Below, piece after piece: positions 1 to 64,000 of a stretch of 64,000 nt of DNA; the first letter of the stretch is position 1; every line of letters begins with the position of its first letter. This DNA comes from a bacterium (GTDB taxonomy: Bacteria > JACRDZ01 > JAQUKH01), in NCBI GenBank assembly GCA_028719205.1, contig JAQUKH010000001.1, positions 80,603-144,602 of the forward strand, given 5' to 3'. The notes beneath the pieces were generated by a model. That model was not told the origin of the DNA. It did not search any database and worked only from the letters and a program-made list of their open reading frames with translations. A program made the translations under genes and the position numbers.

Positions 1-729
1 CATTATAGTCTGCTATACCTGTGCTTAACGCCTCAAGAAAAGTTCCTGTAAACGCGGAATGGTTCTTATAACCGCCATCACTTACCGGCTCCTTGCCACC
101 GGCTGTCAGGGCCTGCCTTGCTTTGCGTTTGGTAATTTCCTGTAGGTAACGCGGATGGTCATCTTTCACCGCCGCCGCGCGCGTTGTAAAAAACATACCT
201 GAATAACAGGCATCCAGCACCATATAAATATGTTTAGCCTTTATGTCTTTTAAAATATCTTTAAGCTCCGTCATTGAGATCGCGGAGGATCTGTATTCTC
301 CCTGCCGGAAATCCACCGGTATGAGGTATCCATTGTCTAAACTGCTCTCCCCATGTCCGGCAAAATAAACCAGCAATCTATCCCTTTCGCCTATTTTATA
401 AGGCAATTCATCCCCAAGCATTTGTAAAATTCCGCTTTTTGTGGCTTTGTTATCATACAGAGTAAAAATATGGTCTTCCGCAAAGCCATATTTGTCCTGT
501 AACATTTGTTTTACCGCCTTAGCATCATTTACGGCATACTTAAGCTTCCCAACCTTCTGATAATCATCAATTCCCACCACGACAGCCCAGCTTTGTCCAA
601 ACGGTTCAAGCACTTCACCGTCTTTGGCAACAATTTTTATACTGCGCAAACCTTCAATTGCAAAATTTAAAGTAGTATTAAATAGAATTATAAGTATGGA
701 TAAAGCGATAATTTGTGTGCGTTTCATTA
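1..729 (-). CDS. peptidase C14 caspase-domain protein; N-terminal about 243 aa present, 3' end runs off the window. Fourth paralogue.
   Basis: Reverse translation from ATG at 729 gives MKRTQIIALSILIILFNTTLNFAIEGLRSIKIVAKDGEVLEPFGQSWAVVVGIDDYQ..., a signal peptide followed by a caspase domain. About 92% nt identity to 14610..16070 over nt 1-100. Confidence 0.7.
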
Positions 730-751
730 TTTATACCCCCCATTAATTCGG

Positions 752-937
752 CTAATCCGGATTCGCAATAGATACAAAACCACCCCAGTAAAAAGGATTG
801 GGATTTTTTTCTTTTATTTTAAGTTTTGCTTCTCTTAAGGCTTCAGCTTTACTTTTGCCATCTGCCATGCGTTTATAAAATTCTATCATCAGGTCTTTTG
901 TTTCCTCGTCAGGCACTTTCCACAGGCTCATTACCAA
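752..937 (-). pseudogene. 61-aa ORF resembling only the C-terminal end of a CHAT (caspase HetF-associated) domain; possible gene remnant
   Basis: ...DEETKDLMIEFYKRMADGKSKAEALREAKLKIKEKNPNPFYWGGFVSIANPD matches the typical CHAT C-terminus (D-x-T...FY...G-S-x-AEALR-AQ...P-YYW-A-F). No upstream CHAT body exists in the 108-nt spacer. Confidence 0.3.
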
Positions 938-1045
938 TGTTTTTGCTCCCGCGAGGATAAAGGGCCTTTAAGGCCGAACACTCCCTCTCCTTTTTTAACT
1001 TCTTATAATTATAATAAAAATATATAAACAAAAGGAAGGTTGCTA

Positions 1046-2500
1046 CTACTCAAATTTCCATACTTGATCCGGGTGTTTGACCGCTTGACAAATTCTACCA
1101 CCATCATCTTTATTGCCGTTATAAACATCCAGATATAGCCCACTGATTCTTGATTGGATATAATAATATCCCGGATATTTTTCAGATGGTTCTAATCGCC
1201 ATACTTGATCTGGGTGTTTGACGGCTTGACAAATTCTACCACCAACATCTTTATTGCCGTTATAAACATCCAGGTATAGCCCACTGATTCTTGATTGGAT
1301 ATAATAATATCCCGGATATTTTTCAGATGGTTCTAATCGCCATACTTGATCTGGGTGTTTGACGGCTTGACAAATTTTACCACCAACCTCTTTATTTGCC
1401 TGATATACATCCAGATACAAACCACTGTTTTGTGATTGGATGTAATAACCACGATTCCCGCTTTCATCATTCGCGTTTCCGTTAAATGGATAATAGGCTA
1501 CTAATGCACTGTTGATATTTTCCCCTTGCGTTTCTCCTTGTGTAGGTTTTATAATATCAATTATTTTGGGCGGGACATGAGGTTTAGCTTCTATAACATC
1601 AGGTTTATCCGCCCGGGGTTTGTTTCCCATAGCATAAACCGAAGGCTGCACAAATACAAACTCGCCTCCCTCGGATCCCGGCAAATTGCCGAATTCAGGG
1701 ATTTGATCTGCCAGTTCAGCTACCTTTGGCTGTATATAGGTGTTTATTTCCGAAGCTGTAATAATACCATCGCCGTTATAGTCAGCCATACCTGTGATTA
1801 ACGCATCCAGAAAAGTTCCGGTGAAAGCGGAATGATTTTTATAACCGCCATCGCTTACAGGCTCCTTGCCGCCGGCAGTCAGGGCTTGCCTTGCTTTGCG
1901 TTTGGTTATTTCCTGCAAATATCGCGGATGATCATCTTTAACCGCCGCCGCACGCGTTGTAAAAAACATACCTGAATAACAGGCGTCCAGCACCATATAG
2001 ATATGTTTAGCCTTAATATCCTTTAAAATATCTTTCAGCTCTGTCATTGAAATCGCTGAAGCTCTGTATTCTCCCTGACGATAGTCCACCGGTATGAGAT
2101 AACCATTATCTTTGCTGCTTTCTCCATGGCCCGCGAAATAAATTAACAATCTATCTCTATCTCCTATTTTATCAGGCAAATCATCTCCTATCTTCTTCAA
2201 AATATCATTTTTTGTAGCTTTATTATCATATAGGGTAAAAATGTGATCTTCCACAAATCCATATTTATCCTGAAGCATTTGTTTTACCGCCTCAGCATCG
2301 CTAACCGCGAATTTAAGCTTCCCAACATTTTGATAATTATCAATTCCTATCACAACAGCCCAACTTTGCCCAAACGGTTCAAGCACTTCTCCGTCTTTGG
2401 CGACAATTTTGATACTGCGTAAACCATCATTAGCAAAATCCATAGTTGTAGTCATTAGGAATGCCAGTATAACTAAAATGACGATCAGTTTGGTTCGCAT
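1046..2500 (-). CDS. secreted peptidase C14 (caspase/orthocaspase) with C-terminal ricin-B-type beta-trefoil lectin (three QxW repeats)
   Basis: Signal peptide; His/Cys dyad motifs YFAGHG and LDACYSG; C-terminal 3x47-aa repeats containing Q-V-W. Confidence 0.85.
   Translation of the reverse strand: MRTKLIVILVILAFLMTTTMDFANDGLRSIKIVAKDGEVLEPFGQSWAVVIGIDNYQNVGKLKFAVSDAEAVKQMLQDKYGFVEDHIFTLYDNKATKNDILKKIGDDLPDKIGDRDRLLIYFAGHGESSKDNGYLIPVDYRQGEYRASAISMTELKDILKDIKAKHIYMVLDACYSGMFFTTRAAAVKDDHPRYLQEITKRKARQALTAGGKEPVSDGGYKNHSAFTGTFLDALITGMADYNGDGIITASEINTYIQPKVAELADQIPEFGNLPGSEGGEFVFVQPSVYAMGNKPRADKPDVIEAKPHVPPKIIDIIKPTQGETQGENINSALVAYYPFNGNANDESGNRGYYIQSQNSGLYLDVYQANKEVGGKICQAVKHPDQVWRLEPSEKYPGYYYIQSRISGLYLDVYNGNKDVGGRICQAVKHPDQVWRLEPSEKYPGYYYIQSRISGLYLDVYNGNKDDGGRICQAVKHPDQVWKFE
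1058..1480. repeat. three tandem 141-nt repeats encoding the three beta-trefoil subdomains (1058-1198, 1199-1339, 1340-1480). Copies 1 and 2 are nearly identical; copy 3 is diverged.
   Basis: Direct comparison of the nucleotide blocks starting ccatacttgatc... Confidence 0.85.
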
Positions 2501-2606
2501 AATTTATATTTCTCCCCCATTTTTATCAATCCGAACTCCCCTAATCCCCTATTTAAAAAAAGAGGGGAAAATAACAGTAAAATTATATTTATCTTTTCCC
2601 TCTTAC

Positions 2607-2632
2607 TCCTCCTCTTTTTTTAAAGAGGAGGA
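2607..2632. other. perfect 11-bp inverted repeat tcctcctcttt-tttt-aaagaggagga (GA/CT-rich hairpin) in the intergenic spacer. A second hairpin tcccct-N12-agggga lies about 60 nt upstream.
   Basis: Seen directly; no flanking U-run, so not a canonical intrinsic terminator. Confidence 0.4.
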
Positions 2633-2660
2633 TGGGAGGAGTTCTCTTAATGTTATTCTT

Positions 2661-2709
2661 TCAGCTTTTGAATGAATTTAGCTGATAGCTGAGTGCTGAA
2701 TTCTGACAA
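2661..2709. repeat. family-1 TCAGC-heptad element, right-arm-only (half) copy
   Basis: tcagcttttgaatgaatttagctgatagctgagtgctgaattctgacaa matches the right arms at 7001-7031 and 8307-8337. Confidence 0.6.
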
Positions 2710-2710
2710 C

Positions 2711-4477
2711 TTATTTATTATCCTTTCTCTCTTCTTTTTTGTTACCCTTATCTCCCTTAGTTTCCGTGCTGTCCCACACCTCCTCCGTCCCCGCGGATGG
2801 AATTGGTTTTGACATCGATTGGCCCTCCTCTTCAGTCAGCCCCCTTGAGCCTGTAAATCTATTTATGTCTTTTCCATAGATCTTAAATTCATAAATTGTT
2901 TCTGACCATATAGTTTTATCTAATTTTTCCCGTACTACGCCGATATTTTTTATACCTCTTGTATTTATCTCGTAGAACGGTTTTTTAAAATCCATTCCGA
3001 ATATATTTTCAATTGGGTCAGGTTTTATTGAAGCAATCGCTTTTACCCTTTCTATTCCGGCAGGCCCTTCTATTTTCATCTTAAATCCGTAATTATCACC
3101 CGGGATTCTGTAAGTCTGGCCTGCCCTGATAAAATTGTCCTGTGAAAATTGATTAGGGAAAAGAACATATGTTTCACCGCTTGTCGCTATATCAACTAAA
3201 GTCAGATAACAGTCACGGCTTGCTTTAAAATAGAAGTTTACATATTCATCTATTTTGTAACTTTCTTTATCAGTAGCGATATTAATATCAAACTCTTTTT
3301 TCTCTTGTTTTATTCCAATTATATTTTCTATACCTTTATTCTCTAAAAATACAAAATATTGCGCTTTCTTTACAACTTTCTCATCACTTAGCAACCCAAA
3401 TTCAACAGGGAAACTGCCTTCTTTATCAACAGGAATCCCCTGGCCGTCAAATTTTACTTTACCTGACATGTCAGTAAACTCATCTCTAACCCTTTTATCT
3501 AAATTGGGAAGAAACATAAAAACAGGCGAGTTTTTTATTGGAATATTTTTATCACCGGCCATATAACTAAATTCAATTTCAAACGGCTCCTTAATTTTTC
3601 CCCCGACTAAGATCTTCTGGTTATCGCCGGAAATTTTTTTCATTATGATCCCATTAAGTATTTTATCTTTTAAATGTTCAATGTCCTGCATCGATGGAAG
3701 ATTATTAGAATTATTATTTCCGGAAATTTGGGCTGATAAATATACTTTGTCAAATACGGTTTTCCTTTCTTCCGATAAATCCCAAAGTATTTTTAATGCT
3801 AAAACAACCTCCCCGTTTTTTTCATGCTCCAATGCTGTATTATAACCTTTTGTAATGCCTTCGATTTTTTCCTGCAGCAATTTGATCTCCATCTGTTCTT
3901 TTTTATTTTCTTCTTTTTCTTTATTTTCTGCGGCTTTATCTCTTCTTTTTTCCGCATATTCTCTTATACTTCTAATTTCTTCCTGAGGCACCGAAATTAA
4001 AAGCGCGGACACCCAATAAATTTTAGAGTTTTTATTTTCATAATATTTATATTTGCAATCATACCATTCTGATGGTTTTGTCCCGCGAATGAACGCTTCA
4101 GCAGCAGCACTGCTCGCATTTTTTCCAATTGACGCTATAGTTTCTTCATTATCTTTTCTGACTACTTTATTAATATATTCTTCTATAACTTCTATATTGA
4201 CTCCGCAATACTTAATAAATTCAATATCCGCGCCCCGCTTTGCTTCATCACGGGCAAATTTTCGCTCTTCTTTTTTTGATGACATACTGACAAAATACGC
4301 GTATTTTTCATCATGTTCAGGAGGTTTTATAAACCAGGCGGGCTGGATCGGGGAGGAAGATTCAAGTAATACCTCATTAACTTCCACAGTCTTTTGAGAT
4401 TCATCTCTAACTTGCATTCCTGTGCAGCTGCAAAACATAGAAATTACAATTATAATTATAAAATATTTTTTACCCAC
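2711..4477 (-). CDS. lipoprotein with N-terminal LPP20/FlgP-like domain and C-terminal DUF4384-like domain; K/E-rich tail
   Basis: Lipobox-like FCSC; PAWFIKPP...YAYFVS pattern of the LPP20 family; the C-terminal block YVNFYFKASRDCYLTLVDIATSGETYVLFPNQ...YRIPGDNYGFKMKIEGPAGIERVKAIAS resembles the caspase-associated DUF4384. Confidence 0.55.
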   Translation of the reverse strand: MGKKYFIIIIVISMFCSCTGMQVRDESQKTVEVNEVLLESSSPIQPAWFIKPPEHDEKYAYFVSMSSKKEERKFARDEAKRGADIEFIKYCGVNIEVIEEYINKVVRKDNEETIASIGKNASSAAAEAFIRGTKPSEWYDCKYKYYENKNSKIYWVSALLISVPQEEIRSIREYAEKRRDKAAENKEKEENKKEQMEIKLLQEKIEGITKGYNTALEHEKNGEVVLALKILWDLSEERKTVFDKVYLSAQISGNNNSNNLPSMQDIEHLKDKILNGIIMKKISGDNQKILVGGKIKEPFEIEFSYMAGDKNIPIKNSPVFMFLPNLDKRVRDEFTDMSGKVKFDGQGIPVDKEGSFPVEFGLLSDEKVVKKAQYFVFLENKGIENIIGIKQEKKEFDINIATDKESYKIDEYVNFYFKASRDCYLTLVDIATSGETYVLFPNQFSQDNFIRAGQTYRIPGDNYGFKMKIEGPAGIERVKAIASIKPDPIENIFGMDFKKPFYEINTRGIKNIGVVREKLDKTIWSETIYEFKIYGKDINRFTGSRGLTEEEGQSMSKPIPSAGTEEVWDSTETKGDKGNKKEERKDNK

Positions 4478-4497
4478 TATCCCCCCTATTTAAAAAA

Positions 4498-4921
4498 TAG
4501 CATTCAGCAATCAGCTGTCAGCATTCAGCTTTTTAATGAAAGACGTAATCATGCGCTTAATTTCTATTACCTTTTCAGTAAGACACTGGAAATCAGAATG
4601 GCTCAGCAACTCAAGATCATGAGTAAGCAGAAGATGATATTCTAACTCACATGCAGAACCCATCGCAATCTGAAAGAAACGCGATAACTCAGCTTCTCCC
4701 TTTCTTCCGCAGCCTTCTGCAATGTTAGCTGGAATAGAAGCACACGAACGCCGAATTTGGCTTGTCAGACCAAACAACTCATTTTTTGGAAAACTTGAAG
4801 TAGCTTTGTATACAGCCAAAGTTAATTCATGAGACTTCTCCCAAACTTTCAGTTCTCTAAAATTCTTCAATTGTATCGCTCCTTATTTTGCTGACAGCTG
4901 ATCGCTGAGTGCTGACAGCTC
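4498..4921. mobile_element. family-1 palindromic element carrying a gene. Left arm 4498-4529 and right arm 4890-4920 bracket the four-helix-bundle protein gene.
   Basis: The arms gcattcagcaatcagctgtcagcattcagc and gctgacagctgatcgctgagtgctgacagct are inverted TCAGC-heptad arrays as in the empty copies. The gene's last 7 codons lie inside the left arm. Confidence 0.4.
4511..4870 (-). CDS. four-helix-bundle protein (23S rRNA intervening-sequence protein family, PF05635/TIGR02436)
   Basis: ...LAVYKATSSFPKNELFGLTSQIRRSCASIPANIAEGCGRKGEAELSRFFQIAMGSACELEYHLLL... TTG start preceded by AAGGAG. Confidence 0.85.
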   Translation of the reverse strand: MKNFRELKVWEKSHELTLAVYKATSSFPKNELFGLTSQIRRSCASIPANIAEGCGRKGEAELSRFFQIAMGSACELEYHLLLTHDLELLSHSDFQCLTEKVIEIKRMITSFIKKLNADS

Positions 4922-6127
4922 TTATATGGCTTTATACGCTTCCTTCCTCTTCAGTATCCTTTGTAAATAATCTATTGTTTCCTGTTTTGGTAATTTTTTT
5001 ATTAACGTTTCATAGACAACTTTTGAAGTCATACTATTTATAATGGCATCTGCTTTTTTGATATCTTTCACGCCTGCAAATGTTTGCGCGAGATTTCCTA
5101 TCCCCGTATTATAAGCGGCAATAACGCAGTAAAGCCTGCTTTCTACATCTTTTATATTTTTGCAGTAACCATAAAATAATAATCCAAGATAAGCAGTTCC
5201 AATATTTATGTTGTTTTCATCATTATATAAATAAGAAGGGCTCAATAAATATGACTTCCCATATAAAATTTTCGTAACATCTTTACCGGCTGTTCCAGGG
5301 ACCACCTGCATAAGCCCATAGGCGGGAATCGGAGACTTTGCCATCGGATTAAAAGCGCTTTCTGTATGTATTACTGCCAATGCCAGAGACAGATCTAATT
5401 TATTTTTATCCGTGTATTTGCTGACTGACGCTTTATATTGTTTTGCTCTTTTAAGTAAACTATCAGATGGCAGGTCTATTTTTATGCTAATTACAATCGT
5501 TTTCTCAACTTTTGACGGCGCTTCCTGAATTTTAGCTTTTGCTACTATCTTTTTTACTTCTTTAGAAACTTCTTCTTTTTTAGGCGTGGGAGTATTAAAA
5601 AATACAGGCGCCAGGATCGGATCGCTTTTCACCTCATCTTTTTTTATATTCTTTACTTCTTTAATTACCTTTTTTTCTATGTTCTGTGAAAGCTTATCTT
5701 TTTCAAAGGCCGTTTTTTTGTCTTCAACCATTAAATCTTCCAGTGCCTTTTTAATTTTATTCTCTTTTTCCTCTTTTTTTTCATTCTGGCCTACGATTAT
5801 ATCTATTTTTATATTATTATTCTCAAAATCCACAATTTTTTTTGTTTGATAATCAGGAGAGTACTCAACCCATTTTTTATTATCAGAAATTTCAGGTTTA
5901 TCCCAGTTTGCTAATATCTCTTTTTTGTAATTCTCATATTCTTCTTCTACTATATTTTTATATTGTTCAAATTCTTTTTCTATTTCCGCTTGATATTCCT
6001 CAAATTCCTGCTGTTCCTGAGCAACTCCATTTTCCTGCTGTTTAACAAAGTCTTCAAAAGATTCAGCGGATACAAATGAAAAGTTAAAAAATATCATTAC
6101 ACCGGCCAAAACAATTACTTTTTTCAT
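4922..6127 (-). CDS. MltC-like membrane-bound lytic murein transglycosylase (SLT domain) with E/K-rich coiled N-terminal region
   Basis: HTESAFNPMAKSPIPAYGLMQVVPGTAG catalytic motif. Start chosen at ATG 6127 (MKKVIVLAGVMIFFNFSFVSA signal peptide, GGAAGGAA RBS). The longer ORF to 6160 would start with TTG inside the repeat. Confidence 0.75.
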   Translation of the reverse strand: MKKVIVLAGVMIFFNFSFVSAESFEDFVKQQENGVAQEQQEFEEYQAEIEKEFEQYKNIVEEEYENYKKEILANWDKPEISDNKKWVEYSPDYQTKKIVDFENNNIKIDIIVGQNEKKEEKENKIKKALEDLMVEDKKTAFEKDKLSQNIEKKVIKEVKNIKKDEVKSDPILAPVFFNTPTPKKEEVSKEVKKIVAKAKIQEAPSKVEKTIVISIKIDLPSDSLLKRAKQYKASVSKYTDKNKLDLSLALAVIHTESAFNPMAKSPIPAYGLMQVVPGTAGKDVTKILYGKSYLLSPSYLYNDENNINIGTAYLGLLFYGYCKNIKDVESRLYCVIAAYNTGIGNLAQTFAGVKDIKKADAIINSMTSKVVYETLIKKLPKQETIDYLQRILKRKEAYKAI

Positions 6128-6148
6128 TTTTTGTTTTTCCTTCCAATT

Positions 6149-6227
6149 AGCTATCAGCAATCAGCGCTCAGATATCAGCTAATTCAAATAAAAGCTGAAT
6201 GCTGACAGCTGATAGCTGAACGCTTAG
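6149..6227. repeat. family-1 TCAGC-heptad palindromic element (complete, empty)
   Basis: agctatcagcaatcagcgctcagatatcagct - aattcaaataaa - agctgaatgctgacagctgatagctgaacgct. Confidence 0.7.
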
Positions 6228-6898
6228 TATTTCTTAAACTTCTTGATAATCCAAATAACAACATATATTGCCACACAAAACCCTACAAAAAACGCAAGTA
6301 TAAGTTCATTGGTTCCTAAACTAAAACCGCTTTTTTCAGATATGGAAGATTCCGATAACGGTTCCACTTTTGCTTCAGATTTAGCTTCTTCCTTGACTTC
6401 TTCTTTTACCGCTTCTTTCACTTCTTCTTTTTGTATTTCTTTTGGTTTTTCTACTGCTATTTTTTCAACCTGTTTAATTTCAACTGTTTCAGCTTTTATA
6501 TCCGCTAAAATCAAATTTTCTTTTTTATTTTCAACCGCAGCCCCTTTACGAAGCTCTTCTAATTTATCTATTTCCTTATCTAGCTCATCCTGCCCATTTT
6601 TTGCTTTATTCTCCTGCCATAATGCTTCTTCGTTTATTTTTTTTTCTTTTTCGGGAGCAGCTTTTCCTTCGGTTTTAGCCTCATTTGAAATACTAATTGA
6701 TTTTTTGTCTTCTGAAATTTCTTTTTTAAACTTATTAAAATCCTCTAAATTTTCTTTCTTGTGCTCCTGAAAATCCTCTTTCATCTTTTGACTGGTTTCT
6801 CCCTCAAGCTCATTTTCAACGTCATCATATGTTTCAGCAAATAAAAACGTACTATTTAATAACATTATTATTCCGATAAAAATAAGTAATTTTTTCAT
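6224..6898 (-). CDS. secreted E/K-rich low-complexity protein with C-terminal transmembrane anchor
   Basis: Signal peptide MKKLLIFIGIIMLLNSTFLFA (ATG 6898, AAGGAG RBS); C-terminal LILAFFVGFCVAIYVVIWII; contains the ALWQENKAKNGQDELDKE motif shared with 7562..8164. Confidence 0.5.
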   Translation of the reverse strand: MKKLLIFIGIIMLLNSTFLFAETYDDVENELEGETSQKMKEDFQEHKKENLEDFNKFKKEISEDKKSISISNEAKTEGKAAPEKEKKINEEALWQENKAKNGQDELDKEIDKLEELRKGAAVENKKENLILADIKAETVEIKQVEKIAVEKPKEIQKEEVKEAVKEEVKEEAKSEAKVEPLSESSISEKSGFSLGTNELILAFFVGFCVAIYVVIWIIKKFKKY

Positions 6899-6924
6899 TC
6901 TATTATTTCTCCTTTGAAGTTTAA

Positions 6925-7031
6925 GCATTCAGCTCTCAGCTATCAGCACTCAGCTTTTTAATAGCATTCATCCATCTGCATTCAGTTTTTGAATGGATTT
7001 AGCTGATAGCTAGTAGCTGACCGCTGAACGC
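6925..7031. repeat. family-1 TCAGC-heptad palindromic element (complete, empty)
   Basis: gcattcagctctcagctatcagcactcagc ... agctgatagctagtagctgaccgctgaacgc. Confidence 0.7.
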
Positions 7032-7037
7032 TTCTTT

Positions 7038-7496
7038 TCATTGCAACACCATCCATACATGAATTTCCCCTGATTTTTCATCTTTCCAGATCTCTTCAAT
7101 ATTCGCTTTTACACTTTTACTATCAGACGTCTGAACGCTATAAGTACCCATATATGTCTTTGCGTCATTCTGTGTACCGGTTGTCGCGGTTACAAGATAA
7201 CTATTAACCTTTACCCCTAACTGCCTTGCTATATCATCCAAGGCCCTTTCTATAGCCAATTTTCTCTGTTCATTTTCACTTTTTATATGTATTCCGGATG
7301 TCCCAACACCGCCAATATTGCCTTTCATTCCCGGATTCCAATACCATTCCGGTTTACCATTTACTATTTTTGTCCCTTTTGATGTAACGTTCGTAATTAT
7401 TGATCCGCTATTATCCGCTTTTTTTACGCAGGATGACGCGGTAAACGCCAATATAACTACAGGTATTAGTAATAACCGGCTAAAAATATTTTTCAA
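7038..7496 (-). CDS. LPP20/FlgP-like lipoprotein
   Basis: Lipobox TASSC; PEWYWNP...GGVG...A..A..LA pattern. TTG start. Confidence 0.55.
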   Translation of the reverse strand: MKNIFSRLLLIPVVILAFTASSCVKKADNSGSIITNVTSKGTKIVNGKPEWYWNPGMKGNIGGVGTSGIHIKSENEQRKLAIERALDDIARQLGVKVNSYLVTATTGTQNDAKTYMGTYSVQTSDSKSVKANIEEIWKDEKSGEIHVWMVLQ

Positions 7497-7561
7497 ATTA
7501 ATACCCCCATTTTATTGGAGGAAAAGCATAAGATCTGCTTTCCCTCCAACTCTAATATTTA

Positions 7562-8164
7562 CTATTTTTTAGATTCAACTAATTTATTTACTTCTTTGTC
7601 CAGTTCATCCTGCCCATTTTTCGCTTTAAACTCCTGCCATAAAGCCTGTTCGTTCTTAAAACTGGTTTCAACCTGGTCTTTTATGGATTTCTTAGCTAAT
7701 TCATTATCAATAACAATCAAAACATATAAATTATCTTTTGGGGATGCCCAACTATCCCTAAGTGTTGTACCATTTAAAGTTTGGCTTGCAACTTGTTTTG
7801 ATACATCCGCTGATACCCTGTCAACCATTTCGCCATTACCAACCCCTGTAACATTCATAAAAGATTTAACCATATTTTTTACTTTTAACTCCATCATTCT
7901 GGCAAGTTCATTTCTTCCGTTGGCCAAAGCCTCTGTTCTTGCAAAGGACATACCGGCTTTACCTACTTTAGCAATACCAACTGCCGCGATCCCGCCTTCT
8001 ACCTGAGAGGTGGTTACCCATTTTGGAGCATCTTTAAATTCACTTTGTACAGTTGTATCCTGTTGAGTGTCTGTTTGCTTTGTTACGGCCTTAGTTGTTC
8101 CACAACCGGCAGAAAACACCACTGCAATAGCCAAAATACTTAACGAAATCATTTTCTTTTTCAT
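7562..8164 (-). CDS. LPP20/FlgP-like lipoprotein
   Basis: Lipobox FSAGC; APKWV...GGIAAVGIAKVG...ARTEALANGRNELA; strong AAGGAGGAT RBS. Confidence 0.65.
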   Translation of the reverse strand: MKKKMISLSILAIAVVFSAGCGTTKAVTKQTDTQQDTTVQSEFKDAPKWVTTSQVEGGIAAVGIAKVGKAGMSFARTEALANGRNELARMMELKVKNMVKSFMNVTGVGNGEMVDRVSADVSKQVASQTLNGTTLRDSWASPKDNLYVLIVIDNELAKKSIKDQVETSFKNEQALWQEFKAKNGQDELDKEVNKLVESKK

Positions 8165-8230
8165 TGTGTATCCTCCTTTTTATTTACATTGTGAATTTTT
8201 TTTTATTTAACTACAATGCTAGCTTATTAA

Positions 8231-8337
8231 GCAATCAGCAGTCAGCTTTCAGCTTTTTAATAGCTTTCTGCGTTCAGTTATCATTAGTCAGCTTTTGAAT
8301 AAAATTAGCTGATAGCTGAATGCTGAAATCTGATTGC
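8231..8337. repeat. family-1 TCAGC-heptad palindromic element (complete, empty), located in the 5' leader of 7562..8164
   Basis: gcaatcagcagtcagctttcagc ... agctgatagctgaatgctgaaatctgattgc. Confidence 0.7.
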
Positions 8338-8414
8338 TAAAGATTTAATCACCTCCCTGGCTTTAAGATGCTATTTTTTAGTAATAAACTTTTTTATATC
8401 TAACTCTAATATAA

Positions 8415-8431
8415 TGCAAGAACCATGCCAA
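8415..8431 (-). promoter_or_regulatory. sigma-54 (-24/-12) promoter. Minus-strand sense TTGGCATGGTTCTTGCA.
   Basis: TGGCAT-N5-TTGCA with correct spacing; 16/18 identical to the promoter at 16190-16206. Confidence 0.6.
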
Positions 8432-8576
8432 AAGTCGTTAAACAGTAAAAATAAATTCATTTTTATTAAAAAAACCCGATTTTTTCAGTCTTTTCCCCGT
8501 TTTTTTTAATCCAAATCCAAAATTACTAATATTAGCATATCAAAAACAGCCTGTTCCTATATCAAATAACGTATGG

Positions 8577-8591
8577 ATGCATGGAATTCCA
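8577..8591. promoter_or_regulatory. putative EBP enhancer (UAS) palindrome ATGCATGGAATTCCA, about 155 bp upstream of the sigma-54 promoter
   Basis: Same 15-mer as in the 16342-16359 palindrome, with the same spacing to the promoter. Confidence 0.45.
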
Positions 8592-8626
8592 CACAAGATA
8601 TGTTAAATGTTTTAGAATCTATCACC

Positions 8627-8670
8627 GTCAGCATTCAACTTTTGCATAAAATTAGCTGATAGCTGAAAGC
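8627..8670. repeat. family-1 element, half copy
   Basis: gtcagcattcaacttttgcataaaattagctgatagctgaaagc. Confidence 0.55.
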
Positions 8671-8673
8671 TCC

Positions 8674-10176
8674 TTATACAATATGCCCCCCTTTGTCAGG
8701 TTTATTAATATACTTTCGTCCTTTTGCCGTAATTTTGTACTTTTGGAGACGGCTGTTGGGCTTTTCCAGAATGGTTCTTTCAATAAGCCCTTCTGACAAA
8801 AGATCTTGAACCAACCGTTTAAGTGCCCCTGTAACTTGCTTCCTTCCAACTTGCACAGATATCTCAGACATAGAAAGCGGTTTATCCTTTAATGCTATTA
8901 TAACTGACTCGGCCCCTGACTCGGCCCCTGACTCGGCCCCTACAACCGGTTTTAATTTCACTAAAATTTTACGCCATACTGTTAAAATAAAGAACCCATT
9001 TTCTAAATGGAATTCCGGTGGTTTCATGCCTGCTTTTCGGCAATTATCAAACATATCAACAGTTCCGGTTCCAGCCTTTTCGATATATTTTGTCAGAAAA
9101 AGCGGTTCGGCAATCAGCGGATTTCCAGGGTGAGACGAATGAGGCATCGATAAACTCTCAATTGTCAGTGACGGCGGCAAAGTTCCAGGATTCCATACCT
9201 CAAGGCGATCTGCAAAAAGCATAATTTCAACGCTGGCATTGCTTATATAATCACGATGAGCTACTGCATTTACAATTCCCTCCGCGACCACTTCTTGCGG
9301 AATATCATATTCAACAGGAGCTTGCGGCCCTTGCGCCCGTGTTCCAACAAAACGGTTAAGTTTTGACATCACGAAATCAACCGACTGATCGACCATATCA
9401 AAAACCGTTCCCTTGTAAATTTGATATGATGGAATCGGCTTGAGTTTCTGTGTACCGTGAAAATGCATACATTTCACTTCGGAAGTAATCAGAAACCGCT
9501 GTGGTTTGACTCCAAATAATAAAATTGCCGCATGATTCGGTTTCCCTTTATCAAGCAGATCCAGATGGGTCAAAACATCAACAACAGGTGTTGTTTCTGC
9601 TAAAGCGTAATCACGGGCGTTGTGCGCGCGTGAAAGAAACCAGCGAATCTTATCGTCCGAAATATCGGCGACCTCCGCATTAAGACACATCGTCGCGTCA
9701 AATGGCCCGGTGTGGATCCGCCCGGAACCAAGAAGATAATGTACCAGGCTTGCGTAGACAGCTGAATGCAATTCTGGCAATGTATTAAAACGCCGTCGAA
9801 TCAACTGTGCTCCTGCTAAATTGATCAAAGAAATCATCTTTGGATGCCGGGATGCATCGCTATCGCCTTTGACAAAGATATAGCGAGGTTTACTACCCTG
9901 CGATGCCAAAAGAAATTCTTTATGCGTCGCGGACATTCCGTCGGAATCTTCAATGCCATACTTATTACCAAACAGGCCAATATAAATATCGCTCCGTTTA
10001 ACTTCTTCCAAGTACACCTCATCAGCACGGCGATCAGTAGCAGGAATATCCTCAAACAGAAACACATTAAAAAACCTGTTTAATAACGCGTCTCCCTGTA
10101 TATAATCTTTCAGAGCACGGCGTTCTTCGCTAAATTCTTTTTGAACACTGCTGATAAATATTTTATATTTTGTCAT
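8674..10176 (-). CDS. DUF4062-like N-terminal domain + AlbA_2 (Schlafen-like) + HATPase_c_4 + C-terminal winged HTH (RecG-like transcriptional regulator architecture, COG2865)
   Basis: KIFISSVQKEFSEERRALKDYI...SDIYIGLFGNKYG (DUF4062 pattern); ...NAVAHRDY...GTGTVDM... (HATPase_c_4); C-terminal wHTH. Confidence 0.55.
   Translation of the reverse strand: MTKYKIFISSVQKEFSEERRALKDYIQGDALLNRFFNVFLFEDIPATDRRADEVYLEEVKRSDIYIGLFGNKYGIEDSDGMSATHKEFLLASQGSKPRYIFVKGDSDASRHPKMISLINLAGAQLIRRRFNTLPELHSAVYASLVHYLLGSGRIHTGPFDATMCLNAEVADISDDKIRWFLSRAHNARDYALAETTPVVDVLTHLDLLDKGKPNHAAILLFGVKPQRFLITSEVKCMHFHGTQKLKPIPSYQIYKGTVFDMVDQSVDFVMSKLNRFVGTRAQGPQAPVEYDIPQEVVAEGIVNAVAHRDYISNASVEIMLFADRLEVWNPGTLPPSLTIESLSMPHSSHPGNPLIAEPLFLTKYIEKAGTGTVDMFDNCRKAGMKPPEFHLENGFFILTVWRKILVKLKPVVGAESGAESGAESVIIALKDKPLSMSEISVQVGRKQVTGALKRLVQDLLSEGLIERTILEKPNSRLQKYKITAKGRKYINKPDKGGHIV
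8906..8941. repeat. 3x12-nt perfect tandem repeat (gactcggcccct) encoding an (AESG)3 linker
   Basis: Seen directly. Confidence 0.9.
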
Positions 10177-10195
10177 TTTGTTTTGCTAATTTCTT

Positions 10196-12466
10196 TTATT
10201 TATATTCACTGCCACGAACAGGCCAAACAGAATAAAAATAGTTATCATTAAACAAACGAAGCTCTTGACCGTTAGAAAAATCAACAATTCGGCCATCAAT
10301 ATTTATCCAATAGCCCTGACTTTCAGGCACTAAATTAACAAAAGGATGTTGCTCTTGTTTATTATAAACAGTTTTCATTCTTATCAACTCTTTATATGTT
10401 GGCAATCTCCATCCAAAATATTTTTCATAATTTAAATTATTACATGCTAATTCAGCATTTTCCCAAATCACTTTGTTTTTTAAATAATTTGCGTCCTTTA
10501 ACCACAATAGTTTTGTAACATTATCATAAATAACACCATTCCCTAAATCTATGAATTTTGAAGGAAATAAAGCATATTTATTAATTAGTTTGGACCCAGT
10601 TAAATCCATAAATCTTGAAGAAAATTCATATTTTTTATTTAACGCATCATCAATAACATATGCTTCATTAATACTAAAATCTTTTGTCGTTGGAAAATTC
10701 ACTTTGATTTCAGCCCTTAGCAAATTATTTTCAAAATGCTGTTTCAACACTTTTGCCTCTTCTCTTGGAATTAGTATATTTTGTTTACATGTTACTTGAA
10801 TTCCTTTGATTGGTTGTTTTATTCTTATGGTAACGGGGTAAAAATTAAACTCGGAATTGTACTGTCGAAGTTCTAATATTAAATCATTGTATGTTAAAAC
10901 AAATTCATTTTCCGAAAGCTGTTTTAGCCTTTCAATAAATGGCGTGATTTGTTTATAATATTCAGATTCAATTTTACTCGATAATGCCTCAAATTCAGGC
11001 GTTTGCTCTTTATCTAAATTTTCTTTTTCCTTTAATATTTCAATTGACAATCTGTTCTTAAATTCAATTTCTGACTCAAACTCATCTTTATTAGAGTTTA
11101 ATATTTTCCCAAATTTCTCATTAATTCTTATACATATCTGGTTTATTCCATTAGTCAATTCTTTTCTATAATTTTTCTGAATGTCTTTTAATTGTGCGTC
11201 TATTTCCTCCATCTCGTTTATTGTAGCTTCAGGAGAAATTGATCTTAATGTTGCACCTTCCAGCGATTTCCTTTTACCTTCAACTTCCTGTTTAAGCATT
11301 GCTAATCTGGTTTCTTCTTCCTTCTTTTTTTGGATCAATTCATTTTCTTTTTTTAATCGTTCCTTTTCTTCGTCTTCCCTTTTTTTACGGTTTTCTTCCA
11401 ATGCATCTTGTTTTAATTGTTCCGCCCTTAATTTTGCTTCAATTTTTATTTTTTCGATCTCTGCCTGATATTTTGCACTTTCATCATTTGCCTTTAAAGC
11501 AGATTCTTCCAATAATTTTAACCGATCAAGTTCTTTTTGCAGGTTTACAACTTCCGCTTGATTATCTTCCAGTTTGCGTTCAATTGAAGGGATAAAAACA
11601 TAATCTCCTAATCCATATAACTCTCCATATTTTGGTGTTTGTATATGGTTTCTCGCGTTTGCGTCTGAGAATACTTTTTCTTTAAGCGCAGTGCTTATTT
11701 CAGTGGCTGTTATAAAATCATCTGTATTTTCCAGAAGTTCAATAAACCTGCCGGTAAAAACCGAATGGCCTTTAGGCCCGCCGTCTAATACCTGCTGGTC
11801 TTTATCCCCCGCGGTTAACACTTGTCTGACCCGCTCTTTAGAAATTTCTTTCAAATAGTTAAAATCCCTTGCTGTTTCTCTATTTGCCCCTCTTTTTGTT
11901 ACAAGAATTCCGCCATAGCACGCATCAACAATATAGAAAATATGTTTTGCCGGTATTCGTTTTGAAATATCATCTCTAATCATTGTCATAGAAAAATTTT
12001 TATATAATTCTTCTTTTTTGAATGTTCCGTCAAATGGTATAAGATAACCCAAATCCCCTTCCGCTGTTTTTTCCGTATATCCATGCCCTGCCCAGAAAAC
12101 AAAAATCGCGTCTTCTTCTGTAACCTGGCTAAGATTACCTAAAAGAATTTTAGTAATATTTTCTTTTGTAGCATCTTTATTGTATAAGGTAATGATCTTA
12201 TCAAATTTAAAATTCTTCCTGATAGCGTCTTCAACCCCTTTAGCGTCCTTTACCGCATAAGCCAATTGCATGTCATATGGCAAATTTTCATATTGGTCAA
12301 TTCCAATAATAACCGCGTAAGATTTGTTATATAACTTAAGTTCTTTTTTCTCTCCCGATGTTTTATCAACGGCAATGATTTTTATACCGCGGGTATCATT
12401 AATTGCGTATATTCCGCTTGATATAAAACAAGCAATAATTATTAAAAATAATAATTTTAATTTCAT
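10196..12466 (-). CDS. secreted peptidase C14 caspase-domain protein + long coiled coil + C-terminal DUF1566 (Lcl C-terminal-like) domain
   Basis: Signal peptide; FWAGHGY and VDACYGG dyad motifs; E/K/R-rich coiled coil; C-terminal WRLPTYKEL...WPVRG, characteristic of DUF1566. Confidence 0.8.
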   Translation of the reverse strand: MKLKLLFLIIIACFISSGIYAINDTRGIKIIAVDKTSGEKKELKLYNKSYAVIIGIDQYENLPYDMQLAYAVKDAKGVEDAIRKNFKFDKIITLYNKDATKENITKILLGNLSQVTEEDAIFVFWAGHGYTEKTAEGDLGYLIPFDGTFKKEELYKNFSMTMIRDDISKRIPAKHIFYIVDACYGGILVTKRGANRETARDFNYLKEISKERVRQVLTAGDKDQQVLDGGPKGHSVFTGRFIELLENTDDFITATEISTALKEKVFSDANARNHIQTPKYGELYGLGDYVFIPSIERKLEDNQAEVVNLQKELDRLKLLEESALKANDESAKYQAEIEKIKIEAKLRAEQLKQDALEENRKKREDEEKERLKKENELIQKKKEEETRLAMLKQEVEGKRKSLEGATLRSISPEATINEMEEIDAQLKDIQKNYRKELTNGINQICIRINEKFGKILNSNKDEFESEIEFKNRLSIEILKEKENLDKEQTPEFEALSSKIESEYYKQITPFIERLKQLSENEFVLTYNDLILELRQYNSEFNFYPVTIRIKQPIKGIQVTCKQNILIPREEAKVLKQHFENNLLRAEIKVNFPTTKDFSINEAYVIDDALNKKYEFSSRFMDLTGSKLINKYALFPSKFIDLGNGVIYDNVTKLLWLKDANYLKNKVIWENAELACNNLNYEKYFGWRLPTYKELIRMKTVYNKQEQHPFVNLVPESQGYWINIDGRIVDFSNGQELRLFNDNYFYSVWPVRGSEYK

Positions 12467-12470
12467 AATA

Positions 12471-13544
12471 CTATCTTTGACCTACATTATGTCTTTTGAC
12501 ATCATAAAAAGCCACACTTGATGCTTTTATATTATCTTTATTTTTATCTTTAATGTTTGAATCAATATAATATGGCAATGAGAATGAAAAATAATTACCA
12601 ATATCTTCTATTTTAATATTATTATCTTCGGGATTAAAACTGAGAGTAATATCAATGCCGCTTTTTACATTTAGCTTAAGAGCACCACTTAACACGTCAT
12701 CCCATTTTAAAAAATTTAAATTATTAGTATTAAAATTACTATATTGACTAGATTTGACAAATCCACTAACATATTTAAAAATATTCCCTTTTTCATCAGA
12801 TAAAGTTGGGTTAATTTCATAAACTCCTATTATTAAAATCTCTTTATCCAATTGATTAACAACATTTAATAACACTTCAGCTCTTCCCTTTGATAAAACT
12901 TTTACTTGTTTTACAGTAAAAAGTAAATCTCCAACTTTCTTTGAGTTTGAATTTCCGACTGAAGGGACATAGGAAGGAGTATTTTCAGAACTTTGCTGTT
13001 CAAAGGGCTGATTTGATTCAACTATTCCTCTCTCCAGAAGTTCATTTATCGCCTGGGTCTTTGCGATATTTCCTGAAGAAGCGCCAATCACCTTGGCGGT
13101 ACTTATATCTATAATTTTAACTGAAAGCCTTACATTGTCGCCAAACGGGGTAATACTTCCTGTGATAATTGCTTCTACTCCGGCTATCTGCCCCAGCTTT
13201 TTGGCTGATTCAGGGTTTACTAAATCAGATAGTGAAAGTTTATGTTCCCGTAAAAGAGCTTTAAGGTGAATTCTATCCACCACTTCAAATCCTTTCCCTG
13301 CAGAGGTAAGAGTTACTGAAAACTCCTCTGCTAAAAATCTCCCTAATTCGGTTACATTACCCTGAAGGTCTGTGAAATCAACCACAGCTATTGACTTCTT
13401 CCCCGCTTGTGATATATTTTCTGCCATTGTGGCAGACAGGGCGCTTATTTCTTTTTCATAAGCCTTCGATAAATTTGAACCAGACAGTAAAAATACTGTT
13501 GATAAAAGGCAAACAAGAAAAAACTTCTTAATGATACTTTCCAT
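12471..13544 (-). CDS. FlgO/CsgG/LpoB-like fold periplasmic protein (paralogue B)
   Basis: Signal peptide; IAVVDFTDLQGNVTELGRFLAEEF...VVDR..L..LL.E..L pattern. The N-terminal 190 aa are near-identical to 13601..14590. Confidence 0.5.
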   Translation of the reverse strand: MESIIKKFFLVCLLSTVFLLSGSNLSKAYEKEISALSATMAENISQAGKKSIAVVDFTDLQGNVTELGRFLAEEFSVTLTSAGKGFEVVDRIHLKALLREHKLSLSDLVNPESAKKLGQIAGVEAIITGSITPFGDNVRLSVKIIDISTAKVIGASSGNIAKTQAINELLERGIVESNQPFEQQSSENTPSYVPSVGNSNSKKVGDLLFTVKQVKVLSKGRAEVLLNVVNQLDKEILIIGVYEINPTLSDEKGNIFKYVSGFVKSSQYSNFNTNNLNFLKWDDVLSGALKLNVKSGIDITLSFNPEDNNIKIEDIGNYFSFSLPYYIDSNIKDKNKDNIKASSVAFYDVKRHNVGQR

Positions 13545-13600
13545 TATATTAATCCTCCCTTTTTGTAAAAATCTTTATTTCTTATTTCTATCGTTTATCA

Positions 13601-14590
13601 TCATTTTGTTATTGGAATATTGCGAAGCTGGGCAATAATCCATTTGTTGTCTCTATAGCATGGGATTTCTAGCAACGATAGTTTGCTAACATTTTTTGAA
13701 ACTGTTTCAATTTTAAATGTTAATCTCGTTGGCACATCAGAAACAAGCAAATTTCTAGCACATCTGTCCTTATGATTTCCAAGCTCAATACCTTCCGGAC
13801 AATATTCATTCCCAAAATCATCAAAAATTCTTGATGATTTTGTCCAATCAGTACTACCAGTACAACCACAAATCATTATTTCCCTATCGTTTTTATCTTT
13901 ATTAGTAATTATTAAATTACAGGTTATTGTCGTATTAGAAATTTTACACTCTTTTACCTCAAAAAGAAAATCATCCACTTCCACACTTTGCTGTGCTTTT
14001 GTTGGTTTCTGTGATGATATTGTTTGTATTGGTTTACTTACATCTTGTGCTTGAACTTCTGCTTCTATCCCCCTCGCCAAAAGTTCATTAATAGCTTGTG
14101 TTTTAGGAATATTTCCAGCAGTGGCGCCAATAACCTTGGCAGTACTTACATCTAATATTTTAATGGTAAGCCTTACACTTTCACCAAAAGGGGTAAGGCT
14201 TCCTGTAATAATCGCTTCTACTCCGGCTATCTGCCCCAGCTTTTTGGCTGATTCAGGGTTCACTAAATCGGAAAAGGCAAGTTTATGTTCCTTTAAAAGG
14301 GCTTTAAGATGGGTTCTATCTATTACTTCAAATCCTTTTCCAGCCCCGGCAAGAGCAACCGAAAACTCCTCTGCTAAAAATCTTCCAAGCTCGGTTACAT
14401 TACCCTGAAGGTCTGTAAAATCAACTACGGCTATTGTCTTCCTGCCAGCCTGTGTAATATTTTCTGCCATCGTAGCAGACAAAGCGCTTATTTCTTTTTC
14501 ATAAGCCATAGAGAAACCAGAGCCTGACAGCGAAAATATTATTGATAAAAAACAAATAAAATAAAACTTCTTCCATGCATCTTTTTTCAT
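13601..14590 (-). CDS. FlgO/CsgG/LpoB-like fold periplasmic protein (paralogue A) with Cys-rich C-terminal domain
   Basis: Same N-terminal domain. Start at ATG 14590 with AGGAGG RBS; the longer ORF to 14620 would overlap the upstream stop. The C-terminal 120 aa contain 8 Cys. Confidence 0.5.
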   Translation of the reverse strand: MKKDAWKKFYFICFLSIIFSLSGSGFSMAYEKEISALSATMAENITQAGRKTIAVVDFTDLQGNVTELGRFLAEEFSVALAGAGKGFEVIDRTHLKALLKEHKLAFSDLVNPESAKKLGQIAGVEAIITGSLTPFGESVRLTIKILDVSTAKVIGATAGNIPKTQAINELLARGIEAEVQAQDVSKPIQTISSQKPTKAQQSVEVDDFLFEVKECKISNTTITCNLIITNKDKNDREIMICGCTGSTDWTKSSRIFDDFGNEYCPEGIELGNHKDRCARNLLVSDVPTRLTFKIETVSKNVSKLSLLEIPCYRDNKWIIAQLRNIPITK

Positions 14591-14609
14591 TAAATCATTC
14601 CTCCTGTAT

Positions 14610-16070
14610 TTATTTCCCAAATATTAAAGTTAATTTGTTAATAAATTCATCAATTAACGGTTCAGCTAATTTTTTAGTAAACTGATCATCTCTTTTTCCA
14701 TTAATCGCCTGTTTCTGATCCAATCCGAATATCTTTTCTGTTCTATTAATTGAAACAACTTTTTCTTTATTAGAAACTTTGTTTAGGGTTAGAATAGCCT
14801 TAGCTATATAAGATTTTAAACCCATGTTATCCTGAGAAAATTCAATCGAGGTTTCTATAGCTAAATTTAAATCGGGAGTAACATCCTCTAATTTTTCTGT
14901 TTTTTTCTTGTAATCATCTGCTTCTTCATTATTACCTCTATTACGGGCAACTTTTTCTTTAGCAGTAAAAATGTTTTTTTGGCCTGTGATTTCATCCAAT
15001 TTTTGTGAATTATAAATATGCCAACCAGCTTCTGTAAGTTTTTGATCCAATAATGTCTCTAAAATATCACTACCTTCTCCTTTTATTTCCATAATTACAT
15101 TTTTAGGAACAAGTTTTATCTGTTTTTCTTTTGATTCTACAACAGGAGCTGATACTTCCTCTTTTTGAGTTACAGGTTGTGGAGCAGTAACCTGTTTCGG
15201 TGAAGAATCAGACGGCACAATAAATACAAACTCGCCTCCCTCAGATCCCGGCAAATTGCCAAATTCCGGTGTCTGTTCTGCAAGCTCCGCTACTTTTGGC
15301 TGAATATAAGAGTTTATTTCTGAGGCAGTGATAATACCATCGCCATTATAGTCGGCCATACCTGTACTTAACGCCTCTAGGAAAGTTCCTGTAAAGGCGG
15401 AATGGTTCTTATAACCGCCATCACTTACCGGCTCCTTGCCTCCGGCGGTTAGGGCCTGCCGGGCTTTCCGTTTTGTGATTTCCTGTAAGTATCGCGGATG
15501 TTCCTTATCCACCGCCGCTGCGCGCGTGGTAAAGAACATACCTGAATAACAGGCATCAAGCACCATATAGATTTGTTTAGCCTTGATATCTTTTAAAATA
15601 TCTTTTAGCTCGGTCATGGAAATCGCGGTGACTCTGTATTCCCCCTGCCGAAAATCAACCGGTATGAGGTAACCATTATCTAAACTACTTTCCCCATGCC
15701 CGGCAAAATAGACTAATAATCTATCTCTATCACCTATTTTATAGGGCAATTCGTCCCCAAGTATTTGCAAAATTCCGCTTTTTGTGGCTTTATTATCATA
15801 CAGGGTAAAAATATGATCCTCCGCGAATCCATATTTATCCTGAAGCATTTGTTTTACCGCCTTAGCATCATTTACAGCATACTTGAGCTTTCCAACCTTT
15901 TGATAATCATCAATTCCTACCACCACCGCCCAGCTTTGTCCAAAGGGCTCCAGAACTTCCCCGTCTTTAGCGACAATCTTAATACTACGTAATCCCTCTG
16001 CGGCATAACCCAAAGTTGTATTAAATATAACCGATATTATGAATAAAACTATAATACGTCTGATATGCAT
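14610..16070 (-). CDS. secreted peptidase C14 caspase-domain protein with uncharacterised C-terminal domain
   Basis: About 85% aa identity to 1046..2500 over the caspase domain (YFAGHG, LDACYSG); the C-terminal 200 aa have no recognisable motif. Confidence 0.85.
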   Translation of the reverse strand: MHIRRIIVLFIISVIFNTTLGYAAEGLRSIKIVAKDGEVLEPFGQSWAVVVGIDDYQKVGKLKYAVNDAKAVKQMLQDKYGFAEDHIFTLYDNKATKSGILQILGDELPYKIGDRDRLLVYFAGHGESSLDNGYLIPVDFRQGEYRVTAISMTELKDILKDIKAKQIYMVLDACYSGMFFTTRAAAVDKEHPRYLQEITKRKARQALTAGGKEPVSDGGYKNHSAFTGTFLEALSTGMADYNGDGIITASEINSYIQPKVAELAEQTPEFGNLPGSEGGEFVFIVPSDSSPKQVTAPQPVTQKEEVSAPVVESKEKQIKLVPKNVIMEIKGEGSDILETLLDQKLTEAGWHIYNSQKLDEITGQKNIFTAKEKVARNRGNNEEADDYKKKTEKLEDVTPDLNLAIETSIEFSQDNMGLKSYIAKAILTLNKVSNKEKVVSINRTEKIFGLDQKQAINGKRDDQFTKKLAEPLIDEFINKLTLIFGK

Positions 16071-16189
16071 AAGTTGTGCCCCCCTATATCAACTTCCACT
16101 ATAAACCAAATAATCAACAATCTTTAGTCTGTATCTTTCCTTTATATTGGTGTATTTTATTTTCAAACTTATACTTCATACTTAATATA

Positions 16190-16206
16190 TGCAATTACCG
16201 TGCCAA
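16190..16206 (-). promoter_or_regulatory. sigma-54 (-24/-12) promoter. Minus-strand sense TTGGCACGGTAATTGCA; about 120 nt upstream of the caspase start at 16070.
   Basis: Consensus TGGCAC-N5-TTGCA. Confidence 0.65.
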
Positions 16207-16341
16207 AGTGTTCATTTGTACAAAAATAAATAAAAATAATCTGTTTCTCTCAATTTTGTTCCGGATTCCCGATAAAAACATTCGTAAATTACGGCATACG
16301 TTAAAAAAAATGACCTATTCCTCAAAAGCCTCAATTATGAA

Positions 16342-16359
16342 TGCATGGAATTCCATGCA
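16342..16359. promoter_or_regulatory. perfect 18-bp palindrome TGCATGGAATTCCATGCA, putative EBP enhancer (UAS) about 146 bp upstream of the sigma-54 promoter, abutting the EBP stop codon
   Basis: Seen directly; its core recurs at 8577-8591 with equivalent spacing to the second sigma-54 promoter. Confidence 0.5.
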
Positions 16360-19146
16360 TCAATTCTCTTTTAGAACTATACCAATTAATTCTTCAATAT
16401 ATTTATGATATTTTTTTGGTAAATTTTTAAAACGCCGCTGACATTCTTTAGTTGCTGACTCTTTATTTTGATATTCTTTTATCACATCAACAACATTTTG
16501 GTAATACTCATTTAAACGCTGAACAAGTAATTCACTCTGCTCAGGGTCATTTGTAAGTTTCGAGGCTGTTGATTTGATATCCCATACATTTTCGGAAAGT
16601 TTCTGGAAACAAATTCCTTTAAACCTTGAACCTACAGTTCCTCTGGCCTGATTAAGCATACTTGCTGTATTTTCTATTACAAAATTATTGCTTCTCATAA
16701 TTTTCAGAAATTCCTCATCTTCAACATTTTCAAATATTTCCATATGTTCTTTTAATGATATATTATTCTCAATACCAGCTGTCTTTGGCAAACAGATATC
16801 TTCCTCTCTGATAACAGCTTTTTCCGATAAAGCTATGGCATTGAGCACTACGCTTCTCAAATCCCTTACATTCCCAGGCCAGGAATAGGAATTAAGTTTT
16901 ATCTTAGCTTCATCATTAAATTCTTTTCCAGGAGCGTTGGATATTTTTACAAAATATTCCGCCAATAATAAAATATCGTCTTTTCTTTCTCTTAAAGGCA
17001 CCAATTCTATAGTATGAACTTTTAACCTGTAATATAAGTCTTCTCTAAATCTTTTATTTGCTATCTCATCTTCAATATTTTTATTGGTAGCGGCAATAAT
17101 TCTAATATCTACTTTTATCGGGATAGTGTCCGTTCTTCCGACTTTATCAATAGTTTTCTGTTCCAAAACCCTTAATATCTTCGCCTGCAAATCATACTTC
17201 ATATCTCCTATTTCATCTAAAAACACAGTACTCTTATCTGCCAGTTCAAATAATCCTTTTTTATCACTAATCGCGCCTGAAAATGCTCCTTTTTTATGCC
17301 CGAACATCTCGCTTTCTAAAAGCGTTTCAGGCACAGAAGGTACATTAATCTCTATCATTGTTTTATCACTTCTTGAACTCATTTTATGTATTGCCTCGGC
17401 AAATAATTGTTTACCTGTACCTGTTTCTCCCAGAATAATAACCGGCTCTTCGCTCATCGCGAACTTTTTAGCGGTTTGAAATAATTCAAGCATTTGCTTG
17501 TTCTGAGTTACAATACCAAAAGACCTGCATTCATCTATAAGTTTTCTCATCTCTTTGGCAGGTTTTTCATAAATATTGATAAATGGCTTTGTGGTTTTTT
17601 TTGATAATTTTATAATCTTCTCTAAAAGATCATTACGTTCCTTTTCTAATTTATTAATATTATTTTTGTCCGTTTTTATGCTATCTTCCAACTGCTTGAC
17701 TTTGTTTTGAAAATCTTTTTTTTCTTCATTAATATATGCTTCATAATCCAATAATTTATCCTGCATATCTTCCAGTATTTCTTTTTTCCGGAACAGATCA
17801 TTATTAATATTTTTAAGGTTTTGCATAAGCTGTTCAATTTCTTTTCCTCTTATCAAATAATCTCCCAGCAAATTCACGCTCCCAAAAATAAAAAGTCCCA
17901 TAAGCGGATAAAGATCAGCCAGCGATATTCCTGAAATTATAAAAAGTGAGTATGATAAAACAAGATATATTGGGATCCCGATAATAGACGACAAGAAAAC
18001 TATTATTCCATTAGCTCTCACAGATAATAATCCAATTATAGATATCAGAATGATCATTATGACAAAGCTGTAAAATATGGGGACTTCCCTGATAAAATTA
18101 CCGCTTAGTATAGTATAAAGAATATGAGAATGGATACCTATCCCCGGGTAATTAGTATCTATTGGAACATTATGAACGTCCTTATTAACCGAAGAAGCGT
18201 TTCCGACAAGGCATATTTTGTCTTTTAATCTTTCAGAAAGTTCCTTTTCCCGTTCAGGTTTCCCTTCCGGGTTAAGAACAGTAACATACCAGAATGGTTC
18301 TAAATAATCATGTTCATTCACATTCCATGGCTTTATGTAATTGATCCACATCTCGCCCTTATCGTTAATAGGAATAACAAGATCCATTATTTTTCCATCA
18401 GGGTATTTTGCCTCCGGAAGAATTATTGAATGCCCGGGTTTAACTATGATTTTATCTTTTGGTACCTGAAGATAATCACAGGCCAGTAAAAGATTCACTG
18501 AAGGGAAAAGATTACCGTCAATATCAATTAAAAGAGCTGCCTTACGGAAAACATCATTTTTCTCATTTTCTTCATTTCCTGTGCTAATGTGACCAATACC
18601 TTTTGCCGCTTTTGCAAGGTCATCATTTAGTAATGAACCATTTCCGGAAAACCAGAAACTTTCCGGTATACTATTTATTGTTAAAAAATTCTTTTTTATT
18701 ATTTCTATGAAGGGTAGCGGGTATTTGTCTAAAGTAAATGCCTCGTTTTTATTTTTAACTAAATTAAAACTTACCGGCCAATAGACATTTCCTGCCTCGT
18801 TAGTCGCGTTGATCAATGAAAGCGGGATATCACCTCTCAGTATGAAATCATAAAAGATTTCTTTAACGCCATAACTTTTCAATTTATTGATCATTTTAGC
18901 GTGTAGATCAGGGGTAGGATAACCAATTTGCGGGATTGTTTTTACGTCGTCCACTGAAATAGTAACTATTTGTTTTTTTATTTTGAATGGGTCGGAACGA
19001 AGATTCCCGCAGATTTTAAGTTTAAGATCATAAAGTTTATTATTTAACGATTGAATAGGTGGGATAAAGATACCTATAAAAACTAATAGTAAACACAGGA
19101 ATAGAATATAAAATCTAGTGTTAATACCGGAAATTTTATTCTCCAT
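16360..19146 (-). CDS. sigma-54-dependent transcriptional activator (bacterial enhancer-binding protein) with N-terminal CHASE2 extracytoplasmic sensor, TM segments, coiled coil, AAA+ sigma-54 interaction domain and Fis-type HTH
   Basis: GETGTGKQLFAEAIH Walker A; GAFSGA (GAFTGA variant); ESEMFGH; C-terminal NTASMLNQARGTVGSRFKGI HTH. Confidence 0.8.
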   Translation of the reverse strand: MENKISGINTRFYILFLCLLLVFIGIFIPPIQSLNNKLYDLKLKICGNLRSDPFKIKKQIVTISVDDVKTIPQIGYPTPDLHAKMINKLKSYGVKEIFYDFILRGDIPLSLINATNEAGNVYWPVSFNLVKNKNEAFTLDKYPLPFIEIIKKNFLTINSIPESFWFSGNGSLLNDDLAKAAKGIGHISTGNEENEKNDVFRKAALLIDIDGNLFPSVNLLLACDYLQVPKDKIIVKPGHSIILPEAKYPDGKIMDLVIPINDKGEMWINYIKPWNVNEHDYLEPFWYVTVLNPEGKPEREKELSERLKDKICLVGNASSVNKDVHNVPIDTNYPGIGIHSHILYTILSGNFIREVPIFYSFVIMIILISIIGLLSVRANGIIVFLSSIIGIPIYLVLSYSLFIISGISLADLYPLMGLFIFGSVNLLGDYLIRGKEIEQLMQNLKNINNDLFRKKEILEDMQDKLLDYEAYINEEKKDFQNKVKQLEDSIKTDKNNINKLEKERNDLLEKIIKLSKKTTKPFINIYEKPAKEMRKLIDECRSFGIVTQNKQMLELFQTAKKFAMSEEPVIILGETGTGKQLFAEAIHKMSSRSDKTMIEINVPSVPETLLESEMFGHKKGAFSGAISDKKGLFELADKSTVFLDEIGDMKYDLQAKILRVLEQKTIDKVGRTDTIPIKVDIRIIAATNKNIEDEIANKRFREDLYYRLKVHTIELVPLRERKDDILLLAEYFVKISNAPGKEFNDEAKIKLNSYSWPGNVRDLRSVVLNAIALSEKAVIREEDICLPKTAGIENNISLKEHMEIFENVEDEEFLKIMRSNNFVIENTASMLNQARGTVGSRFKGICFQKLSENVWDIKSTASKLTNDPEQSELLVQRLNEYYQNVVDVIKEYQNKESATKECQRRFKNLPKKYHKYIEELIGIVLKEN

Positions 19147-19406
19147 ATTTAATTTTTAAGAATAATATTATGGTGCAAAATTTTATTAATTATACTTTAT
19201 ATTTTTTTGCCTGTAAAGCGCTCTTTTGAACAACTTTTGTTAAATACAATTTTTGTGGATTTTGCTAACATAAAAAAACACTGTAAATTTAAAGATACAT
19301 CTTCAAATTCGCAGTGTTCTAATATTTCCAGCGTCCGTTTTTTGAACTTTTTTCCAATTTCAGGCCTAATGCAAACAAAATCCTATCACTACAAGCCCTT
19401 TTTATT

Positions 19407-19433
19407 CTATGCTCTTTGCGCCATGCTCTATGC
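19407..19433. repeat. family-2 heptad repeat (CYWTGCN)n immediately 3' of tRNA-Val
   Basis: ctatgctctttgcgccatgctctatgc; related copies at 25111-25144 and 48259-48301. Confidence 0.6.
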
Positions 19434-19439
19434 TTTTAT

Positions 19440-19516
19440 TGGTGGGCGATACTGGACTTGAACCAGTGACCTCCCCGATGTGAACGGGGCACTCTAACCA
19501 GCTGAGCTAATCGCCC
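19440..19516 (-). tRNA. tRNA-Val (anticodon CAC), 77 nt, CCA encoded
   Basis: Manual cloverleaf: acceptor GGGCGAT/ATCGCCC, anticodon stem CCCCG/CGGGG, loop TTCACAT, T-loop TTCAAGT. Confidence 0.85.
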
Positions 19517-19545
19517 ATTTTCAAATTTATAAGTTGAAAACTATT

Positions 19546-20307
19546 CTACTTTACAGCGCCGGAATGATAATCAACCATATAATCTTTTTCATAAGCGGAC
19601 TCATTATAAATCCACCAGGGCGCAGATTCAACCCAGATCTGCTTGATCCTTTTTGTTATATCGTCGACTGTTTTTGTTTCACCGTATATTTGTAATATAT
19701 AACCGTCTTTTTTAATTTTATTTATATAATCTTCGGATTTATGGCTATAAGTTAATATATCATTTTTAAAAATATTATCAGTCTCCTGCCATATTAATTC
19801 AGAAATTGCAGTATCACCCCTTGAAAAATAGTGTCTTCTAAAACTTTTTCTGATCCTTTTTTTACCGTTAGGCAAAATGTCGACATTCTCTTTTTCTGTA
19901 TTTGGATCCTTTAACGGAAATGCCGGGAGATCATATAACCGCGCGAAAATATTTTTATCCATCACAGGCGCAATTACCTCTTCCATATTAACTAATGTAA
20001 CTTTATTTTTATCTGTACAGGTAATTTCTTTTAAAATAAATTTATCTTTATTAACGATTATTTTAATATTGCCATTCACATCCTTTGATGAAGCGAAAAT
20101 TACTAAATATTCTTCTTTGTTAAATTCAATTTTATTAATAACTTCATATTTCCAATATTGGATTTTACTTGAATTACTTTCTAAATCATCAATTGCGGTT
20201 ATTTCTCTTCGCACTGTCCAATTATCACCAACTTCCATCGATGGAACAAATTCTTCAGCGGATGAAACAGAAAATAACATTAATAGAAATATAATTATTT
20301 TTTTCAT
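19546..20307 (-). CDS. hypothetical secreted protein
   Basis: Signal peptide MKKIIIFLLMLFSVSSA (internal start chosen to avoid overlap with pyrG); no recognisable domain. Confidence 0.45.
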   Translation of the reverse strand: MKKIIIFLLMLFSVSSAEEFVPSMEVGDNWTVRREITAIDDLESNSSKIQYWKYEVINKIEFNKEEYLVIFASSKDVNGNIKIIVNKDKFILKEITCTDKNKVTLVNMEEVIAPVMDKNIFARLYDLPAFPLKDPNTEKENVDILPNGKKRIRKSFRRHYFSRGDTAISELIWQETDNIFKNDILTYSHKSEDYINKIKKDGYILQIYGETKTVDDITKRIKQIWVESAPWWIYNESAYEKDYMVDYHSGAVK

Positions 20308-20311
20308 TATT

Positions 20312-22658
<2,347 letters not shown>

Positions 22659-22662
<4 letters not shown>

Positions 22663-23141
22663 TTATTTTTATATCTTTCTCTAATTATTTTTATTATTTC
22701 GCTTGTTCCTAAACCTTTTTCCAAACGTATTCTTCTAACTTTTCCTCCGCCTTTTATCACAATATCCGAGCCCGCGATCTCTGAAACTTCATAATCAGCA
22801 CCTTTTACCAGTATATCGGGCTTTAATAATTTAATTAAATTATAAGGAGTACTTTCAGAAAATAACACTACATAATCAACCATATCTAAAGATGCCATTA
22901 TTTCCGCGCGGTCTTTTTCAGGAATGATCGGCCTGTCCGGCCCTTTTATAGTTTTAACAGAGGAATCGGTATTCAGGCCGATTACAAGGATATCTCCGCA
23001 TTTTTTCGCCTTTTTTAAATAACGGATGTGGCCGCGATGTAAAATATCAAAACACCCGTTAGTAAAAACAATAATTTTATTCTTTTTTTTCTCTTTATCT
23101 AATATGCTTTTTAAAATATTTTTAGAAATTATTTTTCCCAT
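22659..23141 (-). CDS. hldC: D-glycero-beta-D-manno-heptose 1-phosphate adenylyltransferase (RfaE domain II-like cytidylyltransferase)
   Basis: FTNGCFDILHRGHIRYL. Confidence 0.8.
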
Positions 23142-24142
23142 CCAACCCTTTCAATTTCTATTTCATGAAGTATTTCTTTTGTTGTTAAAGTGGCTGTCCC
23201 AACTTTTCCAATTACGATACTCGCGGCCAAATTTCCAATGTACGCTGATTCAAACGTACTGGCGCCTGATGCCAGCGATAAACTTAACGCGCTGATCACC
23301 GTGTCACCCGCGCCCGTTACATCAAATACTTCTTTTGCCATAGCAGGAATATGAAAATACTCCTTATCGTTACCGAAATAACTCATCCCATCTTCACCCT
23401 GCGTTATTAAAATACCTTTGCAATTCAACTCTGTAAGGAGTTTATTCGCGGCTAATTTTAGTGTTATTTTATCTACTATAGGGATACCCGCCGCGAAACC
23501 TGCTTCATGATGATTTGGTGTCAGGCAGGTTACTTCCTGATATGAATGGAAATGGTCGACCTGAGGGTCAACCAGAATATTTTTATTATGTTTTTTGCCC
23601 AAAGCTATTATATCTTTGATCAATTCAGGAGTAACGACTCCTTTCGCGTAATCAGAAATAATAATAATATCTATTGTTTTTACCGCGTTATTAATATAAA
23701 AAAGCAATTTATCCCTGATATTATCTTTAACTTTATCTTTTTTTTCTCTGTCTAAACGGACAACCTGTTGATTATGCGCGATAATTCTTGTTTTTAATGT
23801 TGTAGGCCTTTCATTATCTATTATTATGCCGTCAGTATTAATATCCTTTTTCCCCATTTCTGAAAAAACAGTTTTACCGATATCATCATTGCCAACCACT
23901 CCTGATAAATAAACTTTGCCTCCAAGGGCGTGTATATTATTGACTACATTTGTTGCCCCGCCTAAAGTATATGATTCCCTTGAAATATTTACGATCGGGA
24001 CAGGAGCTTCAGGAGAAATACGGTTCACGGATCCCCAAATATATTTATCTACCATAATATCACCAAAAACTAAAACTTTTTTACCGCTGAATGAATTTAG
24101 TATTTTTTTAATTCTCTCTGTATCTATTTTATTTTTATTCAT
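23129..24142 (-). CDS. hldA: D-glycero-beta-D-manno-heptose-7-phosphate kinase (PfkB family, RfaE domain I)
   Basis: PfkB sugar-kinase motifs; GAGD near C-terminus. Confidence 0.8.
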   Translation of the reverse strand: MNKNKIDTERIKKILNSFSGKKVLVFGDIMVDKYIWGSVNRISPEAPVPIVNISRESYTLGGATNVVNNIHALGGKVYLSGVVGNDDIGKTVFSEMGKKDINTDGIIIDNERPTTLKTRIIAHNQQVVRLDREKKDKVKDNIRDKLLFYINNAVKTIDIIIISDYAKGVVTPELIKDIIALGKKHNKNILVDPQVDHFHSYQEVTCLTPNHHEAGFAAGIPIVDKITLKLAANKLLTELNCKGILITQGEDGMSYFGNDKEYFHIPAMAKEVFDVTGAGDTVISALSLSLASGASTFESAYIGNLAASIVIGKVGTATLTTKEILHEIEIERVGWEK

Positions 24143-25092
24143 TTTTTTGCCTTTTTTAATTCAGATTTTATACTTGCCGCTAAAAGCGGAAGCATAAACT
24201 CATGATGGCCTGTAAAACTATATCCTTTTCCCCCGTTCATTGTCGGCCTTTCAATAATATTCTTATTTGGCCGGTAATGCTGGATCTGATCAAAATTAAC
24301 CGCTGTAAAATTTTCAACTTTATTATTAAGGTTTCTCGCGATCGTTAAAGCCTTCAGGAACACCTCTGGCAATATAACCGCTGAACCAAAATTACAAACT
24401 ACCCCGTTTTCCATATTTGAAACAATCCCGCAAAAAAGCTTAAAATCCAAAAAGCTACCTTGCCCAATTGCTTTTCCGTCAGCCTCAGGATGCTGATGAA
24501 TAATATCTGTGCCAATGGCGACATGAACAGTAACCGGAATATCTAATCGCTTACCCCAATACAAAATGCTGTTTTTACGATTTGGAAGTTTTATTTTTTC
24601 TATTTCACTGCCTAAAGAATATCCAATCCCGGAATTATTTTTATATCCATTATTAATCGCGGTATTCATCAGGTATCCGGTTTCTTCTACCATTCCGAAA
24701 CTCCCGTTTTTCAGATTTTCAGAAACATCCTCCGATGTACCCCCGCCAAAAGCAATCTCAAAATCATGGATACTGCCCGCGCCGTTTAAGGCTACCCCGC
24801 TTATAATACCATTCTTCATCAGATCTATGATTAATGGTGACAGCCCGCATTTTATTACGTGCCCTCCGAGAAGAAAAACAATTGTTTTCTTTTGTTTAAA
24901 TGCTTTCACAAAAGATTTTATCACTTCTCTAAAATTGTGTCCAGCGTGAATATCAGGCAATGAATTATAAAAGCTGTTAAATGACCCGTTATTAACAAAA
25001 GGTTTTGCAAAATTACTGTCTGAAACCAGATTTTTTCTTTCTTTTATTGAATATGTTTTTACTTTTTTTAAATCTACTGCCTTATATTTCAT
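24139..25092 (-). CDS. conserved hypothetical protein (Rossmann-like; family not confidently assigned)
   Basis: ORF with GGHVIKCGLSPLIIDL...NGAGSIHDFE; no confident family call. Confidence 0.4.
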   Translation of the reverse strand: MKYKAVDLKKVKTYSIKERKNLVSDSNFAKPFVNNGSFNSFYNSLPDIHAGHNFREVIKSFVKAFKQKKTIVFLLGGHVIKCGLSPLIIDLMKNGIISGVALNGAGSIHDFEIAFGGGTSEDVSENLKNGSFGMVEETGYLMNTAINNGYKNNSGIGYSLGSEIEKIKLPNRKNSILYWGKRLDIPVTVHVAIGTDIIHQHPEADGKAIGQGSFLDFKLFCGIVSNMENGVVCNFGSAVILPEVFLKALTIARNLNNKVENFTAVNFDQIQHYRPNKNIIERPTMNGGKGYSFTGHHEFMLPLLAASIKSELKKAKK

Positions 25093-25110
25093 CTATCTAT
25101 TCCCTTCCTT

Positions 25111-25144
25111 CCTTGCCCCATGCTCCATGCCCTATGCTCTTTGC
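25111..25144. repeat. family-2 heptad repeat
   Basis: ccttgccccatgctccatgccctatgctctttgc. Confidence 0.6.
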
Positions 25145-25148
25145 TTGT

Positions 25149-25901
25149 TTACTCCCCTTCAACATAATCGATCAAGGTTCCTGTTATATTTCCATACGTT
25201 GTGCTGCACTTGATAAAAACAGGTATTTTCCTGTCATCATCCGTAAACCAGATCCATAAATTAACCTTATTTTTTAAGTAGTTACGTTCCTTCTTCCCGA
25301 CTGATAAAGTTACAACATTTGTATTAAAATCGCCTACCGGTGTTTTTATCAATTCTTTTCTTATAACACTTACTTTTAGAATATCTACTTCTGTTCCAGA
25401 AAAATATTTTATTTCGATTATATCATTTAACTTAATATCTAAAGTACGAAAATATCCCAGAATAGAAAGAGGATCCTGAACACCTTTTGATATCTCATAA
25501 CGCTCTGATAGTGTATTTACAATTCCATTATTTTGATCAAATTCATAATCAGCTTTTTTATGGTACTTACCTTCATTTATATCTTTTTTATAAAGCATTG
25601 GTAAAAGAGTTTCAGTATCTATATATGTTTCCACCCGGTCTTTAACTGAAAAAATAGCATTAACTACCCCCTGGGTAAAAGTTTGTGAAACAACACGATA
25701 CGCGTTTTGTGACCGTATCTTTGTAATTTCGTCTAATTCAACAATATCAACTCCTATCCTGATACCATTCCATTTTATAGCGTAAATCATCCGCTCGCCG
25801 ACCTTATAATTATTTTTAGCGCAAACACATTCAGTTAATGTATTGTTCCCGATAAATAAATATAACGCTAAAATAATAATTATAGGATTTTTTAATGGCA
25901 T
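25149..25901 (-). CDS. secreted hypothetical protein (possibly DUF3108-like)
   Basis: Signal peptide; weak resemblance only. Confidence 0.4.
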   Translation of the reverse strand: MPLKNPIIIILALYLFIGNNTLTECVCAKNNYKVGERMIYAIKWNGIRIGVDIVELDEITKIRSQNAYRVVSQTFTQGVVNAIFSVKDRVETYIDTETLLPMLYKKDINEGKYHKKADYEFDQNNGIVNTLSERYEISKGVQDPLSILGYFRTLDIKLNDIIEIKYFSGTEVDILKVSVIRKELIKTPVGDFNTNVVTLSVGKKERNYLKNKVNLWIWFTDDDRKIPVFIKCSTTYGNITGTLIDYVEGE

Positions 25902-25912
25902 CTTTTATTTCT

Positions 25913-26773
25913 TTATTCTGTTTTATATTTAAAAAATCCTTCCCCTGTTTTTACGCCTAATTTATTTTCTTTAACCATCTTACGGATGGTCTCAACCGCG
26001 TGGTACCGTTCGTTCTTATATTCATCATGAACAATATCCGCGACTTTCAGGCATAGATCCAATCCAAGATTATCCATTAAAGCCAGAGGACCCATTGGCA
26101 GTCCCATTCCCAACTGCGCGGCCCGGTCAATCTCTTCTTTTGTCGCGATCCCTTCATCTAAAAGTATTATCGCTTCATTTAGAAAAGGGACAAGCAGCCT
26201 GTTTACTATAAATCCGGCGCCGTCTTTTGAAGTAACTATTTTCTTTTTTAAACCGGCTGTAAAAAAATTTGTTACTGTATTAATTGTTACGCTTGATGTT
26301 CCTGAAATAGGCACTACCTCTATAAGACGGGAAAGGAATACCGGATTAAAAAAATGAGAACCTAATATTTTATCCTTTCTTTTAACTGCCGCAGCTATTT
26401 TTGTAATAGGAATGGCAGATGTATTTGAAGCAAATATTACGTTTTCCGGACAGATATTATCAAGTATGTAAAACACTTCTCTTTTAATATCCAGATCTTC
26501 TTTAACCGATTCTATGATCATATCGCAATCCCTGACATCTTTATAATCAAGCGTTGCTTTCACCTTGGATAAAATTTTATCAGCCTCATCTCCGGTCATA
26601 CGCCCTTTATTTTTTCTATCCTGAATAAAATTAGTAATATTAGTAAGCCCTTTTTCCAGATTTTCCTTATAAACATCTTTCAAAACAACTTCAAAGCCAT
26701 GGTAAGCAATATAAAGAGCAATTTCCGATCCCATCTTACCTGCGCCAATTATGCCAACTTTTTTTATCTCCAT
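25913..26773 (-). CDS. 3-hydroxyacyl-CoA dehydrogenase family protein (3-hydroxybutyryl-CoA dehydrogenase-like)
   Basis: VGIIGAGKMGSEIA Rossmann motif; 3HCDH N- and C-terminal regions. Confidence 0.85.
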   Translation of the reverse strand: MEIKKVGIIGAGKMGSEIALYIAYHGFEVVLKDVYKENLEKGLTNITNFIQDRKNKGRMTGDEADKILSKVKATLDYKDVRDCDMIIESVKEDLDIKREVFYILDNICPENVIFASNTSAIPITKIAAAVKRKDKILGSHFFNPVFLSRLIEVVPISGTSSVTINTVTNFFTAGLKKKIVTSKDGAGFIVNRLLVPFLNEAIILLDEGIATKEEIDRAAQLGMGLPMGPLALMDNLGLDLCLKVADIVHDEYKNERYHAVETIRKMVKENKLGVKTGEGFFKYKTE

Positions 26774-26788
26774 TGCTATCCTTTCTTT

Positions 26789-27688
26789 TTAATCTTCTTT
26801 TTTTTGCTGTCCCTCGGTTTTACCAGTTCTCCAGCGGTTATGCAGCCAAAAATATTGTTCAGGATAAAGTCTTACATATTTTTCAAGAAGTTTATTAAAT
26901 TGATATAAATATTTATCATCATCCAGTGAACCAACTGTTATAGGTTTTTCAAAGATCATCTTGTGGCTGATCTTATCACTTTGGCGTACAATAAAACAAG
27001 GGATAAGCGGTGATCCGAATTTTCTCGCGAAAACCACAGGGCCTCGCGCGGTTAGCGCCTCTTTACCCATAAAATCTACCCATAACCCATGAAGCCTTGC
27101 TTCCTGGTCGTCAGCAATACCCACAATACCATTTTGTTTTAAAATATGAATTATCTCCCTTACTTCCATTTTAACACCAATTACATTAATATTTTTACTT
27201 TCCCTGTACTTTAATACAACATTGTTTAAATAATAATTGTGAAGGTTCTTAGATACCTGGCTTATAGGATAACCTCTAAGCCCGACAGCGGCCGCGGAAA
27301 ACTCCCAATTTCCGAAATGGCCCGCAATAATTATTACACCATGGCCTTGAGCAAGTGAATCTTTGAGATATTCTTCATTTTCAATTTTTATATATTTAAA
27401 AAGGTTTTCTTTATTATATCTGGGATATCTTAGAAATTCTATTAAGGACATACCCAGATTTCTATAGCAGCCTTTACATATCTTTTTAATTTCCGCGGGA
27501 TCTTTTTCATTTTTGAACGCGATCAAAAGATTATTCATGGCAACTTTTTTTCTTATCGGCAGGCAATAATAAACAAATATGCCTAACGAGTCTCCTAGAA
27601 ATATAGCTGTTTTTATGGGAAGCATTTGTACTATCAGTCCGATAAAATATACAATGGAATATTCCAGGAAATAACGTATTTTTTTCAT
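26789..27688 (-). CDS. lpxL: lipid A biosynthesis lauroyl/myristoyl acyltransferase (LpxL/HtrB family)
   Basis: HFGNWE motif region, family length. Confidence 0.75.
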   Translation of the reverse strand: MKKIRYFLEYSIVYFIGLIVQMLPIKTAIFLGDSLGIFVYYCLPIRKKVAMNNLLIAFKNEKDPAEIKKICKGCYRNLGMSLIEFLRYPRYNKENLFKYIKIENEEYLKDSLAQGHGVIIIAGHFGNWEFSAAAVGLRGYPISQVSKNLHNYYLNNVVLKYRESKNINVIGVKMEVREIIHILKQNGIVGIADDQEARLHGLWVDFMGKEALTARGPVVFARKFGSPLIPCFIVRQSDKISHKMIFEKPITVGSLDDDKYLYQFNKLLEKYVRLYPEQYFWLHNRWRTGKTEGQQKKED

Positions 27689-28788
27689 TTTAATATTTTT
27701 TTTATTCTTTCCTTCAGGATCTCTTCTCCGGAAATTATCTTTAATTTTATTGAGAGAAATAGAATATCATCTTCAAATTTTATATTATAAAGCCTGATGC
27801 TGTCCTTTTCAGTCGTTATAATAATATCAGAATTCAATGATACTTTTCGTTTAATGATATCGTTTATATCTTTTTCACTGAAAGAATAATGGTCAGGATA
27901 AATTAAATGATCTAAAAGTAAAACATTAATATTTTTCAGCGTTCTCGCAAAACTATCGGGATTTCCAATACCGGAAAAAGCTATACATTTATTTTTTGAA
28001 ACATATTCAATCGAATATTCGTTTTTTGTTTTTAAACTGATAAATTTATCAGCCAGAAAGATTCCTTCAATAATAACCGCGTGATCAACTATTGATTTTA
28101 TTATATCAATAATTTTATTTTTTTCCGTAAAAGATATCAGATCCACTTTGGTAATAAGAAAAATATCCGCCCTTTTTAGGCTATCGATCTTTTCCCTTAA
28201 AATACCGGCGGGAAACACCTTATAATTACCAAAAGGATTCAACGCGTCAATTACCGCGATATTTAAATCTCTTTTGAGTGAAATATGCTGGAACCCGTCA
28301 TCTAAAAGAATAACATCAGTATCAAATTTATCATATAACAAAGAACCTGATTTTGCCCTGTTTGATCCGATAATTACAGGAATCCTCCCGTTAATATTAT
28401 TTTTTATGAGCAGTGGTTCATCTCCGGTAATATTATAATCCGTAATATCGTTTTTATTTAACAGAACTATGGTATTATTTTTATTTTCTCTGCCATAACC
28501 TCTGGTCAAGATCCCGGTTTTATATCTTTCCTTGTATAAATATTCCGCCAGCCAGATAATAAACGGCGTTTTACCTGTTCCACCTAATGTTACGTTCCCC
28601 ACGCTTATTACCGGTACATACAGCTTATTTGTTTTAAATAATCCTATTGAATAAAAAATATTTCTTATTTTAAAAGAAAAAATATATATTACTGATAATA
28701 TAAATAAAATACCCCTAATAAAAAAGGAGATAAGACCTCTCCTTTTCCCTGAAATAATATCAAAATAATAGCTTATTACTCTGTTCAT
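27685..28788 (-). CDS. lpxK: tetraacyldisaccharide 4'-kinase
   Basis: VISVGNVTLGGTGKTP P-loop. Confidence 0.85.
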   Translation of the reverse strand: MNRVISYYFDIISGKRRGLISFFIRGILFILSVIYIFSFKIRNIFYSIGLFKTNKLYVPVISVGNVTLGGTGKTPFIIWLAEYLYKERYKTGILTRGYGRENKNNTIVLLNKNDITDYNITGDEPLLIKNNINGRIPVIIGSNRAKSGSLLYDKFDTDVILLDDGFQHISLKRDLNIAVIDALNPFGNYKVFPAGILREKIDSLKRADIFLITKVDLISFTEKNKIIDIIKSIVDHAVIIEGIFLADKFISLKTKNEYSIEYVSKNKCIAFSGIGNPDSFARTLKNINVLLLDHLIYPDHYSFSEKDINDIIKRKVSLNSDIIITTEKDSIRLYNIKFEDDILFLSIKLKIISGEEILKERIKKILK

Positions 28789-28893
28789 TAATGTTATGTA
28801 ATATAACTTAATTATTAATTTATGTCAAGAGTCAGAAAAAATATGTTAAAATACCGTTAATTATCAGTATTAAAACATCCGATAAAAAATTTT

Positions 28894-29844
28894 ATGGCAA
28901 ATATAAATCAAACAAAAATCCTTGTAGTTGATGATGATCCGGATATAAGGGAGGCTATCAGGCTTACCCTGGATTCCGTGGCTTATAATATTGTGGAAGC
29001 CGAAAATGGAACTAAGGCGATAGAACAGGTAATCGCGGAAGATCCTGACCTTATTATTTTAGATCTTATGATGCCCGGAATAAGCGGTTTAGAAGTCTGT
29101 AAAAGATTGAAAGAAAGCGCTCTTACGTCACATTTGCCCATATTAATGCTTACAGCCAAAAATCAGATAGATGATAAGATAAAAGGTTTAGCTATCGGCG
29201 CGGACGAATATTTATCAAAACCGTTTGAGCCCCTGGAATTAGAGGCAAGAGTTAAAGCCCTGATACGTCAGGTAAGAAGAGATCTATACGCGAATCCGAT
29301 GACTAAACTGCCGGGGAATGTTGCCATTGAAAGAGAGCTTCAAACCCTGATCGAGGTTAAAAAACAATTCGCGTTTGCCTACGTGGATATAGATAATTTT
29401 AAAGCTTTTAATGACACTTACGGATATGCCGCGGGAGACTCAGCGATAAAACTTACCGCGAGGGCTATTATAGATAATGTAAAAAGTTTTGGAAATGCTG
29501 ATGATTTTGTCGGGCATATCGGCGGAGATGATTTTGTTTTTATTACTTCAGTTGACAAGGTTGAGAACATATGCCAGAAATTAATTCAAACGTTTGACGG
29601 ATTGGCACCTTTACAATATAACGCTGAAGACAGAAAAAACGGTTTTATTATTACTAAGGACCGCCAGGGGAATACGAGGCAATTCCCGTTCATCACGATC
29701 TCTATCGCTATTATTACAAACGAAAATAATGATATTACCCATCATGTTCAGGTTAGTGAACGTGCCGCTGAACTGAAAAAATATTTAAAATCCCTTCAGG
29801 GCAGTAATTATCTTAAAGAACGCCGCAAAGATAAAAAGGAATAA
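28894..29844 (+). CDS. response regulator: receiver + GGDEF-type domain with variant motif GGDDF
   Basis: VVDDDPDIREAI...D...LMMPG receiver; HIGGDDFVFI. Confidence 0.75.
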   Translation: MANINQTKILVVDDDPDIREAIRLTLDSVAYNIVEAENGTKAIEQVIAEDPDLIILDLMMPGISGLEVCKRLKESALTSHLPILMLTAKNQIDDKIKGLAIGADEYLSKPFEPLELEARVKALIRQVRRDLYANPMTKLPGNVAIERELQTLIEVKKQFAFAYVDIDNFKAFNDTYGYAAGDSAIKLTARAIIDNVKSFGNADDFVGHIGGDDFVFITSVDKVENICQKLIQTFDGLAPLQYNAEDRKNGFIITKDRQGNTRQFPFITISIAIITNENNDITHHVQVSERAAELKKYLKSLQGSNYLKERRKDKKE

Positions 29845-29848
29845 CTGA

Positions 29849-31507
29849 GTGAAACTTAATATTGTCCAAAAATTGACTGTCGGCTTTTTAGCGGTTGTGT
29901 TCATTACAAGTATTGTCGGAAGTATCGCGTATTTCAGCCTTTCTGTGGTTAGCGACCGCCTTGCGATTAATTCTAAAGAAGAAAAGATCTTATTAAAAGG
30001 AAATAATGATATAACGCCAAATATCCAGCAAAAAATCATTCTGCAATCTGAATCCGCGATCAAATTTGCCAATAATGCTAAAACTATTTTATTCTGGTTT
30101 ATCATTTTAAGCCTTGTTGCCAGTGTCATTATTTCTTTTTATCTTGCCAATAAACTGACTGACCCGATCATTATCTTAACCAAAAAAGCTTTTGAAATAG
30201 GTAAGGGTGAATATGGGAAAGAAATATTCATAGAATCTAAAGACGAAATCGGGGAATTGGCGAATACATTTAACATTATGTCTAAACTTGTAAAATTAAG
30301 AGAAGGAGAACTTCAATCCGCTAACCTTACGCTTCAAAAACAAAATAAGGAACTCGAAATTTTAAGTAACGCTAAAAGTGAATTTGTTTCCATGGTTTCT
30401 CATGAATTACGTACACCCCTTACCGCTATTAAGGCTCATATCTCACTCCTGAAAAGCGGGAAAATGGGCGTTTTAAATGATACCCAATTCCATAGCCTTG
30501 ATGTAGCGGATAGAAAAACTGACTTTTTAAACAATCTTATAGGCGATCTTCTTGACCTGGCCAGAATTGAATCTAAAAAATACGGATTACGACAGCAAAA
30601 TACAAATATAGTTGAGCTTGTAAACGTGACCCAGGTTACTTTAGAGCCCCTTTTCCAGAAAAAAAATATGAAATTCAGTATTAATTTAAACCCGGATATT
30701 CCCCTCTTAAATATCGATCAGGATAAAATTATTCAGGTTTTAACCAATCTAATAGGAAATTCCATTAAATATACACAGGCAGGCGGGGAAATCAATCTTA
30801 CCGCAAGGAAGATCAGCCAGGAATTTGTTGAAATAGCGGTTATTGATAATGGGATCGGTATCGCCGGCGATGATATCACTAAAGTATTCGATCAATTTTA
30901 TAGAGTCAATACAAGTAAAGAATATCAGGGAACAGGCTTGGGATTATCAATTGTTAAAAGGATCATTGATCTTCACGGCGGGTCTATTTGGGTTGAAAGT
31001 CAATTAGGCAAAGGCAGTAAATTCTATTTTACTCTTCCGATAAGCAGGGAATTATCTTCAGCTCCAACAAAATCTAAAGACTTAGTATTACAGCTTCCTA
31101 AAGAAACAAAATCTGAAAATTTACCGCCTAAGACCGGTGATAAAAGAACAATAATGGTTGTTGATGATGACCAGGAATTGAGAGATATTACTAAAAGTAT
31201 CCTTGAATTCGAAAAAAAATGGGAGATCATAACCGCAAATAACGGACAAGAAGCTGTTGAAAAAGCGCTTAAGGAACAAATTGACCTTATACTTTTAGAT
31301 CTGCGTATGCCAAAACTGGACGGTTTTGGAGTTATTCAAACCTTAAAAAACAATCCAAAAACAAAAGATATTTCCATTATCATTTTATCCGCTTCAGGAC
31401 AAAAACAGGAAAAAGAACAGGGATTTAGCATGGGTATAGAGGATTATATCGCTAAACCTTATCAACCTGATTTTCTGCTTAATAAAGTAAAAGAATTGCT
31501 CCGTTAA
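29849..31507 (+). CDS. hybrid sensor histidine kinase (TM, HAMP-like, HisKA, HATPase_c, C-terminal receiver)
   Basis: [12 protein letters not shown]-box; [16 protein letters not shown]; receiver with DLRMP. Confidence 0.85.
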
Positions 31508-31534
31508 TAGCATTCTTATGATATAATCATTCCC

Positions 31535-32425
31535 ATGAAAAATATGAATCAAATTGAGCAATTTTATAATTTCAGCAGCCAGGATAGCCAAAATTTACAG
31601 CGGCTTATCCCGATTATGGAACAGTACAAAGATCAACTTACTGAAGTTTATTATAATTCACTGCTGAGATCTGAGGATACCGCTAAATTTCTGCCTAATG
31701 AAGAGTCAATTAATAAACAGAAAAAAACTCTTGCCGTATGGTTTATGGCCCTGTTTAACGGGATTTATGACAATCGTTATTTGCAAAACATCCAGCAGAT
31801 AGGCTCTGAACACGTTAAAATTGGAATGGAATCTCATTTTATAAACTCATCGGTTTATATGGTACGTGAGTTTGTGAATGATATTATAAATAAACATTTT
31901 ATAGATCCCGAAGAACGTTATGAATTATCTAAATCTTTCGGGAAAATATTAGATATTAATTTAGATATCATGTCCTCTTCCTATCATCAGGAAGAACTTA
32001 AAAAGGCATTTCTTTCCTACAGGTTAGAACACAGCCTGATTCGCCTTGCTGAGCGTTTCAGCTATGGATTAAATCTCTTTTTAGTAATCGCCCTTATGGG
32101 ACTTTCCTTTGGAATAATGGGAATATTTACTCTGGATATATGGAAATTAGTCACCGAAACTCAACATGGCATAATCAATGTATTAGGTACTCTTCTGATG
32201 TTGTGGGTAATGATCGAACTTATGAATACGGAGATAAAACATCTTAAAAAAGGTAAATTTTCAATTACTATTTTTGTGGAAGTAGCGCTAGTCGCTTTTA
32301 TCCGTGACGCTCTTGTATCTTCCCTGGAACACGGTGAGATCTTGAAACAAGTCTTCCTGGTATCTACTATACTTGTATTGGGAATCGTATATTGGCTTAT
32401 CTCAAAAGCTGACGAAAAAAAATAA
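31535..32425 (+). CDS. protoglobin/globin-coupled-sensor-like domain fused to PsiE-like 4-TM membrane domain
   Basis: QQIGSEHVKIGMESHFINSSVYMVREF (GCS proximal-His region); C-terminal TM helices similar to the PsiE family. Confidence 0.45.
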   Translation: MKNMNQIEQFYNFSSQDSQNLQRLIPIMEQYKDQLTEVYYNSLLRSEDTAKFLPNEESINKQKKTLAVWFMALFNGIYDNRYLQNIQQIGSEHVKIGMESHFINSSVYMVREFVNDIINKHFIDPEERYELSKSFGKILDINLDIMSSSYHQEELKKAFLSYRLEHSLIRLAERFSYGLNLFLVIALMGLSFGIMGIFTLDIWKLVTETQHGIINVLGTLLMLWVMIELMNTEIKHLKKGKFSITIFVEVALVAFIRDALVSSLEHGEILKQVFLVSTILVLGIVYWLISKADEKK

Positions 32426-32427
32426 TA

Positions 32428-33465
32428 TTAATTATTTTTATTTATCATTTTATAAACAGCTGTTTCAACTTCATCAACTGTTATCAGATCCATACATTTC
32501 ATATCCGGACAATCTTCTTTTTTCGCGCAACCAACACAAGGAACATCTTTATAAATAGCCAAATGCATATCATTTGCCGGAGGATTCCAGCAAGGCACCT
32601 CACTGGGTTCACATAAACCTATCGTCGGTGTTCCAACAGCCACAGCCAAATGCATGCTCCCGTTAAAATTTGTAACTAAAACCCGGCACTTTTTCAAGAT
32701 TCCGGCAGTTTCTTTGACCGTAGTTTCAAAGGAAACAAGCGGTTTTTGCTTCATTAAGCTTATAATCAGGTCAATATATTCTTTTTCTCCGGGCCCCCAG
32801 ATAAAAATGACTTTATAACCCGAATTAATTAATCTGTCGCCAAGCTCAGCGAATCGTTCAGGGAACCACCTTCTTGATTTTCTTCTGCTGGTTGGGCTAA
32901 AACCTACAAGTTTTGTAAAATCGTCTATGTTATTGGTTAAGAAATATTCCTGAATTTTATCTGTTACTTCAGGAGGAATAAACAAATCAAGTTTTTCACT
33001 TTCAGGGGATACCCCTATTTTTCTTAAAAGATCAAATTTTACCTGGACCACATAACGGTTGTTCGCGTTAACCGGAACTCTGATATTATATAAATATTTT
33101 CTGACCCTGTAATTAAATCCTAACCGGTACCTCGCGCCTGTAATGAAACTGATCAAACTACTTCTGGGGTTTCCATAAAAATCAATCACCAGATCGTATT
33201 TTTTCCCATGTATCATTTTTAAAAACTTTATATATTTATTAAAATTATTTTTTTCTTCCTGCTTGAGTAAAACAATATCATCCAAATAAGGATTACCGCA
33301 TAAAACATCATAAAAAGGTTCTTCAGTTAAAAAAGTGATCTCTGAATCCGGATATCGCTCTCTAATTTCCCGTATTGATGGAGTACATAATAAAATATCA
33401 CCTATTCTCCTTAGATGTATAATAAGTATTTTTTTAATTTCAGAACTTATTAGTTGTTTTTCCAT
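32428..33465 (-). CDS. glycosyltransferase family 9 (LPS heptosyltransferase)
   Basis: ILIIHLRRIGDILLCTPSIREI. Confidence 0.8.
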   Translation of the reverse strand: MEKQLISSEIKKILIIHLRRIGDILLCTPSIREIRERYPDSEITFLTEEPFYDVLCGNPYLDDIVLLKQEEKNNFNKYIKFLKMIHGKKYDLVIDFYGNPRSSLISFITGARYRLGFNYRVRKYLYNIRVPVNANNRYVVQVKFDLLRKIGVSPESEKLDLFIPPEVTDKIQEYFLTNNIDDFTKLVGFSPTSRRKSRRWFPERFAELGDRLINSGYKVIFIWGPGEKEYIDLIISLMKQKPLVSFETTVKETAGILKKCRVLVTNFNGSMHLAVAVGTPTIGLCEPSEVPCWNPPANDMHLAIYKDVPCVGCAKKEDCPDMKCMDLITVDEVETAVYKMINKNN

Positions 33466-33472
33466 ATAATTA

Positions 33473-34993
33473 TCAGACTTTATTTTTAGATGATAAATAA
33501 TTTACTTTTTCAAAAATAATTTTCGCGACATCATCATTTATTTCATGATAATTTATTATTTCATCACAAAATTTTTTCATTATACCTGGTTTTTGGAATT
33601 TTGGTCCCATTAAAACACCATATAACCGTAAATTGTATTTCTTTTTAGTTAAATTAAAATGCTGTAAGAATTCATTACTTAAGGTACAAATATCATCAGT
33701 AATAAATACGAGATCGGCATCATTGAATTCAGTCTTTTTCCTGAATGATATCGCAGTGTTTAACGGAGTTTCAAAATCAGTCCCGCCCCCCATAAATGTC
33801 ACGGTAAATTCAAAAAGACCGTCTAAAAACCCGAGTTTTATATTTTCATTATCTTTTATTACTTCAACATCTTCATTATTAAAAACAAATGTTTGAACTT
33901 TGCCTTTTCTCCCGAATAATATGCCGATAAAATTTCTTTTTTCAACTCTGGCTATTTCCAGCAGCCCGATAGCGATAGCTTTCGAATATATTTCATTCTT
34001 GCCGCACATAGACAAACTGGTATCGATACAAGCAATAATACTGCCTTTTCTTTTTTTTTCTGAAATTGGCTCTTTAAATTCATATTGCAATATTTTTTTA
34101 TTGATCAATCTTTGATAAAAATCATATTGGAAGCTCGGATGAGACAAATTAGCCATTTCAACCGGATGCATCTTTAAAAGATCATCTCCCATAATTACAT
34201 TATAAACTTCCTGCGATAATTCATAAATTTTTGAATAATGGGAAAATAAAGCCATCTGGCGCATCTGGCCGATTATTTTTGCCAGTTCCTGCAAACGCGG
34301 GCTATTTTTTATTTTATCAGCTAACTCAATTTTTTTATGATATGATAATCTTTCAATTGAATTTTCTTCCAGTTCCCAGCCGTTACAAATGCCAACTGCT
34401 TTATTAATTGTATTAATGTTTTTTAATATTTTATTTGTTTCTTTTGCCGCCATTTTTGAAACATTATTTTTTATAACTTTAACAGCTCTTTCCTTTCGTC
34501 CCTGTTTATTAAACAAATTTTTAATAAAGGAGACTAAATTAAAGAAAAATCCCGTCTTTTTTTCCTCCAATGACCTTTTGATTATTTCTTTATCCAGATC
34601 CTTATTCAGTTTATTAAAACGCTTAAAATCATTTTTTTTCTTATTCAGCGATTTCAATAATTTGTCTACGAACATTTCTGTCGCCCATAGCGCGGCGGCT
34701 TTACTGAATTTTGTTTTTTCTCTAATACTTTCAAATGACGGATTGACGATCAAACCGTCCAAAATTGTTAAATTAATGAAATTTTTCGGGTCGATCTCAT
34801 CTATTGTCTTTACTTTAGGATTGGCCATATACAAACTGCAGTATATGTCACAAACTAAATTGGAAAATCCGGGCAGTATAAGTGATCCTTCTTTTTCTTT
34901 CTCTTTTATATACTTTGATATTTGCCTCAGCTGATAATATATTTTACGGATTTCCTGATTGCTGTTAATAACATAATATATTTCTTTTTTCAT
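33473..34993 (-). CDS. von Willebrand factor A domain protein (partner of the MoxR-type ATPase)
   Basis: IIACIDTSLSM MIDAS-like motif. Confidence 0.65.
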   Translation of the reverse strand: MKKEIYYVINSNQEIRKIYYQLRQISKYIKEKEKEGSLILPGFSNLVCDIYCSLYMANPKVKTIDEIDPKNFINLTILDGLIVNPSFESIREKTKFSKAAALWATEMFVDKLLKSLNKKKNDFKRFNKLNKDLDKEIIKRSLEEKKTGFFFNLVSFIKNLFNKQGRKERAVKVIKNNVSKMAAKETNKILKNINTINKAVGICNGWELEENSIERLSYHKKIELADKIKNSPRLQELAKIIGQMRQMALFSHYSKIYELSQEVYNVIMGDDLLKMHPVEMANLSHPSFQYDFYQRLINKKILQYEFKEPISEKKRKGSIIACIDTSLSMCGKNEIYSKAIAIGLLEIARVEKRNFIGILFGRKGKVQTFVFNNEDVEVIKDNENIKLGFLDGLFEFTVTFMGGGTDFETPLNTAISFRKKTEFNDADLVFITDDICTLSNEFLQHFNLTKKKYNLRLYGVLMGPKFQKPGIMKKFCDEIINYHEINDDVAKIIFEKVNYLSSKNKV

Positions 34994-35007
34994 TAAATCC
35001 GTTCTAT

Positions 35008-36270
35008 TTATTGTCCGGAATGTGTACTTTCACTCCAAAATTCGCGGTAAGCATTTGTAGAGAATTTAGATAATAAATTATTAGGCATTGTTTCCATTTT
35101 CTTTATATAATTTTCTATTATATTTTTCCCGGCGTTATTACTGCAATTTTTTAATAATTCTTTTGGCTCGATTAAAAGTTTATGGAGTTCATTTTCCGCT
35201 AATTTCAATTTCGCGTGTAATATTTCAAATTCTTTATAATCTTTGTCATGCCCTGTATTTTTATGCATATTAATTTCAATTGACCTGACGGTATCGTTAT
35301 AAATTTTACTCGCGAGTTTAAATATTTCCGCGACACGCATAACTTCCTTACTTCCGATCGATTTATAAATTATTTTCTGTATATTTTCCTTTTCCAGCGG
35401 ATTTTTTGTCTGCCAGTATATATTTTCTAAAATACACAGATCTTCAGGCTCCACTTCTTCAAAATGGTGATTTAAATAAGCGTAGGCTTTTACTGCTTTA
35501 ACAGATTCTTTATATCTTCTGTCTGACGGCTGGATATTATAATTTGTTTTCAGGTCAGACCGTATATTATTAATTATTTTATATATGATCGGAGGTATAT
35601 TAATTTTTAACACTTCCTCCTGAAAACTGCTTAATTCATCCAGTGTGATCGTCGTTTGAGGCTTTAATACTTCATTTGAGATCATGGAAACAAACGGGGA
35701 ATCATCATTATTATTTATTGACAGATAGTCCACTAAATATCTCAGAAGGAACCTGTCATTTAATCCCATTAATTCTTCCTGGTCTTTTCCCGGAAGCTCA
35801 TTGCTCGCGCCGATCAAAGTAACAAGAGGAGAATCTATTTCTTCACCCGGATTAATTGTACATTTACGTTCATGTATTAACCTGAGTAAAGCGTTAAGTG
35901 TAACCGCGCTGCATTTAAATATTTCATCAAGAAAGGCTATATGGGCCTGAGGCAGTTTTTTTTCAGAGCGGTTAACAAACCTGATAAGTTTGCCTTTTTG
36001 ATCCATCTCCTCTTCAACCATAACCTCGCTGACTAATAGATCTTTATCGGTTGTGAATTTTGTCAATAAATGAAAGAAATATTTAGTACCTGTAATACTT
36101 TTGCATAAGGTTTCAATTAAATTTGTTTTAGCCGTCCCGGGCGGGCCAATAAGAAGAAGATGTTGTTTAGACAAAAGAGCTGTTAAGGCGCCATCAACTA
36201 CTTCACTGCGCTCTTTAAAATAGTCTTTTAATTCCGATCTGAGTTTTTGAAATCGTTCATATGTCAGCAT
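35008..36270 (-). CDS. MoxR-like AAA+ ATPase (AAA_5)
   Basis: LLLIGPPGTAKTNL; DEIFKCS. Confidence 0.75.
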   Translation of the reverse strand: MLTYERFQKLRSELKDYFKERSEVVDGALTALLSKQHLLLIGPPGTAKTNLIETLCKSITGTKYFFHLLTKFTTDKDLLVSEVMVEEEMDQKGKLIRFVNRSEKKLPQAHIAFLDEIFKCSAVTLNALLRLIHERKCTINPGEEIDSPLVTLIGASNELPGKDQEELMGLNDRFLLRYLVDYLSINNNDDSPFVSMISNEVLKPQTTITLDELSSFQEEVLKINIPPIIYKIINNIRSDLKTNYNIQPSDRRYKESVKAVKAYAYLNHHFEEVEPEDLCILENIYWQTKNPLEKENIQKIIYKSIGSKEVMRVAEIFKLASKIYNDTVRSIEINMHKNTGHDKDYKEFEILHAKLKLAENELHKLLIEPKELLKNCSNNAGKNIIENYIKKMETMPNNLLSKFSTNAYREFWSESTHSGQ

Positions 36271-36282
36271 TTTTGAATCCTT

Positions 36283-37293
36283 TCAAACTTTTAGCATTCC
36301 GGATATTTTATCATAAACGGTATTAACTGTAATTTTCTCCATACAATTATAATACAAACACTTATTTTTGTGGCATTTATATTTTTCTTTGCAATTTACT
36401 GCCGGGTCAATAACTACATGCCCTTTACCATATGGCCCCCATCGTTTTTTGCTTTGGACTAAAATAGGCGAAAATATAGATACAGTCCTCGTTTTAACCG
36501 CCACTGCTAAATGAAGAATTCCGGTACTTGGGCAAAATAATATGTCAGCCTCAGATATAAATCCGGCTAAAAGAGAAAGATCTATGGTTTTATCTATCAC
36601 AAAAGGTGTTTCTTTCATTAATTTTACCAGATCCTTTATTATATTCTCTTCTCCCGGCCCGTAACTTAATAACACTTTTGCTTTCTTATCACATATTAAT
36701 TTATCCGCCAATTCAGCGTAATATCCCAACGGCCAATTTAAAGCCGAACCTTTCATCCCCGGATGTATAATAACAAACCGGTCGTTTGCAGAAATATTAT
36801 TTTTTATTTTCCAGTCTTTTACAAATCTTTTTGCGTCTTCCGGAATCACATAATAAGTTTCAGTATCTTCAGGTTTTATACCAAGGGGTTTCAACAAGTC
36901 CAGATTATAATCAGCTTCATGCTTTTCCACCCGTGAACGATGCTGGAATACCGGTTTATTTAAAAATATGGGTACAAACCATTTATTAGCAGGGCCGATA
37001 CGTAATGGTATATTTGATAAATATACTGTTTTACATACCTTGAATTCCGGGAATAGAACAAGAGCTAAATCGAATTTTCTTTTCTTCAATTCCAACAGCA
37101 GGTTATTATCCTCTATATAAAATATTTCTTTAAGAAATGGATTATTTTTAAGGACAACAGCAGCATACCTGCTTGTCAAAAATGAAATAGCGGCAGAAGG
37201 ATATTGTTTCCGTAAAGCGCTAATAACAGGCGTTGATAATAAAACGTCACCGATACGATCGGTCCGGCATATTAATATATTTTTAAATTTCAT
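36283..37293 (-). CDS. glycosyltransferase family 9 (heptosyltransferase II-like)
   Basis: ILICRTDRIGDVLLSTPVISAL. Internal ATG 37293 chosen; the listed ORF has a 63-aa non-conserved N-terminal extension. Confidence 0.75.
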   Translation of the reverse strand: MKFKNILICRTDRIGDVLLSTPVISALRKQYPSAAISFLTSRYAAVVLKNNPFLKEIFYIEDNNLLLELKKRKFDLALVLFPEFKVCKTVYLSNIPLRIGPANKWFVPIFLNKPVFQHRSRVEKHEADYNLDLLKPLGIKPEDTETYYVIPEDAKRFVKDWKIKNNISANDRFVIIHPGMKGSALNWPLGYYAELADKLICDKKAKVLLSYGPGEENIIKDLVKLMKETPFVIDKTIDLSLLAGFISEADILFCPSTGILHLAVAVKTRTVSIFSPILVQSKKRWGPYGKGHVVIDPAVNCKEKYKCHKNKCLYYNCMEKITVNTVYDKISGMLKV

Positions 37294-37509
37294 ATTTATC
37301 CTACGCTGCGAATTTTTAATTTCAGAATCTTTTTTTGCGTCTATAGAAACGCTTTTTGTAATAAATCTTGGCGAAATTTTGAAATTCCGATTTTCACGAA
37401 CCCAGATTTGCTCCCCTATAGGATTGTGAAAATCGTTCAAAATGAGCCTTAGATTTATCAAAAACGTTTCGGGTTTAAGCAAAAATAGATTCTGAAATGA
37501 AAAATTTGC

Positions 37510-38613
37510 TTATCTATTTACAAATTCGTTATAAACTTTTAAAGTCTCCCTCGCAGCCTTTTCCCATGAAAATATTCTTGCGCGTTCCAGTCCCTTTTCG
37601 CTCAGCATTTTTCTTAAATTATCATCTTCAGCCAGAACAGATAAATTCTTCGCGATATCAGAAACATCCAGAGGGTCAACCATACACGCCGCGCCACCTG
37701 TAATTTCCGGCATTGAAGACATATTCGATGTTAAAACCGGCGTTCCGCATGCCATGGCTTCGATCGCCGGCAAGCCAAAGCCTTCATACAATGAAGCAAA
37801 TATCAGAGCCTTCGCCCCGCTATATAATGACGCTAATTCTTCATTCTTCATGTAGCCGATTAATTTTACGCGGCTTTCTAATTTTAGCTTATATATTTTA
37901 TCCAATATTTCCTGATGTCCATAAGATAAATTTCCTGTCAAAACTAAATTGGCCATTTTATTATTCTCTGAAAATATTTTAAAAGCTTCAAGGATCCTTA
38001 AAATATTTTTTCTTAAATTGATCGCTCCAACATATAAAAAATAATCACTGTTTATGCCATATTTCTCTTTTGTAATTCTTATATTTTGCTCGCTTTGAGG
38101 GCTGAACATTTTTCTGACACCATGATATATAACCCTTATTTTTTCCTCAGGATATGCGAAATTATTTAATATTTCTCTTTTTGTAAATTCAGACACAGTA
38201 ATAACCAGGTCCGCCTGTTTTTTATTCAACATATTATCATATCTTTTTATCATCATCTCTTTAAAATGTTTTGACGCGTAATTATCTCCCAATACCGCCG
38301 CGCCTATATCATGTATGGTTACTATATTTCTTGATCTGTATGACCATGGGAGCCTGTCTGCCATACCATGAAAGATATCAAGCTTTAACTGAAAAATAAA
38401 GTTTAACGGCTCCTGAATTATTTTTGTTCTAAAATTATCCTGATCGATCTTTAATATTTGCGCTTTATTTTTTATATGAGAAAAACGGTAGCATAGATAA
38501 TATTTATTTTCTTTATCGATTTTTGAGATGTCATTGATCAAATTAATAATATAGTTTCCAACACCTGTCCAGTTTCCATCCGCAATAGGAGAAACATCCA
38601 ATCCTATATTCAT
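37510..38613 (-). CDS. glycosyltransferase family 4 (GT-B, group 1)
   Basis: EGFGLPAIEAMACGTPV; ATGA overlap with the upstream gene and AGGAGG RBS at ATG 38613. Confidence 0.8.
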   Translation of the reverse strand: MNIGLDVSPIADGNWTGVGNYIINLINDISKIDKENKYYLCYRFSHIKNKAQILKIDQDNFRTKIIQEPLNFIFQLKLDIFHGMADRLPWSYRSRNIVTIHDIGAAVLGDNYASKHFKEMMIKRYDNMLNKKQADLVITVSEFTKREILNNFAYPEEKIRVIYHGVRKMFSPQSEQNIRITKEKYGINSDYFLYVGAINLRKNILRILEAFKIFSENNKMANLVLTGNLSYGHQEILDKIYKLKLESRVKLIGYMKNEELASLYSGAKALIFASLYEGFGLPAIEAMACGTPVLTSNMSSMPEITGGAACMVDPLDVSDIAKNLSVLAEDDNLRKMLSEKGLERARIFSWEKAARETLKVYNEFVNR

Positions 38614-39620
38614 TTCAATAACCTCCTGCACGCATCAAATACTTCGTCAACTGTAATTTCCCTCATGCATTTAAAATGTTCCTTTGGACATACCTTATGC
38701 CCATGCCTGCCGCACGGCCGGCATGACAATATTTTCTCAACGACAATATTTTTCATACTATATGGCCCAAAACCAAGCCCGGTGGTTGTCGGCCCGAATA
38801 TTGCGACAGTCGGTACCTGAAATGCTGAAGCCAGATGCAGCGGCGCGGTATCGTTGGTAATGAACAGATCACATTTTGATATTACTGACGCGGATTCTCC
38901 CAAGGATAATGCCCCCGCGGCAATAATGATCTCTTTACCGGTTATTTTTTTAATTTCATTACATAACTCTTCATCTTCTTTCCCGCCTATAAGTATGATC
39001 TTCGAGCCATAAACATCTATTAATCTTTCTGACAATTCCGCAAAGCGTTCTTTGATCCACCTTTTTGTTGCCCAAACTGAACCTGGCGCAAGGCCAATTA
39101 TAAGATCTTTTTTTATTACCCCCTGCTCTTTTAAAAAAATACCTGCTTTTTTAATATCTCCTGTTCCAAGAAATATTGGTATATGCCTTGAACCATTTTT
39201 CTCATCTATCAAACTTAAATTACGCTCAACCTCATGTTTATCCCAGGAATATTTTACGAGCTTAGTTAAAAATATCTTTGCGGCGCTTCTATCAAAACCG
39301 ATCCGTTCGGGAATCCCGCCTGAATAAGCCAGCATAACGGAACGCACAGACCTGTGAGGCAGGATAGCCATGTCATATTTTTGATTTTTTATCTTTCTAT
39401 CAAATTTTACAAAATTTTTAAATCCCTTATCCATACCATTTTTATCATAAACGATAACTTCATTTATATATGGATTCGCTTTTACCAGATCATAAGCTTT
39501 TGGTGTGATCATTATCGATATATGACTTCCCGGATATTTCCTGTGCACCGCTTCGATCAAAGGAAGCGTCAAGATCACATCGCCGATAAAGGCTGTCTGT
39601 ATAATAAGTATTTTTTTCAT
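38610..39620 (-). CDS. glycosyltransferase family 9 (heptosyltransferase)
   Basis: ILIIQTAFIGDVILTLPLIEAV. Confidence 0.8.
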   Translation of the reverse strand: MKKILIIQTAFIGDVILTLPLIEAVHRKYPGSHISIMITPKAYDLVKANPYINEVIVYDKNGMDKGFKNFVKFDRKIKNQKYDMAILPHRSVRSVMLAYSGGIPERIGFDRSAAKIFLTKLVKYSWDKHEVERNLSLIDEKNGSRHIPIFLGTGDIKKAGIFLKEQGVIKKDLIIGLAPGSVWATKRWIKERFAELSERLIDVYGSKIILIGGKEDEELCNEIKKITGKEIIIAAGALSLGESASVISKCDLFITNDTAPLHLASAFQVPTVAIFGPTTTGLGFGPYSMKNIVVEKILSCRPCGRHGHKVCPKEHFKCMREITVDEVFDACRRLLK

Positions 39621-39633
39621 ATATCTTTATTTT

Positions 39634-40644
39634 TTATTTCCATAGCTTTTTTATAATTATATCCGTTACATCTTCAGGCTTAATTGCCTTTAAACATTCC
39701 AGGGTCCCCTTGGGGCAACTATTGGAACCATGTAAACTGCATGGCCTGCACTTAAGATCGCGGCTCAGAACAACCGAGTTTTTCCCCACAGGGGCAAACC
39801 CGAATTCCTTAACTGTTGGCCCGAAAAATGTGATCAACGGGATACCGGCTGCGTCCGCGATATGCATCAAACCGGTATCATTGCCGATAAAATACTGGCA
39901 TTTTTTTATTAAGGCCGCTTGTGCCATCAGCCCCAGCTCATTTATGGCTATAATTGGTTTATTTTTTAAATCTTCAAATGTGCTTCCAAGTTTTTCAATA
40001 TCACCCGGCCCGCCGAATATTATAAACCTGCATTCTATTTTTTTGCTTAGATCATTCACTAATTTTTTATAATGATCCATTGGCCAACACTTTGTCTCCC
40101 AGTGCGCGAAAGGCGCAAGCCCGATCATTAGAATATCTTTACCGGCATACTTTTTTTGAAATTCTTCCGCTATTTCCTCATCACGCTTACTTATCCATAT
40201 TTCCAGCCCTTTATTATCATTTTCAATATTAAGAGGCTTTAACGCGTTAAAATAGCTGTTAATTACACTTGTATTTTCATCCAATAATTTAAGATGTAAA
40301 TTTAATAACAACCAGCGTTTTAAAATATTTTTTTTATATATCAACCTCTTTTCAACACTTAAAGTATAATCTAAATAAATGCTCCTTAAGTTACGATGAA
40401 TATCAATTATTACATCATATTTATTTTCTTTTAACTTATTTGCTAAATCTTTTATAGGCTCATTTGTTTTTAAAATTATCACTTCATTCAGATATGGGCA
40501 GTCTGCTATTAGCGGCGCAAATTCTTCTTTTACCAGCATTGAAATATGGCTTTCAGGATATTTATTGCGGACCGCGCGAATAACAGGGCTTGTTAAAACA
40601 ATATCGCCGATCGAACTAAAGCGGATTATTAATATTTTTTTCAT
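39634..40644 (-). CDS. glycosyltransferase family 9 (heptosyltransferase)
   Basis: ILIIRFSSIGDIVLTSPVIRAV. Confidence 0.8.
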   Translation of the reverse strand: MKKILIIRFSSIGDIVLTSPVIRAVRNKYPESHISMLVKEEFAPLIADCPYLNEVIILKTNEPIKDLANKLKENKYDVIIDIHRNLRSIYLDYTLSVEKRLIYKKNILKRWLLLNLHLKLLDENTSVINSYFNALKPLNIENDNKGLEIWISKRDEEIAEEFQKKYAGKDILMIGLAPFAHWETKCWPMDHYKKLVNDLSKKIECRFIIFGGPGDIEKLGSTFEDLKNKPIIAINELGLMAQAALIKKCQYFIGNDTGLMHIADAAGIPLITFFGPTVKEFGFAPVGKNSVVLSRDLKCRPCSLHGSNSCPKGTLECLKAIKPEDVTDIIIKKLWK

Positions 40645-40705
40645 AAAATTCTACATACAAGACTTAAGCGGAAGGTTCTGGCTGAAAGCCAGGTTCTTTC
40701 CGCTT

Positions 40706-41974
40706 CTAGTCCTTGTTGTCCTCTGTGAGGATAATATCAGCCTGTTTTACCGCTGACTGTTTATGTTTTTTAAAGACAAAAAACGCTTTTTCACCCATCG
40801 TCCTGTTTTTACTCTTATCCGAAAGAATTTCATTAAATGCCTGTTCCAATTCCTTCGCGTTATATACTTTTCTTCCTCCACCGCTTTTTATAAGGTCTTC
40901 CGCGACATCTTTAACATTATTGACATATGGGCCGAATAATACCGGCTTGTTAAAAGCGGCCGGTTCTAAGATATTATGCCCGTCAAACGGCTTCAGCGTG
41001 CCTCCGACAAATGAAAGATCTGATAATTTGTAAAAAGAGCTTAACTCACCCAGTGAATCAAGAATAAGTATCTTGAACTGTGGTTCGCCATTATTAGCAT
41101 TATATCTACTTCTTAACATGTAAGAAATTCCTGTTTTTTGAACCAGCTTTTCGACTTCCGGAATTCTTTCCAGATGCCTTGGGGCGAGCACAAGCATTGC
41201 ATTAGTAAATTTCACCTGGAAGTTTTTAAAGGCTTCCAATACGACCTCTTCTTCGCCGGGGCGGGTACTCCCCGCTACAATGACCGGACTTCCCATAATT
41301 ATTGAAATATCTTTATCGGTAACAGGCATAAATGAATATTTGGCATTTCCAGTAACCTCGGCTTTTTTTGATGATAGCCCAAGCGATATAATGCGGTTTT
41401 TATCAATATCCGTCTGCGCGCAGTAAAAATCTATTTTATTAACAAATTTCTTGAAAAAGAACCTGAAACTTAAATATTTGGGCCATGAGCTGTCTGATAT
41501 CCTTCCATTAACAATAATGGCCTTAATTCCCATCTGTTCAGCCTGATGTATCATGTTTGCCCATAATTCAGTTTCAGAAACAACTATGATCTTAGGATCT
41601 ATTTTTTTAATAAAGCTTTTAATAATAAAACTGAGATCTATTGGAAGAAGAGAAAAATATACCACAGGGTATCCTGCAAATATTTCTTTCGCCCTTTTCA
41701 GCCCGGTAGAGGTATAAGTGGTAACAACAAATTCAAGATCCTTATTTTTCTGGAAAAGGCTGTCCAGGATCGGATAAATCCCGCTAATTTCCCCAACCGA
41801 CGCCGCATGGAACCATATTGGTTTTTTTGATGATTTTGATTTAACCGGCGACATTATCCCTAGCCGCTGTTTCCACAAAGATAATTCGTTTTTTTTGAAT
41901 AATTTAACAATTAAATACGGGCTGGAAATGATTATAAATACTAATAATAATAGATCATAAATGAAAAATAACAT
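40706..41974 (-). CDS. waaA: 3-deoxy-D-manno-octulosonic acid (Kdo) transferase
   Basis: WFHAASVGE motif. Confidence 0.85.
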   Translation of the reverse strand: MLFFIYDLLLLVFIIISSPYLIVKLFKKNELSLWKQRLGIMSPVKSKSSKKPIWFHAASVGEISGIYPILDSLFQKNKDLEFVVTTYTSTGLKRAKEIFAGYPVVYFSLLPIDLSFIIKSFIKKIDPKIIVVSETELWANMIHQAEQMGIKAIIVNGRISDSSWPKYLSFRFFFKKFVNKIDFYCAQTDIDKNRIISLGLSSKKAEVTGNAKYSFMPVTDKDISIIMGSPVIVAGSTRPGEEEVVLEAFKNFQVKFTNAMLVLAPRHLERIPEVEKLVQKTGISYMLRSRYNANNGEPQFKILILDSLGELSSFYKLSDLSFVGGTLKPFDGHNILEPAAFNKPVLFGPYVNNVKDVAEDLIKSGGGRKVYNAKELEQAFNEILSDKSKNRTMGEKAFFVFKKHKQSAVKQADIILTEDNKD

Positions 41975-42032
41975 AGTAAGTAATTATATCTACATAATTT
42001 ATACTGGTCAAGGGTTATTAATGGGCAGGGTA

Positions 42033-43538
42033 CTATTCCATCCCTATAAGGATTCCCACCACATACTTATGCGACCTCTTTGGATTGTCCACCGCTTTTT
42101 GAGAAACTATACTAATTGCTTCCCTGTATTTCTCGATCCCATATTCATCGATCAATGAAATTATATCTTCAACGGTCACAGGATCATTTTCTTCAAATAC
42201 GACCTTAGCGAATTCTCTCGCCTGGTTCACCCTGTCCGCGCCGTATTGCTTATTCAAACTCTCCCATTTTTCTGCCTGCTTCACAGGATCATACAGGTCA
42301 AATACTTTATATTTTGAAGGTTCTCGATTTTCATAGCCTTCTTTAACATCAGAATATTCTATATCAATAATTTCGTATTTTTTTAATTCCGACATCCCTT
42401 CGCTTAAAGTAGTCCTGTGTAAATGGAAATAATTACTAAGCACATCCAGCGCATGGCTCCACCATTGGTCATTATCGCTCAGGGTTACTTCATAACGATT
42501 GACCAAATAACAGAATTTCGCCCTGAAGGAAAGCTTCTTGCTCCAGCCATAACTGAAATACTCCCCGGGAACAGTAAAATATTTCCCTTCAGGATATTTG
42601 TACGGTTTCTCACTATTTTCCGGATCAAGTAATGTTACCTTCGCATTCTCACCGATCCGCGTTTCATAATTTATAACATGATATATTTCATTTAACTTCT
42701 TTAATATTCTGTTGATCTCGCCTCTAAAAGCGGTTTTATCCATAACTTTATCCATCTCCAGATCAACCGCCATCTTGTTATAATCCAAGTCAATTAAGGC
42801 ATCCCTTTTAAATTCCCTCAGCAACAAAAGATAAATATCAAACGCCCTTTCATCACTACTGGTTATCATCCTGCCGGCCAGATTCTCATTATCCAGAAAA
42901 TATCTATACAAGGCTAATGAAGGTTCTTTTTCGCTTACATCCTTTCCCGCCTCATTATCGATAACGATCTCAGAAAAATCCTTAAGCAAAGATCGCGCCA
43001 ATTCACCTGACCTTATTAAAACCGACACCTCGTTATTTTTATTAAGTGAAGACCCGGACCAGTTGGTACTCCCCAGGACAACAACATTTTCGTCAATAAT
43101 TATCGTTTTGCTATGCGTAAATACGCTTTTAGTATCATAAAACACTTCAATACCATTCTCTTTAAAATACCTGAAAGCATTTTGATTTTTTCCCTCAATA
43201 CGCCCTCTTTCACCATCCTCCGATCTGTCATAATCAACGCTCTGATCCAGAATTACTTTAACCTGAACACCACGTTTTTTTGCGTTAACCAGGCTTTCAC
43301 AGAGTTGATATACTTCTGACTGCGTATTTTTTCCGTCCAGGCTCACGATATACATAGCCATGGATATGGATTTTTGGGATTTATCAAGGACTTCTTTGAC
43401 GGCGGGATAATATTTTCTACTGCTGATATTGGTAATTTCCGGTTCCCATAGGGGCTCAACATTTTGAGCCCTTATTATATTGGATTCGATTATTGATATA
43501 AATAAGATTAAAATAAAATATAATTGTTTGTATCTCAT
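42033..43538 (-). CDS. secreted phospholipase D-family (HKD) protein
   Basis: FTHSKTIIIDENVVVLGSTNWS HKD motif; signal peptide. Confidence 0.7.
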   Translation of the reverse strand: MRYKQLYFILILFISIIESNIIRAQNVEPLWEPEITNISSRKYYPAVKEVLDKSQKSISMAMYIVSLDGKNTQSEVYQLCESLVNAKKRGVQVKVILDQSVDYDRSEDGERGRIEGKNQNAFRYFKENGIEVFYDTKSVFTHSKTIIIDENVVVLGSTNWSGSSLNKNNEVSVLIRSGELARSLLKDFSEIVIDNEAGKDVSEKEPSLALYRYFLDNENLAGRMITSSDERAFDIYLLLLREFKRDALIDLDYNKMAVDLEMDKVMDKTAFRGEINRILKKLNEIYHVINYETRIGENAKVTLLDPENSEKPYKYPEGKYFTVPGEYFSYGWSKKLSFRAKFCYLVNRYEVTLSDNDQWWSHALDVLSNYFHLHRTTLSEGMSELKKYEIIDIEYSDVKEGYENREPSKYKVFDLYDPVKQAEKWESLNKQYGADRVNQAREFAKVVFEENDPVTVEDIISLIDEYGIEKYREAISIVSQKAVDNPKRSHKYVVGILIGME

Positions 43539-43547
43539 TATTTAATT

Positions 43548-43847
43548 TTATATTTTCTTATTTCTATTAATCCAATATTTTGGTTCACGATGCATATGGA
43601 CAACGGCAATAACATAGATATGGTCTATTTCATTTGAGTATAATATTTTGTAGGGAAATTTGTGGAGGAGGTATCTCTTAACATTTTCACTTTCAGGAGA
43701 ACCTATTTTTGGCATTTTCTTAATTATTCTAAGCACTCTTCTGGTTTCTTCTTTAAATTTTGCACCCAGGCCTTTTATTTCAATTTCGTAATATTCGATT
43801 GCGTCAGTCAATTCCTCTCTTGCCAGCTTATCAAATATTACTTTCAT
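43548..43847 (-). CDS. type II toxin RelE/ParE family
   Basis: Size, YVIAVVHMHREP C-terminal pattern, 4-nt overlap with the upstream antitoxin gene. Confidence 0.75.
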   Translation of the reverse strand: MKVIFDKLAREELTDAIEYYEIEIKGLGAKFKEETRRVLRIIKKMPKIGSPESENVKRYLLHKFPYKILYSNEIDHIYVIAVVHMHREPKYWINRNKKI

Positions 43848-44056
43848 AAACCCTCTTTGAATATTTCCTCAGCCGGTATTCCTTTACTTTTTCCTTCCCT
43901 GTAAGATTTAAGACGAGCTTCAGCCTCTTGTAACCATATTTTTGCTATTTCAGGGTCAGGTTTATCTAAACTTGAAACCAGAGCTTCAATTAAAACAATT
44001 TTTTCTTGAGGTTTTAATTCTAACGCTTTTTCTACTAATAAATTATTAATTGACAT
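43844..44056 (-). CDS. antitoxin, putative addiction module component (TIGR02574-like)
   Basis: ALELKPQEKIVLIEALVSSLD pattern. Confidence 0.7.
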   Translation of the reverse strand: MSINNLLVEKALELKPQEKIVLIEALVSSLDKPDPEIAKIWLQEAEARLKSYREGKSKGIPAEEIFKEGL

Positions 44057-44242
44057 GGCTATTCCTTTCTTTCATTCTTTGATAAATACATTACTATTAT
44101 ATTACTTTTTGATGTTTAATGGCAAGGTTATTTATTTTTTACCATTTATAAAAAGTCAATACTTTTAATCTTTTAACTACATCCCCATATTTTCCCTAGG
44201 CAACAACGTCACGGATATTTTTTATATAATTTTAAGCAAAAG

Positions 44243-44434
44243 TTATCTTTCCTCCGGAATAACTTCAATTTTAGACAGCGGGGGGAAATGCTTCGGATTA
44301 TCATTATTCAGCTTATAAGTCCACTCGTCAAATTTAAACGAACATTCATAACAACGATGTTCCTCCGCCTTACCCTTAGCATTTAAAAATCTAACCAAAA
44401 ATCCTCCGTTGGCCATGATACAAGCTCCTTTCAT
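44243..44434 (-). CDS. small hypothetical Cys/His-containing protein
   Basis: ORF only; flanked by direct repeats (see findings). Confidence 0.25.
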   Translation of the reverse strand: MKGACIMANGGFLVRFLNAKGKAEEHRCYECSFKFDEWTYKLNNDNPKHFPPLSKIEVIPEER

Positions 44435-44695
44435 TTTTTAAAAAGGGATATTTAATTCCACGGACACACCAATAACATCCCACATTCTTCTCGCCCCAGA
44501 CCTTGGAGCTAAAAGCCATCACCTATTCTTGCTGTGGAAATTGTTTGCGACTAGACAGCGCCGAACCTGAAATCAACTTCGCGTATTCCCAGAATATCAA
44601 ATCCCTGATTGTTTTAACTGCTGGTGGCGGCATAGTATTCTCTTTAATATTTCTATTTTATTAATAAGTAATGCCGAGAAACAACGTCCAGGATA

Positions 44696-45478
44696 TTAAA
44701 ATATTTCCTTTGGGACTAGTTTATAATCAGTTTTAGACAGAATCATTTTATAAATTTTTAAGTGATTATATTCTTCCCTCTGCTTTATAGATTTAGCAAT
44801 AATCTCTACTTTCTCATCAGATCTCAAGCCCAGATAAATTTCCTTTATTGATGTAATCGGTATTGTATAATAATAATTGCCATCTGAATCCACATCATCC
44901 AACTTCCAAAGAATTCTGACCTCAGTCTCATATCCCCATTTTGTTTCTTTTCTTTTTAACACATCAATAAAATCTTTCTTAAATCTCTCGCGCAATCTCC
45001 CAATTGGCAATGGCAAGGATATCATATCATCTTTGTAGTTTACTTCAATTAATGCTTCATTATCTCTTATAAATTCGCTTTCATCTATCCCGATAACTAT
45101 TCCCTTGTGATTTTCAGCATAATGCGCCCACATTTGAATTATATCCGATTTTCGGGAAAAACACGTTATTCCCATTTTCCCACAATATTCATCCCATATT
45201 TTATAAAATATTTTTTTGTCGTGTAAAATGCCTTTCAATAAAACATCGATAGAAGAATTTTCATCATAATCTATTTTAAGATCTTTCAACAATTTTTTAA
45301 AACCGTTTATTAAATCTGGATCATTTTCATGGAGCCATCGCAATTCTTCTAGCGTAGATTTTTCGTCGAAGCTAAATAGTAATTCAAAAGGATCGTTAAA
45401 GTCTTTTCTTAAGGATAACCTCAACCTTGCCTTTAAAAGAATATCAAATCCGTCTATTTTGCAATATTTATATAGCAT
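44696..45478 (-). CDS. DUF2971-family protein
   Basis: MLYKYCKIDGFDILLK...FNDPFE N-terminal signature. Confidence 0.55.
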   Translation of the reverse strand: MLYKYCKIDGFDILLKARLRLSLRKDFNDPFELLFSFDEKSTLEELRWLHENDPDLINGFKKLLKDLKIDYDENSSIDVLLKGILHDKKIFYKIWDEYCGKMGITCFSRKSDIIQMWAHYAENHKGIVIGIDESEFIRDNEALIEVNYKDDMISLPLPIGRLRERFKKDFIDVLKRKETKWGYETEVRILWKLDDVDSDGNYYYTIPITSIKEIYLGLRSDEKVEIIAKSIKQREEYNHLKIYKMILSKTDYKLVPKEIF

Positions 45479-45631
45479 TTTTACTCGCTAAATTTTATGT
45501 TTGGACACACCACAACTTTAACAAATTAGTTTTTTCAAACAATGTTTTTTAAATCTTACAATGATATTTCCCTCTAGAGAATAATGTTCAGAAAACTATT
45601 TTAGGACTTAAACAATTTTGTCACAAAACTT

Positions 45632-46525
45632 TTAGCCTGTCCTCTTAAATTTCATGTATCTTCTCTCTAACAATTCCTGATTTGGCCAAAACGAATTATT
45701 TGTCGGCAATATTATACGCTTTGAATTTAAATTCACTAATCCATGCTCCAGCATAGGACCGTCTTTTTCTATCAAAATATCTTTCCTGACCTCTATTTTA
45801 TAATCCGGAGTTATTCCTAAAATAAAACTGTCGAAGGCCGCATGATGCAGTTTGCACAATGCTATACCATTGTCAATCCGTGGATCGCCTTCCGGTTCAT
45901 TATCGGGAATAATATGCGCTGCATCTAATAATTCAGAATGTTTTAATTTACAGAATGAACACTGGCAACTATAAGCGTCTAATACTTTCTCCCTAAAAAT
46001 TCTTTGGTGAAGTCTTTGTTTTACGGTACCTGTAATGTAAGCTCTAACAGCCTGGGAATCTTCAGCAATACCGATATGTTCATTATTAACTGCAGAAATC
46101 TCACCAACAACAACATTAAATGTCAGATTTTCAGGATTATCTGAAATTATATAAACTGGCCATACTGGTGAATATTTTCCAACGGCAATTCCATGGAAAT
46201 AGATTAATGGCAATCTATTTTCAAAAGCTTTTCTTAATCCTACATTATCTCGATGATTTATGTCTGTCCCTCTGTATCGATATGAAAGAAAGCCCTCTTT
46301 GCTGTAACTGTCATTATATGGACTTTTAGGAGAAGTAGTTATTGATAATGGATAATTAAGTATTTGAGGTTTAAATATTCCTTGAGGTCCTACTAAACGT
46401 ATAGTGGAACCTTGAAAATCAAAACCTTTTTCTAATAAATTACGTGGCAGAACATCACCATGTAAGCTTGTCTGTTCTGATAACCATTGAAAGGCAGCTA
46501 TTCGGACTTTTTTATCGAGATCCAT
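45632..46525 (-). CDS. HNH endonuclease-domain protein with uncharacterised N-terminal domain
   Basis: CQCSFCKL...AAHIIP...NGIALCKLHHAAFD HNH motif. Confidence 0.65.
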   Translation of the reverse strand: MDLDKKVRIAAFQWLSEQTSLHGDVLPRNLLEKGFDFQGSTIRLVGPQGIFKPQILNYPLSITTSPKSPYNDSYSKEGFLSYRYRGTDINHRDNVGLRKAFENRLPLIYFHGIAVGKYSPVWPVYIISDNPENLTFNVVVGEISAVNNEHIGIAEDSQAVRAYITGTVKQRLHQRIFREKVLDAYSCQCSFCKLKHSELLDAAHIIPDNEPEGDPRIDNGIALCKLHHAAFDSFILGITPDYKIEVRKDILIEKDGPMLEHGLVNLNSKRIILPTNNSFWPNQELLERRYMKFKRTG

Positions 46526-46543
46526 GTTAAATATTTTATATTT

Positions 46544-47317
46544 TTATAAATGTTCATCTTTTTTAATAATATCTGGCGTCAAAAAACGTGTATCACTATT
46601 ATTAATTAAAACATTCAACGAAGACTTTCCTTCTTTTATCTTCATAGAATCACCATAAATATATATTACATTTCCATCATTAAGTAAAACACCTATATCA
46701 ACATCGCTACTAACATAAGAGGATTTTTCACTTATTTCATGAAAATAGCTAGCTATTAATTTCACAGTACAATTTATATGATTTATTAGATTATTTAAGA
46801 AAATCTCATTATCACAACTATTTGTATTTACATTATCTTGGAATTCAGTTAGTTTTTCTCGTATACAGCTCCTATATTCTTCAGATTTTTCTATAGTAAA
46901 ATTTGTTGGCAAAATTACAGCAACATCATCATACAACTCTAATTCATAATTCCATTTTGCATGCATCACAGCCAATCGTATCAATCCCTCATTATTTCTA
47001 TATGAAATCAAAAAACAAGTGTTATCTTCCGTTCCCGGATTAATCTTTTTTAGTTCTTCAATTTTTGGTTTTACACATCTCTGAATGATATCCGTAAATT
47101 CATTAGTATTAGATATTGTCTTTTGTAGAAGCTCTTTTTTAACTGCATCTAAAGCATCGACATAACCTGAGCCAGTAACAAGGCCAAAAGAACATGCTGC
47201 AATTTTATGATCACCATCCTTATGTTGTTTTCCCAAAAAAGGAATTTCCCAGGAAGCTCTCGTATCAGCAGCGATAATCGAATAAGATTTTAAATTTGCT
47301 CCAATTAGTAATGTCAT
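46544..47317 (-). CDS. hypothetical protein; N-terminus resembles an Ntn-hydrolase / HslV (proteasome beta)-like fold
   Basis: MTLLIGANLKSYSIIAADTRAS compared with HslV [22 protein letters not shown]; downstream GSG. Confidence 0.3.
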   Translation of the reverse strand: MTLLIGANLKSYSIIAADTRASWEIPFLGKQHKDGDHKIAACSFGLVTGSGYVDALDAVKKELLQKTISNTNEFTDIIQRCVKPKIEELKKINPGTEDNTCFLISYRNNEGLIRLAVMHAKWNYELELYDDVAVILPTNFTIEKSEEYRSCIREKLTEFQDNVNTNSCDNEIFLNNLINHINCTVKLIASYFHEISEKSSYVSSDVDIGVLLNDGNVIYIYGDSMKIKEGKSSLNVLINNSDTRFLTPDIIKKDEHL

Positions 47318-47500
47318 ATTAATACTGTTTCCGTTTCCGGGACGTTAGTTCCTAGTGATACATGTTTATTTAAATTCACAATTTCTTTTTGCATTTTACC
47401 ACTAAAACCCATAATATTTATTATATTTTTATAAGGATTTGGACAGGCGCTCCTGAGGCGGACAGACACAAGACCTGCTCCTACAAATACAAATATAAAT

Positions 47501-47528
47501 GTAAAAAAGGGCGTATGCCATACGCCCC
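47501..47528 (-). terminator. rho-independent terminator for the msbA-DUF374 operon
   Basis: GGGCGTAT-GGC-ATACGCCC hairpin followed by TTTTTTAC on the minus strand. Confidence 0.7.
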
Positions 47529-47540
47529 TACAAATAAAAA

Positions 47541-48218
47541 TTATTTATTGAAATATTCTTCAGCCTTAACAACAATCGCATCAAGGCTTTGTTTTAATTT
47601 ATTCTGGATTTCTCTGATTTCTTCGCCGCGGGCACTTTCGGGAACAAAAATCGGGCGGCCGTAAACGAATACGGCGTGATTGAATGGAAGAGGCAAGATA
47701 AAATTGTCCCAGCTTTTAAATACCTTTTTTTTCTTTACGTCATATATTAGAGGCAATATTGCGGCGCCCGTTTTTTTGGCTAGAAGGACCACTCCCGGCT
47801 GGACTTCATATTTCGGGCCTCGTGGGCCGTCAGGCGTGAAGCCCGTGTCATGGCCTTCTCTGACAGCTTCGATCATCTGGTTGAGCGCCCTGCGGCCGTC
47901 CGTAAAACTTGAACCTCGTATAGTTTTATATCCTACAGCCTCAATAATCCTGGTTGTGTATTCTCCATCGCGACTTGGGCTTACAAGAACCCTTATTCCC
48001 CGGTGCCTGTAATAAAAACAGGTAAAAAATATCCTGTTATGCCAGAAGGTATAAATTATTCGCGTGCCATTTCTTTTTAATTCTTCTTCGTAATGCTTAT
48101 CAACAAAATCAATTTTTGTGGTCCAGCCGATAAACTTAACAAACATGGAACCTAATACAGGGCTGATAAAAACTAATATTTTTCGATAAATATGTTTAAA
48201 CGTCCGTTTTATGCTCAT
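47541..48218 (-). CDS. DUF374 lysophospholipid-acyltransferase-like protein (commonly linked to waaA/msbA)
   Basis: TFWHNRIFF...GFTPDGPRGP pattern. Confidence 0.7.
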   Translation of the reverse strand: MSIKRTFKHIYRKILVFISPVLGSMFVKFIGWTTKIDFVDKHYEEELKRNGTRIIYTFWHNRIFFTCFYYRHRGIRVLVSPSRDGEYTTRIIEAVGYKTIRGSSFTDGRRALNQMIEAVREGHDTGFTPDGPRGPKYEVQPGVVLLAKKTGAAILPLIYDVKKKKVFKSWDNFILPLPFNHAVFVYGRPIFVPESARGEEIREIQNKLKQSLDAIVVKAEEYFNK

Positions 48219-48258
48219 AACCTAATCAAAAGCTAATAAATGAAATATTTATATGTAT

Positions 48259-48301
48259 TTTGCCCTATGCGCCATGCTCCATGCACTATGCTTTACTCTT
48301 T
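48259..48301. repeat. family-2 heptad repeat overlapping the msbA stop codon
   Basis: ttgccctatgcgccatgctccatgcactatgctttactctttg. Confidence 0.6.
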
Positions 48302-50014
48302 GAACTGCATCTCATAGAGATGTTTATACAAAGCGCATTTTTGGAGTAATTCCTCGTGTTTTCCGATATCCACGATCCTGCCTTTTTCCAAAACAACTAT
48401 ACGATCCGCGTTTACTATTGTAGACAATCTGTGAGCGATGGCGAAGGTTGTCCTGTTTTCCATTAAATTTTTAATTGCTGATTGAACCTGGCGTTCAGAC
48501 TCAGTATCAAGCGAGGATGTCGCTTCATCCAAAATCAATATCGGCGGATTTTTAAGTATTGCCCTGGCGATTGCCAGTCTTTGTCTCTGCCCGCCGGATA
48601 ATTGAACTCCGCGCTCCCCTATAATCGTGTCATATTTTTTAGGAAGCATCTCAATAAAATCCTCCGCATTGGCGCGTTTTGCAGCATCCATAACTGATTT
48701 TAATTCAGCTTCCTGATGGCCATAAGCAATATTATTCCTGACAGTATCATAAAAAAGTATAGTATCCTGTGTTACTATTCCTATCTTATCTCTTAAGGAC
48801 CTGATCTTAACATCTTTTATATCTATTCCATCAATTGTAATACGTCCCATATCAGGATCGTAAAAACGCATCAGCAGATTTACGATCGTAGTCTTCCCGG
48901 CCCCGCTTGGCCCTACTAACGCGATCATTTGTCCGGGTTTAACATCAAGATTTATATTCTGCAAAATATTCTCTTTATTTTCATAAGAAAAGCTTACGTT
49001 ATCATATTTAATACTGTTTTTTACCGCCGGCAGGTCTATTGACCCGTCTTTTTCAATAATTTGCGGTTTAACATCAAGAAGCGTAAAAATGCGTGAACTT
49101 GCGGCCTCAGCCTGCTGTATATTGTTATTTATCTGGGTTATACTTCTTACAGGCTTGTAAAAAGCCAATACCGCGGCAGTAAAACTTATAAAATCCCCTG
49201 TAGATAATTTTCCATTAGTAATTTCTTTTGCTCCATAATAAACAGCGAAACCAAAGCCGATTGATCCGAATAATTCCATCAGGGAAGGTATAGCTAAATT
49301 TATTTTTATTGTTTTCATAACCAGTTTAAAGAATCTATTATTTTCTTCCTTAAACTTTTTAATTTCATAATTTTCCATTGAAAACGCTTTCACAATACTA
49401 ATGCTTGAAAACACCTCCTGCAATAAGGCTGTAATATCAGAAAGTTTCTCCTGGACTCCCGCGTTTATCCGCCTTAATTTTTTACTATATTCAACTATCG
49501 GCCAGATTGCCAGGGGATAAATTACCACGCATAGAAACGCTAGTTTCCAGTGAAGATAAAATATATAACATCCTAATCCCAGAATAACTAAAGGTTGAAG
49601 AAACACATCAGAGAAGAGTATTGTAATTGTGTTTTGAATGGTTGAAATATCATTAAGCAGGTGTGACATCAGTTCGCCCGTACGTTTTTTATTAAAGAAA
49701 CTCAACGACATCGAATGCAAATGCGCGTAAACCTCGTCGCGGATATTCCTTATTACGCTAAGCCCTATATAATTCATTAAATACGAGTGAACGTATTGAG
49801 AAACTATTTTAAAGAAAATAACCAGAAACGCGGCCGAAATAATATACGGTAATATCGAAATATTTTTAGCAATGAAGCTTTCATCTATAATTTTTTTAAA
49901 TATCCAGAATTGCAGTGTATTCAGCAGAGCGTAGCATACCATAAAAACAAACGCGACTGACACTTTACGCCAATGGGGGGTAATGTATTTATAAAGCCTT
50001 TTAAAATTAGACAT
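48293..50014 (-). CDS. msbA: lipid A export ABC transporter permease/ATPase
   Basis: Six-TM domain + LSGGQRQRLAIARA, ILILDEATSSLD. Confidence 0.85.
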   Translation of the reverse strand: MSNFKRLYKYITPHWRKVSVAFVFMVCYALLNTLQFWIFKKIIDESFIAKNISILPYIISAAFLVIFFKIVSQYVHSYLMNYIGLSVIRNIRDEVYAHLHSMSLSFFNKKRTGELMSHLLNDISTIQNTITILFSDVFLQPLVILGLGCYIFYLHWKLAFLCVVIYPLAIWPIVEYSKKLRRINAGVQEKLSDITALLQEVFSSISIVKAFSMENYEIKKFKEENNRFFKLVMKTIKINLAIPSLMELFGSIGFGFAVYYGAKEITNGKLSTGDFISFTAAVLAFYKPVRSITQINNNIQQAEAASSRIFTLLDVKPQIIEKDGSIDLPAVKNSIKYDNVSFSYENKENILQNINLDVKPGQMIALVGPSGAGKTTIVNLLMRFYDPDMGRITIDGIDIKDVKIRSLRDKIGIVTQDTILFYDTVRNNIAYGHQEAELKSVMDAAKRANAEDFIEMLPKKYDTIIGERGVQLSGGQRQRLAIARAILKNPPILILDEATSSLDTESERQVQSAIKNLMENRTTFAIAHRLSTIVNADRIVVLEKGRIVDIGKHEELLQKCALYKHLYEMQFKE

Positions 50015-51149
50015 TATTTTTTAACTCCTTTAGGATTGATAAAGCCGCTCGATTGGCCGCCCCGGACACCCCCAGTTTCCCGCGAATTTCTATCAAATTA
50101 TTCTTCATTTCCTTCCGCGTATTTTCATCCCTTATTATTTCAGACACAACAGGAAATATTTTTTTTGTCTTCGCGTTACCCTGAAGGAGCTCAGGCACTA
50201 TCATCTTTTGCGCTAAAACATTCGGCAGGCCCAGATAAGGAATCTTAATCAAAATCCTGGCCAGAATTGACGTAAAGAAACTTACCTTCCCTAAAATTAC
50301 CATTGGTGTTTCTAATATAGCCGTTTCCAATGTAGCAGTACCGGAGGCAACCATGACAAGGGTGGAAATAGATATAAGTTCATAATTCCACCCGCTTATA
50401 ATCGATATGGGAAAATCCAATTTCTTTAGTTTGTCTTCAATTATTTTAATATTCAGATTATTGGCCCAGCAAATGAAAAACTGGCTTTCAGGTATATTTT
50501 TTTTGACTTTCGTGCAGACATCAACCATAATAGGAAGTAATTTATCTATTTCATCAGACCGGCTTCCCGGCAAAAGGCCTATTATAGGGTTATTCGCGTT
50601 AAACCCGAATTTTTTCATTGTTTCTTCTTTTGATAGTTTAGATTTAACCAAATCTAAAAGCGGATGGCCGACAAATTCAACATTTACTCCCGCGTTTTTA
50701 TATATGTCCTCCTCAAAGGGAAAAACTACTATCATTTTTGTTACTAATTTCTTTAAAACATTTATTCGCCCTTTGTTCCAGGCCCATATTTGCGGGCTAA
50801 TGTAATAAATAACCGGTATCCTCTGTTCATTTATAAAACGTGCCAACCGGATATTAAAACCGGGATAATCTATCAGAACAACCAGGGACGGTTTTTCTTT
50901 ATAAATAAATTTTTTAATTTCATCAAAGGCTTTTCTTATTAACCCCAGGCGTGAAAATATTTCCGTGAAACCGAATATTGCCAATTGTGTTGATTCAAAT
51001 ATGATCTTTGCGCCTGAAGCCTCCATTTTTTTGCTTCCAACAGCATAAATTTCAAGATCCGGATCCAATTTTTTTAGTTCCTGAGTTAATAACCCGCCAT
51101 GCAGGTCACCTGATGCCTCACCTGTTACAATTAATATTTTATTTGACAA
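50007..51149 (-). CDS. lpxB: lipid-A-disaccharide synthase
   Basis: IVTGEASGDLHGG N-terminal motif. Confidence 0.9.
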   Translation of the reverse strand: MSNKILIVTGEASGDLHGGLLTQELKKLDPDLEIYAVGSKKMEASGAKIIFESTQLAIFGFTEIFSRLGLIRKAFDEIKKFIYKEKPSLVVLIDYPGFNIRLARFINEQRIPVIYYISPQIWAWNKGRINVLKKLVTKMIVVFPFEEDIYKNAGVNVEFVGHPLLDLVKSKLSKEETMKKFGFNANNPIIGLLPGSRSDEIDKLLPIMVDVCTKVKKNIPESQFFICWANNLNIKIIEDKLKKLDFPISIISGWNYELISISTLVMVASGTATLETAILETPMVILGKVSFFTSILARILIKIPYLGLPNVLAQKMIVPELLQGNAKTKKIFPVVSEIIRDENTRKEMKNNLIEIRGKLGVSGAANRAALSILKELKNNV

Positions 51150-51170
51150 ATTACTCCTTCAACTACTTGC

Positions 51171-51977
51171 CTATTCCACAACCACTATTGATATTCCGGC
51201 CTTATCAGCCATTTCAACTGTTTCATCTTTATCGACTAAAAAGGTTCTGCCTGCTTTTATTGCCAAACAACTTGCTTTTGTTTCGATCATAACTTTTATT
51301 GTTTCAATTCCAACGGTCGCTATATCAAAACGCGGATCCTGATTTTTTTTGCTGGTTTTAGCTATAATCGCTTCTTTACTTATGGACGCTCCTCTTCTTA
51401 CCGCCTCTGTAGTGCCTTCTATTGCCTCAATAGCCATAATTGCCTTATTTTTTATAACAATGGTCTGGCTTATATCCAATTCAGCGATCTTTTCAATTAT
51501 TTGCATCCCGAATTTAATATCCTGATATTCTCTTTCATTCGGTTTTTTCTTTGTTAATACAGACGGAGGAAAAAGTAAATGCGATAAAAAAGCGGTCTGA
51601 GGCAAAACGGTTATGCCTTCTTTATCCAATTCTTTAACAATAGCTGTAAGAATAGTTGAGTCTTGCCGGTCTTTTAGCGTAGCCAGCAATTTAATTGACC
51701 TTAGATCGAATTTCAAATTATGATAAAGCAAGTCTTTCTCTACTTTACCGACCATAACCAATTCATTAACTGATTCATCTTTTAAAGTAGAAATTATCTT
51801 GCCTAATTGTGTAGGGCTAATATCAAATATTTTAAAACAATATTTATTTAGTTCATTATCATTAGTTTTATCGATGGATATGGCTACTATATCAAGGCCT
51901 TTCTCTTTCATTGACCGGGCTAAAACTAAAGGTATTCTCCCTTTACCCGCAAACAATCCAATTTTTTTATTTTCCAA
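51171..51977 (-). CDS. lpxI: UDP-2,3-diacylglucosamine hydrolase LpxI (DUF1009)
   Basis: Position between lpxA-oxidoreductase and lpxB; family length and motifs. Confidence 0.7.
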   Translation of the reverse strand: MENKKIGLFAGKGRIPLVLARSMKEKGLDIVAISIDKTNDNELNKYCFKIFDISPTQLGKIISTLKDESVNELVMVGKVEKDLLYHNLKFDLRSIKLLATLKDRQDSTILTAIVKELDKEGITVLPQTAFLSHLLFPPSVLTKKKPNEREYQDIKFGMQIIEKIAELDISQTIVIKNKAIMAIEAIEGTTEAVRRGASISKEAIIAKTSKKNQDPRFDIATVGIETIKVMIETKASCLAIKAGRTFLVDKDETVEMADKAGISIVVVE

Positions 51978-52129
51978 AATATTCTCTCCAATGAGCCCCG
52001 ATATTAATCGGGACGAATTGGACCCCGATATAGCATCGGGGCCAATTCATTTAAAAAAAAGCCCGTGCTAAAAAGCTCGGGCAATTATATTTTTTATTTT
52101 GTTTAAGCACTGCGCGCCGTGCCCTGACG

Positions 52130-53104
52130 TTAGCTCGCGTTTTTGATCATTTTCTGTTTTTTTAGCATTTCAACAACATCCAGCGCCATTGCCAGGGATC
52201 TTAAATCTTCCATTTCTGAATTTGATTTTTTCTTTTTTATAACATTATTAATAAAATATAATATTTCTAATTTCAAAGGATTATCTTTATGTACAAATAT
52301 ACGCTCAATGAAAGACTCCTGCTTATATCTTAGCGCTTCTTTAGTAAGTCGGTACTCGCTCGCGGCCTGCCGGTGTATATGAAGATCCTGATCCGTATAA
52401 TCAAGAAAAATATAAGCGTCTTTTTGTGTTACCGCGAGTGTCCGTATTTTATGTTCTGTCACGCGGCTCGCGGTGATATTTGCCAGACATCCTGATTTAA
52501 ATACCATTTGGATATTAGCAAGGTCTTCATGCTCTGAATAAACTGAATTCCCGATAACATTAATTTTTTCAACTTCGGAATTTACGAGATTAAGAATAAT
52601 GTCGATATCGTGGATCATCAGATCCATAACTACGCCTATATCCTTAACCCTTGGATTGTACGGCCCAAGCCTTCTTGTTTCTATAAGCATAGGATTTTCA
52701 ACTATATTTTTTAATTCCTGCACTGCCGCGTTAAACCGTTCTACATGCCCGACATGCAAAACTACACCTTTTGCTTTTGCAATCCTGAATAATTCTTTAC
52801 CTTCCTCAATGGTCCTCGTCATAGGTTTTTCCAACAGGACCGGAATTCCGGCGGATAAAAAATCCTTAGCAACTTTGTAATGGAGACTGGTAGGAACCGC
52901 TATACTTACAAAATCAACCTTGCCGAATAATTGTCTATAATCATCATAAGCTATTGTATTATATTGATTGGCTACTTCATTTGCTCTTTCTTTATTAATA
53001 TCGCATACCGCGGCAAGTTTAATTCCCATCAACTCGGCGTAAATCCGAACATGATATTTACCCATTTGCCCGGTTCCAATTACACCAGCCCTCAATTCTC
53101 TCAT
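52130..53104 (-). CDS. Gfo/Idh/MocA-family oxidoreductase (typical companion of lpxI)
   Basis: GVIGTGQMGKYH N-terminal Rossmann. Confidence 0.8.
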   Translation of the reverse strand: MRELRAGVIGTGQMGKYHVRIYAELMGIKLAAVCDINKERANEVANQYNTIAYDDYRQLFGKVDFVSIAVPTSLHYKVAKDFLSAGIPVLLEKPMTRTIEEGKELFRIAKAKGVVLHVGHVERFNAAVQELKNIVENPMLIETRRLGPYNPRVKDIGVVMDLMIHDIDIILNLVNSEVEKINVIGNSVYSEHEDLANIQMVFKSGCLANITASRVTEHKIRTLAVTQKDAYIFLDYTDQDLHIHRQAASEYRLTKEALRYKQESFIERIFVHKDNPLKLEILYFINNVIKKKKSNSEMEDLRSLAMALDVVEMLKKQKMIKNAS

Positions 53105-53892
53105 AACATATCTCCTCTTTTACAAATACCTCTTTTAGAAATTTCAACAAATTCTACAAAATGTTTTATTTCAGGTATAGATAAATCAAGATCGTTCTTA
53201 ATCATATTAATTGCTTTGTCTATAGCTATGTTCTGACTATAAAGAATCTTATAAGCTTTCTTTAATTCCGCCCTTGCTTCCTGTGAAACTTTATTTCTTA
53301 CCATTCCAACTTTGTTTAGACCATACGGTTTTGCCGGGTGGCCATCCACCATAACATATGGCGGCACATCCTGAGTAATCTTAGACATTCCTCCGATCAT
53401 AGCCATTGTGCCTATGCGTACAAATTGATGAATTCCCACCATTCCGGAAATAAACGCTTTATCTTCAATAATAACATGCCCTGTTGCCGCGCTGAAATTT
53501 ACAATTACAACTTTATTACCGATCCTGCAATCATGCGCTATATGCACTGAACCCATAAAAAAATTTTCGTTTCCAATACTTGTTATACCATCTTTATGTT
53601 TAGATCTGTGGATCGTAACGTATTCCCTGATAATATTATCATCACCGATTACAACGACGCTTTGATCTCCTTTGTAGCTTACATCCTGAGGAGCAGTTCC
53701 AATTACGGCGCCGCAAAACACATGGCATTTTTTACCTATTTTAGTCTTTCCCTCAATATATACATGAGCATCAATGATTGTTCCGTCTCCAATTTCAACA
53801 TTACCTTTTAAAATAGCATAAGGCCCTATTTCGACATTTTTACCCAGCTTTACTTTTTTATCAATTATTGCCGTTTGATGGATTTTCATCAT
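53101..53892 (-). CDS. lpxA: acyl-ACP--UDP-N-acetylglucosamine O-acyltransferase
   Basis: Hexapeptide repeats; LpxA length. Confidence 0.9.
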   Translation of the reverse strand: MMKIHQTAIIDKKVKLGKNVEIGPYAILKGNVEIGDGTIIDAHVYIEGKTKIGKKCHVFCGAVIGTAPQDVSYKGDQSVVVIGDDNIIREYVTIHRSKHKDGITSIGNENFFMGSVHIAHDCRIGNKVVIVNFSAATGHVIIEDKAFISGMVGIHQFVRIGTMAMIGGMSKITQDVPPYVMVDGHPAKPYGLNKVGMVRNKVSQEARAELKKAYKILYSQNIAIDKAINMIKNDLDLSIPEIKHFVEFVEISKRGICKRGDML

Positions 53893-54328
53893 TTTCTCCC
53901 TTTTCAGAACCTATAGTTGCCATTAACTCTGCCTCAGCAACTAATTTATCTTCCACAAAGGCTTCTCCCCGCATTTTACAAACTCTCCCTTTTCTCTTTA
54001 AAATGGAAACTTCCAATCTTAGTTGATCTCCCGGCACTACTGGTTTACGGAATTTAACTCCATCAATAGCCATAAAATAAACCAGGCCGCCTTGTTTTTG
54101 CGCCTCTTTCAGAATAAGTATGCCGCCAGCCTGTGCCATAGCTTCAACGATTAACACCCCGGGCATAATCGGGTGTCCCGGAAAATGTCCATTAAAAAAT
54201 TGATCATTTATCGTAACATTTTTAATACCAATAATTTTTTCTCCGCTTTTTATTTCAATAATCCGGTCTACAAGTAAAAACGGATACCGGTGAGGTAATA
54301 TTTTTTGAATCTCAGATATTTCCAGCAT
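53861..54328 (-). CDS. fabZ: 3-hydroxyacyl-ACP dehydratase
   Basis: LPHRYPFLLVDRI...HFPGHPIMPGVL. Confidence 0.95.
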   Translation of the reverse strand: MLEISEIQKILPHRYPFLLVDRIIEIKSGEKIIGIKNVTINDQFFNGHFPGHPIMPGVLIVEAMAQAGGILILKEAQKQGGLVYFMAIDGVKFRKPVVPGDQLRLEVSILKRKGRVCKMRGEAFVEDKLVAEAELMATIGSEKGENDENPSNGNN

Positions 54329-54330
54329 AT

Positions 54331-55194
54331 CTAATCTCCTTTTATATGAACTTTGTTATTTTTATTATCATTAATAAAATTTTTGATTTTCCGGACCAAT
54401 TCTATATTTAATGAATGGCCTGACTTTATGGCAATAATATGAGCTAAAATAGGTTTCTCCAGCAAATACAGATCACCTATCAGATCTAATATTTTATGCC
54501 TTACACATTCATTTTCAAAACGTAAACTATCATTGAGAATACCTGTGTCCCCAATAACTATGGCATTTTCTAAACTTCCGCCATGCGCCAGGTCATTTTT
54601 CCTGAGTTCTGATACTTCATTTAAAAAACCGAAAGTTCTCGCCGAAGCAATTTCTTTCCTGAATATTTCAGGATTTATCTTAAAACTTGCGTATTGAGTC
54701 TTAATAACCGGATGGGCAAAATCAATTGTAAAACTTATTTTCATTTCATCAGACGGCAAGGCCACAAGATATCTGTCATCTGAACTTGCCCATATTGGTT
54801 CATCAACAATAATAAATTTTCTATTTTGATCCTGCTCTTCCAAACCGACTTCCATTAATAAATCAACAAATAACCTGGAACTGCCGTCAACTACAGGAGG
54901 CTCATCCGCGTCCATTTCAATAATAGCGTTATCTATTTCCAAACCGGAAAAAGCTGCTAATAAATGCTCCACCGTATGTATAGCCATATCAGCACGGCCT
55001 AAAGTTACTTCTCTTTTACTATTAATTACACTATCAATATTCCCATTTATTATTTCATGTTTTAACTTGTCTATTCGTTTGAATCTAATGCCTGTATTCA
55101 CTTTAGCGGGCAATATTTTAATACTGATTTTACTGCCTGTATGTAATCCTGTACCGGAAACATATATTTCTTTTTTTAACGTTTTCTGCTTCAT
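54331..55194 (-). CDS. lpxC: UDP-3-O-acyl-N-acetylglucosamine deacetylase
   Basis: VSGTGLHTGSKISIKILPA. Confidence 0.9.
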   Translation of the reverse strand: MKQKTLKKEIYVSGTGLHTGSKISIKILPAKVNTGIRFKRIDKLKHEIINGNIDSVINSKREVTLGRADMAIHTVEHLLAAFSGLEIDNAIIEMDADEPPVVDGSSRLFVDLLMEVGLEEQDQNRKFIIVDEPIWASSDDRYLVALPSDEMKISFTIDFAHPVIKTQYASFKINPEIFRKEIASARTFGFLNEVSELRKNDLAHGGSLENAIVIGDTGILNDSLRFENECVRHKILDLIGDLYLLEKPILAHIIAIKSGHSLNIELVRKIKNFINDNKNNKVHIKGD

Positions 55195-55195
55195 T

Positions 55196-56218
55196 TTATT
55201 TTTTATTATCCATATTGATCTTTTTTTCTAAATTAGAGATCTTCTTTTTCATATCTTTAAGTTGATTCATTAAAACTAATTGCTCTTTAGTTTCACTTAA
55301 AGGCCTCGCGGGTGTTCCCCAAAACACACCGGACGAAGGAAGGGATTTCGTAACACCTGATTGGGCCGCGATAATAGTTCTATCACCAACTTCAATTCCA
55401 TTTGTTATTCCAACTTGTCCTGCAATTATAACTTCTTTTCCGATCTTACTGCTTCCGCCTAATGCCGCTTGAGCTACAATTAAACAATTCTCGCCGACAG
55501 TAACATTATGTCCGATATGCACTAAATTATCGATCTTCGTGCCTTTCCCGATATTTGTGTTCTTAAATTTTCCTCTATCAATCGCCGTATTTGCGCCTAT
55601 TTCCACATCATCTTCAATATTTACAGCACCTAAATGCGGAATTTTAATATGTTTACACTGGCGTTGTATATAACCAAATCCATCACAGCCAATTACAACA
55701 CCCGAATGAATTATGACTCTTTTTCCTATACATATATCATCATAAACAGCTACATTAGAATGTATCCTGGTATTTTCACCTATCTTCGAATTGTTTCCGA
55801 TATAACATTGCCCGATAATGACCGACTTATCACCTATTTCTGTGTTATCTCCAATAATCGAATATGGCCCGATAAATACATCTTTTCCTATTTTGACATT
55901 TTTACCTATTATAGCGCTTGGATGAATACCGGATTTAAATGTTTTATCCGGTATTACTTTATTTATTAATAAGATATAAGAAAAACAGGGATCATTTACA
56001 TATATCACAGTCTTTTTTTGTATCCTGTTTTTTAAATTAAAAGGAGCAATAACACACATTGATAAACTTTTTTCTAAAAGAGGTAAATATTTCTCTTCCT
56101 GAATAAAAGTAATTTCATTTTCTGCCGAGTCTTCCAAACCCGCAAAACCTTTTATTTGAAAGTCAGCATCACCCTGTAATTCACCTGAAATTATATTAGC
56201 AACTTCTCCTGCCTTCAT
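55196..56218 (-). CDS. lpxD: UDP-3-O-(3-hydroxyacyl)glucosamine N-acyltransferase
   Basis: Hexapeptide repeats; N-terminal LpxD domain. Confidence 0.9.
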   Translation of the reverse strand: MKAGEVANIISGELQGDADFQIKGFAGLEDSAENEITFIQEEKYLPLLEKSLSMCVIAPFNLKNRIQKKTVIYVNDPCFSYILLINKVIPDKTFKSGIHPSAIIGKNVKIGKDVFIGPYSIIGDNTEIGDKSVIIGQCYIGNNSKIGENTRIHSNVAVYDDICIGKRVIIHSGVVIGCDGFGYIQRQCKHIKIPHLGAVNIEDDVEIGANTAIDRGKFKNTNIGKGTKIDNLVHIGHNVTVGENCLIVAQAALGGSSKIGKEVIIAGQVGITNGIEVGDRTIIAAQSGVTKSLPSSGVFWGTPARPLSETKEQLVLMNQLKDMKKKISNLEKKINMDNKK

Positions 56219-56235
56219 TAATGATTTCCCTTTAA

Positions 56236-56754
56236 TTATTTCTGTTCATTCAATTCTTTTATAACCTGGCTTGTAATATCGATCTCCGGGGAGCCATAAA
56301 GTACAGAACTATAATTTTTTTCCAATATCAAACTATATCCTTTTTCTTTCCCGATTTTATCAATAATATCTCTTATTTTTTTTATAAGCGGTTCTGTAAC
56401 TTCAGATTCTTTTTTTGATATTTCTTTTTTTGCCGATAAAGCCATTCTTTGATATACTTCCATTTTTTCATTTATAACATTTTCCTTTTCTTTCTTCTTT
56501 TCCGCGCTTAACATAACCTGTTCCTCTAATGCCTTTTGCAGGCTCTCGATCTCCGCGCTTAATTTATCTATGTCAATCTGTTTTTTTTCTACAACTCCCT
56601 GGAGATCTTCTTTCGCTTTTTTGCCAACATCACATTCCTCAAGTGTTTTTTGAATATCAACAAAACCAACTTTAACTACCTGAGCGGCATTTATTTTATA
56701 AGGTAACATACATACTAATCCCAATATCGTTAAAACTCCGATTATCTTTTTCAT
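56236..56754 (-). CDS. skp: periplasmic chaperone Skp (OmpH)
   Basis: Signal peptide, size, position between lpxD and bamA. Confidence 0.8.
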   Translation of the reverse strand: MKKIIGVLTILGLVCMLPYKINAAQVVKVGFVDIQKTLEECDVGKKAKEDLQGVVEKKQIDIDKLSAEIESLQKALEEQVMLSAEKKKEKENVINEKMEVYQRMALSAKKEISKKESEVTEPLIKKIRDIIDKIGKEKGYSLILEKNYSSVLYGSPEIDITSQVIKELNEQK

Positions 56755-56829
56755 TTATTTTCTCCTTTTTTGTATTTCAAAAGTGTTAGTATATCAAATT
56801 TTTATAATTTCCGCAATTATATATGAAAG

Positions 56830-59205
56830 TTAGAATAAAAGGCCCAGATTAAAATGAAATAGCCCTCTAATCTCCCCGCCTTCATCAAAACCCCATCCAT
56901 AATCGAGCATTATTGGAAAAACTGGTGTTTCGATCCTTAGCCCAATGCCTGCGCCCCTCTTCAATTTTGATATTTTAACTTCTTTTACCTCATCCCACGC
57001 GTTGCCGGCGTCATAAAAAATAAGTCCGCGAAGCTGGTCTGATAACGGGTACATATATTCTATATTTGTCACTAACATGGTTTTTTTCCCGTCCGCAATC
57101 CTTCTTTCATCATAACCCCTGACAGTATACGCGCCTCCGACATCAAACCTTTCGATCCTCGGTACCTCTGCTGATCCGTCAAAAGGACTTACATAACCGG
57201 CACGCCCTCTAAGAACCAAGACAAAATCCGAGAATGTTCTAAAGTGCCATCTTGTTTCTAACGTATTTTTTACAAAATTACCTGTTCCGCCCAAAGGCCC
57301 TCCCGCGTATGTTACAGACCATGTGTTATAAGAACCTTTTGTCGGGAAAAAATAATTATCCCTGGTATCACAAGTTAAGGTTAATCCTAAACTGCGTGTA
57401 ATTACATTTTCTTCAATAACATCTGACGGTAATGGATAACTTCCTATTATACGATATCGTCCTTTTTCATTATTATAACGTAAACCTGCCTTGACATATT
57501 CACTGAGCGGCCTTCCTAATCTTATAGCCCATCCTTTTTTCCTATAGTTATAAGCAGTTTTTTCTAAATTGCCGTCACCATTAACATCTTCTTCTCCGAA
57601 AATTTCCCTGTCAGTGCTGAATAGATCAAAACCAAATAAGGTCTTAGTGTCTAAAAAGTAAGGATCAGTAAAACTAAATTCATATTTATTTGATATTTTT
57701 CCGACCTGCGCGCTTAAATCAATCTCCTGGCCATTTCCAAACAGATTTGTTTTATTTAAGGAAATAGTTCCGACTAATTTATCTACTGAACTGTATCCCA
57801 CGCCTGCCATAAATCTTCCTGTAGATTTTTCTTTAACTTTTGCCAAAAGGTTTAATCTCTCTCTGAAGGATGTCGGTTGAGTATCTATTTGGATATCCTC
57901 AAAATATCCGAGATTATACAACTTCTGTACACTTCTGCGGACTTTTGTTCCATTGAAAATATCGCCCGGGTTTATAACGAATTCGCGCCTTATAACTTTA
58001 TCTTTAGTAACCTTATTGCCGCTTATTTTTATTTTTTCCAAGAAGACCTGAATGCCTTCCTCTATCTCGAATAGAACAGTAACTGTCTTTTTTTCTTCAT
58101 CAAATACCTGCCGCGGGTTTACCTGACAATAAATATATCCCAGTTCGGAATAACTGGAACGGATATTTTCAATGATCTCTTTTACTCGAAAATTACTAAA
58201 AATATCGCCGTTTTTCACTTCTCTTTTAAAGACCCTGCCGATCATGATATTTTTCCATTCAGTTTCCTTATTTTCCGGAAATTTTGTCCTGCCGCTAAAA
58301 CTTACATTATTAAAGTAATATTTATTGCCTTCTTCGATGTCAATAGATATATCTAACCACGTTTTATTAATCGTAAACCTTCTCCATTTATAACTTTCTT
58401 TTATTTCATCAACAGAATGCCTGATTACTTTTGCTTTGACATAGCCTTTACGGTCGTATATTTCCACGATTTTCACCAAATCCTGGTCAAAATCCTCTTT
58501 TTTGAAAACCCTGTCATGAAAAAAAATGAAAGACCTGCTCCAGGTCTTTATTTTATTTAAAATCTCATTTTCAGGTATTACCGTGTTCCCTGATATTTTT
58601 ACTTTTCTAATTTGCGTGGAACTGCCTTCTTCAATATTAAATTTAATAGTTACATACGCGCTATCGTTAGAATATGTCTCTTTCGCGGTAACTTCTGTGA
58701 AATAATATCCTTTCTCATTATAAAAACTTTTTATTTTTGCCAGATTATCAGACAGATTTTCCTGATTATAAGGTTTCCCGCGTTTAAATTGCTGTTTTAC
58801 CGGAAGTTCCTTAAGAGCTTCCTGTATTTCCTTACTCTTAATATTATCATCACCGGAAAATTTAATATCTTTTATCAGTGTATTTTCCTCGACAATAAAT
58901 ATTAATTTTATGCCTTCTTTTTCTTCCTGAAGATCAATTTTTATATCTTTAAAAAGTCCGGTTTCATATATTCTTTTAAAATCACTTTTAAGAACCTCTT
59001 GTGAAAATTCACTGCCTTTGGTTAACCTGATTTTATGCAGAATAATATTCTTACTGCTTGCAAGTTTATTCCCGATAACAGAAATATCTATTATCGGTTT
59101 GCCAAAAGAATCACCGGCTTCAGCTCTATTCTCCACTTCAGTTAAAATGAAAAAAAAGAGGCTTAGTATAACTATTTTAAAAATTTTATTTAATGCCTCT
59201 TTCAT
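56830..59205 (-). CDS. bamA: outer membrane protein assembly factor BamA (POTRA repeats + Omp85 barrel)
   Basis: Length; C-terminal barrel ending ...GLLF. Confidence 0.9.
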   Translation of the reverse strand: MKEALNKIFKIVILSLFFFILTEVENRAEAGDSFGKPIIDISVIGNKLASSKNIILHKIRLTKGSEFSQEVLKSDFKRIYETGLFKDIKIDLQEEKEGIKLIFIVEENTLIKDIKFSGDDNIKSKEIQEALKELPVKQQFKRGKPYNQENLSDNLAKIKSFYNEKGYYFTEVTAKETYSNDSAYVTIKFNIEEGSSTQIRKVKISGNTVIPENEILNKIKTWSRSFIFFHDRVFKKEDFDQDLVKIVEIYDRKGYVKAKVIRHSVDEIKESYKWRRFTINKTWLDISIDIEEGNKYYFNNVSFSGRTKFPENKETEWKNIMIGRVFKREVKNGDIFSNFRVKEIIENIRSSYSELGYIYCQVNPRQVFDEEKKTVTVLFEIEEGIQVFLEKIKISGNKVTKDKVIRREFVINPGDIFNGTKVRRSVQKLYNLGYFEDIQIDTQPTSFRERLNLLAKVKEKSTGRFMAGVGYSSVDKLVGTISLNKTNLFGNGQEIDLSAQVGKISNKYEFSFTDPYFLDTKTLFGFDLFSTDREIFGEEDVNGDGNLEKTAYNYRKKGWAIRLGRPLSEYVKAGLRYNNEKGRYRIIGSYPLPSDVIEENVITRSLGLTLTCDTRDNYFFPTKGSYNTWSVTYAGGPLGGTGNFVKNTLETRWHFRTFSDFVLVLRGRAGYVSPFDGSAEVPRIERFDVGGAYTVRGYDERRIADGKKTMLVTNIEYMYPLSDQLRGLIFYDAGNAWDEVKEVKISKLKRGAGIGLRIETPVFPIMLDYGWGFDEGGEIRGLFHFNLGLLF

Positions 59206-61628
59206 AATTTAGCTTTCTCAAAAACTATTGATTCATCCTTCTGCATAAGGGAAACTATGTCTCCTTCTTTTATGCGCCCGCTCAACAATTCACCGGCTAA
59301 AAGGTCTTCAATATATTGTTGAATAACACGGCGGAGCGGACGAGCCCCCAAATTCTCATCGTATCCTTTTTTGATCAGAAAATCTTTTGATTCAGCTGAA
59401 AGGACCAGTTTTATCTTTTTTTCCTCCAGCCTTTTCAAGACATCGCTCAATAAAAGATCGATTATCTTCTCTAATTCTTTTTTACCCAGTGAATGAAAAA
59501 CAATAACTTCATCTACACGATTAAGAAATTCAGGCCTGAATGTCTTTTTCAATTCCTGTATGAGTTTATCTTTCATATCAGAATAATTTTTTATTTTATT
59601 ATCTTTTGTAAAACCGACTTTCTGCATCTTATTTTCAATTTCACGCGCTCCCACATTAGAGGTCATGATCATAACTGTATTTCTGAAATCCACCGTATGA
59701 CCGAGATTATCGGTTAAATGTCCGTCTTCCAGAACCTGAAGCAGTATATTAAAAACATCCGGATGAGCCTTTTCAATTTCATCTAAAAGTACAACTGAAT
59801 ACGGTTTACGGCGCACACGTTCCGTTAACTGGCCGCCTTCATCATAACCTACATATCCGGGAGGAGCTCCGATCAAACGTGAAACTGAAAATTTCTCCAT
59901 ATATTCAGACATATCGATTTGGATTAACGCGTCTTCATTTCCGAATAGGAAATCCGCTAAAACCTTAGCAAGTTCAGTTTTCCCAACACCGCTTGGCCCA
60001 AGAAAAATAAATGACCCGATTGGCCTTTCGGGATCCCGCAACCCCGCTCTTGCCCGGCGAATAGCCTGGGATATAATATGGATTGCCTCGTCCTGCCCGA
60101 CTATTTTCTTCTTTAACTCATCTTCCATTCGTAAAAGCCTGACTGTTTCTTCTTCTTTTAATTCTGTTACAGGAATACCCGTCCAACGGGAAACAATAAA
60201 AGCTATATCCTCCTGGGTTATCTCAGGTTCATTTTGTTTTTGGGATTCATCCCATTCTTTTTTTTTGTCTTCAACGCTCTGCTTAAGCCTCCATTCTTTA
60301 TCCCTTAACATAGCTGCCTTTTCAAATTCCTGCGCTTTTATTGAGTTATCCTTTTCTTTTCTAACAATTTTAATTTCTTCCTCAATGTCCTTAGTATCCG
60401 GCAATACATTAATTTTTTTAAGTTTAACGCGCGCGCTGGCTTCATCTATAAGATCGATTGCCTTATCAGGAAGAAATCTGTCAGAAACATACTTATCCGA
60501 CATCTTTGCGGCGGCAATTATTGCCTCTATACTGATCTTTACGTGATGATGAGTTTCATATTTTTCACGCAAGCCTTTTAAGATCTCGATCGTTTCCTCA
60601 ACATTTGTAGGCTCTATCAGAACAGATTGAAACCTTCGTTCTAACGCGCCGTCTTTTTCTATATATTTTCTATATTCATCCAGTGTTGTTGCTCCTATAC
60701 ACTGAAGTTCTCCCCTGGATAACGGCGGTTTCAGCATATTTGAGGCGTCTATCGCGCCCTCAGCGCCGCCGGCGCCGATCAGGCTGTGTATTTCATCAAT
60801 AAAAACAATTATATTTTTAGCACTGCGTATTTCATTAATAATTGCTTTCATTCTTTCTTCAAACTGCCCGCGATATTTTGTTCCTGCCACGATCCCAGGC
60901 AGATCCAAAGTTAAAACACGTTTATTTAATAAGATATCAGGCACATTTTTTTCTACTATTCTTTGCGCCAGCCCTTCAACAATGGCTGTTTTTCCGACAC
61001 CCGCTTCACCTATCAGGATAGGATTATTTTTAGTCCTGCGGCTTAAGATCTGAATAACCCTATCGATCTCGTTATTCCGGCCAATTACAGGATCAAGTTT
61101 TTTCTCACGCGACATTATAGTCAAATCACGGCAAAATTCATCAATAACCGGTGTTTTACTTTTTGCTTTTTGTTTTACGCCGGGGACAGCACCGCCATTG
61201 AGAAGTTTTATTGTTTCTTCCCTTACTTTTTGATATGAAATTCCCAGTTTCCCCAAAACTTGTGCCGCTATGCTTTCCTCTTCTTTAATAAGCCCCAATA
61301 AAATATGTTCAGTACCTACGTAAGTATGGTTAAAAGCACGGGCTTCTTCAATAGCTAATTCTAAAACTTTTTTTGCGCGCGAACTGAAAGGAATTTCTCC
61401 CAGCGTCAACATCCCCCCTCCGGATTTTACTAATTCCTCTATCATGAAAATAATATTTTCTATATCAGCGCCCAAATTCTGCAAAATTACCGCGCCAACC
61501 CCCTGTCCTTCACGTATAAGGCCCAAAAGAATATGTTCAGTGCCTATATAATCATGATTAAGCCTGCCAGCCTCTTCCCTTGCCAATATAATAACCTTTC
61601 TCGCTCTTTCAGTAAATTTATCAAACAT
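59202..61628 (-). CDS. clpC: ATP-dependent Clp protease ATP-binding subunit ClpC (double Clp-N, two AAA+ modules, UVR motif)
   Basis: [20 protein letters not shown]...; two Walker A sites. Confidence 0.9.
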
Positions 61629-61641
61629 GATGTCTCCCCAA

Positions 61642-62697
61642 TTAATTTAGCATTTTTCTAATCAGATCAGCTCTTAAAATATCGCGATTTTTAATATCCA
61701 AACGTCTTTTTTCAATATTTTGCAGATGCCCGGGCTGGATCAACAGCATCATCCGGTTTAAAAAATTAAAATCAATATCGCTTTTAGGCATAATTTTAAG
61801 ATCCACTCCTAATCTTAAAAAAGAAATTAAACTCAGTGATTCTGCTGATGAAATAGTCCTGCAATGTTTAAGTATGCCATACGCCCGCCATATCTTGTCT
61901 TCAATGACCTGCCTGGATTCTTTTAATAAATATTCTCTTGCTGTTTTTTCGCATTCAACTATATATTTTGCTATTTCCTCGATTTTTTTAACAATATCCT
62001 CTTCTTTAAAGCCAAACGCGCCCTGATTCGAAATCTGGAAGATGTCCCCCAACACTTTACTTCCCTCGCCGTATAAACCACGCACTATTACATCCATCTT
62101 GCTGACAGACGCAATGATCTTATTGATCTGCTTTGTAAGTATCAACGCGGGAAGATGCAGCATTACGGAAGCCCTCATTCCCGTTCCTAAATTTGTAGGA
62201 CATGCTGTTAAATATCCAAATAACGGAGAAAAAGCATAATTTACTTCCTTACTTAATTTCTCATCTATTTCATCGATTAATTTCCATGAAGAAAATAATT
62301 GCAATCCAGAATGTAACGCCTGCAGACGGAAATGGTCTTCTTCATTGATCATAATGCTTATCGTTTCCGTATCATTAATAACTACCCCGTAATTTTCTCC
62401 GCCTTTAGAATGTTCCTGGCTTACTAAATGCCGTTCAACTAAAAAAAGGCGTTCAATCTGAGTATAATCTCCAAGATCAATGAACACAGAATCTTTTATT
62501 ATATCTTTTGAATCAAAAATATCTTTAGCTAAATTAAATATTTTCTTACGATCATCCTTATTAGAATTTGAAGTAAACGGTATTTCCTCAATATTCCTTG
62601 CTAAACGGATACGGGAACTTATAACAATATTATCTAATAAGCTATTTATATTTAGCGAATTATTTGTCCTGTCAATTAATTTCTGGATGATCTGCAT
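61642..62697 (-). CDS. mcsB: protein-arginine kinase (ATP:guanido phosphotransferase)
   Basis: CPTNLGTGMRASV. Confidence 0.85.
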   Translation of the reverse strand: MQIIQKLIDRTNNSLNINSLLDNIVISSRIRLARNIEEIPFTSNSNKDDRKKIFNLAKDIFDSKDIIKDSVFIDLGDYTQIERLFLVERHLVSQEHSKGGENYGVVINDTETISIMINEEDHFRLQALHSGLQLFSSWKLIDEIDEKLSKEVNYAFSPLFGYLTACPTNLGTGMRASVMLHLPALILTKQINKIIASVSKMDVIVRGLYGEGSKVLGDIFQISNQGAFGFKEEDIVKKIEEIAKYIVECEKTAREYLLKESRQVIEDKIWRAYGILKHCRTISSAESLSLISFLRLGVDLKIMPKSDIDFNFLNRMMLLIQPGHLQNIEKRRLDIKNRDILRADLIRKMLN

Positions 62698-62698
62698 A

Positions 62699-63205
62699 TT
62701 ATTTTTCTACTTTTTCCAACAGATTTATCTGATCTCGCGCGGCCGCTGCATCTTCATACTTTTCTTCAACAATTAACTTTTTTAATTTGCGTTTCAGGTC
62801 CAAAAGTTCTTTTCGCCTGAAAACTTCTGCCTTTTTATATTCAGGAACTTTTCCAATATGCTGTGTCCGCCCGTGTATACGCCTTATCAATGGAATTAAT
62901 TCCTTTGAGAATGATTCATAACACCCGGAACAACCCAACCGTCCTATCTCCCTGAAATCTTCATATGATAATCCGCAATATTTGCAGCATTTTTTATTTT
63001 CCTCTGTTTTTAAAAGTATTTTTTCTGTATTTACAAAACCGCTTATTAATGAGGAAATATTAAATTGCTTTTCAGTAAAATCAATATTCACTATCCCTTT
63101 TTTTTCAGCGCAAATAGAACAGTAATGCATTTCCCTGGTTTTATTGTTATAAATTTCCGTATAATGGATATTAGCTTCTTTTTTCTTGCAATTCTCGCAT
63201 AACAT
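62699..63205 (-). CDS. mcsA: McsA-like activator of protein-arginine kinase (Cys-rich N-terminus + UVR motif)
   Basis: CxxC pairs; C-terminal UVR-like EKYEDAAAARDQI. Confidence 0.7.
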   Translation of the reverse strand: MLCENCKKKEANIHYTEIYNNKTREMHYCSICAEKKGIVNIDFTEKQFNISSLISGFVNTEKILLKTEENKKCCKYCGLSYEDFREIGRLGCSGCYESFSKELIPLIRRIHGRTQHIGKVPEYKKAEVFRRKELLDLKRKLKKLIVEEKYEDAAAARDQINLLEKVEK

Positions 63206-63239
63206 CTTTAAACCCTTTCTTCAATTCACCATTTCCGGT

Positions 63240-64000
63240 TTATTTTACTAACGTCAGCCATTTTTCAAACTTTTTATTTTTTCCGTTAACTGTATTATAG
63301 AACATTTCTTCGATAGTTTTTGTAATAGGGCCGGTTTTACCGATACCGATCTGGCGTTGATCAACTTCTCTAACCGGGGTAATTTCCGCCGCTGTTCCGG
63401 TTAAAAACACTTCATCAGCAATGTAGAGGTCATCACGGCTGAAGCGTTTTTCCTCTATTTCATACTTGCCTTCAGTCATTTTAAAAATCGTGTCACGGGT
63501 TATTCCGCATAAAGAATTATCCGTAGGCGGAGTTTTTAATTTTCCATTTTTAACGATAAATATATTTTCACCCGTCCCTTCAGCGACAAAGCCTTCAGGA
63601 TCTAAAAGGATCGCTTCATCATAACCATTATTCAAGGCTTCGCATTTAGCTAAAATAGAGTTGACATAACCGCCGCACACTTTTGCCTTTGTCATGAAAA
63701 TATTACTGTGTAATCTTGTATATGATGAAATTATAGTCCTTATCCCGTCTTGTCCTTCTCCTAAATATTTCCCCCAGGGCCAAACAGCTATCGAAACCCT
63801 GACAGGAGAATTTTTTGGATTAAGGCCCATCTGTCCATAACCAAGATAAATAAGCGGCCGGATATACCCGGATTTTAATTCATTTATTTTGATAGTATCG
63901 ACTATTGCCTGAAAAATTTCTTCCTGTTTAAAAGGAACTTTCATTTGCATAATATGCGCGGATTCAAAAAGACGCTGGACATGCTCTTTTAATCTGAAAA
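63240..64000 (-). CDS. ilvE: branched-chain amino acid aminotransferase (class IV), C-terminal part; N-terminus beyond the window
   Basis: VFLTGTAAEITPVREVD. Confidence 0.8.
   Translation of the reverse strand, partial: FRLKEHVQRLFESAHIMQMKVPFKQEEIFQAIVDTIKINELKSGYIRPLIYLGYGQMGLNPKNSPVRVSIAVWPWGKYLGEGQDGIRTIISSYTRLHSNIFMTKAKVCGGYVNSILAKCEALNNGYDEAILLDPEGFVAEGTGENIFIVKNGKLKTPPTDNSLCGITRDTIFKMTEGKYEIEEKRFSRDDLYIADEVFLTGTAAEITPVREVDQRQIGIGKTGPITKTIEEMFYNTVNGKNKKFEKWLTLVK

What the first reader, a model, noticed from the sequence alone, without database searches (positions are those of the whole stretch)
4498..4921. Four-helix-bundle (23S-IVS family) gene nested precisely inside one copy of the palindromic element
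The arms at 4498-4529 and 4890-4920 match the empty elements, but the loop is replaced by a 360-nt gene whose last seven codons (..FIKKLNADS*) are encoded by the arm itself. PF05635 proteins were first seen inside rRNA intervening sequences and are suspected selfish genes. This copy looks like such a gene riding in, or targeting, a palindromic element. That would be a cargo-carrying MITE, or a homing-like insertion into a hairpin.
Basis: partly seen in the sequence, partly recalled or inferred. Interest (0 to 1): 0.65.

Follow-up and report, generated by a model that had tools for sequence, protein, structure and literature searches.

The report
Four-helix-bundle gene cassette inside heptamer hairpin
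A small gene of the family first found inside ribosomal-RNA intervening sequences sits between two protein-coding genes, closed off by inverted runs of a 7-base repeat; the same gene-plus-arms unit recurs in more than 15 phyla, which ties a protein family of unknown function to the poorly understood bacterial heptamer repeats.

Summary
A 119-aa PF05635/TIGR02436 gene (4511..4870, minus) with its own ribosome-binding site lies between inverted arrays of the heptamer TCAGCNN/NNGCTGA. The 3' array encodes the last five codons and the stop.

The arms are not a host palindrome that was invaded by chance.
- In 71 of 87 homologous genes from more than 15 phyla, both arms are present in one repeat variant ("dialect"), against 1 of 323 neighbouring ORFs.
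- The two arms change together across five dialects.
- A second 4HB subfamily always carries a different heptamer (GTAGAC/GTCTAC), even in the same host lineage.

The nearby "empty" palindromes keep 4HB C-terminal codons (..FIQKLNADG*). They look like ORF-less derivatives rather than virgin targets.

In related Anaerolineae, one nadA-nadB spacer is variously empty, filled by either 4HB subfamily, or holds other repeat palindromes.

The anatomy matches the Coxiella 23S rRNA intervening sequence (428 nt, 28-bp stem, ORF in loop), but here it sits in an operon spacer.

Best reading: a promoter-less, hairpin-bounded 4HB cassette. RNase III processing and the means of spread are inferred, not shown. 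TCAGC arrays also abound without any 4HB gene nearby. I found no paper making this link.

The parts
4889..4921 (-). 5' arm in gene orientation: four tandem TCAGCNN heptamers, starting directly after the TAA stop (4922-4924) of the upstream SLT gene
   Evidence: the same array lies upstream of homologues in other phyla
4879..4884 (-). Shine-Dalgarno AAGGAG, 8 nt upstream of the TTG start, in the loop just inside the 5' arm
   Evidence: read from the sequence; comparable SD in L002, L004 and L035
4511..4870 (-). Four-helix-bundle protein gene (119 aa, PF05635 / TIGR02436), intact
   Evidence: AF2 model pLDDT 89.7 with four helices; Foldseek best hits 2GSC and 2RLD, then Avd 4DWL
4498..4529 (-). 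3' arm: GCTGANN heptamers that encode the last five codons (LNADS) and the TGA stop, then run 13 nt further
   Evidence: a C-terminus [IVL][QKNH][KR]L.A[DE].* is shared by 43 of 82 homologous genes
6924..7033 (-). ORF-less derivative E4: 5' arm + remnant SIQKLNADG* + remnant AIKKLSADS* + 3' arm
   Evidence: hairpin z = -7.2
8227..8340 (-). ORF-less derivative E5, same build as E4: remnants FIQKLTNDN* and AIKKLKADC*
   Evidence: hairpin z = -3.2
6149..6225 (-). Short-loop palindrome E3 (14-nt loop); outer ends AGCGTTCAGC...GCTGAACGCT; begins at the TAA stop of gene 6224..6928
   Evidence: hairpin z = -4.5; the same outer ends occur in L085:16846-16920
2661..2710 (-). Truncated derivative E1: 5' arm + remnant FIQKLKE*, no 3' arm; begins right after the stop of the DUF4384 gene
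8618..8672 (-). Degenerate derivative E6: 5' arm after the stop of gene 8674..10176, plus remnant FYAKVEC*
   Evidence: read from the sequence
4922..6160 (-). Upstream host gene (SLT-domain lytic transglycosylase); its stop codon abuts the 5' arm
2711..4477 (-). Downstream host gene (DUF4384 lipoprotein); its start lies 20 nt after the 3' arm

Best explanation
Positions 4498-4921 are a self-contained four-helix-bundle (4HB) cassette of the type seen in ORF-bearing 23S rRNA intervening sequences (IVS). It consists of a PF05635 gene with its own ribosome-binding site, bounded by inverted arrays of a tandem heptamer. It fills the whole spacer between the stop codon of one operon gene and the ribosome-binding site of the next, in the same orientation.

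**Shown.**
- The gene and its two arms form one conserved unit found in many phyla.
- The arms co-vary, and each 4HB subfamily has its own heptamer.
- ORF-less copies nearby keep 3' coding remnants.
- In related strains one site can be empty, filled, or filled by another subfamily.

**Inferred.**
- The cassette has no promoter and is transcribed by read-through.
- In that transcript the arms form a stem of about 25-30 bp. As in the homologous 23S rRNA intervening sequences, RNase III would cut the stem. This would release the 4HB message and leave the neighbouring cistrons usable, so insertion costs the host little.
- Gain, loss and exchange go through the arrays, which may act as portable homology or recognition sites.
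- The Avd-like, probably pentameric, protein acts on its own arrays.
For: **Module conservation.** 588 relatives were confirmed in species-representative genomes, and the best 80 come from more than 15 phyla. Of 87 gene copies, 71 have at least two in-phase units on both sides in one dialect: 56 TCAGC, 6 TTAGC, 5 TCGGC, 3 TCAGT, 1 TCAGG. Only 1 of 323 other ORFs in the same loci does.

**Arm complementarity.** It is higher within a locus than between loci (15.4 vs 11.9, p = 5e-8).

**Subfamily and dialect.** A 41%-identical 4HB subfamily sits in five different operons, always between GTAGAC and GTCTAC arrays. Some of these hosts are close relatives of hosts carrying the TCAGC type.

**Derivatives.** A motif matching the 4HB C-terminus occurs 5 times in the window. 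All five are on the minus strand inside the elements, against 0.43 expected. Extra 3' remnants also follow intact genes in L005 (five in tandem), L021 and L063.

**Site polymorphism.** nadA-nadB spacers with about 10% flank divergence are 69-93 nt and empty, or 434-470 nt and carry either subfamily. These states are scattered on the tree of the flanks.

**No phylum signal.** Protein identity is 64.9% within phyla and 63.5% between. Six IMG/VR contigs carry the cassette, two of them as pseudogenes.

**Orientation.** The upstream neighbour is on the same strand in 65 of 77 loci.

**Anatomy.** It matches the Coxiella IVS: 428 nt, a 28-bp terminal stem, the S23p ORF in the loop, and RNase III cutting the stem (PMC4990558). 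The predicted fold pairs the arms.

**Fold relatives.** After 2GSC and 2RLD, the next hits are Avd and the DGR ribonucleoprotein.
Against: - No processing, binding or movement has been observed. RNase III cleavage rests only on analogy.
- Mismatches in the arms show no bias towards G.U on the sense strand (46 vs 58). Selection on an RNA stem is therefore not demonstrated; a DNA hairpin or inverted protein-binding sites fit equally well.
- Two exact-protein look-ups gave one genomic context each.
- Within Nitrospira, Anaerolineae and Pyrinomonadaceae the gene stays at one site. Movement is therefore rare.
- TCAGCNN arrays are common without any 4HB gene: 120 IMG/VR loci (1.06 Mb) had none, and their arrays lack coding remnants. 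The arrays exist as a class of their own.
- There is no target-site duplication.
- A 119-aa helical bundle is not a known recombinase.
- The distant relative L085 lacks the elements in the syntenic cluster. That is compatible with gain here, but it is only one comparison.
Confidence: 0.6

Rival explanations
1. A domesticated trans-acting factor and its sites, in the manner of RAYT and REPINs. On this reading the heptamer palindromes are host elements between cistrons (RNA processing or stability signals, or regulator binding sites). The 4HB protein is the factor that binds or maintains them, and its gene lies inside one such element for autoregulation rather than for mobility.
For: - Arrays far outnumber 4HB genes and fill nearly every intergenic gap in some contigs.
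- Each of the best 80 genome loci comes from a different genome, and the gene stays at one site within families.
- The protein is very strongly conserved.
- Each subfamily has its own dialect.
- Earlier authors proposed an unidentified regulator for such arrays (PMC2700814, PMC4679880, bioRxiv 10.1101/2022.06.06.494920).
Against: - Gain, loss and swapping occur at one site among close relatives.
- Pseudogenised copies keep their arms.
- Protein identity carries no phylum signal.
- ORF-less copies with coding remnants cluster next to the gene instead of being dispersed.
- Co-occurrence of gene and arrays at genome level was not testable here.
Confidence: 0.22
2. Homing into hairpin loops. On this reading the empty palindromes come first, and 4HB genes insert specifically into their loops.
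For: L228 and L229 carry an empty TAGAC palindrome. L232 has the homologous palindrome, with a 29-nt identical right arm, and a 4HB gene in its loop at the same nadA-nadB site.
Against: - The direction of that difference is not resolved.
- In the window the empty copies contain 4HB 3' codons, which an unoccupied target should not have.
- The 3' arm is fused in frame to the ORF at a fixed junction across phyla.
- No endonuclease or integrase is present.
Confidence: 0.1
3. RNA-mediated copying. On this reading the Avd-like protein works with a reverse transcriptase encoded elsewhere. Copies primed at the 3' arm and truncated at the 5' side would give the 3'-remnant derivatives.
For: - The only characterised structural relatives are Avd and the DGR reverse-transcriptase complex.
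- The derivatives keep 3' ends and lack 5' parts.
- In L005 five 3' remnants lie in tandem.
Against: - No reverse transcriptase appears among the called neighbours in any context examined.
- The bAvd and DGR-Avd profiles score below their cut-offs.
- Slippage between the arm and the internal heptamer-like string in the codons for RMLT could also produce such remnants (inference).
Confidence: 0.06
4. Coincidental juxtaposition of a gene with two repeat arrays in a repeat-rich region.
For: Arrays are dense locally (six elements in 6 kb), and in array-rich viral contigs unrelated small genes can also lie between opposed arrays.
Against: 71 of 87 homologues have both arms against 1 of 323 control ORFs. 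The junction is fixed, the arms co-vary, and a second subfamily has its own dialect.
Confidence: 0.02

Closest known systems
ORF-bearing 23S rRNA intervening sequences (Coxiella burnetii IVS with S23p; Leptospira IVS)
   Same: Same protein family in the loop. Terminal inverted repeats form a stem of about 25-30 bp. The size is the same (423 vs 428 nt). Distribution is sporadic and looks horizontal. There is no target-site duplication and no recognisable mobility enzyme (PMC4990558).
   Different: Here the element lies between protein-coding genes, not in helix 25 or 45 of 23S rRNA, and none of about 100 4HB loci shows 23S similarity. The arms are tandem heptamer arrays. The ORF has a good SD and is intact. 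ORF-less derivatives accompany it. RNase III cutting is untested.
Intergenic tandem heptamer repeats (TAACTGA arrays of Beggiatoaceae, Cyanobacteria and Bacteroidetes; paired MTYCTGA sites of Geobacter metallireducens; Nostoc heptamer repeats)
   Same: Arrays of 7-nt units with a ..CTGA-type core. They lie in intergenic gaps next to start or stop codons, have a patchy cross-phylum distribution, and have no known binding protein (PMC4679880, PMC2700814, bioRxiv 10.1101/2022.06.06.494920).
   Different: Those reports describe mostly direct arrays and mention no 4HB gene. Here the arrays are inverted pairs enclosing a specific gene, and the unit is tied to the gene subfamily.
REP/REPIN elements with their RAYT gene
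   Same: A gene flanked by inverted copies of a short palindromic repeat. ORF-less palindromic copies lie in intergenic regions. The gene is usually stable in position.
   Different: RAYTs are HUH/Y1 transposase homologues, whereas this protein is a small helical bundle. The repeats are tandem heptamers rather than a single imperfect palindrome. Genome-wide dispersal was not shown here.
Avd of diversity-generating retroelements
   Same: Same fold (TM about 0.8), and the only characterised relative. It is a pentamer that binds a reverse transcriptase and its RNA.
   Different: About 11% identity. The DGR-Avd profile scores 26.6 bits against a cut-off of 80. No reverse transcriptase or template/variable repeat pair was seen next to the gene.
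MITEs
   Same: Short ORF-less copies that keep both ends of a longer gene-bearing unit.
   Different: No target-site duplication and no transposase. The copies cluster within 6 kb. Internal remnants come only from the 3' end.

Membership tests
PF05635 / TIGR02436 four-helix-bundle (23S rRNA IVS protein) family | Profile match above the curated cut-off | tested here: met
   PF05635 131.3 bits (cut-off 33.8); TIGR02436 133.3 bits (cut-off 24)
PF05635 / TIGR02436 four-helix-bundle (23S rRNA IVS protein) family | Four-helix-bundle fold like 2GSC and 2RLD | tested here: met
   AF2 pLDDT 89.7 with four helices; Foldseek 2GSC TM 0.90, 2RLD TM 0.80
ORF-bearing 23S rRNA intervening sequence | S23p/4HB ORF in the loop of a stem formed by terminal inverted repeats of about 28 bp; element of about 430-760 nt | tested here: met
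   423-nt element; arms of 25-32 nt pair in the MFE and centroid folds; compared with PMC4990558
ORF-bearing 23S rRNA intervening sequence | Located in helix 25 or 45 of a 23S rRNA gene | tested here: not met
   Flanked by SLT and DUF4384 genes; no Rfam rRNA match in 2000-9000; no 23S similarity in any 4HB locus
ORF-bearing 23S rRNA intervening sequence | Excised from the transcript by RNase III | not testable with these tools
   Needs transcript-end mapping or an in vitro assay
MITE / cargo-carrying MITE | Target-site duplication at the ends | tested here: not met
   The flanks of all six copies, read, share no duplicated bases
MITE / cargo-carrying MITE | Derived from, and mobilised by, an element encoding a transposase | tested here: not met
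   The only ORF is a 119-aa helical bundle with no transposase, PADLOC or nuclease hit
MITE / cargo-carrying MITE | Many dispersed copies in the genome | tested here: inconclusive
   Six copies, all within 2.6-8.7 kb of a 64-kb window; the rest of the genome was not available
REP/REPIN-RAYT system | Gene flanked by inverted repeat copies, with ORF-less palindromic copies in intergenic regions | tested here: met
REP/REPIN-RAYT system | The gene encodes an HUH/Y1 (IS200/IS605-like) transposase homologue | tested here: not met
   Pfam and NCBIfam give only 4HB families
Diversity-generating retroelement (Avd) | Match to the DGR-Avd equivalog; adjacent reverse transcriptase and template/variable repeats | tested here: not met
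   NF033474 26.6 bits against a cut-off of 80; no RT among neighbours. Template and variable repeats were not searched for.
Intergenic tandem heptamer repeat arrays | At least three tandem 7-nt units, intergenic, next to a start or stop codon | tested here: met
   TRF period 7 at 4499-4529, 6191-6224, 6929-6955 and 8306-8338; the arms begin 0-6 nt after upstream stop codons

The most novel reading that the evidence does not exclude
PF05635 four-helix-bundle proteins are the missing protein partners of bacterial tandem-heptamer palindromes. On this reading each subfamily recognises, and helps to spread or maintain, its own heptamer dialect. Together they would form a widespread, previously unrecognised class of gene-plus-repeat element. 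Its logic would resemble RAYT and REPINs, but with an Avd-like non-HUH protein, possibly acting through RNA. The ORF-bearing 23S rRNA intervening sequences would be one special case of its insertions.
Probability: 0.2. Interest if true: 0.9.

Novelty: new variant of a known kind. Interest (0 to 1): 0.7.

Why it matters
PF05635 is a very large family with solved structures but no assigned function outside DGR Avd. Tandem heptamer repeats have been noted repeatedly in cyanobacteria, Beggiatoaceae, Geobacter and others, with no known partner or origin. ORF-bearing rRNA intervening sequences have had an unexplained origin since 1993.

A conserved, subfamily-specific physical link between the gene and the repeats connects these three puzzles. 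It also makes them testable with three experiments:
- protein-array binding assays,
- transcript processing at the arms,
- a census of gene subfamily against array dialect.

The finding has a practical side for annotation. Many "four helix bundle protein" calls carry N- or C-terminal extensions that are only translated repeat arrays.

Tried and rejected
- **Rfam.** An E-value scan of 2000-9000 gave only chance microRNA-like hits on the hairpins and no family.
- **PADLOC.** No hit for the 4HB protein.
- **Close relatives of the window's organism.** The neighbouring DUF4384 protein has one distant orthologue only (37% identity). The empty-site test could therefore not be done for this exact locus. 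I did it in Anaerolineae instead.
- **Very recent jumping.** Two exact proteins seen on 7-8 contigs each had a single context.
- **RNA or DNA level.** Counting G.U against A.C mismatches in the arms showed no bias, so the question stays open.
- **4HB genes next to TCAGC arrays in viral contigs.** None in 120 loci by tblastn or HMM.
- **Literature.** Six full-text searches found no paper linking 4HB/S23p genes with heptamer arrays.
- **Integron attC reading.** Considered and dropped. The genes form a cluster that is also conserved without the palindromes in L085, there are no RYYYAAC/GTTRRRY ends, and no integrase was seen.
- **Intrinsic terminator reading.** Considered and dropped. Only the 4HB copy is followed by a T run.

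Full report
**1. What is in the window**

The ORF at 4511..4870 on the minus strand encodes a 119-aa protein with a TTG start. AAGGAG lies 8 nt upstream. The protein matches PF05635 (E 2e-38) and TIGR02436 (E 4e-39) over its full length. An AlphaFold model has mean pLDDT 89.7 and four helices. The nearest solved structures are 2GSC and 2RLD, each deposited with five chains. The next hits are Avd (4DWL) and the DGR reverse-transcriptase complex.

The gene lies between inverted repeats at 4499-4523 and 4889-4913 (25 nt, 92% complementary). Each arm is four tandem heptamers, TCAGCNN or NNGCTGA. In gene orientation the 5' arm starts immediately after the stop of the upstream SLT-domain gene (4922..6160). 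The 3' arm supplies the codons LNADS and the TGA stop, and it ends 20 nt before the start of the DUF4384 gene (2711..4477). The arms pair in the MFE and centroid folds of the sense strand. The arm sequence is far beyond chance: 9 matches against 0 in shuffles.

**2. The empty elements**

Five more elements built from the same heptamer lie at 2661-2710, 6149-6225, 6924-7033, 8227-8340 and 8618-8672. Each sits in an intergenic gap of the same minus-strand gene cluster and begins 0-6 nt after an upstream stop codon. There are none in the other ~55 kb. They fold as strong hairpins, with z from -3.2 to -7.2.

Read on the minus strand, E4 and E5 consist of a 5' arm, a remnant (..SIQKLNADG* or ..FIQKLTNDN*), a second remnant (..AIKKLSADS* or ..AIKKLKADC*), and a 3' arm. 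E1 has a 5' arm and FIQKLKE*. E6 has a degenerate FYAKVEC*. FIQKL.A[DE].* is the consensus C-terminus of this 4HB subfamily. A motif written for it hits five times in 64 kb, always on the minus strand inside these elements, against 0.43 expected.

The empty copies therefore look like ORF-less derivatives of a gene-bearing unit, in the same orientation as the gene. No copy has a target-site duplication.

**3. The arms belong to the gene**

The closest homologues are 70-78% identical, almost all are 119 aa, and they come from very different phyla. Their C-termini translate the heptamer array. Mis-extended N-termini (P0034 ..QQSAIS.., P0105 SNQHSAVS) translate the upstream array. DNA from a cyanobacterium-like contig and from Moorena producens confirmed both arms.

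A scan of one genome per species confirmed 588 relatives. The best 80 span Cyanobacteriota, Chloroflexota, Acidobacteriota, Actinomycetota, Nitrospirota, Nitrospinota, Methylomirabilota, Planctomycetota, Gemmatimonadota, Bacteroidota, Desulfobacterota, Betaproteobacteria, Abditibacteriota and one Bathyarchaeia bin.

| Set | Both arms present, same dialect |
|---|---|
| 4HB gene copies | 71 of 87 |
| Other ORFs of at least 100 aa in the same loci | 1 of 323 |

Where the unit differs, it differs on both sides in a complementary way: TTAGC/GCTAA, TCGGC/GCCGA, TCAGT/ACTGA, TCAGG/CCTGA. Complementarity is higher within a locus than between loci (p = 5e-8).

A variant build also occurs, in which a short complete palindrome precedes the gene and a second GCTGA array follows it (L009, L012, L035, L041, L046, L051, L212).

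**4. A second subfamily with its own heptamer**

A PF05635 gene only 41% identical to the window's protein (E 1.7e-37) was found at the nadA-nadB site of L232. Its relatives sit in four other operons: hydrolase|AMP-ligase, ABC|ABC, DUF58|BatA, and ABC|peptidase S8. All five are bracketed by (R)GTAGAC arrays upstream and GTCTAC(Y) arrays downstream.

Both subfamilies occur in closely related Anaerolineae. The heptamer therefore follows the gene subfamily, not the host.

**5. Empty-site test**

Eighty metagenomic loci related to the nadA gene of L035 were fetched. Among those with NadA at least 85% identical, the spacer between the nadA stop and the nadB ribosome-binding site takes several forms:

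| Spacer state | Loci | Length |
|---|---|---|
| TCAGC palindrome + SD + 4HB + GCTGA array | L035, L224-L226 | 434-463 nt |
| Empty palindrome of TAGACNG units | L223, L228, L229 | 82-88 nt |
| Homologous TAGAC palindrome with the second 4HB subfamily in its loop | L232 | 470 nt |
| Empty palindromes of GATGCAN units | L227, L231, L234 | 69-93 nt |
| Octamer arrays | L230 | 482 nt |
| 9-mer palindrome | L236 | 99 nt |

On a neighbour-joining tree of the flanks (about 10% DNA divergence) these states are interspersed. This shows repeated gain, loss or replacement at one site. The direction of individual events is not resolved.

**6. Limits on the mobility claim**

- Two exact proteins seen on 7-8 contigs each have a single context.
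- Within Nitrospira, Anaerolineae and Pyrinomonadaceae the cassette stays at one site.
- Protein identity is the same within phyla (64.9%) as between them (63.5%). This fits horizontal spread, but the set was selected by similarity to the query.
- Six IMG/VR contigs carry the cassette, two as pseudogenes with their arms kept.
- TCAGCNN arrays of five or more units are common in IMG/VR contigs, often as short-loop palindromes in nearly every gap. None of 120 such loci has a 4HB gene or a coding remnant. The arrays are therefore a class of their own, and most are not linked in cis to the gene.

**7. How it probably works**

*Shown.* The cassette anatomy is conserved. The gene points the same way as its upstream neighbour in 65 of 77 loci. 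It fits exactly between a stop codon and the next ribosome-binding site, and it has its own SD.

*Inferred.* Transcription is by read-through. The arms form a long stem. By homology of content and anatomy with the Coxiella and Leptospira IVSs, RNase III would cut that stem (PMC4990558).

Mismatch statistics do not favour the sense RNA over DNA. A DNA hairpin, or inverted binding sites, therefore remain possible. The route of spread is unknown. Recombination between arrays would explain the array-gene-array builds and the tandem 3' remnants in L005, L021 and L063. Subfamily-dialect specificity suggests that the protein acts on its own arrays, but this is not shown.

**8. Comparison with what is known**

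The cassette works like an ORF-bearing rRNA intervening sequence, but it fails that family's defining location: there is no 23S context in about 100 loci. It resembles the RAYT/REPIN arrangement but has no HUH protein. It is not a strict MITE, because it has no target-site duplication and no transposase. It is not a DGR Avd, because it scores below the cut-off and no reverse transcriptase lies nearby.

Heptamer arrays of the ..CTGA type have been described without a protein partner (PMC4679880, PMC2700814, bioRxiv 10.1101/2022.06.06.494920). Six full-text searches found no report of the gene-array link. The library does not cover all journals, so prior description cannot be excluded.

**9. Verdict**

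The nesting is real and specific, but the arms are the gene's own termini and the empty copies are probably its derivatives.
- Novelty: a new variant of a known kind.
- Interest: 0.7.

Noticed in passing
L223-L236 (nadA-nadB spacer of Anaerolineae metagenome contigs), about 3328-3810 in each locus: One operon spacer is hypervariable among relatives with about 10% flank divergence. It always holds a palindrome of short tandem units, but the unit differs (TCAGC, TAGAC, GATGCA, an octamer TAGTCAGN, a 9-mer). Both arms change together each time.
   Followed up: partly
L173, L098, L110, L111 (IMG/VR contigs): High-GC virus-like contigs carry TCAGCNN/GCTGANN short-loop palindromes in nearly every intergenic gap (27 arrays in 14 kb in L173). 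No 4HB gene is present in the stretches fetched.
   Followed up: partly
L005:2108-2422: Five tandem copies (period about 72-76 nt) of the last ~17 codons of the 4HB gene plus its arm lie directly downstream of the intact gene in a cyanobacterial MAG. Single extra remnants occur in L021 and L063.
   Followed up: partly
window 25110-25145 and 48255-48292: Direct (not inverted) arrays of another heptamer, CCATGCN, lie in two intergenic gaps of minus-strand genes. This suggests that heptamer arrays are a general feature of this genome.
   Followed up: no
window 2527-2651: A long near-perfect hairpin unrelated to the heptamers (core CTCCTCCTCTTT...AAAGAGGAGGAG) lies next to element E1, between the caspase-ricin and DUF4384 genes. 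It gave chance microRNA-like Rfam hits.
   Followed up: no
window 1046-12466: The gene cluster holds two caspase-domain proteins (one with ricin lectin domains), DUF4384, an SLT transglycosylase, an LPP20 lipoprotein and a DUF4062/HATPase_c_4/Fic-like_C protein. A partly syntenic cluster in L085 lacks the palindromes between its genes. L002 also has a DUF4384 gene 1.2 kb from its 4HB gene.
   Followed up: partly
window 1058-1448: A 141-nt tandem repeat (2.8 copies, 92% matches) lies inside the caspase-ricin ORF. It probably encodes the repeated ricin-type lectin domains.
   Followed up: no
P0010, P0034, P0040, P0105; window ORFs 4922..6160 and 6224..6928: Gene callers and the mechanical ORF list extend ORFs into the arrays. 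This yields spurious N-terminal peptides such as QQSAIS or SNQHSAVS. The likely true starts of the two window genes are the internal ATGs that precede signal peptides.
   Followed up: no
L010 (Bathyarchaeia MAG contig, 2 kb): A 4HB cassette with TCAGC arms, up to 76% identical to a cyanobacterium-like copy (L002), lies on a 2-kb contig binned as archaeal. This is either inter-domain transfer or a binning error.
   Followed up: no

Follow-up and report, generated by a model that had tools for sequence, protein, structure and literature searches.

The question raised by this locus is whether a single activator controls two operons for caspase-like and lipoprotein genes that lie downstream of its own gene. 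In the window (the whole 64-kb stretch of DNA that was analysed), the first-pass annotation had pointed to two minus-strand sigma-54 promoters, each preceded by the same palindrome, and had read them as the regulon of an EBP. Our preferred reading, to which we assign a probability of roughly 0.8 on the evidence of sequence, is that both promoters are genuine and that the palindromes are UAS for the EBP whose gene lies directly upstream (19146..16360).

The motifs, their uniqueness in the window, and their position and orientation were computed directly. Promoter P1 (TTGGCACGGTAATTGCA, 16206..16190, minus strand; in its 16-nt form TGGCACggtaaTTGCA at 16205..16190) and promoter P2 (TTGGCATGGTTCTTGCA, 8431..8415, minus strand; 16-nt form TGGCATggttcTTGCA at 8430..8415) match the -24/-12 consensus, just as the earlier annotation had described its two TGGCAC-N5-TTGC(W) sites. 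They are the sole matches to TGGCAY-N5-TTGCW in the 64 kb, where 0.14 would be expected, and none of 100 shuffles of the window reached two. P1 is an exact fit to the extended consensus TGGCACG-N4-TTGCW, and in both promoters the GG and GC dinucleotides lie exactly 10 nt apart within TGGCAC-N5-TTGCW. Both are intergenic and share the orientation of the operons downstream, with 120 nt (P1) and 251 nt (P2) separating them from the first ATG of the respective operon. If transcription starts are placed 12 nt after the -12 C, they would fall at about 16179 for P1, with a leader of about 109 nt before the ATG at 16070, and at about 8404 for P2, with a leader of about 240 nt before the ATG at 8164. 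Taken together, these features support P1 and P2 as sigma-54 promoters. Neither rpoN nor any ORF with an RpoN box is present in the 64-kb window or in any of the homologous loci that we collected; hence, we infer sigma-54 in the source organism only from the EBP and the promoters.

A palindromic motif, TGCATGGAATTCCATGCA, lies upstream of both promoters. The first putative activator site, UAS1 (16341..16360), is a perfect 20-bp palindrome, ATGCATGGAATTCCATGCAT, with an 18-bp core, TGCATGG-AATT-CCATGCA, and is centred at about -171. The 18-bp perfect palindrome annotated earlier at 16342-16359 is thus present, albeit as part of this longer one, and rather than abutting the EBP stop codon it overlaps it, because the TGA ends with the A that opens the palindrome. 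The second, UAS2 (TTGTGTGGAATTCCATGCAT read on the minus strand, 8577..8596), is centred at about -182 and has an intact promoter-proximal arm with two mismatches in the distal arm. The earlier view that the same palindrome precedes both promoters therefore holds for a 15-mer, TGGAATTCCATGCAT, which occurs exactly at 16341-16355 (minus), 16346-16360 (plus) and 8577-8591 (minus) against a chance expectation of 0.24 matches in the window even with two mismatches allowed, and not for the full length of the imperfect second site. From the 18-bp core to the TGG of the -24 element we measured 136 nt at site 1 and 147 nt at site 2, in place of the 146-155 bp previously given from mixed reference points; relative to the start, the centres differ by 11 bp or one helical turn. 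The intervening spacers (16207..16340 and 8432..8576, minus strand) both contain A/T tracts, which in the second recur every ~10-13 bp and might confer an intrinsic bend, and neither spacer contains an IHF-consensus site. The presence of a single palindrome per promoter, together with the degenerate distal arm of UAS2, counts against an EBP-site reading. Classical EBPs such as NtrC usually have at least two sites, which aid hexamer formation.

The operon downstream of P1 (8674..16070, minus strand) comprises five genes, which encode an exported caspase-like peptidase (16070..14610), two CsgG/FlgO-like lipoproteins (14620..13601 and 13544..12471; Pfam CsgG and FlgO), a caspase+Lcl_C protein (12466..10196) and, in last position, a DUF4062/HATPase_c_4/Fic-C protein (10176..8674) whose gene has a higher GC content and is probably an insertion. 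The seven genes downstream of P2 (1046..8164, minus strand) encode two LPP20 lipoproteins (8164..7562 and 7496..7038), a charged exported protein with a C-terminal anchor (6928..6224), an SLT/MltC-like lytic transglycosylase (6160..4922), a member of the 23S-rRNA-IVP family (4870..4511), a TPR+DUF4384 protein (4477..2711) and a caspase+ricin lectin protein (2500..1046).

The EBP gene (16360..19146, minus strand) encodes a protein of 928 aa for which Pfam domains, hydropathy and an AF2 model suggest the following order: an N-terminal transmembrane helix, a CHASE2 domain (19-374; 5e-30), about three further transmembrane segments (~355-428), a coiled-coil linker, an AAA+ domain (545-713; Sigma54_activat, PF00158, matched over its full length at 2.4e-63), an AAA lid (AAA_lid_14, 2e-15) and a C-terminal domain (~810-928). 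The protein is accordingly predicted to be membrane-integrated. Its AAA+ domain is intact and carries a GAFSGA variant of the loop that is GAFTGA, GSFTGA or GSFSGA in other family members. No Pfam match to an HTH_8/Fis-type domain was obtained for the C-terminal region, which is instead a distinct, conserved helical domain of 120 residues, with a family of 230 representatives and seven helices in the AF2 model (pLDDT 97). The "C-terminal HTH" of the first-pass annotation survives in so far as the first three helices locally resemble HTH domains; a comparison of the domain with solved structures yielded no significant match and, given this and the lack of an HTH_8 match, we can only propose a DNA-binding role. 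Among NCBIfam equivalogs (including NtrC, NifA, NorR, PspF, RtcR and the PEP-CTERM regulator) none of 26 matches reached its cutoff and all covered just the AAA+ core, the best being TIGR02915 with 283.8 bits against a cutoff of 502.6. The EBP gene has a tentative sigma-70-like promoter candidate (TTTACA-17-TATAAT, 11/12, 19189..19217, minus strand) by consensus match alone, and no palindrome lies upstream of it, so the EBP appears not to be autoregulated in the source genome.

Conservation with the EBP family and its neighbourhood was likewise computed directly. Using the EBP C-terminal domain alone we collected 34 genome loci, and 648 kb around homologous activators (GC 28-65%) were scanned. 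Allowing at most one mismatch, TGCRTGG-N3-5-CCAYGCA had 14 matches. In 13 of the 14 a correctly oriented sigma-54 promoter, by the strict pattern, follows at a distance of 50-190 nt, the remaining one (L019) having TGGTATcagccTTGCg; given the promoter density, such a pairing would arise by chance at about 0.009 per site. Beside EBP orthologs of 31-55% identity the palindrome, followed ~60-150 nt downstream by a sigma-54 promoter, usually stands before LPP20, DUF4384 or caspase genes. For instance, in L001 (EBP 55% identical, GC 28%) ATGCATGGATTCCATGCAT lies 60 nt before TGGCATtcaaaTTGC, followed by DUF4384 and caspase genes, and in L002 (32% identical, GC 46%) ATGCGTGGTTTTCCATGCAT lies 119 nt before TGGCACacccaTTGC, followed by LPP20-DUF4384-EBP-caspase. 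The gene order [LPP20]-DUF4384-(CHASE2 cyclase)-EBP-caspase is kept in about 20 loci, and a sigma-54 promoter precedes the LPP20/DUF4384 operons in L001, L002, L007-L009, L016, L017, L019, L020, L024, L025, L031 and others, amounting to orthologous positions in more than 15 loci, although these counts do not represent independent events because many of the Nitrospirales loci are related. A search of metagenomes with only the DNA pattern of palindrome plus promoter returned five hits. Flanking sequence was sufficient in three of them, each of which is immediately upstream of DUF4384, and the contigs of two of these three also carry CHASE2 cyclase and EBP genes.

Variation between lineages weighs against the EBP-site reading. 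The palindrome centre lies at -95 to -163 in the relatives (-95 to -182 overall), and this distance depends on the lineage, with no strict helical phasing across taxa. No canonical palindrome-promoter pair was found in three loci of the close class (L005, L006 and L010), and the Nitrospinota loci have clustered half-sites with other spacings, which in Nitrospinales L014 and L015 precede, along with sigma-54 promoters, four tandem Curlin_rpt genes. In the Nitrospirales loci a CHASE2-cyclase is encoded beside the EBP. The closest relatives of the CHASE2 domain itself (49-55% identity) are in a Firestonebacteria adenylate cyclase and a Desantisbacteria CHASE2-only protein, neither of which is encoded beside DUF4384 or caspase genes.

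Direct comparison of the loci reveals that palindrome core and EBP C-terminal domain class vary together: TGCRTGG sites occur in 13 of 20 loci (window included) with the helix class SRGT/SRNT..RFKGICF and in none of the 16 with the other class, WDRSTVTQRLKGLCF, whereas TGCGGGG-N4-CCCCGCA with a sigma-54 promoter ~105 nt downstream is found with the latter in L013, L018, L034 and L037. This covariation, along with the recurrence near EBP orthologs and the DNA-only search, lends support to the regulon predicted in the first-pass annotation, i.e. the caspase/FlgO-like operon and the LPP20/MltC/DUF4384/caspase operon.

The same observations bear on an alternative that accepts the promoters but has some other regulator, such as a repressor or nucleoid protein, occupying the palindrome, while the EBP acts from solution or at a different site. 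Some EBPs do function without binding DNA, and binding by this one is proposed for a C-terminal domain outside recognized HTH families; however, no regulator other than the EBP is consistently encoded beside the sites, loci picked purely by its C-terminal domain carry the palindrome, and the core switches from TGCRTGG to TGCGGGG along with the recognition-helix class, all of which render this alternative improbable. It is less probable still that the -24/-12 matches are fortuitous and that the operons depend on sigma-70 promoters or on read-through from the EBP gene. The DNA is AT-rich, with 70 sigma-70-like matches where 70.7 are expected, and no terminator separates the EBP gene from the first operon, but chance would have to account for a pair of matches that are both correctly placed and for sigma-54 promoters conserved at orthologous positions. 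We see hardly any likelihood that the motif pair is a functionless product of recent local duplication: the caspase genes at 1-302, 1776-2075 and 15346-15645 do share 83-89% DNA identity and the FlgO-like pair is 81% identical, but the gene after P2 encodes an LPP20 protein rather than a caspase paralog, the pair is conserved in distant phyla, and alignment of the regions upstream of P1 and P2 is confined to palindrome, promoter and a short A/T tract, so that their similarity is at the level of motifs. Equally far-fetched is UAS1 as an RNA hairpin that terminates or stabilizes the 3' end of the EBP mRNA, for although it begins inside the stop codon, could fold into a stem of 8 bp and a loop of 4 nt and is flagged by a terminator scan, the flag is on the non-transcribed plus strand only, no U-run of a Rho-independent terminator follows it on the transcribed minus strand (CATGCATtcataattgagg; tcataattgagg), UAS2 has a broken arm and no equivalent gene-end position, the palindrome precedes the operon rather than following the EBP gene in L002, L009, L016-L025 and others, and the sequence itself is kept across GC contents of 28-65% with no compensatory changes and always with a -24/-12 promoter at a set distance.

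Returning to the palindromes as sites of the neighboring EBP, we infer binding and looping along the following lines. The EBP would be a one-component membrane-integrated regulator whose extracytoplasmic CHASE2 domain may sense a cue in the envelope or outside the cell. A dimer of its C-terminal helical domain would bind TGCATGG-N4-CCATGCA at about -171 (P1) and -182 (P2), the A/T-tract-rich DNA between site and promoter would bend, and the AAA+ ring would touch, via the GAFSGA loop, the sigma-54 holoenzyme in the closed complex at TGGCAY-N5-TTGCA and open it through the use of ATP. The presumed outcome is expression of both operons, and hence of exported caspase-like peptidases, CsgG/FlgO/LPP20-type lipoproteins, a lytic transglycosylase and the DUF4384 protein. 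What speaks against this scheme is that we found no precedent in the literature for a membrane-tethered hexameric AAA+ activator acting on DNA.

More tentatively, and at somewhat short of even odds, this EBP may represent a widespread, undescribed family in Nitrospirota, Nitrospinota and candidate phyla that combines CHASE2, transmembrane segments and AAA+ with a 7-helix DNA-binding domain of a new kind and recognizes an 18-bp palindrome (TGCRTGG-N4-CCAYGCA; in a sister class TGCGGGG-N4-CCCCGCA). Its members would relay an extracytoplasmic signal, with no intermediate, to a conserved envelope program that comprises exported proteases of the caspase-like type, DUF4384 proteins, lipoproteins of the LPP20/CsgG/FlgO type and, in certain lineages, amyloid subunits with curlin repeats. 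Such a family would constitute a sigma-54-controlled "caspase plus amyloid" surface module, with a potential role in biofilm matrix remodelling or regulated lysis. Apart from this broader reading, the main finding offers a specific regulator, a DNA motif and a set of targets for the many uncharacterized envelope genes of the caspase-like, DUF4384 and LPP20 kinds in bacteria. These belong to poorly tractable lineages, among them several candidate phyla and the nitrite oxidizers Nitrospira and Nitrospina. Because of its sharp definition the motif is directly testable by EMSA, DAP-seq or reporter assays, and a truncated soluble activator could switch on the regulon in a heterologous host.

The architecture of a -24/-12 promoter with a remote palindrome is classical, whereas the regulator, motif and regulon appear to be undescribed. 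NtrC-type EBPs recognize palindromes of the form TGCACC-N5-GGTGCA at about -110/-140 of glnAp2-like promoters. The present system shares with these the Sigma54_activat AAA+ domain with a GAFTGA-type loop, an activator gene adjoining its target operons, and a 17-18-bp inverted repeat with TGCA ends located 100-180 bp upstream of TGGCAC-N5-TTGCA; it differs in that the EBP lacks a receiver domain and has a transmembrane CHASE2 sensor as its input, in its 120-aa, 7-helix C-terminal domain in place of HTH_8/Fis, and in having one palindrome per promoter rather than tandem sites, with no IHF site. Two lipoproteins of the first operon recall the curli (csg) system through their CsgG/FlgO matches, those to CsgG extending over no more than about half of its profile. 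The window yielded neither a protein with curlin repeats nor CsgE/F nor a regulator of the CsgD type, Curlin_rpt genes come under the same control only in Nitrospinales L014 and L015, and curli in E. coli are controlled by sigma-S and CsgD, not sigma-54. The CHASE2 domain is the same extracytoplasmic sensor module that is known from adenylate cyclases, kinases and GGDEF proteins, and from CHASE2-caspase fusions in cyanobacteria (PMC3501461), but here its output would be the direct activation of sigma-54 transcription. Finally, ToxR and CadC are membrane-integrated one-component transcription activators (PMC5430869, PMC6320335) that, like the EBP, join an extracytoplasmic sensor, one or more transmembrane segments and a cytoplasmic DNA-binding output in one polypeptide, such that DNA must be bound at the membrane. 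They work with sigma-70 and have a winged-helix domain at the N terminus and a single transmembrane helix, whereas the EBP is a sigma-54 AAA+ ATPase with about four transmembrane segments, a putative C-terminal DNA-binding domain and a remote site. Should the EBP indeed function from its membrane anchor, one-component signalling in the manner of ToxR and CadC would be extended to the AAA+ activators of sigma-54, and one would have to ask how a single dimer site can give rise to a hexameric ring at the membrane.

Within the window the pattern TGGCAY-N5-TTGCW has exactly two matches on both strands of the 64 kb, namely P1 (16206..16190, minus strand; cactTTGGCACGGTAATTGCAtatatt) and P2 (8431..8415, minus strand; acttTTGGCATGGTTCTTGCAttata). 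Shuffled sequences give an expectation of 0.14 such matches, and two were reached in 0 of 100 shuffles. P1 matches the extended sigma-54 consensus, TGGCACG-N4-TTGCW, at every position, while the sole departure of P2 is a C to T change in the -24 element. The two near-identical sigma-54 promoters claimed at these positions by the first-pass annotation are therefore both present and are the window's only consensus matches. A weak sigma-54-like match, TGGCGCGATCTTTGC (42986-43000, minus strand), lies within a 501-aa ORF with no palindrome nearby and is probably a chance occurrence. Upstream of both promoters is a 15-mer, TGGAATTCCATGCAT, found exactly at 16341-16355 (minus), 16346-16360 (plus) and 8577-8591 (minus), against an expectation of 0.24 matches even at up to two mismatches. 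Site 1 (16341-16360; ATGCATGGAATTCCATGCAT) is a perfect palindrome, as had been proposed, but of 20 rather than 18 bp, and it does not merely abut the activator gene, since that gene's TGA stop codon ends in the first A of the palindrome. Site 2 (8577-8596; TTGTGTGGAATTCCATGCAT) retains an intact promoter-proximal arm and has two mismatches in the distal arm. No further full palindrome was found in the window. The distance from the 18-bp core to the TGG of the -24 element is 136 nt for site 1 and 147 nt for site 2, which replaces the earlier figure of 146-155 bp. Relative to the predicted start sites (~16179 and ~8404), the palindromes are centered at about -171 and -182, a difference of one helical turn, and there is a single dimer site per promoter. 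The intervening spacers contain A/T tracts, at P2 roughly every 10-13 bp, and neither has an IHF consensus site at one mismatch or fewer.

The activator gene (19146..16360, minus strand) codes for a 928-aa protein, GenBank MDD5771908.1, with CHASE2 (5e-30), Sigma54_activat (2e-63) and AAA_lid_14 domains and a GAFSGA loop. Its hydropathy profile has a hydrophobic segment at the N-terminus and, at 355-428, a group of about three others, and the usual CHASE2 layout is predicted, with an extracellular sensor and an intracellular AAA+ domain. All its NCBIfam matches lie below cutoffs, with no named equivalog. Upstream of the gene lies a candidate sigma-70-like promoter, without a palindrome. An Rfam search of window positions 1-20000 recovered no riboswitch in the long leaders, its sole match being a tRNA gene (19443-19516, minus strand; 66.7 bits) just upstream of the activator gene. 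The last 120 residues of the protein are strongly conserved (SRGTxxxRFKGICF ... EYYxN ... ECxRRFKNLP.xY); a search for an RpoN box in the window and all collected loci found none.

Full-length relatives of the activator are rare in word-indexed searches, namely P0002 (55% identity) and P0005 (32%), and the contigs of both show the window's design. In L001, ATGCATGGA-T-TCCATGCAT lies 60 nt before TGGCATtcaaaTTGC, followed by two small genes, DUF4384 and caspase-PEGA; in L002, ATGCGTGGTTTTCCATGCAT lies 119 nt before TGGCACacccaTTGC, followed by LPP20-DUF4384-EBP-caspase. With the C-terminal domain, word-index protein searching yielded only three fragments, and exhaustive HMMER searching revealed the family, with 230 representatives at E<1e-3; most of the 150 matches listed are 800-1000 aa long, and the members inspected resemble the window's activator in having a hydrophobic N-terminus. 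By this domain alone (7-sequence alignment) 34 genome loci were collected from Nitrospirota, Nitrospinota and uncultured lineages; Nitrospira moscoviensis and Nitrospina gracilis are cultivable species that carry the family. BLAST of the window proteins against their ORFs uncovered a recurring order, [LPP20]-DUF4384-(CHASE2 adenylate cyclase)-EBP-caspase. Nitrospirales encode a further CHASE2 protein, of CHASE2-adenylate/guanylate cyclase-TPR architecture, between DUF4384 and the activator in the same sigma-54 operon (L016 5340-7559; equivalents in L017, L019, L024, L025, L031, L040 and L041). CHASE2 alone was rejected as a marker of the system, its closest paralogs P0003 (a cyclase) and P0004 having no DUF4384/caspase module nearby. 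The location of the activator inside the sigma-54 operon in Nitrospirota implies positive autoregulation there; in the window its gene lies upstream of site 1 with its own promoter candidate.

The motif was also searched for in activator-homolog loci totaling 648 kb (GC 28-65%). TGCRTGG-N3-5-CCAYGCA, at one mismatch or fewer, has 14 matches, a count that includes many phylogenetically related Nitrospirales loci, and in 13 of these cases a match to the strict sigma-54 pattern follows downstream at 50-190 nt, on the correct strand, bearing out the pairing originally proposed; the 14th (L019) has TGGTATcagccTTGCg in its place. Given 40 promoter-pattern matches in the 648 kb, the probability of a chance pairing is ~0.009 per site. 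The palindrome center is at -151 to -155 in most Nitrospirota, and the canonical pair is absent from L005, L006 and L010. Helical phasing of the distance is inconsistent across taxa, the one-turn difference being seen only between the two window sites. In a reverse test, metagenome contigs were searched with a DNA-only pattern, TGCATGG-N4-CCAYGCA-N110-140-TGGYAY-N5-YTGC. This gave five hits: all three with usable flanks are directly upstream of DUF4384, and two of these contigs also encode the CHASE2 cyclase and the activator, while the remaining two contigs are too short for their context to be judged. Other sigma-54 promoters (TGGCACacaagTTGCT, TGGCATgcggaTTGCT) occur 3-5 kb downstream of Nitrospira activator homologs (L023 ~15280-15330 and ~13080-13130; also L026, L027, L030 and L035), with a different conserved upstream element that contains GTATC-N6/7-GATAC and probably serves another activator.

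The C-terminal domains fall in two classes, and the palindrome core tracks the class. Class S (SRGT/SRNT..RFKGICF), which includes the window's activator, is associated with either TGCRTGG sites or clustered CCATGCA half-sites, the canonical site being present in 13 of 20 loci. Class W (WDRSTVTQRLKGLCF), mostly from Nitrospira, has a TGCRTGG site in none of 16; four of its loci instead have TGCGGGG-N4-CCCCGCA ~105 nt before a sigma-54-like promoter (L013 15987-16004, L018 11148-11165, L034 12674-12691 and L037 4374-4391), and the promoters of these four precede OmpA and VIT/VWA genes, or LPP20 and a trypsin-like protease gene. Of the evidence available, this covariation argues best that the activator itself would read the palindrome, and it disfavors the binding of another regulator there. 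That the palindrome is instead a terminator or RNA hairpin is rejected: the transcribed strand has no U-run after it, site 2 is an imperfect copy, other genomes have the element ahead of the operon, and its sequence is conserved beyond what pairing alone entails. Nor is the motif pair an artifact of duplication: the cluster does contain, away from these sites, caspase paralogs of 83-89% identity, but the similarity between the two upstream regions is confined to the palindrome, the promoter and a short A/T tract, and hence they are not a recent duplicate block. Chance -24/-12 matches are excluded by their uniqueness in the window and their conservation.

We favor the classical bEBP scheme at P1 and P2, with a probability of roughly 0.8. 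Sigma-54 holoenzyme would form a closed complex at each promoter, and a dimer of the activator's C-terminal domain would occupy the inverted repeat ~170-180 bp upstream; the intervening DNA, with its A/T tracts and no IHF consensus, would bend, and the AAA+ ring would remodel the closed complex.

The activator gene and all genes of both operons are on the minus strand. Operon 1 (8674..16070) begins with an exported caspase-like peptidase with a visible signal peptide, followed by two paralogous lipoproteins matching Pfam CsgG and FlgO, a caspase+Lcl_C protein and a DUF4062/HATPase_c_4/Fic-C protein. The last gene (8674-10176; GC 0.40 versus ~0.32) sits between the rest of the operon and site 2, has weak PADLOC matches to Argonaute-associated proteins, and looks like an inserted defense-type gene. 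L001 likewise has an insertion between the activator and its upstream site (13215-14983), made up of two unrelated genes that include a phosphoribosyltransferase fusion. Operon 2 (1046..8164) codes for two LPP20 lipoproteins, a charged exported protein, an SLT/MltC-like transglycosylase, a 23S-rRNA-intervening-sequence-protein family member, a TPR+DUF4384 protein and a caspase+ricin-lectin protein. PADLOC otherwise returned only generic caspase and RtcR-like AAA+ matches, which lend no support to reading the operons as a known defense system. The catalytic domains of three caspase genes (1-302, 1776-2075 and 15346-15645) share 83-89% DNA identity, a fourth copy extending past the window's left end; identity between the two FlgO/CsgG-like genes is 81% (13022-13321 versus 14065-14364), and the ricin-lectin region (1050-1472) has three copies of a 141-nt tandem repeat. 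These repeats indicate recent paralog expansion or gene conversion.

Nearly all regulon products are exported or lipid-anchored. Nitrospinales (L014 600-5200; L015 1100-5300) have five units in tandem, and in each a CCATGCATGG/CCATGCA half-site cluster lies ~75-90 nt before a TTTGGCACGGCGCCTGCAATA promoter; the products of four units are small secreted proteins in which Pfam detects Curlin_rpt domains, and that of the fifth is an EF-hand-like secreted protein. The Curlin_rpt genes, together with the window's CsgG/FlgO-like lipoproteins, suggest a surface-matrix or amyloid and protease program.

Operon 2 also contains a heptamer-periodic repeat, (CAGCWNT)n, at 2680-8672. CAGCWNTCAGCT is matched 26 times (0.9 expected), always within the operon's intergenic spacers, the P2 leader or the stretch immediately upstream of site 2, and nowhere else in the 64-kb window. 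Opposed runs pair to give long, regularly interrupted mRNA hairpins at 6150-6225 (-34 kcal/mol, z -4.4), 6915-7035 (-49.5 kcal/mol, z -6.3) and 8225-8335 (-30 kcal/mol, z -3.4), which could be RNase III processing sites, stabilizers or a REP/MITE-like element. Inverted runs (4505-4530, plus; 4889-4914, minus) bracket the 23S-rRNA-intervening-sequence-protein gene (4511-4870; Pfam 2e-38), recalling the genes of this family inside excised 23S rRNA stem-loops.

Literature searches, which covered DUF4384, LPP20, CsgG and curli, produced, within the library used, no account of a CHASE2-sigma-54 activator or membrane-bound bEBP of this kind, of the TGCRTGG palindrome, or of a DUF4384/LPP20/caspase regulon. 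The architecture of promoter and remote palindrome is itself textbook; judging from sequence, the variant features would be the activator's putative new DNA-binding domain and its predicted, and unusual, integration in the membrane. As a predicted integral membrane protein it would combine CHASE2 signal input and output in one polypeptide, as do ToxR and CadC, from which it differs in its sigma-54 AAA+ output.

Follow-up and report, generated by a model that had tools for sequence, protein, structure and literature searches.

Two tandem minus-strand genes, here called A and B, lie in a 64,000-nucleotide stretch of a bacterial contig (JAQUKH010000001.1; the whole stretch is referred to below as the window) and encode members of a large, non-flagellar and uncharacterised protein family. 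In this family a strongly conserved domain of the TolB-N/LpoB/FlgO fold is followed by an Ig-like beta-sandwich. As judged from sequence, the partner domain that most often accompanies the family elsewhere is fused, in the window, to a secreted caspase whose gene immediately precedes B, and two putative sigma-54 promoters would tie the caspase/FlgO-like and LPP20 operons to an adjacent CHASE2-containing activator. Our preferred reading, to which we give somewhat less than an even chance, is that a regulated envelope caspase system uses A and B as its docking or scaffold subunits in the periplasm; their assembly into such a structure is a conjecture drawn from these combined features.

Gene A (positions 12471-13544, minus strand) specifies a protein of 357 residues composed of a signal peptide, a FlgO/LpoB-fold domain (residues ~28-175), a disordered linker (176-197) and a cysteine-free Ig-like beta-sandwich (201-352). 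Gene B (13601-14590, minus strand) follows the same plan, with its sandwich at residues 202-326 of a 329-residue protein counted from the ATG; the open reading frame listing also extends it to an alternative TTG start at 14620. Both reading frames exceed the Pfam gathering scores for CsgG and FlgO, in agreement with the original prediction of a tandem pair of FlgO/CsgG-like genes. The repeat that the two genes share was also correctly located, as an ungapped match between 13022-13529 and 14065-14572, offset by 1043 nt, but to call it nearly identical was an overstatement, as identity is only 82% over 508 nt. For the N-domain alone, identity between the paralogues is 83% at the DNA level, 85% at the protein level and just 67% at third positions, with dS = 0.72 and dN/dS = 0.12. 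These values are those of a long-established paralogous module maintained by purifying selection, and with such a dS, gene conversion or a recent duplication is rejected as the source of the common N-module. Moreover, even across phyla the N-domains of the family are ~71-76% identical in pairwise comparison (median), so that much of the similarity between A and B reflects general conservation. The claim that the genes diverge completely downstream of the repeat proved too strong: the BLASTP protein alignment still runs to residue ~240/253, the C-domain profiles match weakly (hhalign, 81% probability, E 1.2e-5, first 57 columns), and the AlphaFold models of A and B contain the same beta-sandwich with the same structural neighbours.

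Both paralogues are closely flanked by caspase genes. Upstream of B lies a secreted caspase of 486 residues (14610-16070, minus strand) with an intact His-Cys dyad and a Pfam Peptidase_C14 match, whose residues ~318-485 form a separate domain, here termed X. Downstream, a secreted caspase of 756 residues (10196-12466, minus strand), which contains a long coiled coil and ends in an Lcl_C (DUF1566) domain, starts directly past the stop codon of A. The intervals between caspase, B, A and caspase are 19, 56 and 4 nt, respectively. The description of one paralogue as the neighbour of the caspase is thus right for B, but not as an exclusive property, since A precedes a caspase of its own. An Lcl_C protein likewise follows an A-type gene at one other locus (L070).

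The surroundings of the family were compared at 81 other FlgO-like loci, where the commonest neighbour is a protein carrying an unnamed alpha/beta partner domain (upC). The gene for the upC domain adjoins the FlgO-like gene on the same strand, at a distance of at most 63 nt, in 24 of the 81 loci, and the domain often forms part of a FlgT-like three-domain (N-M-C) layout. In this layout upC sits between a FlgT_N-like and a C-terminal domain, the slot that X occupies in locus L042, where a protein with an X domain is encoded directly upstream of an A-type gene. The X domain is itself rare, with just 7 representatives among 1.8 billion proteins in an exhaustive representative search, and a metagenome scan with an X-domain alignment gave 324 pattern matches, none of which was confirmed. 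In the relatives P0236, P0238, P0240 and L042, X is preceded by FlgT_N (Pfam) and followed by a C-terminal domain detected by a custom HMM only; Pfam FlgT_M and FlgT_C gave no match. In the window protein, the caspase replaces FlgT_N and the C-terminal domain is absent.

The kinship of X and upC is distant. In one protein from another locus (L060:899-2029), the upC model (2e-17) and the X model (1.8e-6) match the same region, and local hhalign of the two domains gives 80.5% probability over 108 columns, which falls to only 18.5% on a subset of 20 sequences. A 6-sequence upC model did not match the caspase C-terminus when searched against the window proteins with hmmsearch, and neither X nor upC has a significant match to Pfam or to PDB sequences. 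A direct identification of the caspase C-terminus as upC was dropped after the negative hmmsearch and the low hhalign score on the subset. What relates X to upC is the common domain slot, the bridging L060 protein and the local hhalign match; together they suggest that X may be a rare, distantly related version of the upC partner domain, weakly linked to it in sequence.

The genes around the pair extend the picture of an envelope cluster. Downstream of the 756-residue caspase, a cytoplasmic DUF4062/HATPase_c_4/Fic-like_C protein (8674-10176, minus strand) starts 19 nt past its stop codon; the two may be co-transcribed, and whether this protein belongs to the system is uncertain. Next on the same strand come a 200-residue LPP20 (FlgP-type) lipoprotein (7562-8164; lipobox FSAG|C; Pfam LPP20 1.5e-10) and a second small lipoprotein of 152 residues (7038-7496), which is LPP20-like by motif only, has no Pfam match and shows a weak phmmer link to the first. 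They are followed by an exported coiled-coil protein (6224-6928, minus strand) with a C-terminal membrane anchor and a motif, ALWQE-KAKNGQDELDKE, common to the LPP20 lipoprotein, by an exported lytic transglycosylase (4922-6160, minus strand; Pfam SLT 2.4e-23) and by a 588-residue DUF4384 protein with a lipoprotein-like N-terminus (2711-4477, minus strand; Pfam DUF4384 1.7e-26). A third secreted caspase, of 484 residues (1046-2500, minus strand), ends in Ricin-B lectin repeats rather than in an X domain; its caspase domain and that of the caspase upstream of B share 83% identity. Except for the cytoplasmic DUF4062 protein, all products of the envelope cluster bear signal peptides or lipoboxes. 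Genes for LPS synthesis in the rest of the window indicate that the organism is diderm.

Immediately upstream of the caspase/FlgO-like operon lies a gene for a 928-residue protein (16360-19146, minus strand) that combines CHASE2, an extracytoplasmic sensor domain (Pfam 5e-30), with a sigma-54 AAA+ activator (Sigma54_activat 2e-63). About 120 nt upstream of the ATG of the caspase preceding B is a sigma-54 -24/-12 element, TGGCACGGTAATTGCA (16190-16205, minus strand), the sole perfect TGGCAC-N5-TTGC in the 64 kb, against 0.04 expected by chance. A second element, TGGCATGGTTCTTGCA (8415-8430, minus strand), lies ~250 nt upstream of the LPP20 gene; the pattern TGGCAY-N5-TTGCW has just these two matches in the window, a number reached in none of 100 shuffles. 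Some 145 nt upstream of the first element, a palindrome, ATGCATGGAATTCCATGCAT (16341-16360), is a candidate upstream activator site, and an exact 14-mer within it, GGAATTCCATGCAT, has its only other copy at 8577-8590 (minus strand), ~150 nt upstream of the second element. Each sigma-54 element therefore lies ~140-155 nt downstream of an identical 14-mer. The palindrome was also returned by the terminator scan because of its location at the end of the activator gene, of which it could be a mere terminator; that scan was otherwise uninformative, and a sigma-70 promoter scan gave counts at shuffle level. As read from these motifs, the two promoters and the 14-mer would tie the caspase/FlgO-like and LPP20 operons to the adjacent CHASE2 protein as their presumed activator. 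Both fusions and operons that combine caspases with CHASE2 have been recorded (PMC3501461), and the window resembles such orthocaspase operons in having secreted Peptidase_C14 proteins with intact dyads beside a CHASE2 protein. It differs from them in that CHASE2 sits on a sigma-54 activator and the caspases are found among FlgO-like, LPP20, SLT and DUF4384 genes, a constellation for which the literature searches gave no description.

As the original prediction had it, the N-terminal module is related to FlgO and CsgG: the Pfam FlgO profile (PF17680) is matched near full length by both paralogues (profile positions 7-128/129 of 130; 40.9 bits for A and 37.7 bits for B, cut-off 22.6). The AlphaFold models (pLDDT 87 and 85 for the two paralogues, sandwich domains mostly >90) show a soluble alpha/beta domain with zero membrane hairpins, which has the LpoB fold and finds its best structural match in LpoB, the PBP activator. 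The FlgO/LpoB/CsgG-N fold is a building block of both outer-membrane rings and enzyme activators. Full-length homologues, 1399 for B and 1103 for A, occur in many phyla and include metagenome-assembled genomes, e.g. of Brocadia and Acidobacteriota; the NCBI name for the proteins is "FlgO family outer membrane protein", and for relatives some sources use "CsgG/HfaB family". An NCBIfam scan of A and B returned zero families, and Pfam coverage is confined to the N-terminal domain. The PADLOC defence models had zero matches for A, B, LPP20, the DUF4384 protein and one upC partner, and the caspases of the cluster match the generic caspase model only.

The constellation of FlgO-like, LPP20 and caspase genes seen in the window is largely absent from the 81 other loci, so that the co-occurrence check proposed with the original prediction came out mostly negative. 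Searches derived from the window found LPP20 near none of the 81 FlgO-like genes, while Peptidase_C14 is encoded within 5 kb in three (L029, L038 and L043), CHAT immediately downstream in two (L049 and L074) and a FlgT_N/FlgP-like partner domain in six. Given caspase or CHAT genes in five loci and LPP20 in none, the caspase link could be peculiar to this genome. The remaining neighbours are varied (RDD, M48 peptidase, gamma-glutamyltranspeptidase, toxin-antitoxin genes, integrases), as would fit a generic envelope module. It is on this point that the most serious alternative rests: A and B could be periplasmic housekeeping or accessory modules, such as LpoB-like regulators or binders of cell-wall components, with an unlinked partner and only incidental flanking by caspases. 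We regard this as unlikely, though with a real claim to attention, since besides the heterogeneous and mostly caspase-free neighbourhoods it has on its side LpoB as the closest structure and an extreme conservation of the N-domain across phyla that suggests a universal ligand. The tight gaps to caspase genes on both sides of the pair, the fusion of the usual partner domain to the upstream caspase and the recurrence of CHAT/caspase neighbours at the five other loci speak against it. The parallel with LpoB itself is one of concept, namely docking onto a periplasmic enzyme by way of a small, flexibly tethered alpha/beta domain. LpoB, however, is a lipoprotein whose long disordered linker is N-terminal, whereas A and B lack both this anchor and this linker and carry a C-terminal linker leading to a second domain; sequence identity is 13-19%, and Pfam LpoB (PF13036) has no match in either protein.

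The C-terminal domain of B had been described as an 8-Cys domain of unknown fold. The protein does contain eight cysteines, but one belongs to the signal peptide, leaving seven in the domain, and the fold is recognisable: by structure comparison, the C-terminal domains of A and B are DUF4352/YcdA-like Ig sandwiches, close to Bacillus subtilis YcdA/YjhA (DUF4352) and to PCuAC/ApaG. The likeness to YcdA/YjhA is one of fold, accompanied for B by a weak, sub-threshold match to Pfam DUF5643 (E 0.0068; 16.8 bits, cut-off 34). A significant match in sequence was not found, and the Pfam DUF4352 model hits neither A nor B; unlike its B. subtilis counterparts, the domain stands behind a FlgO-like domain and, in the B type, has a conserved cysteine pair. 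Among 48 relatives, C215 is conserved in 45, C224 in 47 and C311 in 32, and the other four cysteines of the domain are present in at most three; most A-type proteins have no conserved cysteine in the sandwich. The sandwich thus exists in two old versions, a Cys-free A type and a B type whose conserved cysteine pair, placed by the model on adjacent hairpin strands, is probably a disulfide. These observations bear on a further alternative, in which function resides in the sandwich, as a PCuAC/ApaG-like binder of a ligand or metal, and A and B serve as sensors or chaperones in the periplasm, the Cys-rich B binding metal. The seven cysteines of B in this genome are unusual and would suit such a role, which we nevertheless hold improbable, given that only 2-3 of them are conserved in the B family, that most A-type proteins conserve none and that the model-based disulfide would account for the conserved pair. 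The metal ligands of PCuAC, moreover, are His and Met, which counts against a metal-binding reading of B.

A literal flagellar role, with A and B as FlgO subunits of an H-ring or basal disc, LPP20 lipoproteins as FlgP and a motor encoded elsewhere, is very improbable. In the flagellar H-ring, the rings have C58 symmetry for FlgO and FlgP and C26 symmetry for FlgT (bioRxiv 10.64898/2025.12.02.691832), and Vibrio FlgO is a single-domain outer-membrane lipoprotein, lipidated at Cys16 in V. cholerae. A and B share with it the near full-length Pfam FlgO match and the NCBI family name; in addition, LPP20 (FlgP-family) lipoproteins are encoded nearby and apparently co-regulated with the A/B operon, and partner proteins at other loci show a FlgT-like N-M-C organisation that begins with a FlgT_N/FlgP-like domain. 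Unlike the Vibrio protein, A and B carry the extra sandwich, occur as tandem paralogues and are predicted from their sequences to be exported, non-lipidated periplasmic proteins, their partner domain being fused to a caspase. A signal-peptidase-I motif, A|YExEI, with small residues at -1/-3, is found near position 27 in 212 of 234 relatives and a lipobox-like pattern in only two; A and B have no lipobox. The genomic context is equally non-flagellar: no flagellar family is present among the window genes listed or in any of nine Pfam-annotated neighbourhoods elsewhere, FlgT_N is the sole flagellum-named family in Pfam scans of the immediate neighbours at other loci, and the family occurs elsewhere in two- to three-gene cassettes in mobile-looking contexts. 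Of the FlgO-FlgP parallel that had been drawn, the part that finds some support is the common sigma-54/14-mer arrangement with the LPP20 operon, together with the FlgT_N/FlgP-like neighbours elsewhere; the expected LPP20 partner at other loci does not materialise.

CsgG, PelC and GNA1162 (DUF799) lipoproteins also oligomerise as rings under the outer membrane. A and B differ from them in lacking lipidation and the CsgG transmembrane hairpins and in lying outside curli, Pel or DUF799-DUF4810 gene contexts; being non-lipidated, unlike FlgO, LpoB, PelC, CsgG and GNA1162, they are also less obvious candidates for an outer-membrane ring. That they form a CsgG-like outer-membrane channel exporting the neighbouring caspases, a variant of the suggested pore, is hardly credible despite Pfam CsgG scores of 40-47 bits and the CsgG/HfaB naming of some relatives, because the match covers only profile positions 6-106 of 210, the periplasmic, soluble alpha/beta half, and signal-peptidase-I sites take the place of lipoboxes, and no curli genes were seen in the window.

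If A and B are docking or scaffold subunits of an envelope caspase system, their N-domains would assemble with the partner domain, on the model of the Vibrio H-ring, where FlgO, FlgP and FlgT are packed next to one another, or of LpoB docked on its enzyme, and the two differing sandwiches would provide two binding specificities on one platform. Such a platform would hold or position the secreted caspases in the periplasm or beneath the outer membrane, with the LPP20 lipoproteins as membrane anchors and the SLT transglycosylase making room in the peptidoglycan. The whole cluster of ~15 kb would be turned on by the adjacent CHASE2 activator, through the two sigma-54 promoters, on an extracytoplasmic signal. 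A more far-reaching and distinctly speculative proposal, which we consider rather unlikely, is that the cluster is a non-flagellar descendant or cousin of the H-ring toolkit (FlgO-like, FlgP/LPP20 and FlgT-like partner), reused as a caspase platform built on demand under the CHASE2/sigma-54 switch for regulated envelope proteolysis or cell suicide. More generally, the cassette of FlgO-sandwich protein and partner, with more than 1000 members, would represent a hitherto unrecognised, modular means of docking enzymes in the periplasm, caspase, CHAT and M48 proteins among them.

Literature searches on the FlgO-sandwich branch found no paper describing it, nor did searches for FlgO/LPP20/caspase and DUF4384/caspase find one describing either combination. 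What emerges is a very large, cross-phylum, non-flagellar branch of the FlgO/LpoB/CsgG-N fold that is soluble, fused to an Ig-like sandwich and equipped with its own conserved partner domain. With that domain apparently fused to a caspase and a recognisable sigma-54/CHASE2 circuit alongside, the window gives a concrete handle on the function of the family. A docking platform of the kind considered here, if true, would bear on the role of bacterial orthocaspases, possibly in regulated envelope proteolysis or cell death, and on how exported ones are controlled.

The two neighbouring FlgO/CsgG-like paralogues occupy adjacent minus-strand open reading frames, A at 12471-13544 (357 aa) and B at 13601-14590 (329 aa from its ATG, with an extension possible from a TTG at 14620), which bears out the tandem originally predicted. 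Their proteins are 64% identical over 240 residues (BLASTP), and 13022-13529 aligns without gaps to 14065-14572 (508 nt, 82% identity); the repeat therefore lies where it had been placed, but it is not nearly identical. Within the conserved domain (148 codons), identity amounts to 83% at the DNA and 85% at the protein level, with dN = 0.083, dS = 0.72 and 67% identical third positions. This dS rules out recent gene duplication or conversion as the origin of the shared module, and A and B are old paralogues under purifying selection. The closest relative of the N-domain of A is that of B and vice versa (85%), the next best matches reaching 77%. Note also that in the NCBI annotation A (P0121, 318 aa) begins only at Met40, without the signal peptide (13428-13544); this deposited start is probably too short, since the longer frame from 13544 agrees with B and with the family.

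Pfam assigns both proteins to CsgG as well as to FlgO, the CsgG match covering only profile positions 6-106 of 210 and the FlgO match positions 7-128 of 130. AlphaFold models built from 48- and 51-sequence alignments (pLDDT 87 and 85) share one plan, consisting of a signal-peptide helix at the N-terminus, an alpha/beta domain at about residues 29-175, a linker at 176-197 with pLDDT <50 and an all-beta domain, whose block-mean pLDDT exceeds 95 across most of B and is partly lower in A. Structural matches, with paired scores for the two models, are LpoB (15.9 and 13.5), GNA1162 (DUF799; 11.6 and 9.0), FlgT in the Vibrio LPHT ring (9.8 and 8.1), TolB-N (9.7 and 7.5), PelC (8.6 and 7.2) and CsgG (8.6 and 6.3). 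Near-invariant stretches of the FlgO-like N-domain in the family alignments include AVVDFTDLQGNVTELGRFLAEEFS. The C-terminus of B, initially described as a Cys-rich domain of unknown fold, proves to be a divergent copy of the sandwich of A: both C-domains match Ig-like sandwiches (YcdA, 8.9/8.3; YjhA, 8.2/7.1; PmoF1/PCuAC, 9.0/7.5; also ApaG), and the profiles of the two C-domain families align with 81% probability (E 1.2e-5) across the first 57 columns. The total of eight cysteines in B was correct, but only seven belong to the C-domain, the eighth lying in the signal peptide. C215, C224 and C311 are conserved in the family (45, 47 and 32 of 48 relatives), the other four C-domain cysteines each occurring in at most 3 of the 48, among which B of the window has the highest cysteine count.

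The motif A|YExEI is found at about residue 27 in 212 of 234 relatives, and the corresponding signal-peptidase-I site carries Ala at -1 in 186 and Ser, Thr or Ala at -3 in 164; a lipobox-like pattern occurs in 2/234. The N-termini of the family thus fit processing by signal peptidase I and not as lipoproteins, whereas FlgO (as documented), LpoB, CsgG, PelC and GNA1162 are all lipoproteins.

Neighbourhoods were compared at 81 non-redundant loci, using search models derived both from the window and from these loci. The neighbour that recurs is a protein carrying an unnamed alpha/beta domain, here the partner domain upC; it is present in 34 of the 81 and in 24 is encoded in the same orientation, no more than 63 nt from the FlgO-like gene (20 upstream, 4 downstream). 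No match to upC was obtained in Pfam or among PDB sequences; its profile similarity to the FlgO-like domain is weak (72% probability). At six loci this protein is 350-400 aa long and its upC follows a FlgT_N-like domain, itself also matching a 171-aa putative lipoprotein (PDB 9hmf, E 5e-6); in 4/6 a C-terminal domain, detected by an HMM built for the purpose, comes after upC. These three-domain partners have the size and domain order of Vibrio FlgT (N 24-109, M 121-287, C 292-377). Tandem FlgO-like copies recur, with at least two in five loci at E < 1e-40. Co-occurrence with LPP20 genes elsewhere was a check named in the original prediction; window-derived searches found LPP20 proper in none of the 81 loci.

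In the window, secreted caspases flank the pair: one (14610-16070) lies 19 nt before B, and the other (10196-12466, 756 aa, with a coiled coil and Lcl_C) begins 4 nt after A. The C-terminal ~170 residues of the former, domain X, have 7 representatives among 1.8 billion proteins, and we regard X, with moderate confidence, as a divergent upC. This reading is based on several observations: proteins related to X have the composition FlgT_N + X + C-domain; one of them (L042:1486-2538) lies directly upstream of an A-type gene; X there fills the slot that upC fills in homologous three-domain proteins; one region of L060:899-2029 is matched by both the upC (2e-17) and X (1.8e-6) models; and local hhalign reaches a probability of 80.5% across 108 columns, against 18.5% on a smaller alignment. 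If so, the caspase would replace the FlgT_N-like domain of the family's partner protein. Across the first 287 residues, caspases 14610-16070 and 1046-2500 share 83% identity (dS ~1.1); they then continue into unrelated C-termini, X and Ricin-B lectin repeats, respectively. The caspase pair repeats the A/B design of a common N-module with swapped C-modules. X also contains a 33-residue insert, LDEITGQKNIFTAKEKVARNRGNNEEADDYKKK (14901-14999, caspase residues 358-390), identical at 30/33 positions to a stretch of P0237, a coiled-coil-containing CsgG/TolB_N/GNA1162-like protein from elsewhere; it may be an interaction motif common to both.

A CHASE2 + sigma-54 activator gene (16360-19146) lies directly upstream of the caspase-B-A-caspase block, and caspase-CHASE2 fusions and operons are on record (PMC3501461). 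The window holds only two sigma-54 -24/-12 elements of the form TGGCAY-N5-TTGCW, a number reached in 0/100 shuffles: 16190-16205, which precedes the caspase ATG by ~120 nt and is the sole perfect TGGCAC-N5-TTGC (0.04 expected by chance), and 8415-8430, ~250 nt before the gene of the FlgP-type LPP20 lipoprotein (7562-8164). Both have an exact GGAATTCCATGCAT ~140-155 nt upstream (16341-16360; 8577-8590), a 14-mer without further copies in the window and part of a 20-nt palindrome at 16341-16360. The two elements with their common 14-mer link this block and the LPP20 - LPP20-like - coiled-coil - SLT - DUF4384 - caspase block (1046-8164) as one probable regulon, and we infer that the neighbouring activator regulates both.

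All cluster products carry signal peptides or lipoboxes except a cytoplasmic DUF4062 protein and a small four-helix-bundle protein (TIGR02436, weakly Avd-like; 4511-4870, between the DUF4384 and SLT genes). The DUF4062/HATPase_c_4/Fic-like_C gene (8674-10176), with weak PADLOC matches to pAgo-associated models, lies 19 nt after the stop of the 756-aa caspase, between the two sigma-54 units. The C-terminus of the LPP20 lipoprotein and the middle of the coiled-coil protein (6224-6928) have in common ALWQE-KAKNGQDELDKE (21/26 residues identical). Short intergenic repeats, TCAGCTATCAGCTAATTTTAT (2672-2692, 8299-8319, 8646-8666; none expected by chance) and AGCTGTCAGCATTCAGCT (4513-4530, 6193-6210), look REP/MITE-like. 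The remainder (20312-64000) encodes CTP synthase, KdsB-like and heptose-pathway proteins, four heptosyltransferase-like proteins, LpxA, LpxD, LpxC/FabZ and two hybrid histidine kinases; these lipid A and LPS-core synthesis genes indicate a low-GC (~35%) diderm host.

The main rival explanation takes A and B as generic envelope modules with a local, incidental link to caspases. Neighbourhoods elsewhere are indeed heterogeneous, including RDD proteins (5 loci), zinc-ribbon proteins (4), an Lcl_C protein (L070), a DUF4062 protein 3' of the FlgO-like gene (one locus) and, for two FlgO-like genes, an upstream M48 peptidase. Just downstream of FlgO-like genes on two unrelated contigs, an RDD membrane protein is followed by an M48 peptidase (L002:8517-9952, L092:2268-3697), and this adds a further protease link that recurs in the family. 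Against this explanation stand the tight gene spacing to the caspases, the fusion of the partner domain to one of them, and caspase or CHAT proteins at five other loci (CHAT immediately downstream at L049 and L074; Peptidase_C14 within 5 kb at L029, L038 and L043). In lipidation, gene context and the transmembrane region, A and B depart from what defines a genuine flagellar FlgO or a CsgG-type pore; a pore had been entertained in the original prediction.

We propose instead a role for A and B as periplasmic docking or scaffold subunits, in which the conserved N-domain would bind the partner domain, carried here by the caspase, and the two differing sandwiches would offer two additional binding surfaces; LPP20 lipoproteins would anchor the assembly in the outer membrane, and SLT could open the peptidoglycan locally, by analogy with other envelope machines that carry their own transglycosylase. 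LpoB docking onto PBP1b and the H-ring, with FlgO and FlgP as C58 rings and FlgT as a C26 ring (bioRxiv 10.64898/2025.12.02.691832), are the two precedents for the working mode of this fold. That an H-ring-like toolkit was repurposed as a caspase platform seems to us rather unlikely.

Full-length homologues (1399 of B, 1103 of A; 45-57% identical overall) occur in Desulfobacterota, Nitrospirota, Brocadia, Acidobacteriota, Omnitrophota, WOR-3 and others. The folds are already known and relatives are automatically labelled 'FlgO family outer membrane protein' (NCBI) or 'TolB-like' (JGI), so that the bare finding is modest. In the literature searched, three things appear undescribed: the family of soluble FlgO-like + sandwich proteins, which has a partner domain of its own; the FlgT-like organisation of the upC partner; and the joining of the partner domain to a secreted caspase within a CHASE2/sigma-54 regulon. 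Between members of different phyla the N-domain retains a median pairwise identity of 71-76%. For a periplasmic domain that is uncharacterised, this is unusually strong conservation, hinting at a ligand that is universal or at frequent horizontal transfer.

Follow-up and report, generated by a model that had tools for sequence, protein, structure and literature searches.

A candidate conflict-gene islet between DUF374 and waaA in the lipid A/Kdo gene cluster of an uncultivated bacterial lineage

A run of co-oriented genes including a toxin–antitoxin pair, a DUF2971 protein, an HNH endonuclease and an orphan hydrolase lies within a lipopolysaccharide (LPS) gene cluster, on the 64-kb stretch of DNA that was analysed as a whole (the window). 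This location raises the question of whether the run belongs to the LPS cluster or is an inserted mini defence island, as the original prediction had proposed. We consider it probable that the DUF374–waaA junction of this lipid A/Kdo cluster is a cargo site, occupied here by approximately 5.5 kb of independently acting conflict genes. The mini-island reading gained support from fold, family, PADLOC and relatives evidence, and its stated extent and two of its details were revised.

The proposed cargo site and its boundaries

The flanking genes were assigned by family searches to an LPS cluster comprising LpxB, an ABC exporter, DUF374, Kdo transferase, and a GT9 heptosyltransferase. All of the ORFs named in the original prediction were recovered on the minus strand at the positions given there (Table 1), and the islet genes share the transcriptional orientation of the LPS genes.

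Table 1. Features of the variable segment and its edges (positions in the window)
Feature	Position	Strand	Basis
Promoter-like site TTGACC-17-TATAAT, immediately 5' of waaA	41983..42011	-	read from sequence
Putatively secreted single-HKD PLD-superfamily protein, 501 aa	42033..43538	-	PLDc_2, 1.4e-24
ParE/RelE-superfamily toxin, 99 aa	43548..43847	-	PF05016, 27.5 bits (cut-off 23)
Antitoxin, 70 aa, 'addiction module component' family	43844..44056	-	PF09720, 5.4e-16; TIGR02574, 6.8e-11
Small ORFs: 36 aa and 43 aa in one frame, 63-aa Cys/His ORF in another	44243..44633	-	three-frame translation
DUF2971 protein, 260 aa; candidate single-gene defence, ADP-ribosyltransferase-like	44696..45478	-	PF11185, 29.7 bits (cut-off 22)
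SRA-HNH protein, 297 aa; candidate type IV modification-dependent restriction endonuclease	45632..46525	-	fold search; PF13391
Proteasome-beta/Anbu-like N-terminal-nucleophile hydrolase, 257 aa, uncharacterised family	46544..47317	-	fold; residues
Intrinsic-terminator hairpin after DUF374, GTAG-type head (ATTTGTAGGGGC)	47507..47529	-	terminator scan; RNA fold

The variable segment extends over about 5.5 kb (approximately 42015-47533) and includes the PLD gene. Homology to the closest relative found (L009; nucleotide identities of 73% for msbA, 77% for DUF374, and 72.5% for waaA) stops at position 47534 on the DUF374 side, and the blastn alignment picks up again at 41830; judged by eye, similarity restarts near the TGACC of the waaA promoter-like site. 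The upstream edge of the segment is the terminator hairpin and its downstream edge is the waaA promoter-like site. In L009, a HicB-HicA pair is all that separates DUF374 from waaA, and in four more distant lineages (L011, L012/L020/L021, L019) waaA follows DUF374 after 35-250 bp. The GC content at third codon positions (GC3) is 0.17-0.29 in the five intact cargo genes versus 0.35-0.41 in the flanks, and homologues of the cargo genes elsewhere occupy unrelated contexts. Because L009 carries HicBA at this place, DUF374 and waaA are adjacent elsewhere, and the cargo GC3 is low, we read the segment as an insertion of imported genes between two normally adjacent LPS genes. Any conclusion on whether genes were gained or lost here, and when, depends on L009, the sole close relative found (a 3.4-kb contig with a frameshifted msbA), plus the distant lineages. 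The predicted insertion into the LPS cluster accordingly stands, and synteny is not conserved among relatives, but the limits first proposed (43548-47528) do not hold, since the PLD gene also lies inside.

The hairpin (47529-47507) has a 10-bp stem followed by a T-run (-15.2 kcal/mol, z = -4.1); a further ATTTGTAGGAGC head is located at 47488-47477, a pattern search recovers both heads, and an 18-nt direct repeat at the hairpin region represents repeat family D13. The hairpin terminates the lpxB-msbA-DUF374 operon. The prediction of a genuine terminator from the neighbouring operon was therefore correct, but the hairpin lies upstream of the islet in the sense of transcription, and so insulates it rather than closing it off; together with the waaA promoter-like site it should insulate the islet from both flanks. 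No integrase, tRNA, or flanking repeats were found at the islet, where Rfam gave no match and repeats were at chance level. Turnover of the cargo by homologous recombination in the conserved flanks is therefore most likely, given that recombinase, tRNA and target-site repeat are all missing. A comparable arrangement is provided by core-genome defence hotspots, for example those of Pseudomonas aeruginosa (PMC10250203), where conserved core genes flank defence and toxin–antitoxin cargo that varies among relatives, with no dedicated mobility genes; here, the hotspot splits the LPS pair DUF374–waaA, and it is documented in two genomes of an uncultivated lineage.

Predicted products of the cargo genes

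The orphan nearest to DUF374 had been described as HslV-like. Its predicted structure shows a four-layer alpha-beta-beta-alpha Ntn-hydrolase fold of the proteasome type, which bears out the fold but not HslV itself: there is no HslU-type AAA+ neighbour, HslV is not the closest fold, and the protein is proteasome-beta/Anbu-like. The putative catalytic residues are T2, D18, and K38, with the oxyanion-hole region at G49/G51, and equivalents of Thr1, Asp17, and Lys33 are conserved; the register (T2 as Thr1, D18 as residue 17) was taken from sub-threshold alignments. Among 61 representatives, T/S2 is found in 60, D18 in 59 (and E in one), and K38 and G51 in all, and 54 of the 61 start directly with Met-Thr or Met-Ser. 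The family comprises at least 264 clusters at 50% identity (distant) and 22 close clusters. In the islet protein, helices H2 and H4 are long, and the C-terminal part carries a conserved LTPDIFKEG motif. The orphan has no family match in the Pfam, NCBIfam, and PADLOC libraries; PF00227 (Proteasome) matches none of the 61 members at E ≤0.01, and one of the 22 close homologues at E 0.021.

Genes for restriction-modification, toxin–antitoxin systems, or mobile elements abound in all six distinct contexts of the orphan family that were examined, and in four of the six, DNA modification or restriction genes are directly adjacent to the orphan. In L004 and L005, the orphan homologue forms one tight array with Multi_ubiq-like, Prok-E2_E, ThiF E1, and MauJ-like genes. 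The Anbu operon comprises ATP-grasp, Alpha-E, and transglutaminase genes; an assignment to such an operon was rejected, as these families are absent from the window, L002-L008, and L022. The nearest known systems are the T1 Ntn hydrolases, i.e. 20S beta subunits, Anbu, BPH, HslV, connectase, and the families of Fuchs, Alva and Lupas (2021). That survey, which describes 22 uncharacterised proteasome-homologue families, reported no informative gene context for them; the orphan may belong to one of its named clusters (WPH, PHI, PMI-1..6 and others). The orphan differs from the known proteasome-like hydrolases in its greater length and in its defence, toxin–antitoxin or mobile-element context.

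For the HNH endonuclease, an N-terminal domain of modified-base-binding type had been suggested. Residues 1-165 match no Pfam family, and the fold search indicates an SRA (PUA-superfamily) fold for residues ~1-142, as predicted, followed by a linker (143-170) and the HNH domain (187-240; PF13391, HNH_2, 5.4e-10 on residues 189-238), in a modelled architecture like that of TagI and ScoA3IV. The residues C189, C192, H204, N219, C224, H227, and H228 of the HNH/zinc site are invariant among homologues; this half is poorly modelled (pLDDT <50 for residues 143-233). Y70, D72, and Y82 do not vary among 28 homologues, with low pLDDT at residues 68-70, and the Tyr-Tyr spacing of 12 between Y70 and Y82 equals that of Y55/Y67 in TagI, a comparison of spacing and not of residue-level superposition. 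In a profile search of all PDB sequences, TagI and ScoMcrA were absent at E ≤1, and the one match was to the HNH region of the EVE-HNH enzyme VcaM4I (E 0.009). ScoA3IV/Sco5333, TbiR51I, and TagI (PDB 6GHS) are characterised SRA-HNH type IV restriction endonucleases, whereas the islet protein belongs to a clade separate from TagI, without significant sequence similarity, and carries its Asp at Tyr+2 instead of Tyr+3. The family comprises more than 7770 clusters, the best 120 homologues are 59-68% identical, and members of the clade were seen in Chloroflexota-type MAGs and on plasmids of Proteobacteria, Cyanobacteria, and Actinomyces. In the one homologue context examined, the gene stands alone among housekeeping genes with no protease neighbour, a placement that fits a one-gene enzyme. 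Methyltransferase motifs were not found anywhere in the 64-kb window.

The DUF2971 assignment is confirmed above the Pfam cut-off. The protein matches the PADLOC model PDC-S31 (PDLC04990; 2.1e-36, residues 1-255 on model positions 8-254 of 259), which represents a candidate and not a validated system, as well as phrog_1762 (7e-45); PADLOC, which the original prediction had named as a check, includes models for neither the orphan nor the toxin–antitoxin pair. The ADP-ribosyltransferase motifs defined for DUF2971 (PMC12522546) are present as WAHY120 (motif II Tyr) and E184-T-E186 (motif III ExE). One member of the family, the lactococcal plasmid protein Aristaios, was found to be active against phages and is the only one tested (PMC11381338); like Aristaios and PDC-S31, the islet system consists of one DUF2971 protein whose core resembles ADP-ribosyltransferases and which carries the motif II Tyr and the ExE motif, but the islet protein originates from a distant phylum and is shorter than Aristaios (316 aa).

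The predicted ParE/RelE toxin and its antitoxin were also verified, and by their sequences the two genes form a putative type II ParE/RelE pair: both families score above cut-off, the antitoxin lies upstream, and the antitoxin stop and the toxin start share 4 bp (ATGA), consistent with translational coupling. A promoter-like site (TTGCCA-18-TATAAT, 44125-44096) precedes the antitoxin. Known ParE/RelE (PF05016) pairs with PF09720/TIGR02574 antitoxins have the same antitoxin-first order, 4-bp overlap, sizes, and strong promoter-like site, and no unusual feature was found in the islet pair. Toxin–antitoxin modules and HNH genes also occur as plain selfish elements, a point against a defence reading. 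The neighbouring small ORFs, of which the 36-aa and 43-aa ORFs are split by a single TAG and the 63-aa Cys/His ORF is at 44243-44434, have no match in Pfam, NCBIfam, PADLOC, PHROGs, or plasmids, and are probably a decayed gene.

The PLD protein has a signal-peptide-like N-terminus, a sole HKD motif (H142/K144/D149), and a weakly DnaD-like C-terminal region (phrog_186, 5.8e-4, residues 347-497). It shares a single HKD in a PLDc_2 domain with Nuc, NucT, BfiI, and DrmC, and the signal peptide with Nuc and NucT, but differs from all four by an extra C-terminal region of ~300 aa. The protein scored below every cut-off of the DrmC, NucT, and cardiolipin-synthase models (PADLOC, NCBIfam); an identity as DISARM DrmC was rejected (NF038319, 68.7 bits versus a cut-off of 133; no DrmA, DrmB, or methylase neighbours among the proteins scanned). 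The gene is missing between DUF374 and waaA in L009, L011, L012, and L019. Its host-like GC3 (0.40) and the graded, full-length identity of its family across Omnitrophota, Elusimicrobiota, and Atribacterota suggest that it may belong to the normal gene set of the lineage and not to the defence cargo. One homologue (L025) has restriction-modification systems on both sides, and another adjoins a PAP2 lipid phosphatase.

Proposed roles and competing explanations

From gene content, folds, conserved residues, presence or absence in relatives, and composition, we infer every biochemical activity and the defence phenotype as follows. The Thr1 hydrolase would act as a protease-type effector or regulator accompanying the defence genes. 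The SRA-HNH protein would flip 5mC or 5hmC of invading DNA into its SRA pocket (Y70, D72, Y82) and then cut nearby via its zinc-stabilised HNH site; such type IV restriction, of the TagI/ScoA3IV kind and directed at phages whose cytosines are modified, would be compatible with a host lacking C5 methylation. The DUF2971 protein may cause abortive infection as Aristaios does, by NAD-dependent modification of DNA or protein, and is followed by the presumed remnant of the decayed gene. The antitoxin/toxin pair could help to maintain the islet and perhaps abort infection as well, and the PLD protein may be a Nuc/NucT-like periplasmic nuclease with a DnaD-like DNA-binding tail, its gene presumably an older, compositionally adapted resident.

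It is unlikely that the segment is no defence island at all, i.e. a collection of genes that are selfish or neutral (addiction module, homing-type HNH gene, pseudogenes) beside two ordinary cellular enzymes, namely a proteasome-like protease with a housekeeping role and a phospholipid enzyme of the PLD type tied to the envelope-lipid genes. The full-length, graded, host-like PLD family fits this explanation, as do the PAP2 neighbour of one homologue, weak NCBIfam cardiolipin-synthase matches, the decayed gene, and the uninformative contexts reported by Fuchs et al. (2021) for the new proteasome homologues. However, the cardiolipin-synthase scores are far under cut-off, the PLD protein combines a single HKD with a signal peptide and a DnaD-like tail, and its L025 homologue is flanked by restriction-modification systems; an SRA sensor fused to HNH is the architecture of a restriction enzyme, not of a homing nuclease; the whole length of the DUF2971 protein matches a model for a candidate defence system; and the orphan, with its 22 close homologues, is always in variable regions. 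Very improbable is an ancestral window arrangement from which L009 deleted genes before gaining HicAB: the single close relative, with its short contig and frameshifted msbA, and the compositionally adapted PLD gene leave some room for it, but the DUF374–waaA adjacency in the four more distant lineages, the strong GC3 deviation of five cargo genes, and the unrelated contexts of cargo homologues oppose it.

A natural fusion of a caspase (protease) with SRA-HNH, AmaNI, has been described (PMC6765204), and by analogy the orphan and SRA-HNH genes might form one two-gene system in which the protease activates, restrains, or backs up the nuclease, for example by processing the type IV enzyme or by triggering abortive infection. 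The two genes are co-oriented with a gap of 18 bp, their GC3 values (0.18 and 0.24) are the lowest of the islet apart from the antitoxin, and DNA modification or restriction genes adjoin the orphan in most of its contexts. Against this, none of the five other orphan contexts contains an SRA-HNH gene, the single SRA-HNH homologue context has no protease neighbour, and the families are so unequal in size that obligate pairing is impossible for most members. We regard a two-gene system as quite unlikely, and independently acting cargo genes as the preferred reading.

Significance

The island itself is of an ordinary kind, and adds one more core-gene hotspot in an uncultivated lineage. The SRA-HNH clade is very large and strongly conserved, and carries the database label "HNH endonuclease"; the modelled fold suggests that thousands of such genes encode modification-dependent restriction enzymes, which are possible reagents for mapping 5mC and 5hmC. 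The orphan family gains a context clue, i.e. its location in defence, toxin–antitoxin, and mobile regions, its MauJ-like partner, and the Ubl/E2/E1 array in some relatives. As a speculative suggestion with a small but real chance of being correct, the orphan may represent an unrecognised class of defence-island proteasome-like Thr hydrolases, wired in some elements to Ubl conjugation. If so, Ubl tagging in bacteria would be linked to an enzyme of the proteasome type in conflicts with phages or plasmids, and the window would carry a stand-alone version of this effector.

Extent and composition of the variable segment

Between DUF374 and waaA, the DNA represents a small islet of defence and addiction genes at a cargo site within the LPS gene cluster, for which we infer all activities; this reading, proposed in the original prediction, holds. 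Every gene between 39.6 and 51.1 kb of the window is encoded on the minus strand, and the earlier gene assignments were each confirmed with Pfam, NCBIfam and PADLOC. An independent assembly from another sequencing run (L001) contains the same 6.3-kb stretch.

Features of the locus in order of transcription, with window coordinates and GC3 where reported
Feature	Coordinates	Strand	GC3
lpxB	50007-51149	-	
MsbA-type ABC exporter	48293-50014	-	
DUF374	47541-48218	-	
hairpin terminator	47529-47507	-	
orphan, 257 aa	46544-47317	-	0.18
SRA-HNH protein, 297 aa	45632-46525	-	0.24
DUF2971 protein, 260 aa	44696-45478	-	0.29
three short ORFs without assignment	44243-44633	-	0.375 (63-aa ORF)
antitoxin, 70 aa	43844-44056	-	0.17
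ParE/RelE toxin, 99 aa	43548-43847	-	0.29
PLD-superfamily protein, 501 aa	42033-43538	-	0.40
waaA	40706-41974	-	
GT9 heptosyltransferase	39634-40644	-	

Relatives were sought by a genome scan with DUF374 and by a metagenome scan. For synteny, the genome scan yielded one close locus (L009; nucleotide identity of 73% for msbA, 77% for DUF374 and 72.5% for waaA) and three distant ones; the metagenome scan for closer relatives yielded distant loci only. From the DUF374 stop to the waaA start, the distance is about 650 bp in L009 versus 5.57 kb in the window, and the only genes in this space of L009 encode the antitoxin HicB and the toxin HicA (L009 2122-2593); a toxin-antitoxin module is therefore common to the cargo of both genomes. 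In the loci of more distant lineages, L011, L012/L020/L021 (Deferribacteraceae) and L019, waaA follows DUF374 after 35-250 bp; it is therefore the DUF374-waaA pair that is conserved, with additional DNA present in the window. The presence/absence comparison proposed earlier thus located no islet genes between DUF374 and waaA in any of these relatives, L009 included. In L009, msbA is found in two frames (about 1-765 and 756-1142, within L009 1-1157), which reflects either a frameshift or a MAG assembly error.

The homology to L009 ends at 47534, just beyond the DUF374 stop, and restarts around a promoter-like TTGACC-17-TATAAT (42011-41983) directly upstream of waaA; the variable segment thus extends over ~42015-47533, with the PLD gene within. 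The extent predicted originally (43548-47528) lay on a real variable segment but was too small: the islet is ~5.5 kb in size, PLD gene included. Composition agrees with an insertion for most of this segment, when compared to a GC3 of 0.35-0.41 for the six flanking LPS genes; the exceptions, with a composition like that of the host, are the 63-aa ORF and the PLD gene. No tRNA was found at 38-52 kb of the window, no Rfam family, and no integrase, transposase or recombinase among the ORFs, and direct or inverted repeats at the segment edges were at chance level only; an exchange of cargo via the conserved flanks would be the simplest route.

The predicted terminator is real (10-bp stem followed by a T-run; fold energy -15.2 kcal/mol, z = -4.1 against shuffles), but its position was corrected to the upstream edge of the islet. 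GTAG-headed palindromes, which resemble REP-type elements, were observed where the cargo meets the flanks: of the only two copies in the window (47477-47541), ATTTGTAGGGGCGTATGGCATACGCCC represents the terminator and a second head, ATTTGTAGGAGC, is located 47 nt downstream; in L009 (about 2590-2660), two GTAG units in opposite orientation, GTAGGCGCAAGCTTTAGCTTGCG and CGCAGGCTGAAGCCTGCGGCTAC, are located between hicA and waaA. Furthermore, a GTG-initiated 51-aa ORF (47314-47469) shares 4 bp with the start codon of the orphan; it matched no family, the homologues examined are not preceded by a similar ORF, and it is probably not a gene.

Predicted defence and addiction genes

The toxin and antitoxin genes form an ordinary type II module, with the antitoxin first and a 4-bp overlap with the toxin; a sigma-70-like site (11/12 match) is located at 44125-44096. 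Two of the three short ORFs (36 and 43 aa) share a frame, with a single TAG between them, and the 63-aa Cys/His ORF is in a different frame. The region is a probable decayed gene; its translations, separate and stitched, yielded no hit when searched against Pfam, NCBIfam, PADLOC, PHROGs and the plasmid collection. A decayed small HNH gene (of an "MPP..VKTIRDLIYWEYAKLI" family) is thus unsupported.

The check with PADLOC matched the entire DUF2971 protein to the candidate defence system PDC-S31 (2.1e-36), and the protein also matched the phage family phrog_1762 (7e-45). DUF2971 has been assigned to the ADP-ribosyltransferase-like proteins of the H-Y-E clade, with DarT and AbiGi as relatives; the Tyr of motif II is strictly conserved in this family, along with an ExE motif (PMC12522546), and both are found in the window protein (Y120 and E184-T-E186). 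For one DUF2971 protein, Aristaios of a lactococcal plasmid, antiphage activity with an abortive-infection phenotype has been measured (PMC11381338).

In its architecture, the HNH protein corresponds to the type IV SRA-HNH enzymes. The modified-base-binding N-terminal domain suspected earlier is supported by matches to SRA domains, i.e. SUVH5 SRA (score 11.1), TagI (10.6), SUVH4 (10.4), SUVH6 (10.1), ScoMcrA SBD-SRA (10.0), UHRF1 (9.9), MspJI (8.0) and LpnPI (7.9). TagI is an SRA-HNH enzyme of 285 aa that cleaves 5mC and 5hmC DNA, with a pocket formed by Y55, D58 and Y67 (PMC6212794); Y70, D72 and Y82 are invariant in the window protein, and the spacing of the two Tyr is 12 residues in both proteins. 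In the HNH half, C189, C192, H204, N219, C224 and H227/H228 are invariant; this half has sequence-level likeness to the HNH of the EVE-HNH enzyme VcaM4I (E 0.009) but not to TagI. For this very large, tightly conserved family, >7770 clusters were found, the best 120 of which share 59-68% identity along their full length and include Chloroflexota and Anaerolineales MAGs; Proteobacteria, Cyanobacteria and Actinomyces have plasmid-borne homologues at 30-38% identity, annotated merely as "HNH endonuclease". The protein belongs to a sequence clade separate from the characterised SRA-HNH enzymes; it is most likely that it works like a type IV SRA-HNH enzyme. No methyltransferase motifs were found within the 64-kb window, and one homologue, P0066, is located alone among housekeeping genes.

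The PLD protein has a signal-peptide-like N-terminus, a single HKD motif (H142, K144, D149) and weak DnaD-like/replication-O-like matches in its C-terminal region (phrog_186, 5.8e-4; Pfam DnaB_2, 0.021). The equivalog models for DrmC, NucT and cardiolipin synthases all scored far below their cut-offs, by which DISARM DrmC was rejected; the protein is more probably a secreted nuclease of the Nuc/NucT type that has a DNA-binding tail than a lipid enzyme. The family comprises 193 members of about 500 aa, whose identity declines gradually across MAGs of Omnitrophota, Elusimicrobiota and Atribacterota; this gradient and a GC3 like that of the host suggest that the gene has long been resident in the lineage. 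Its location is not fixed, and it is not found at the DUF374-waaA junction of relatives: one homologue follows a PAP2 gene (L024), and another (within L025 3362-15946) is located between Dcm/HATPase_c_3 and AlwI-type restriction-modification systems, with a serine recombinase nearby.

The proteasome-like orphan and its genomic contexts

Only 22 close homologues of the orphan were found among 5.8 billion clusters, and searching 1.84 billion representatives with a profile yielded 264 at E <=0.001 and 151 at <=1e-10. No Pfam family was matched by any of 61 diverse family members, tblastn of the phage and plasmid collections gave no match, IMG/VR no confirmed match, and BFVD distant fold matches only. 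The AlphaFold2 model is confident (pLDDT 89.6, pTM 0.88); its best match is Anbu (17.7), followed by many 20S beta subunits (17.6-15), alpha subunits (about 13-14.6), BPH (13.1), HslV (12.1) and other Ntn hydrolases (11.6 or lower). The 'HslV-like' assignment was therefore changed to proteasome-beta/Anbu-like: HslV itself was ruled out by its lower fold score and the lack of an HslU neighbour, and Anbu itself by operon context.

Residue 2 is Thr in 55 and Ser in five of the 61 members, D18 is conserved in 59, K38 and G51 in all 61, and 54 begin directly with Met-Thr or Met-Ser. In sub-threshold alignments, T2 corresponds to Thr1 and D18 to residue 17 of proteasome beta subunits. Such residues are the signature of an N-terminal nucleophile enzyme of the proteasome type, putatively active and lacking a propeptide.

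Six distinct orphan contexts were compared, all in variable regions. The orphan adjoins the SRA-HNH gene in the window; a Dcm methylase, HATPase_c_3 and Vsr set in L002/L003; and a Type ISP enzyme and Y1 transposase in L006. In L004/L005 it directly follows MauJ-like, ThiF E1, Prok-E2_E and Multi_ubiq-like genes on an element with TraU and TraH, with a SMODS cyclase and an Eco57I-like enzyme beyond; in L007/L008 a MauJ-like gene and an integrase come after it; and in L022 a decayed copy is located among methylase, Fic, HicA and MNT/HEPN genes. The spacing of 18 bp suggests co-transcription of the orphan with SRA-HNH, but an obligate pair is unlikely in view of the other contexts. No partner is constant across the six contexts; the MauJ-like gene, found in two of them, may be a facultative partner, and for the window it was rejected (tblastn without match). 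Most likely, the orphan is a stand-alone hydrolase travelling with defence genes.

Several of these loci merit separate description. L004 4769-8792 and L005 609-4596 each represent a tight same-strand array that ends in the orphan homologue (51% identical), in L004 in the order Multi_ubiq-like (94 aa; PF14452 at E 0.0018, below cut-off), Prok-E2_E, ThiF-type E1, a 41-aa ORF, MauJ-like and the proteasome-like gene, the latter starting 1 bp past the MauJ-like gene end; a ubiquitin-like conjugation set is thus located beside a proteasome-type enzyme in bacteria. In L007 (1347-3105) and L008 (115-1873) the order is reversed relative to L004, with the orphan homologue preceding a MauJ-like gene (32% identity to its L004 counterpart); next are an HTH gene and one for a tyrosine integrase. 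In L022 (6915-7701), the homologue is in pieces of 41, 175 and 58 aa, surrounded by abundant toxin-antitoxin and Fic genes; this broken, decayed copy is consistent with a rapid turnover of the orphan gene.

A further 22 uncharacterised families of proteasome homologues have been described, with no informative genomic context reported (Fuchs, Alva and Lupas 2021; PMC8665760). As a phenomenon, the islet belongs to an already known kind; worth pursuing is the orphan, a member of an uncharacterised proteasome-like family that is repeatedly placed in conflict regions.
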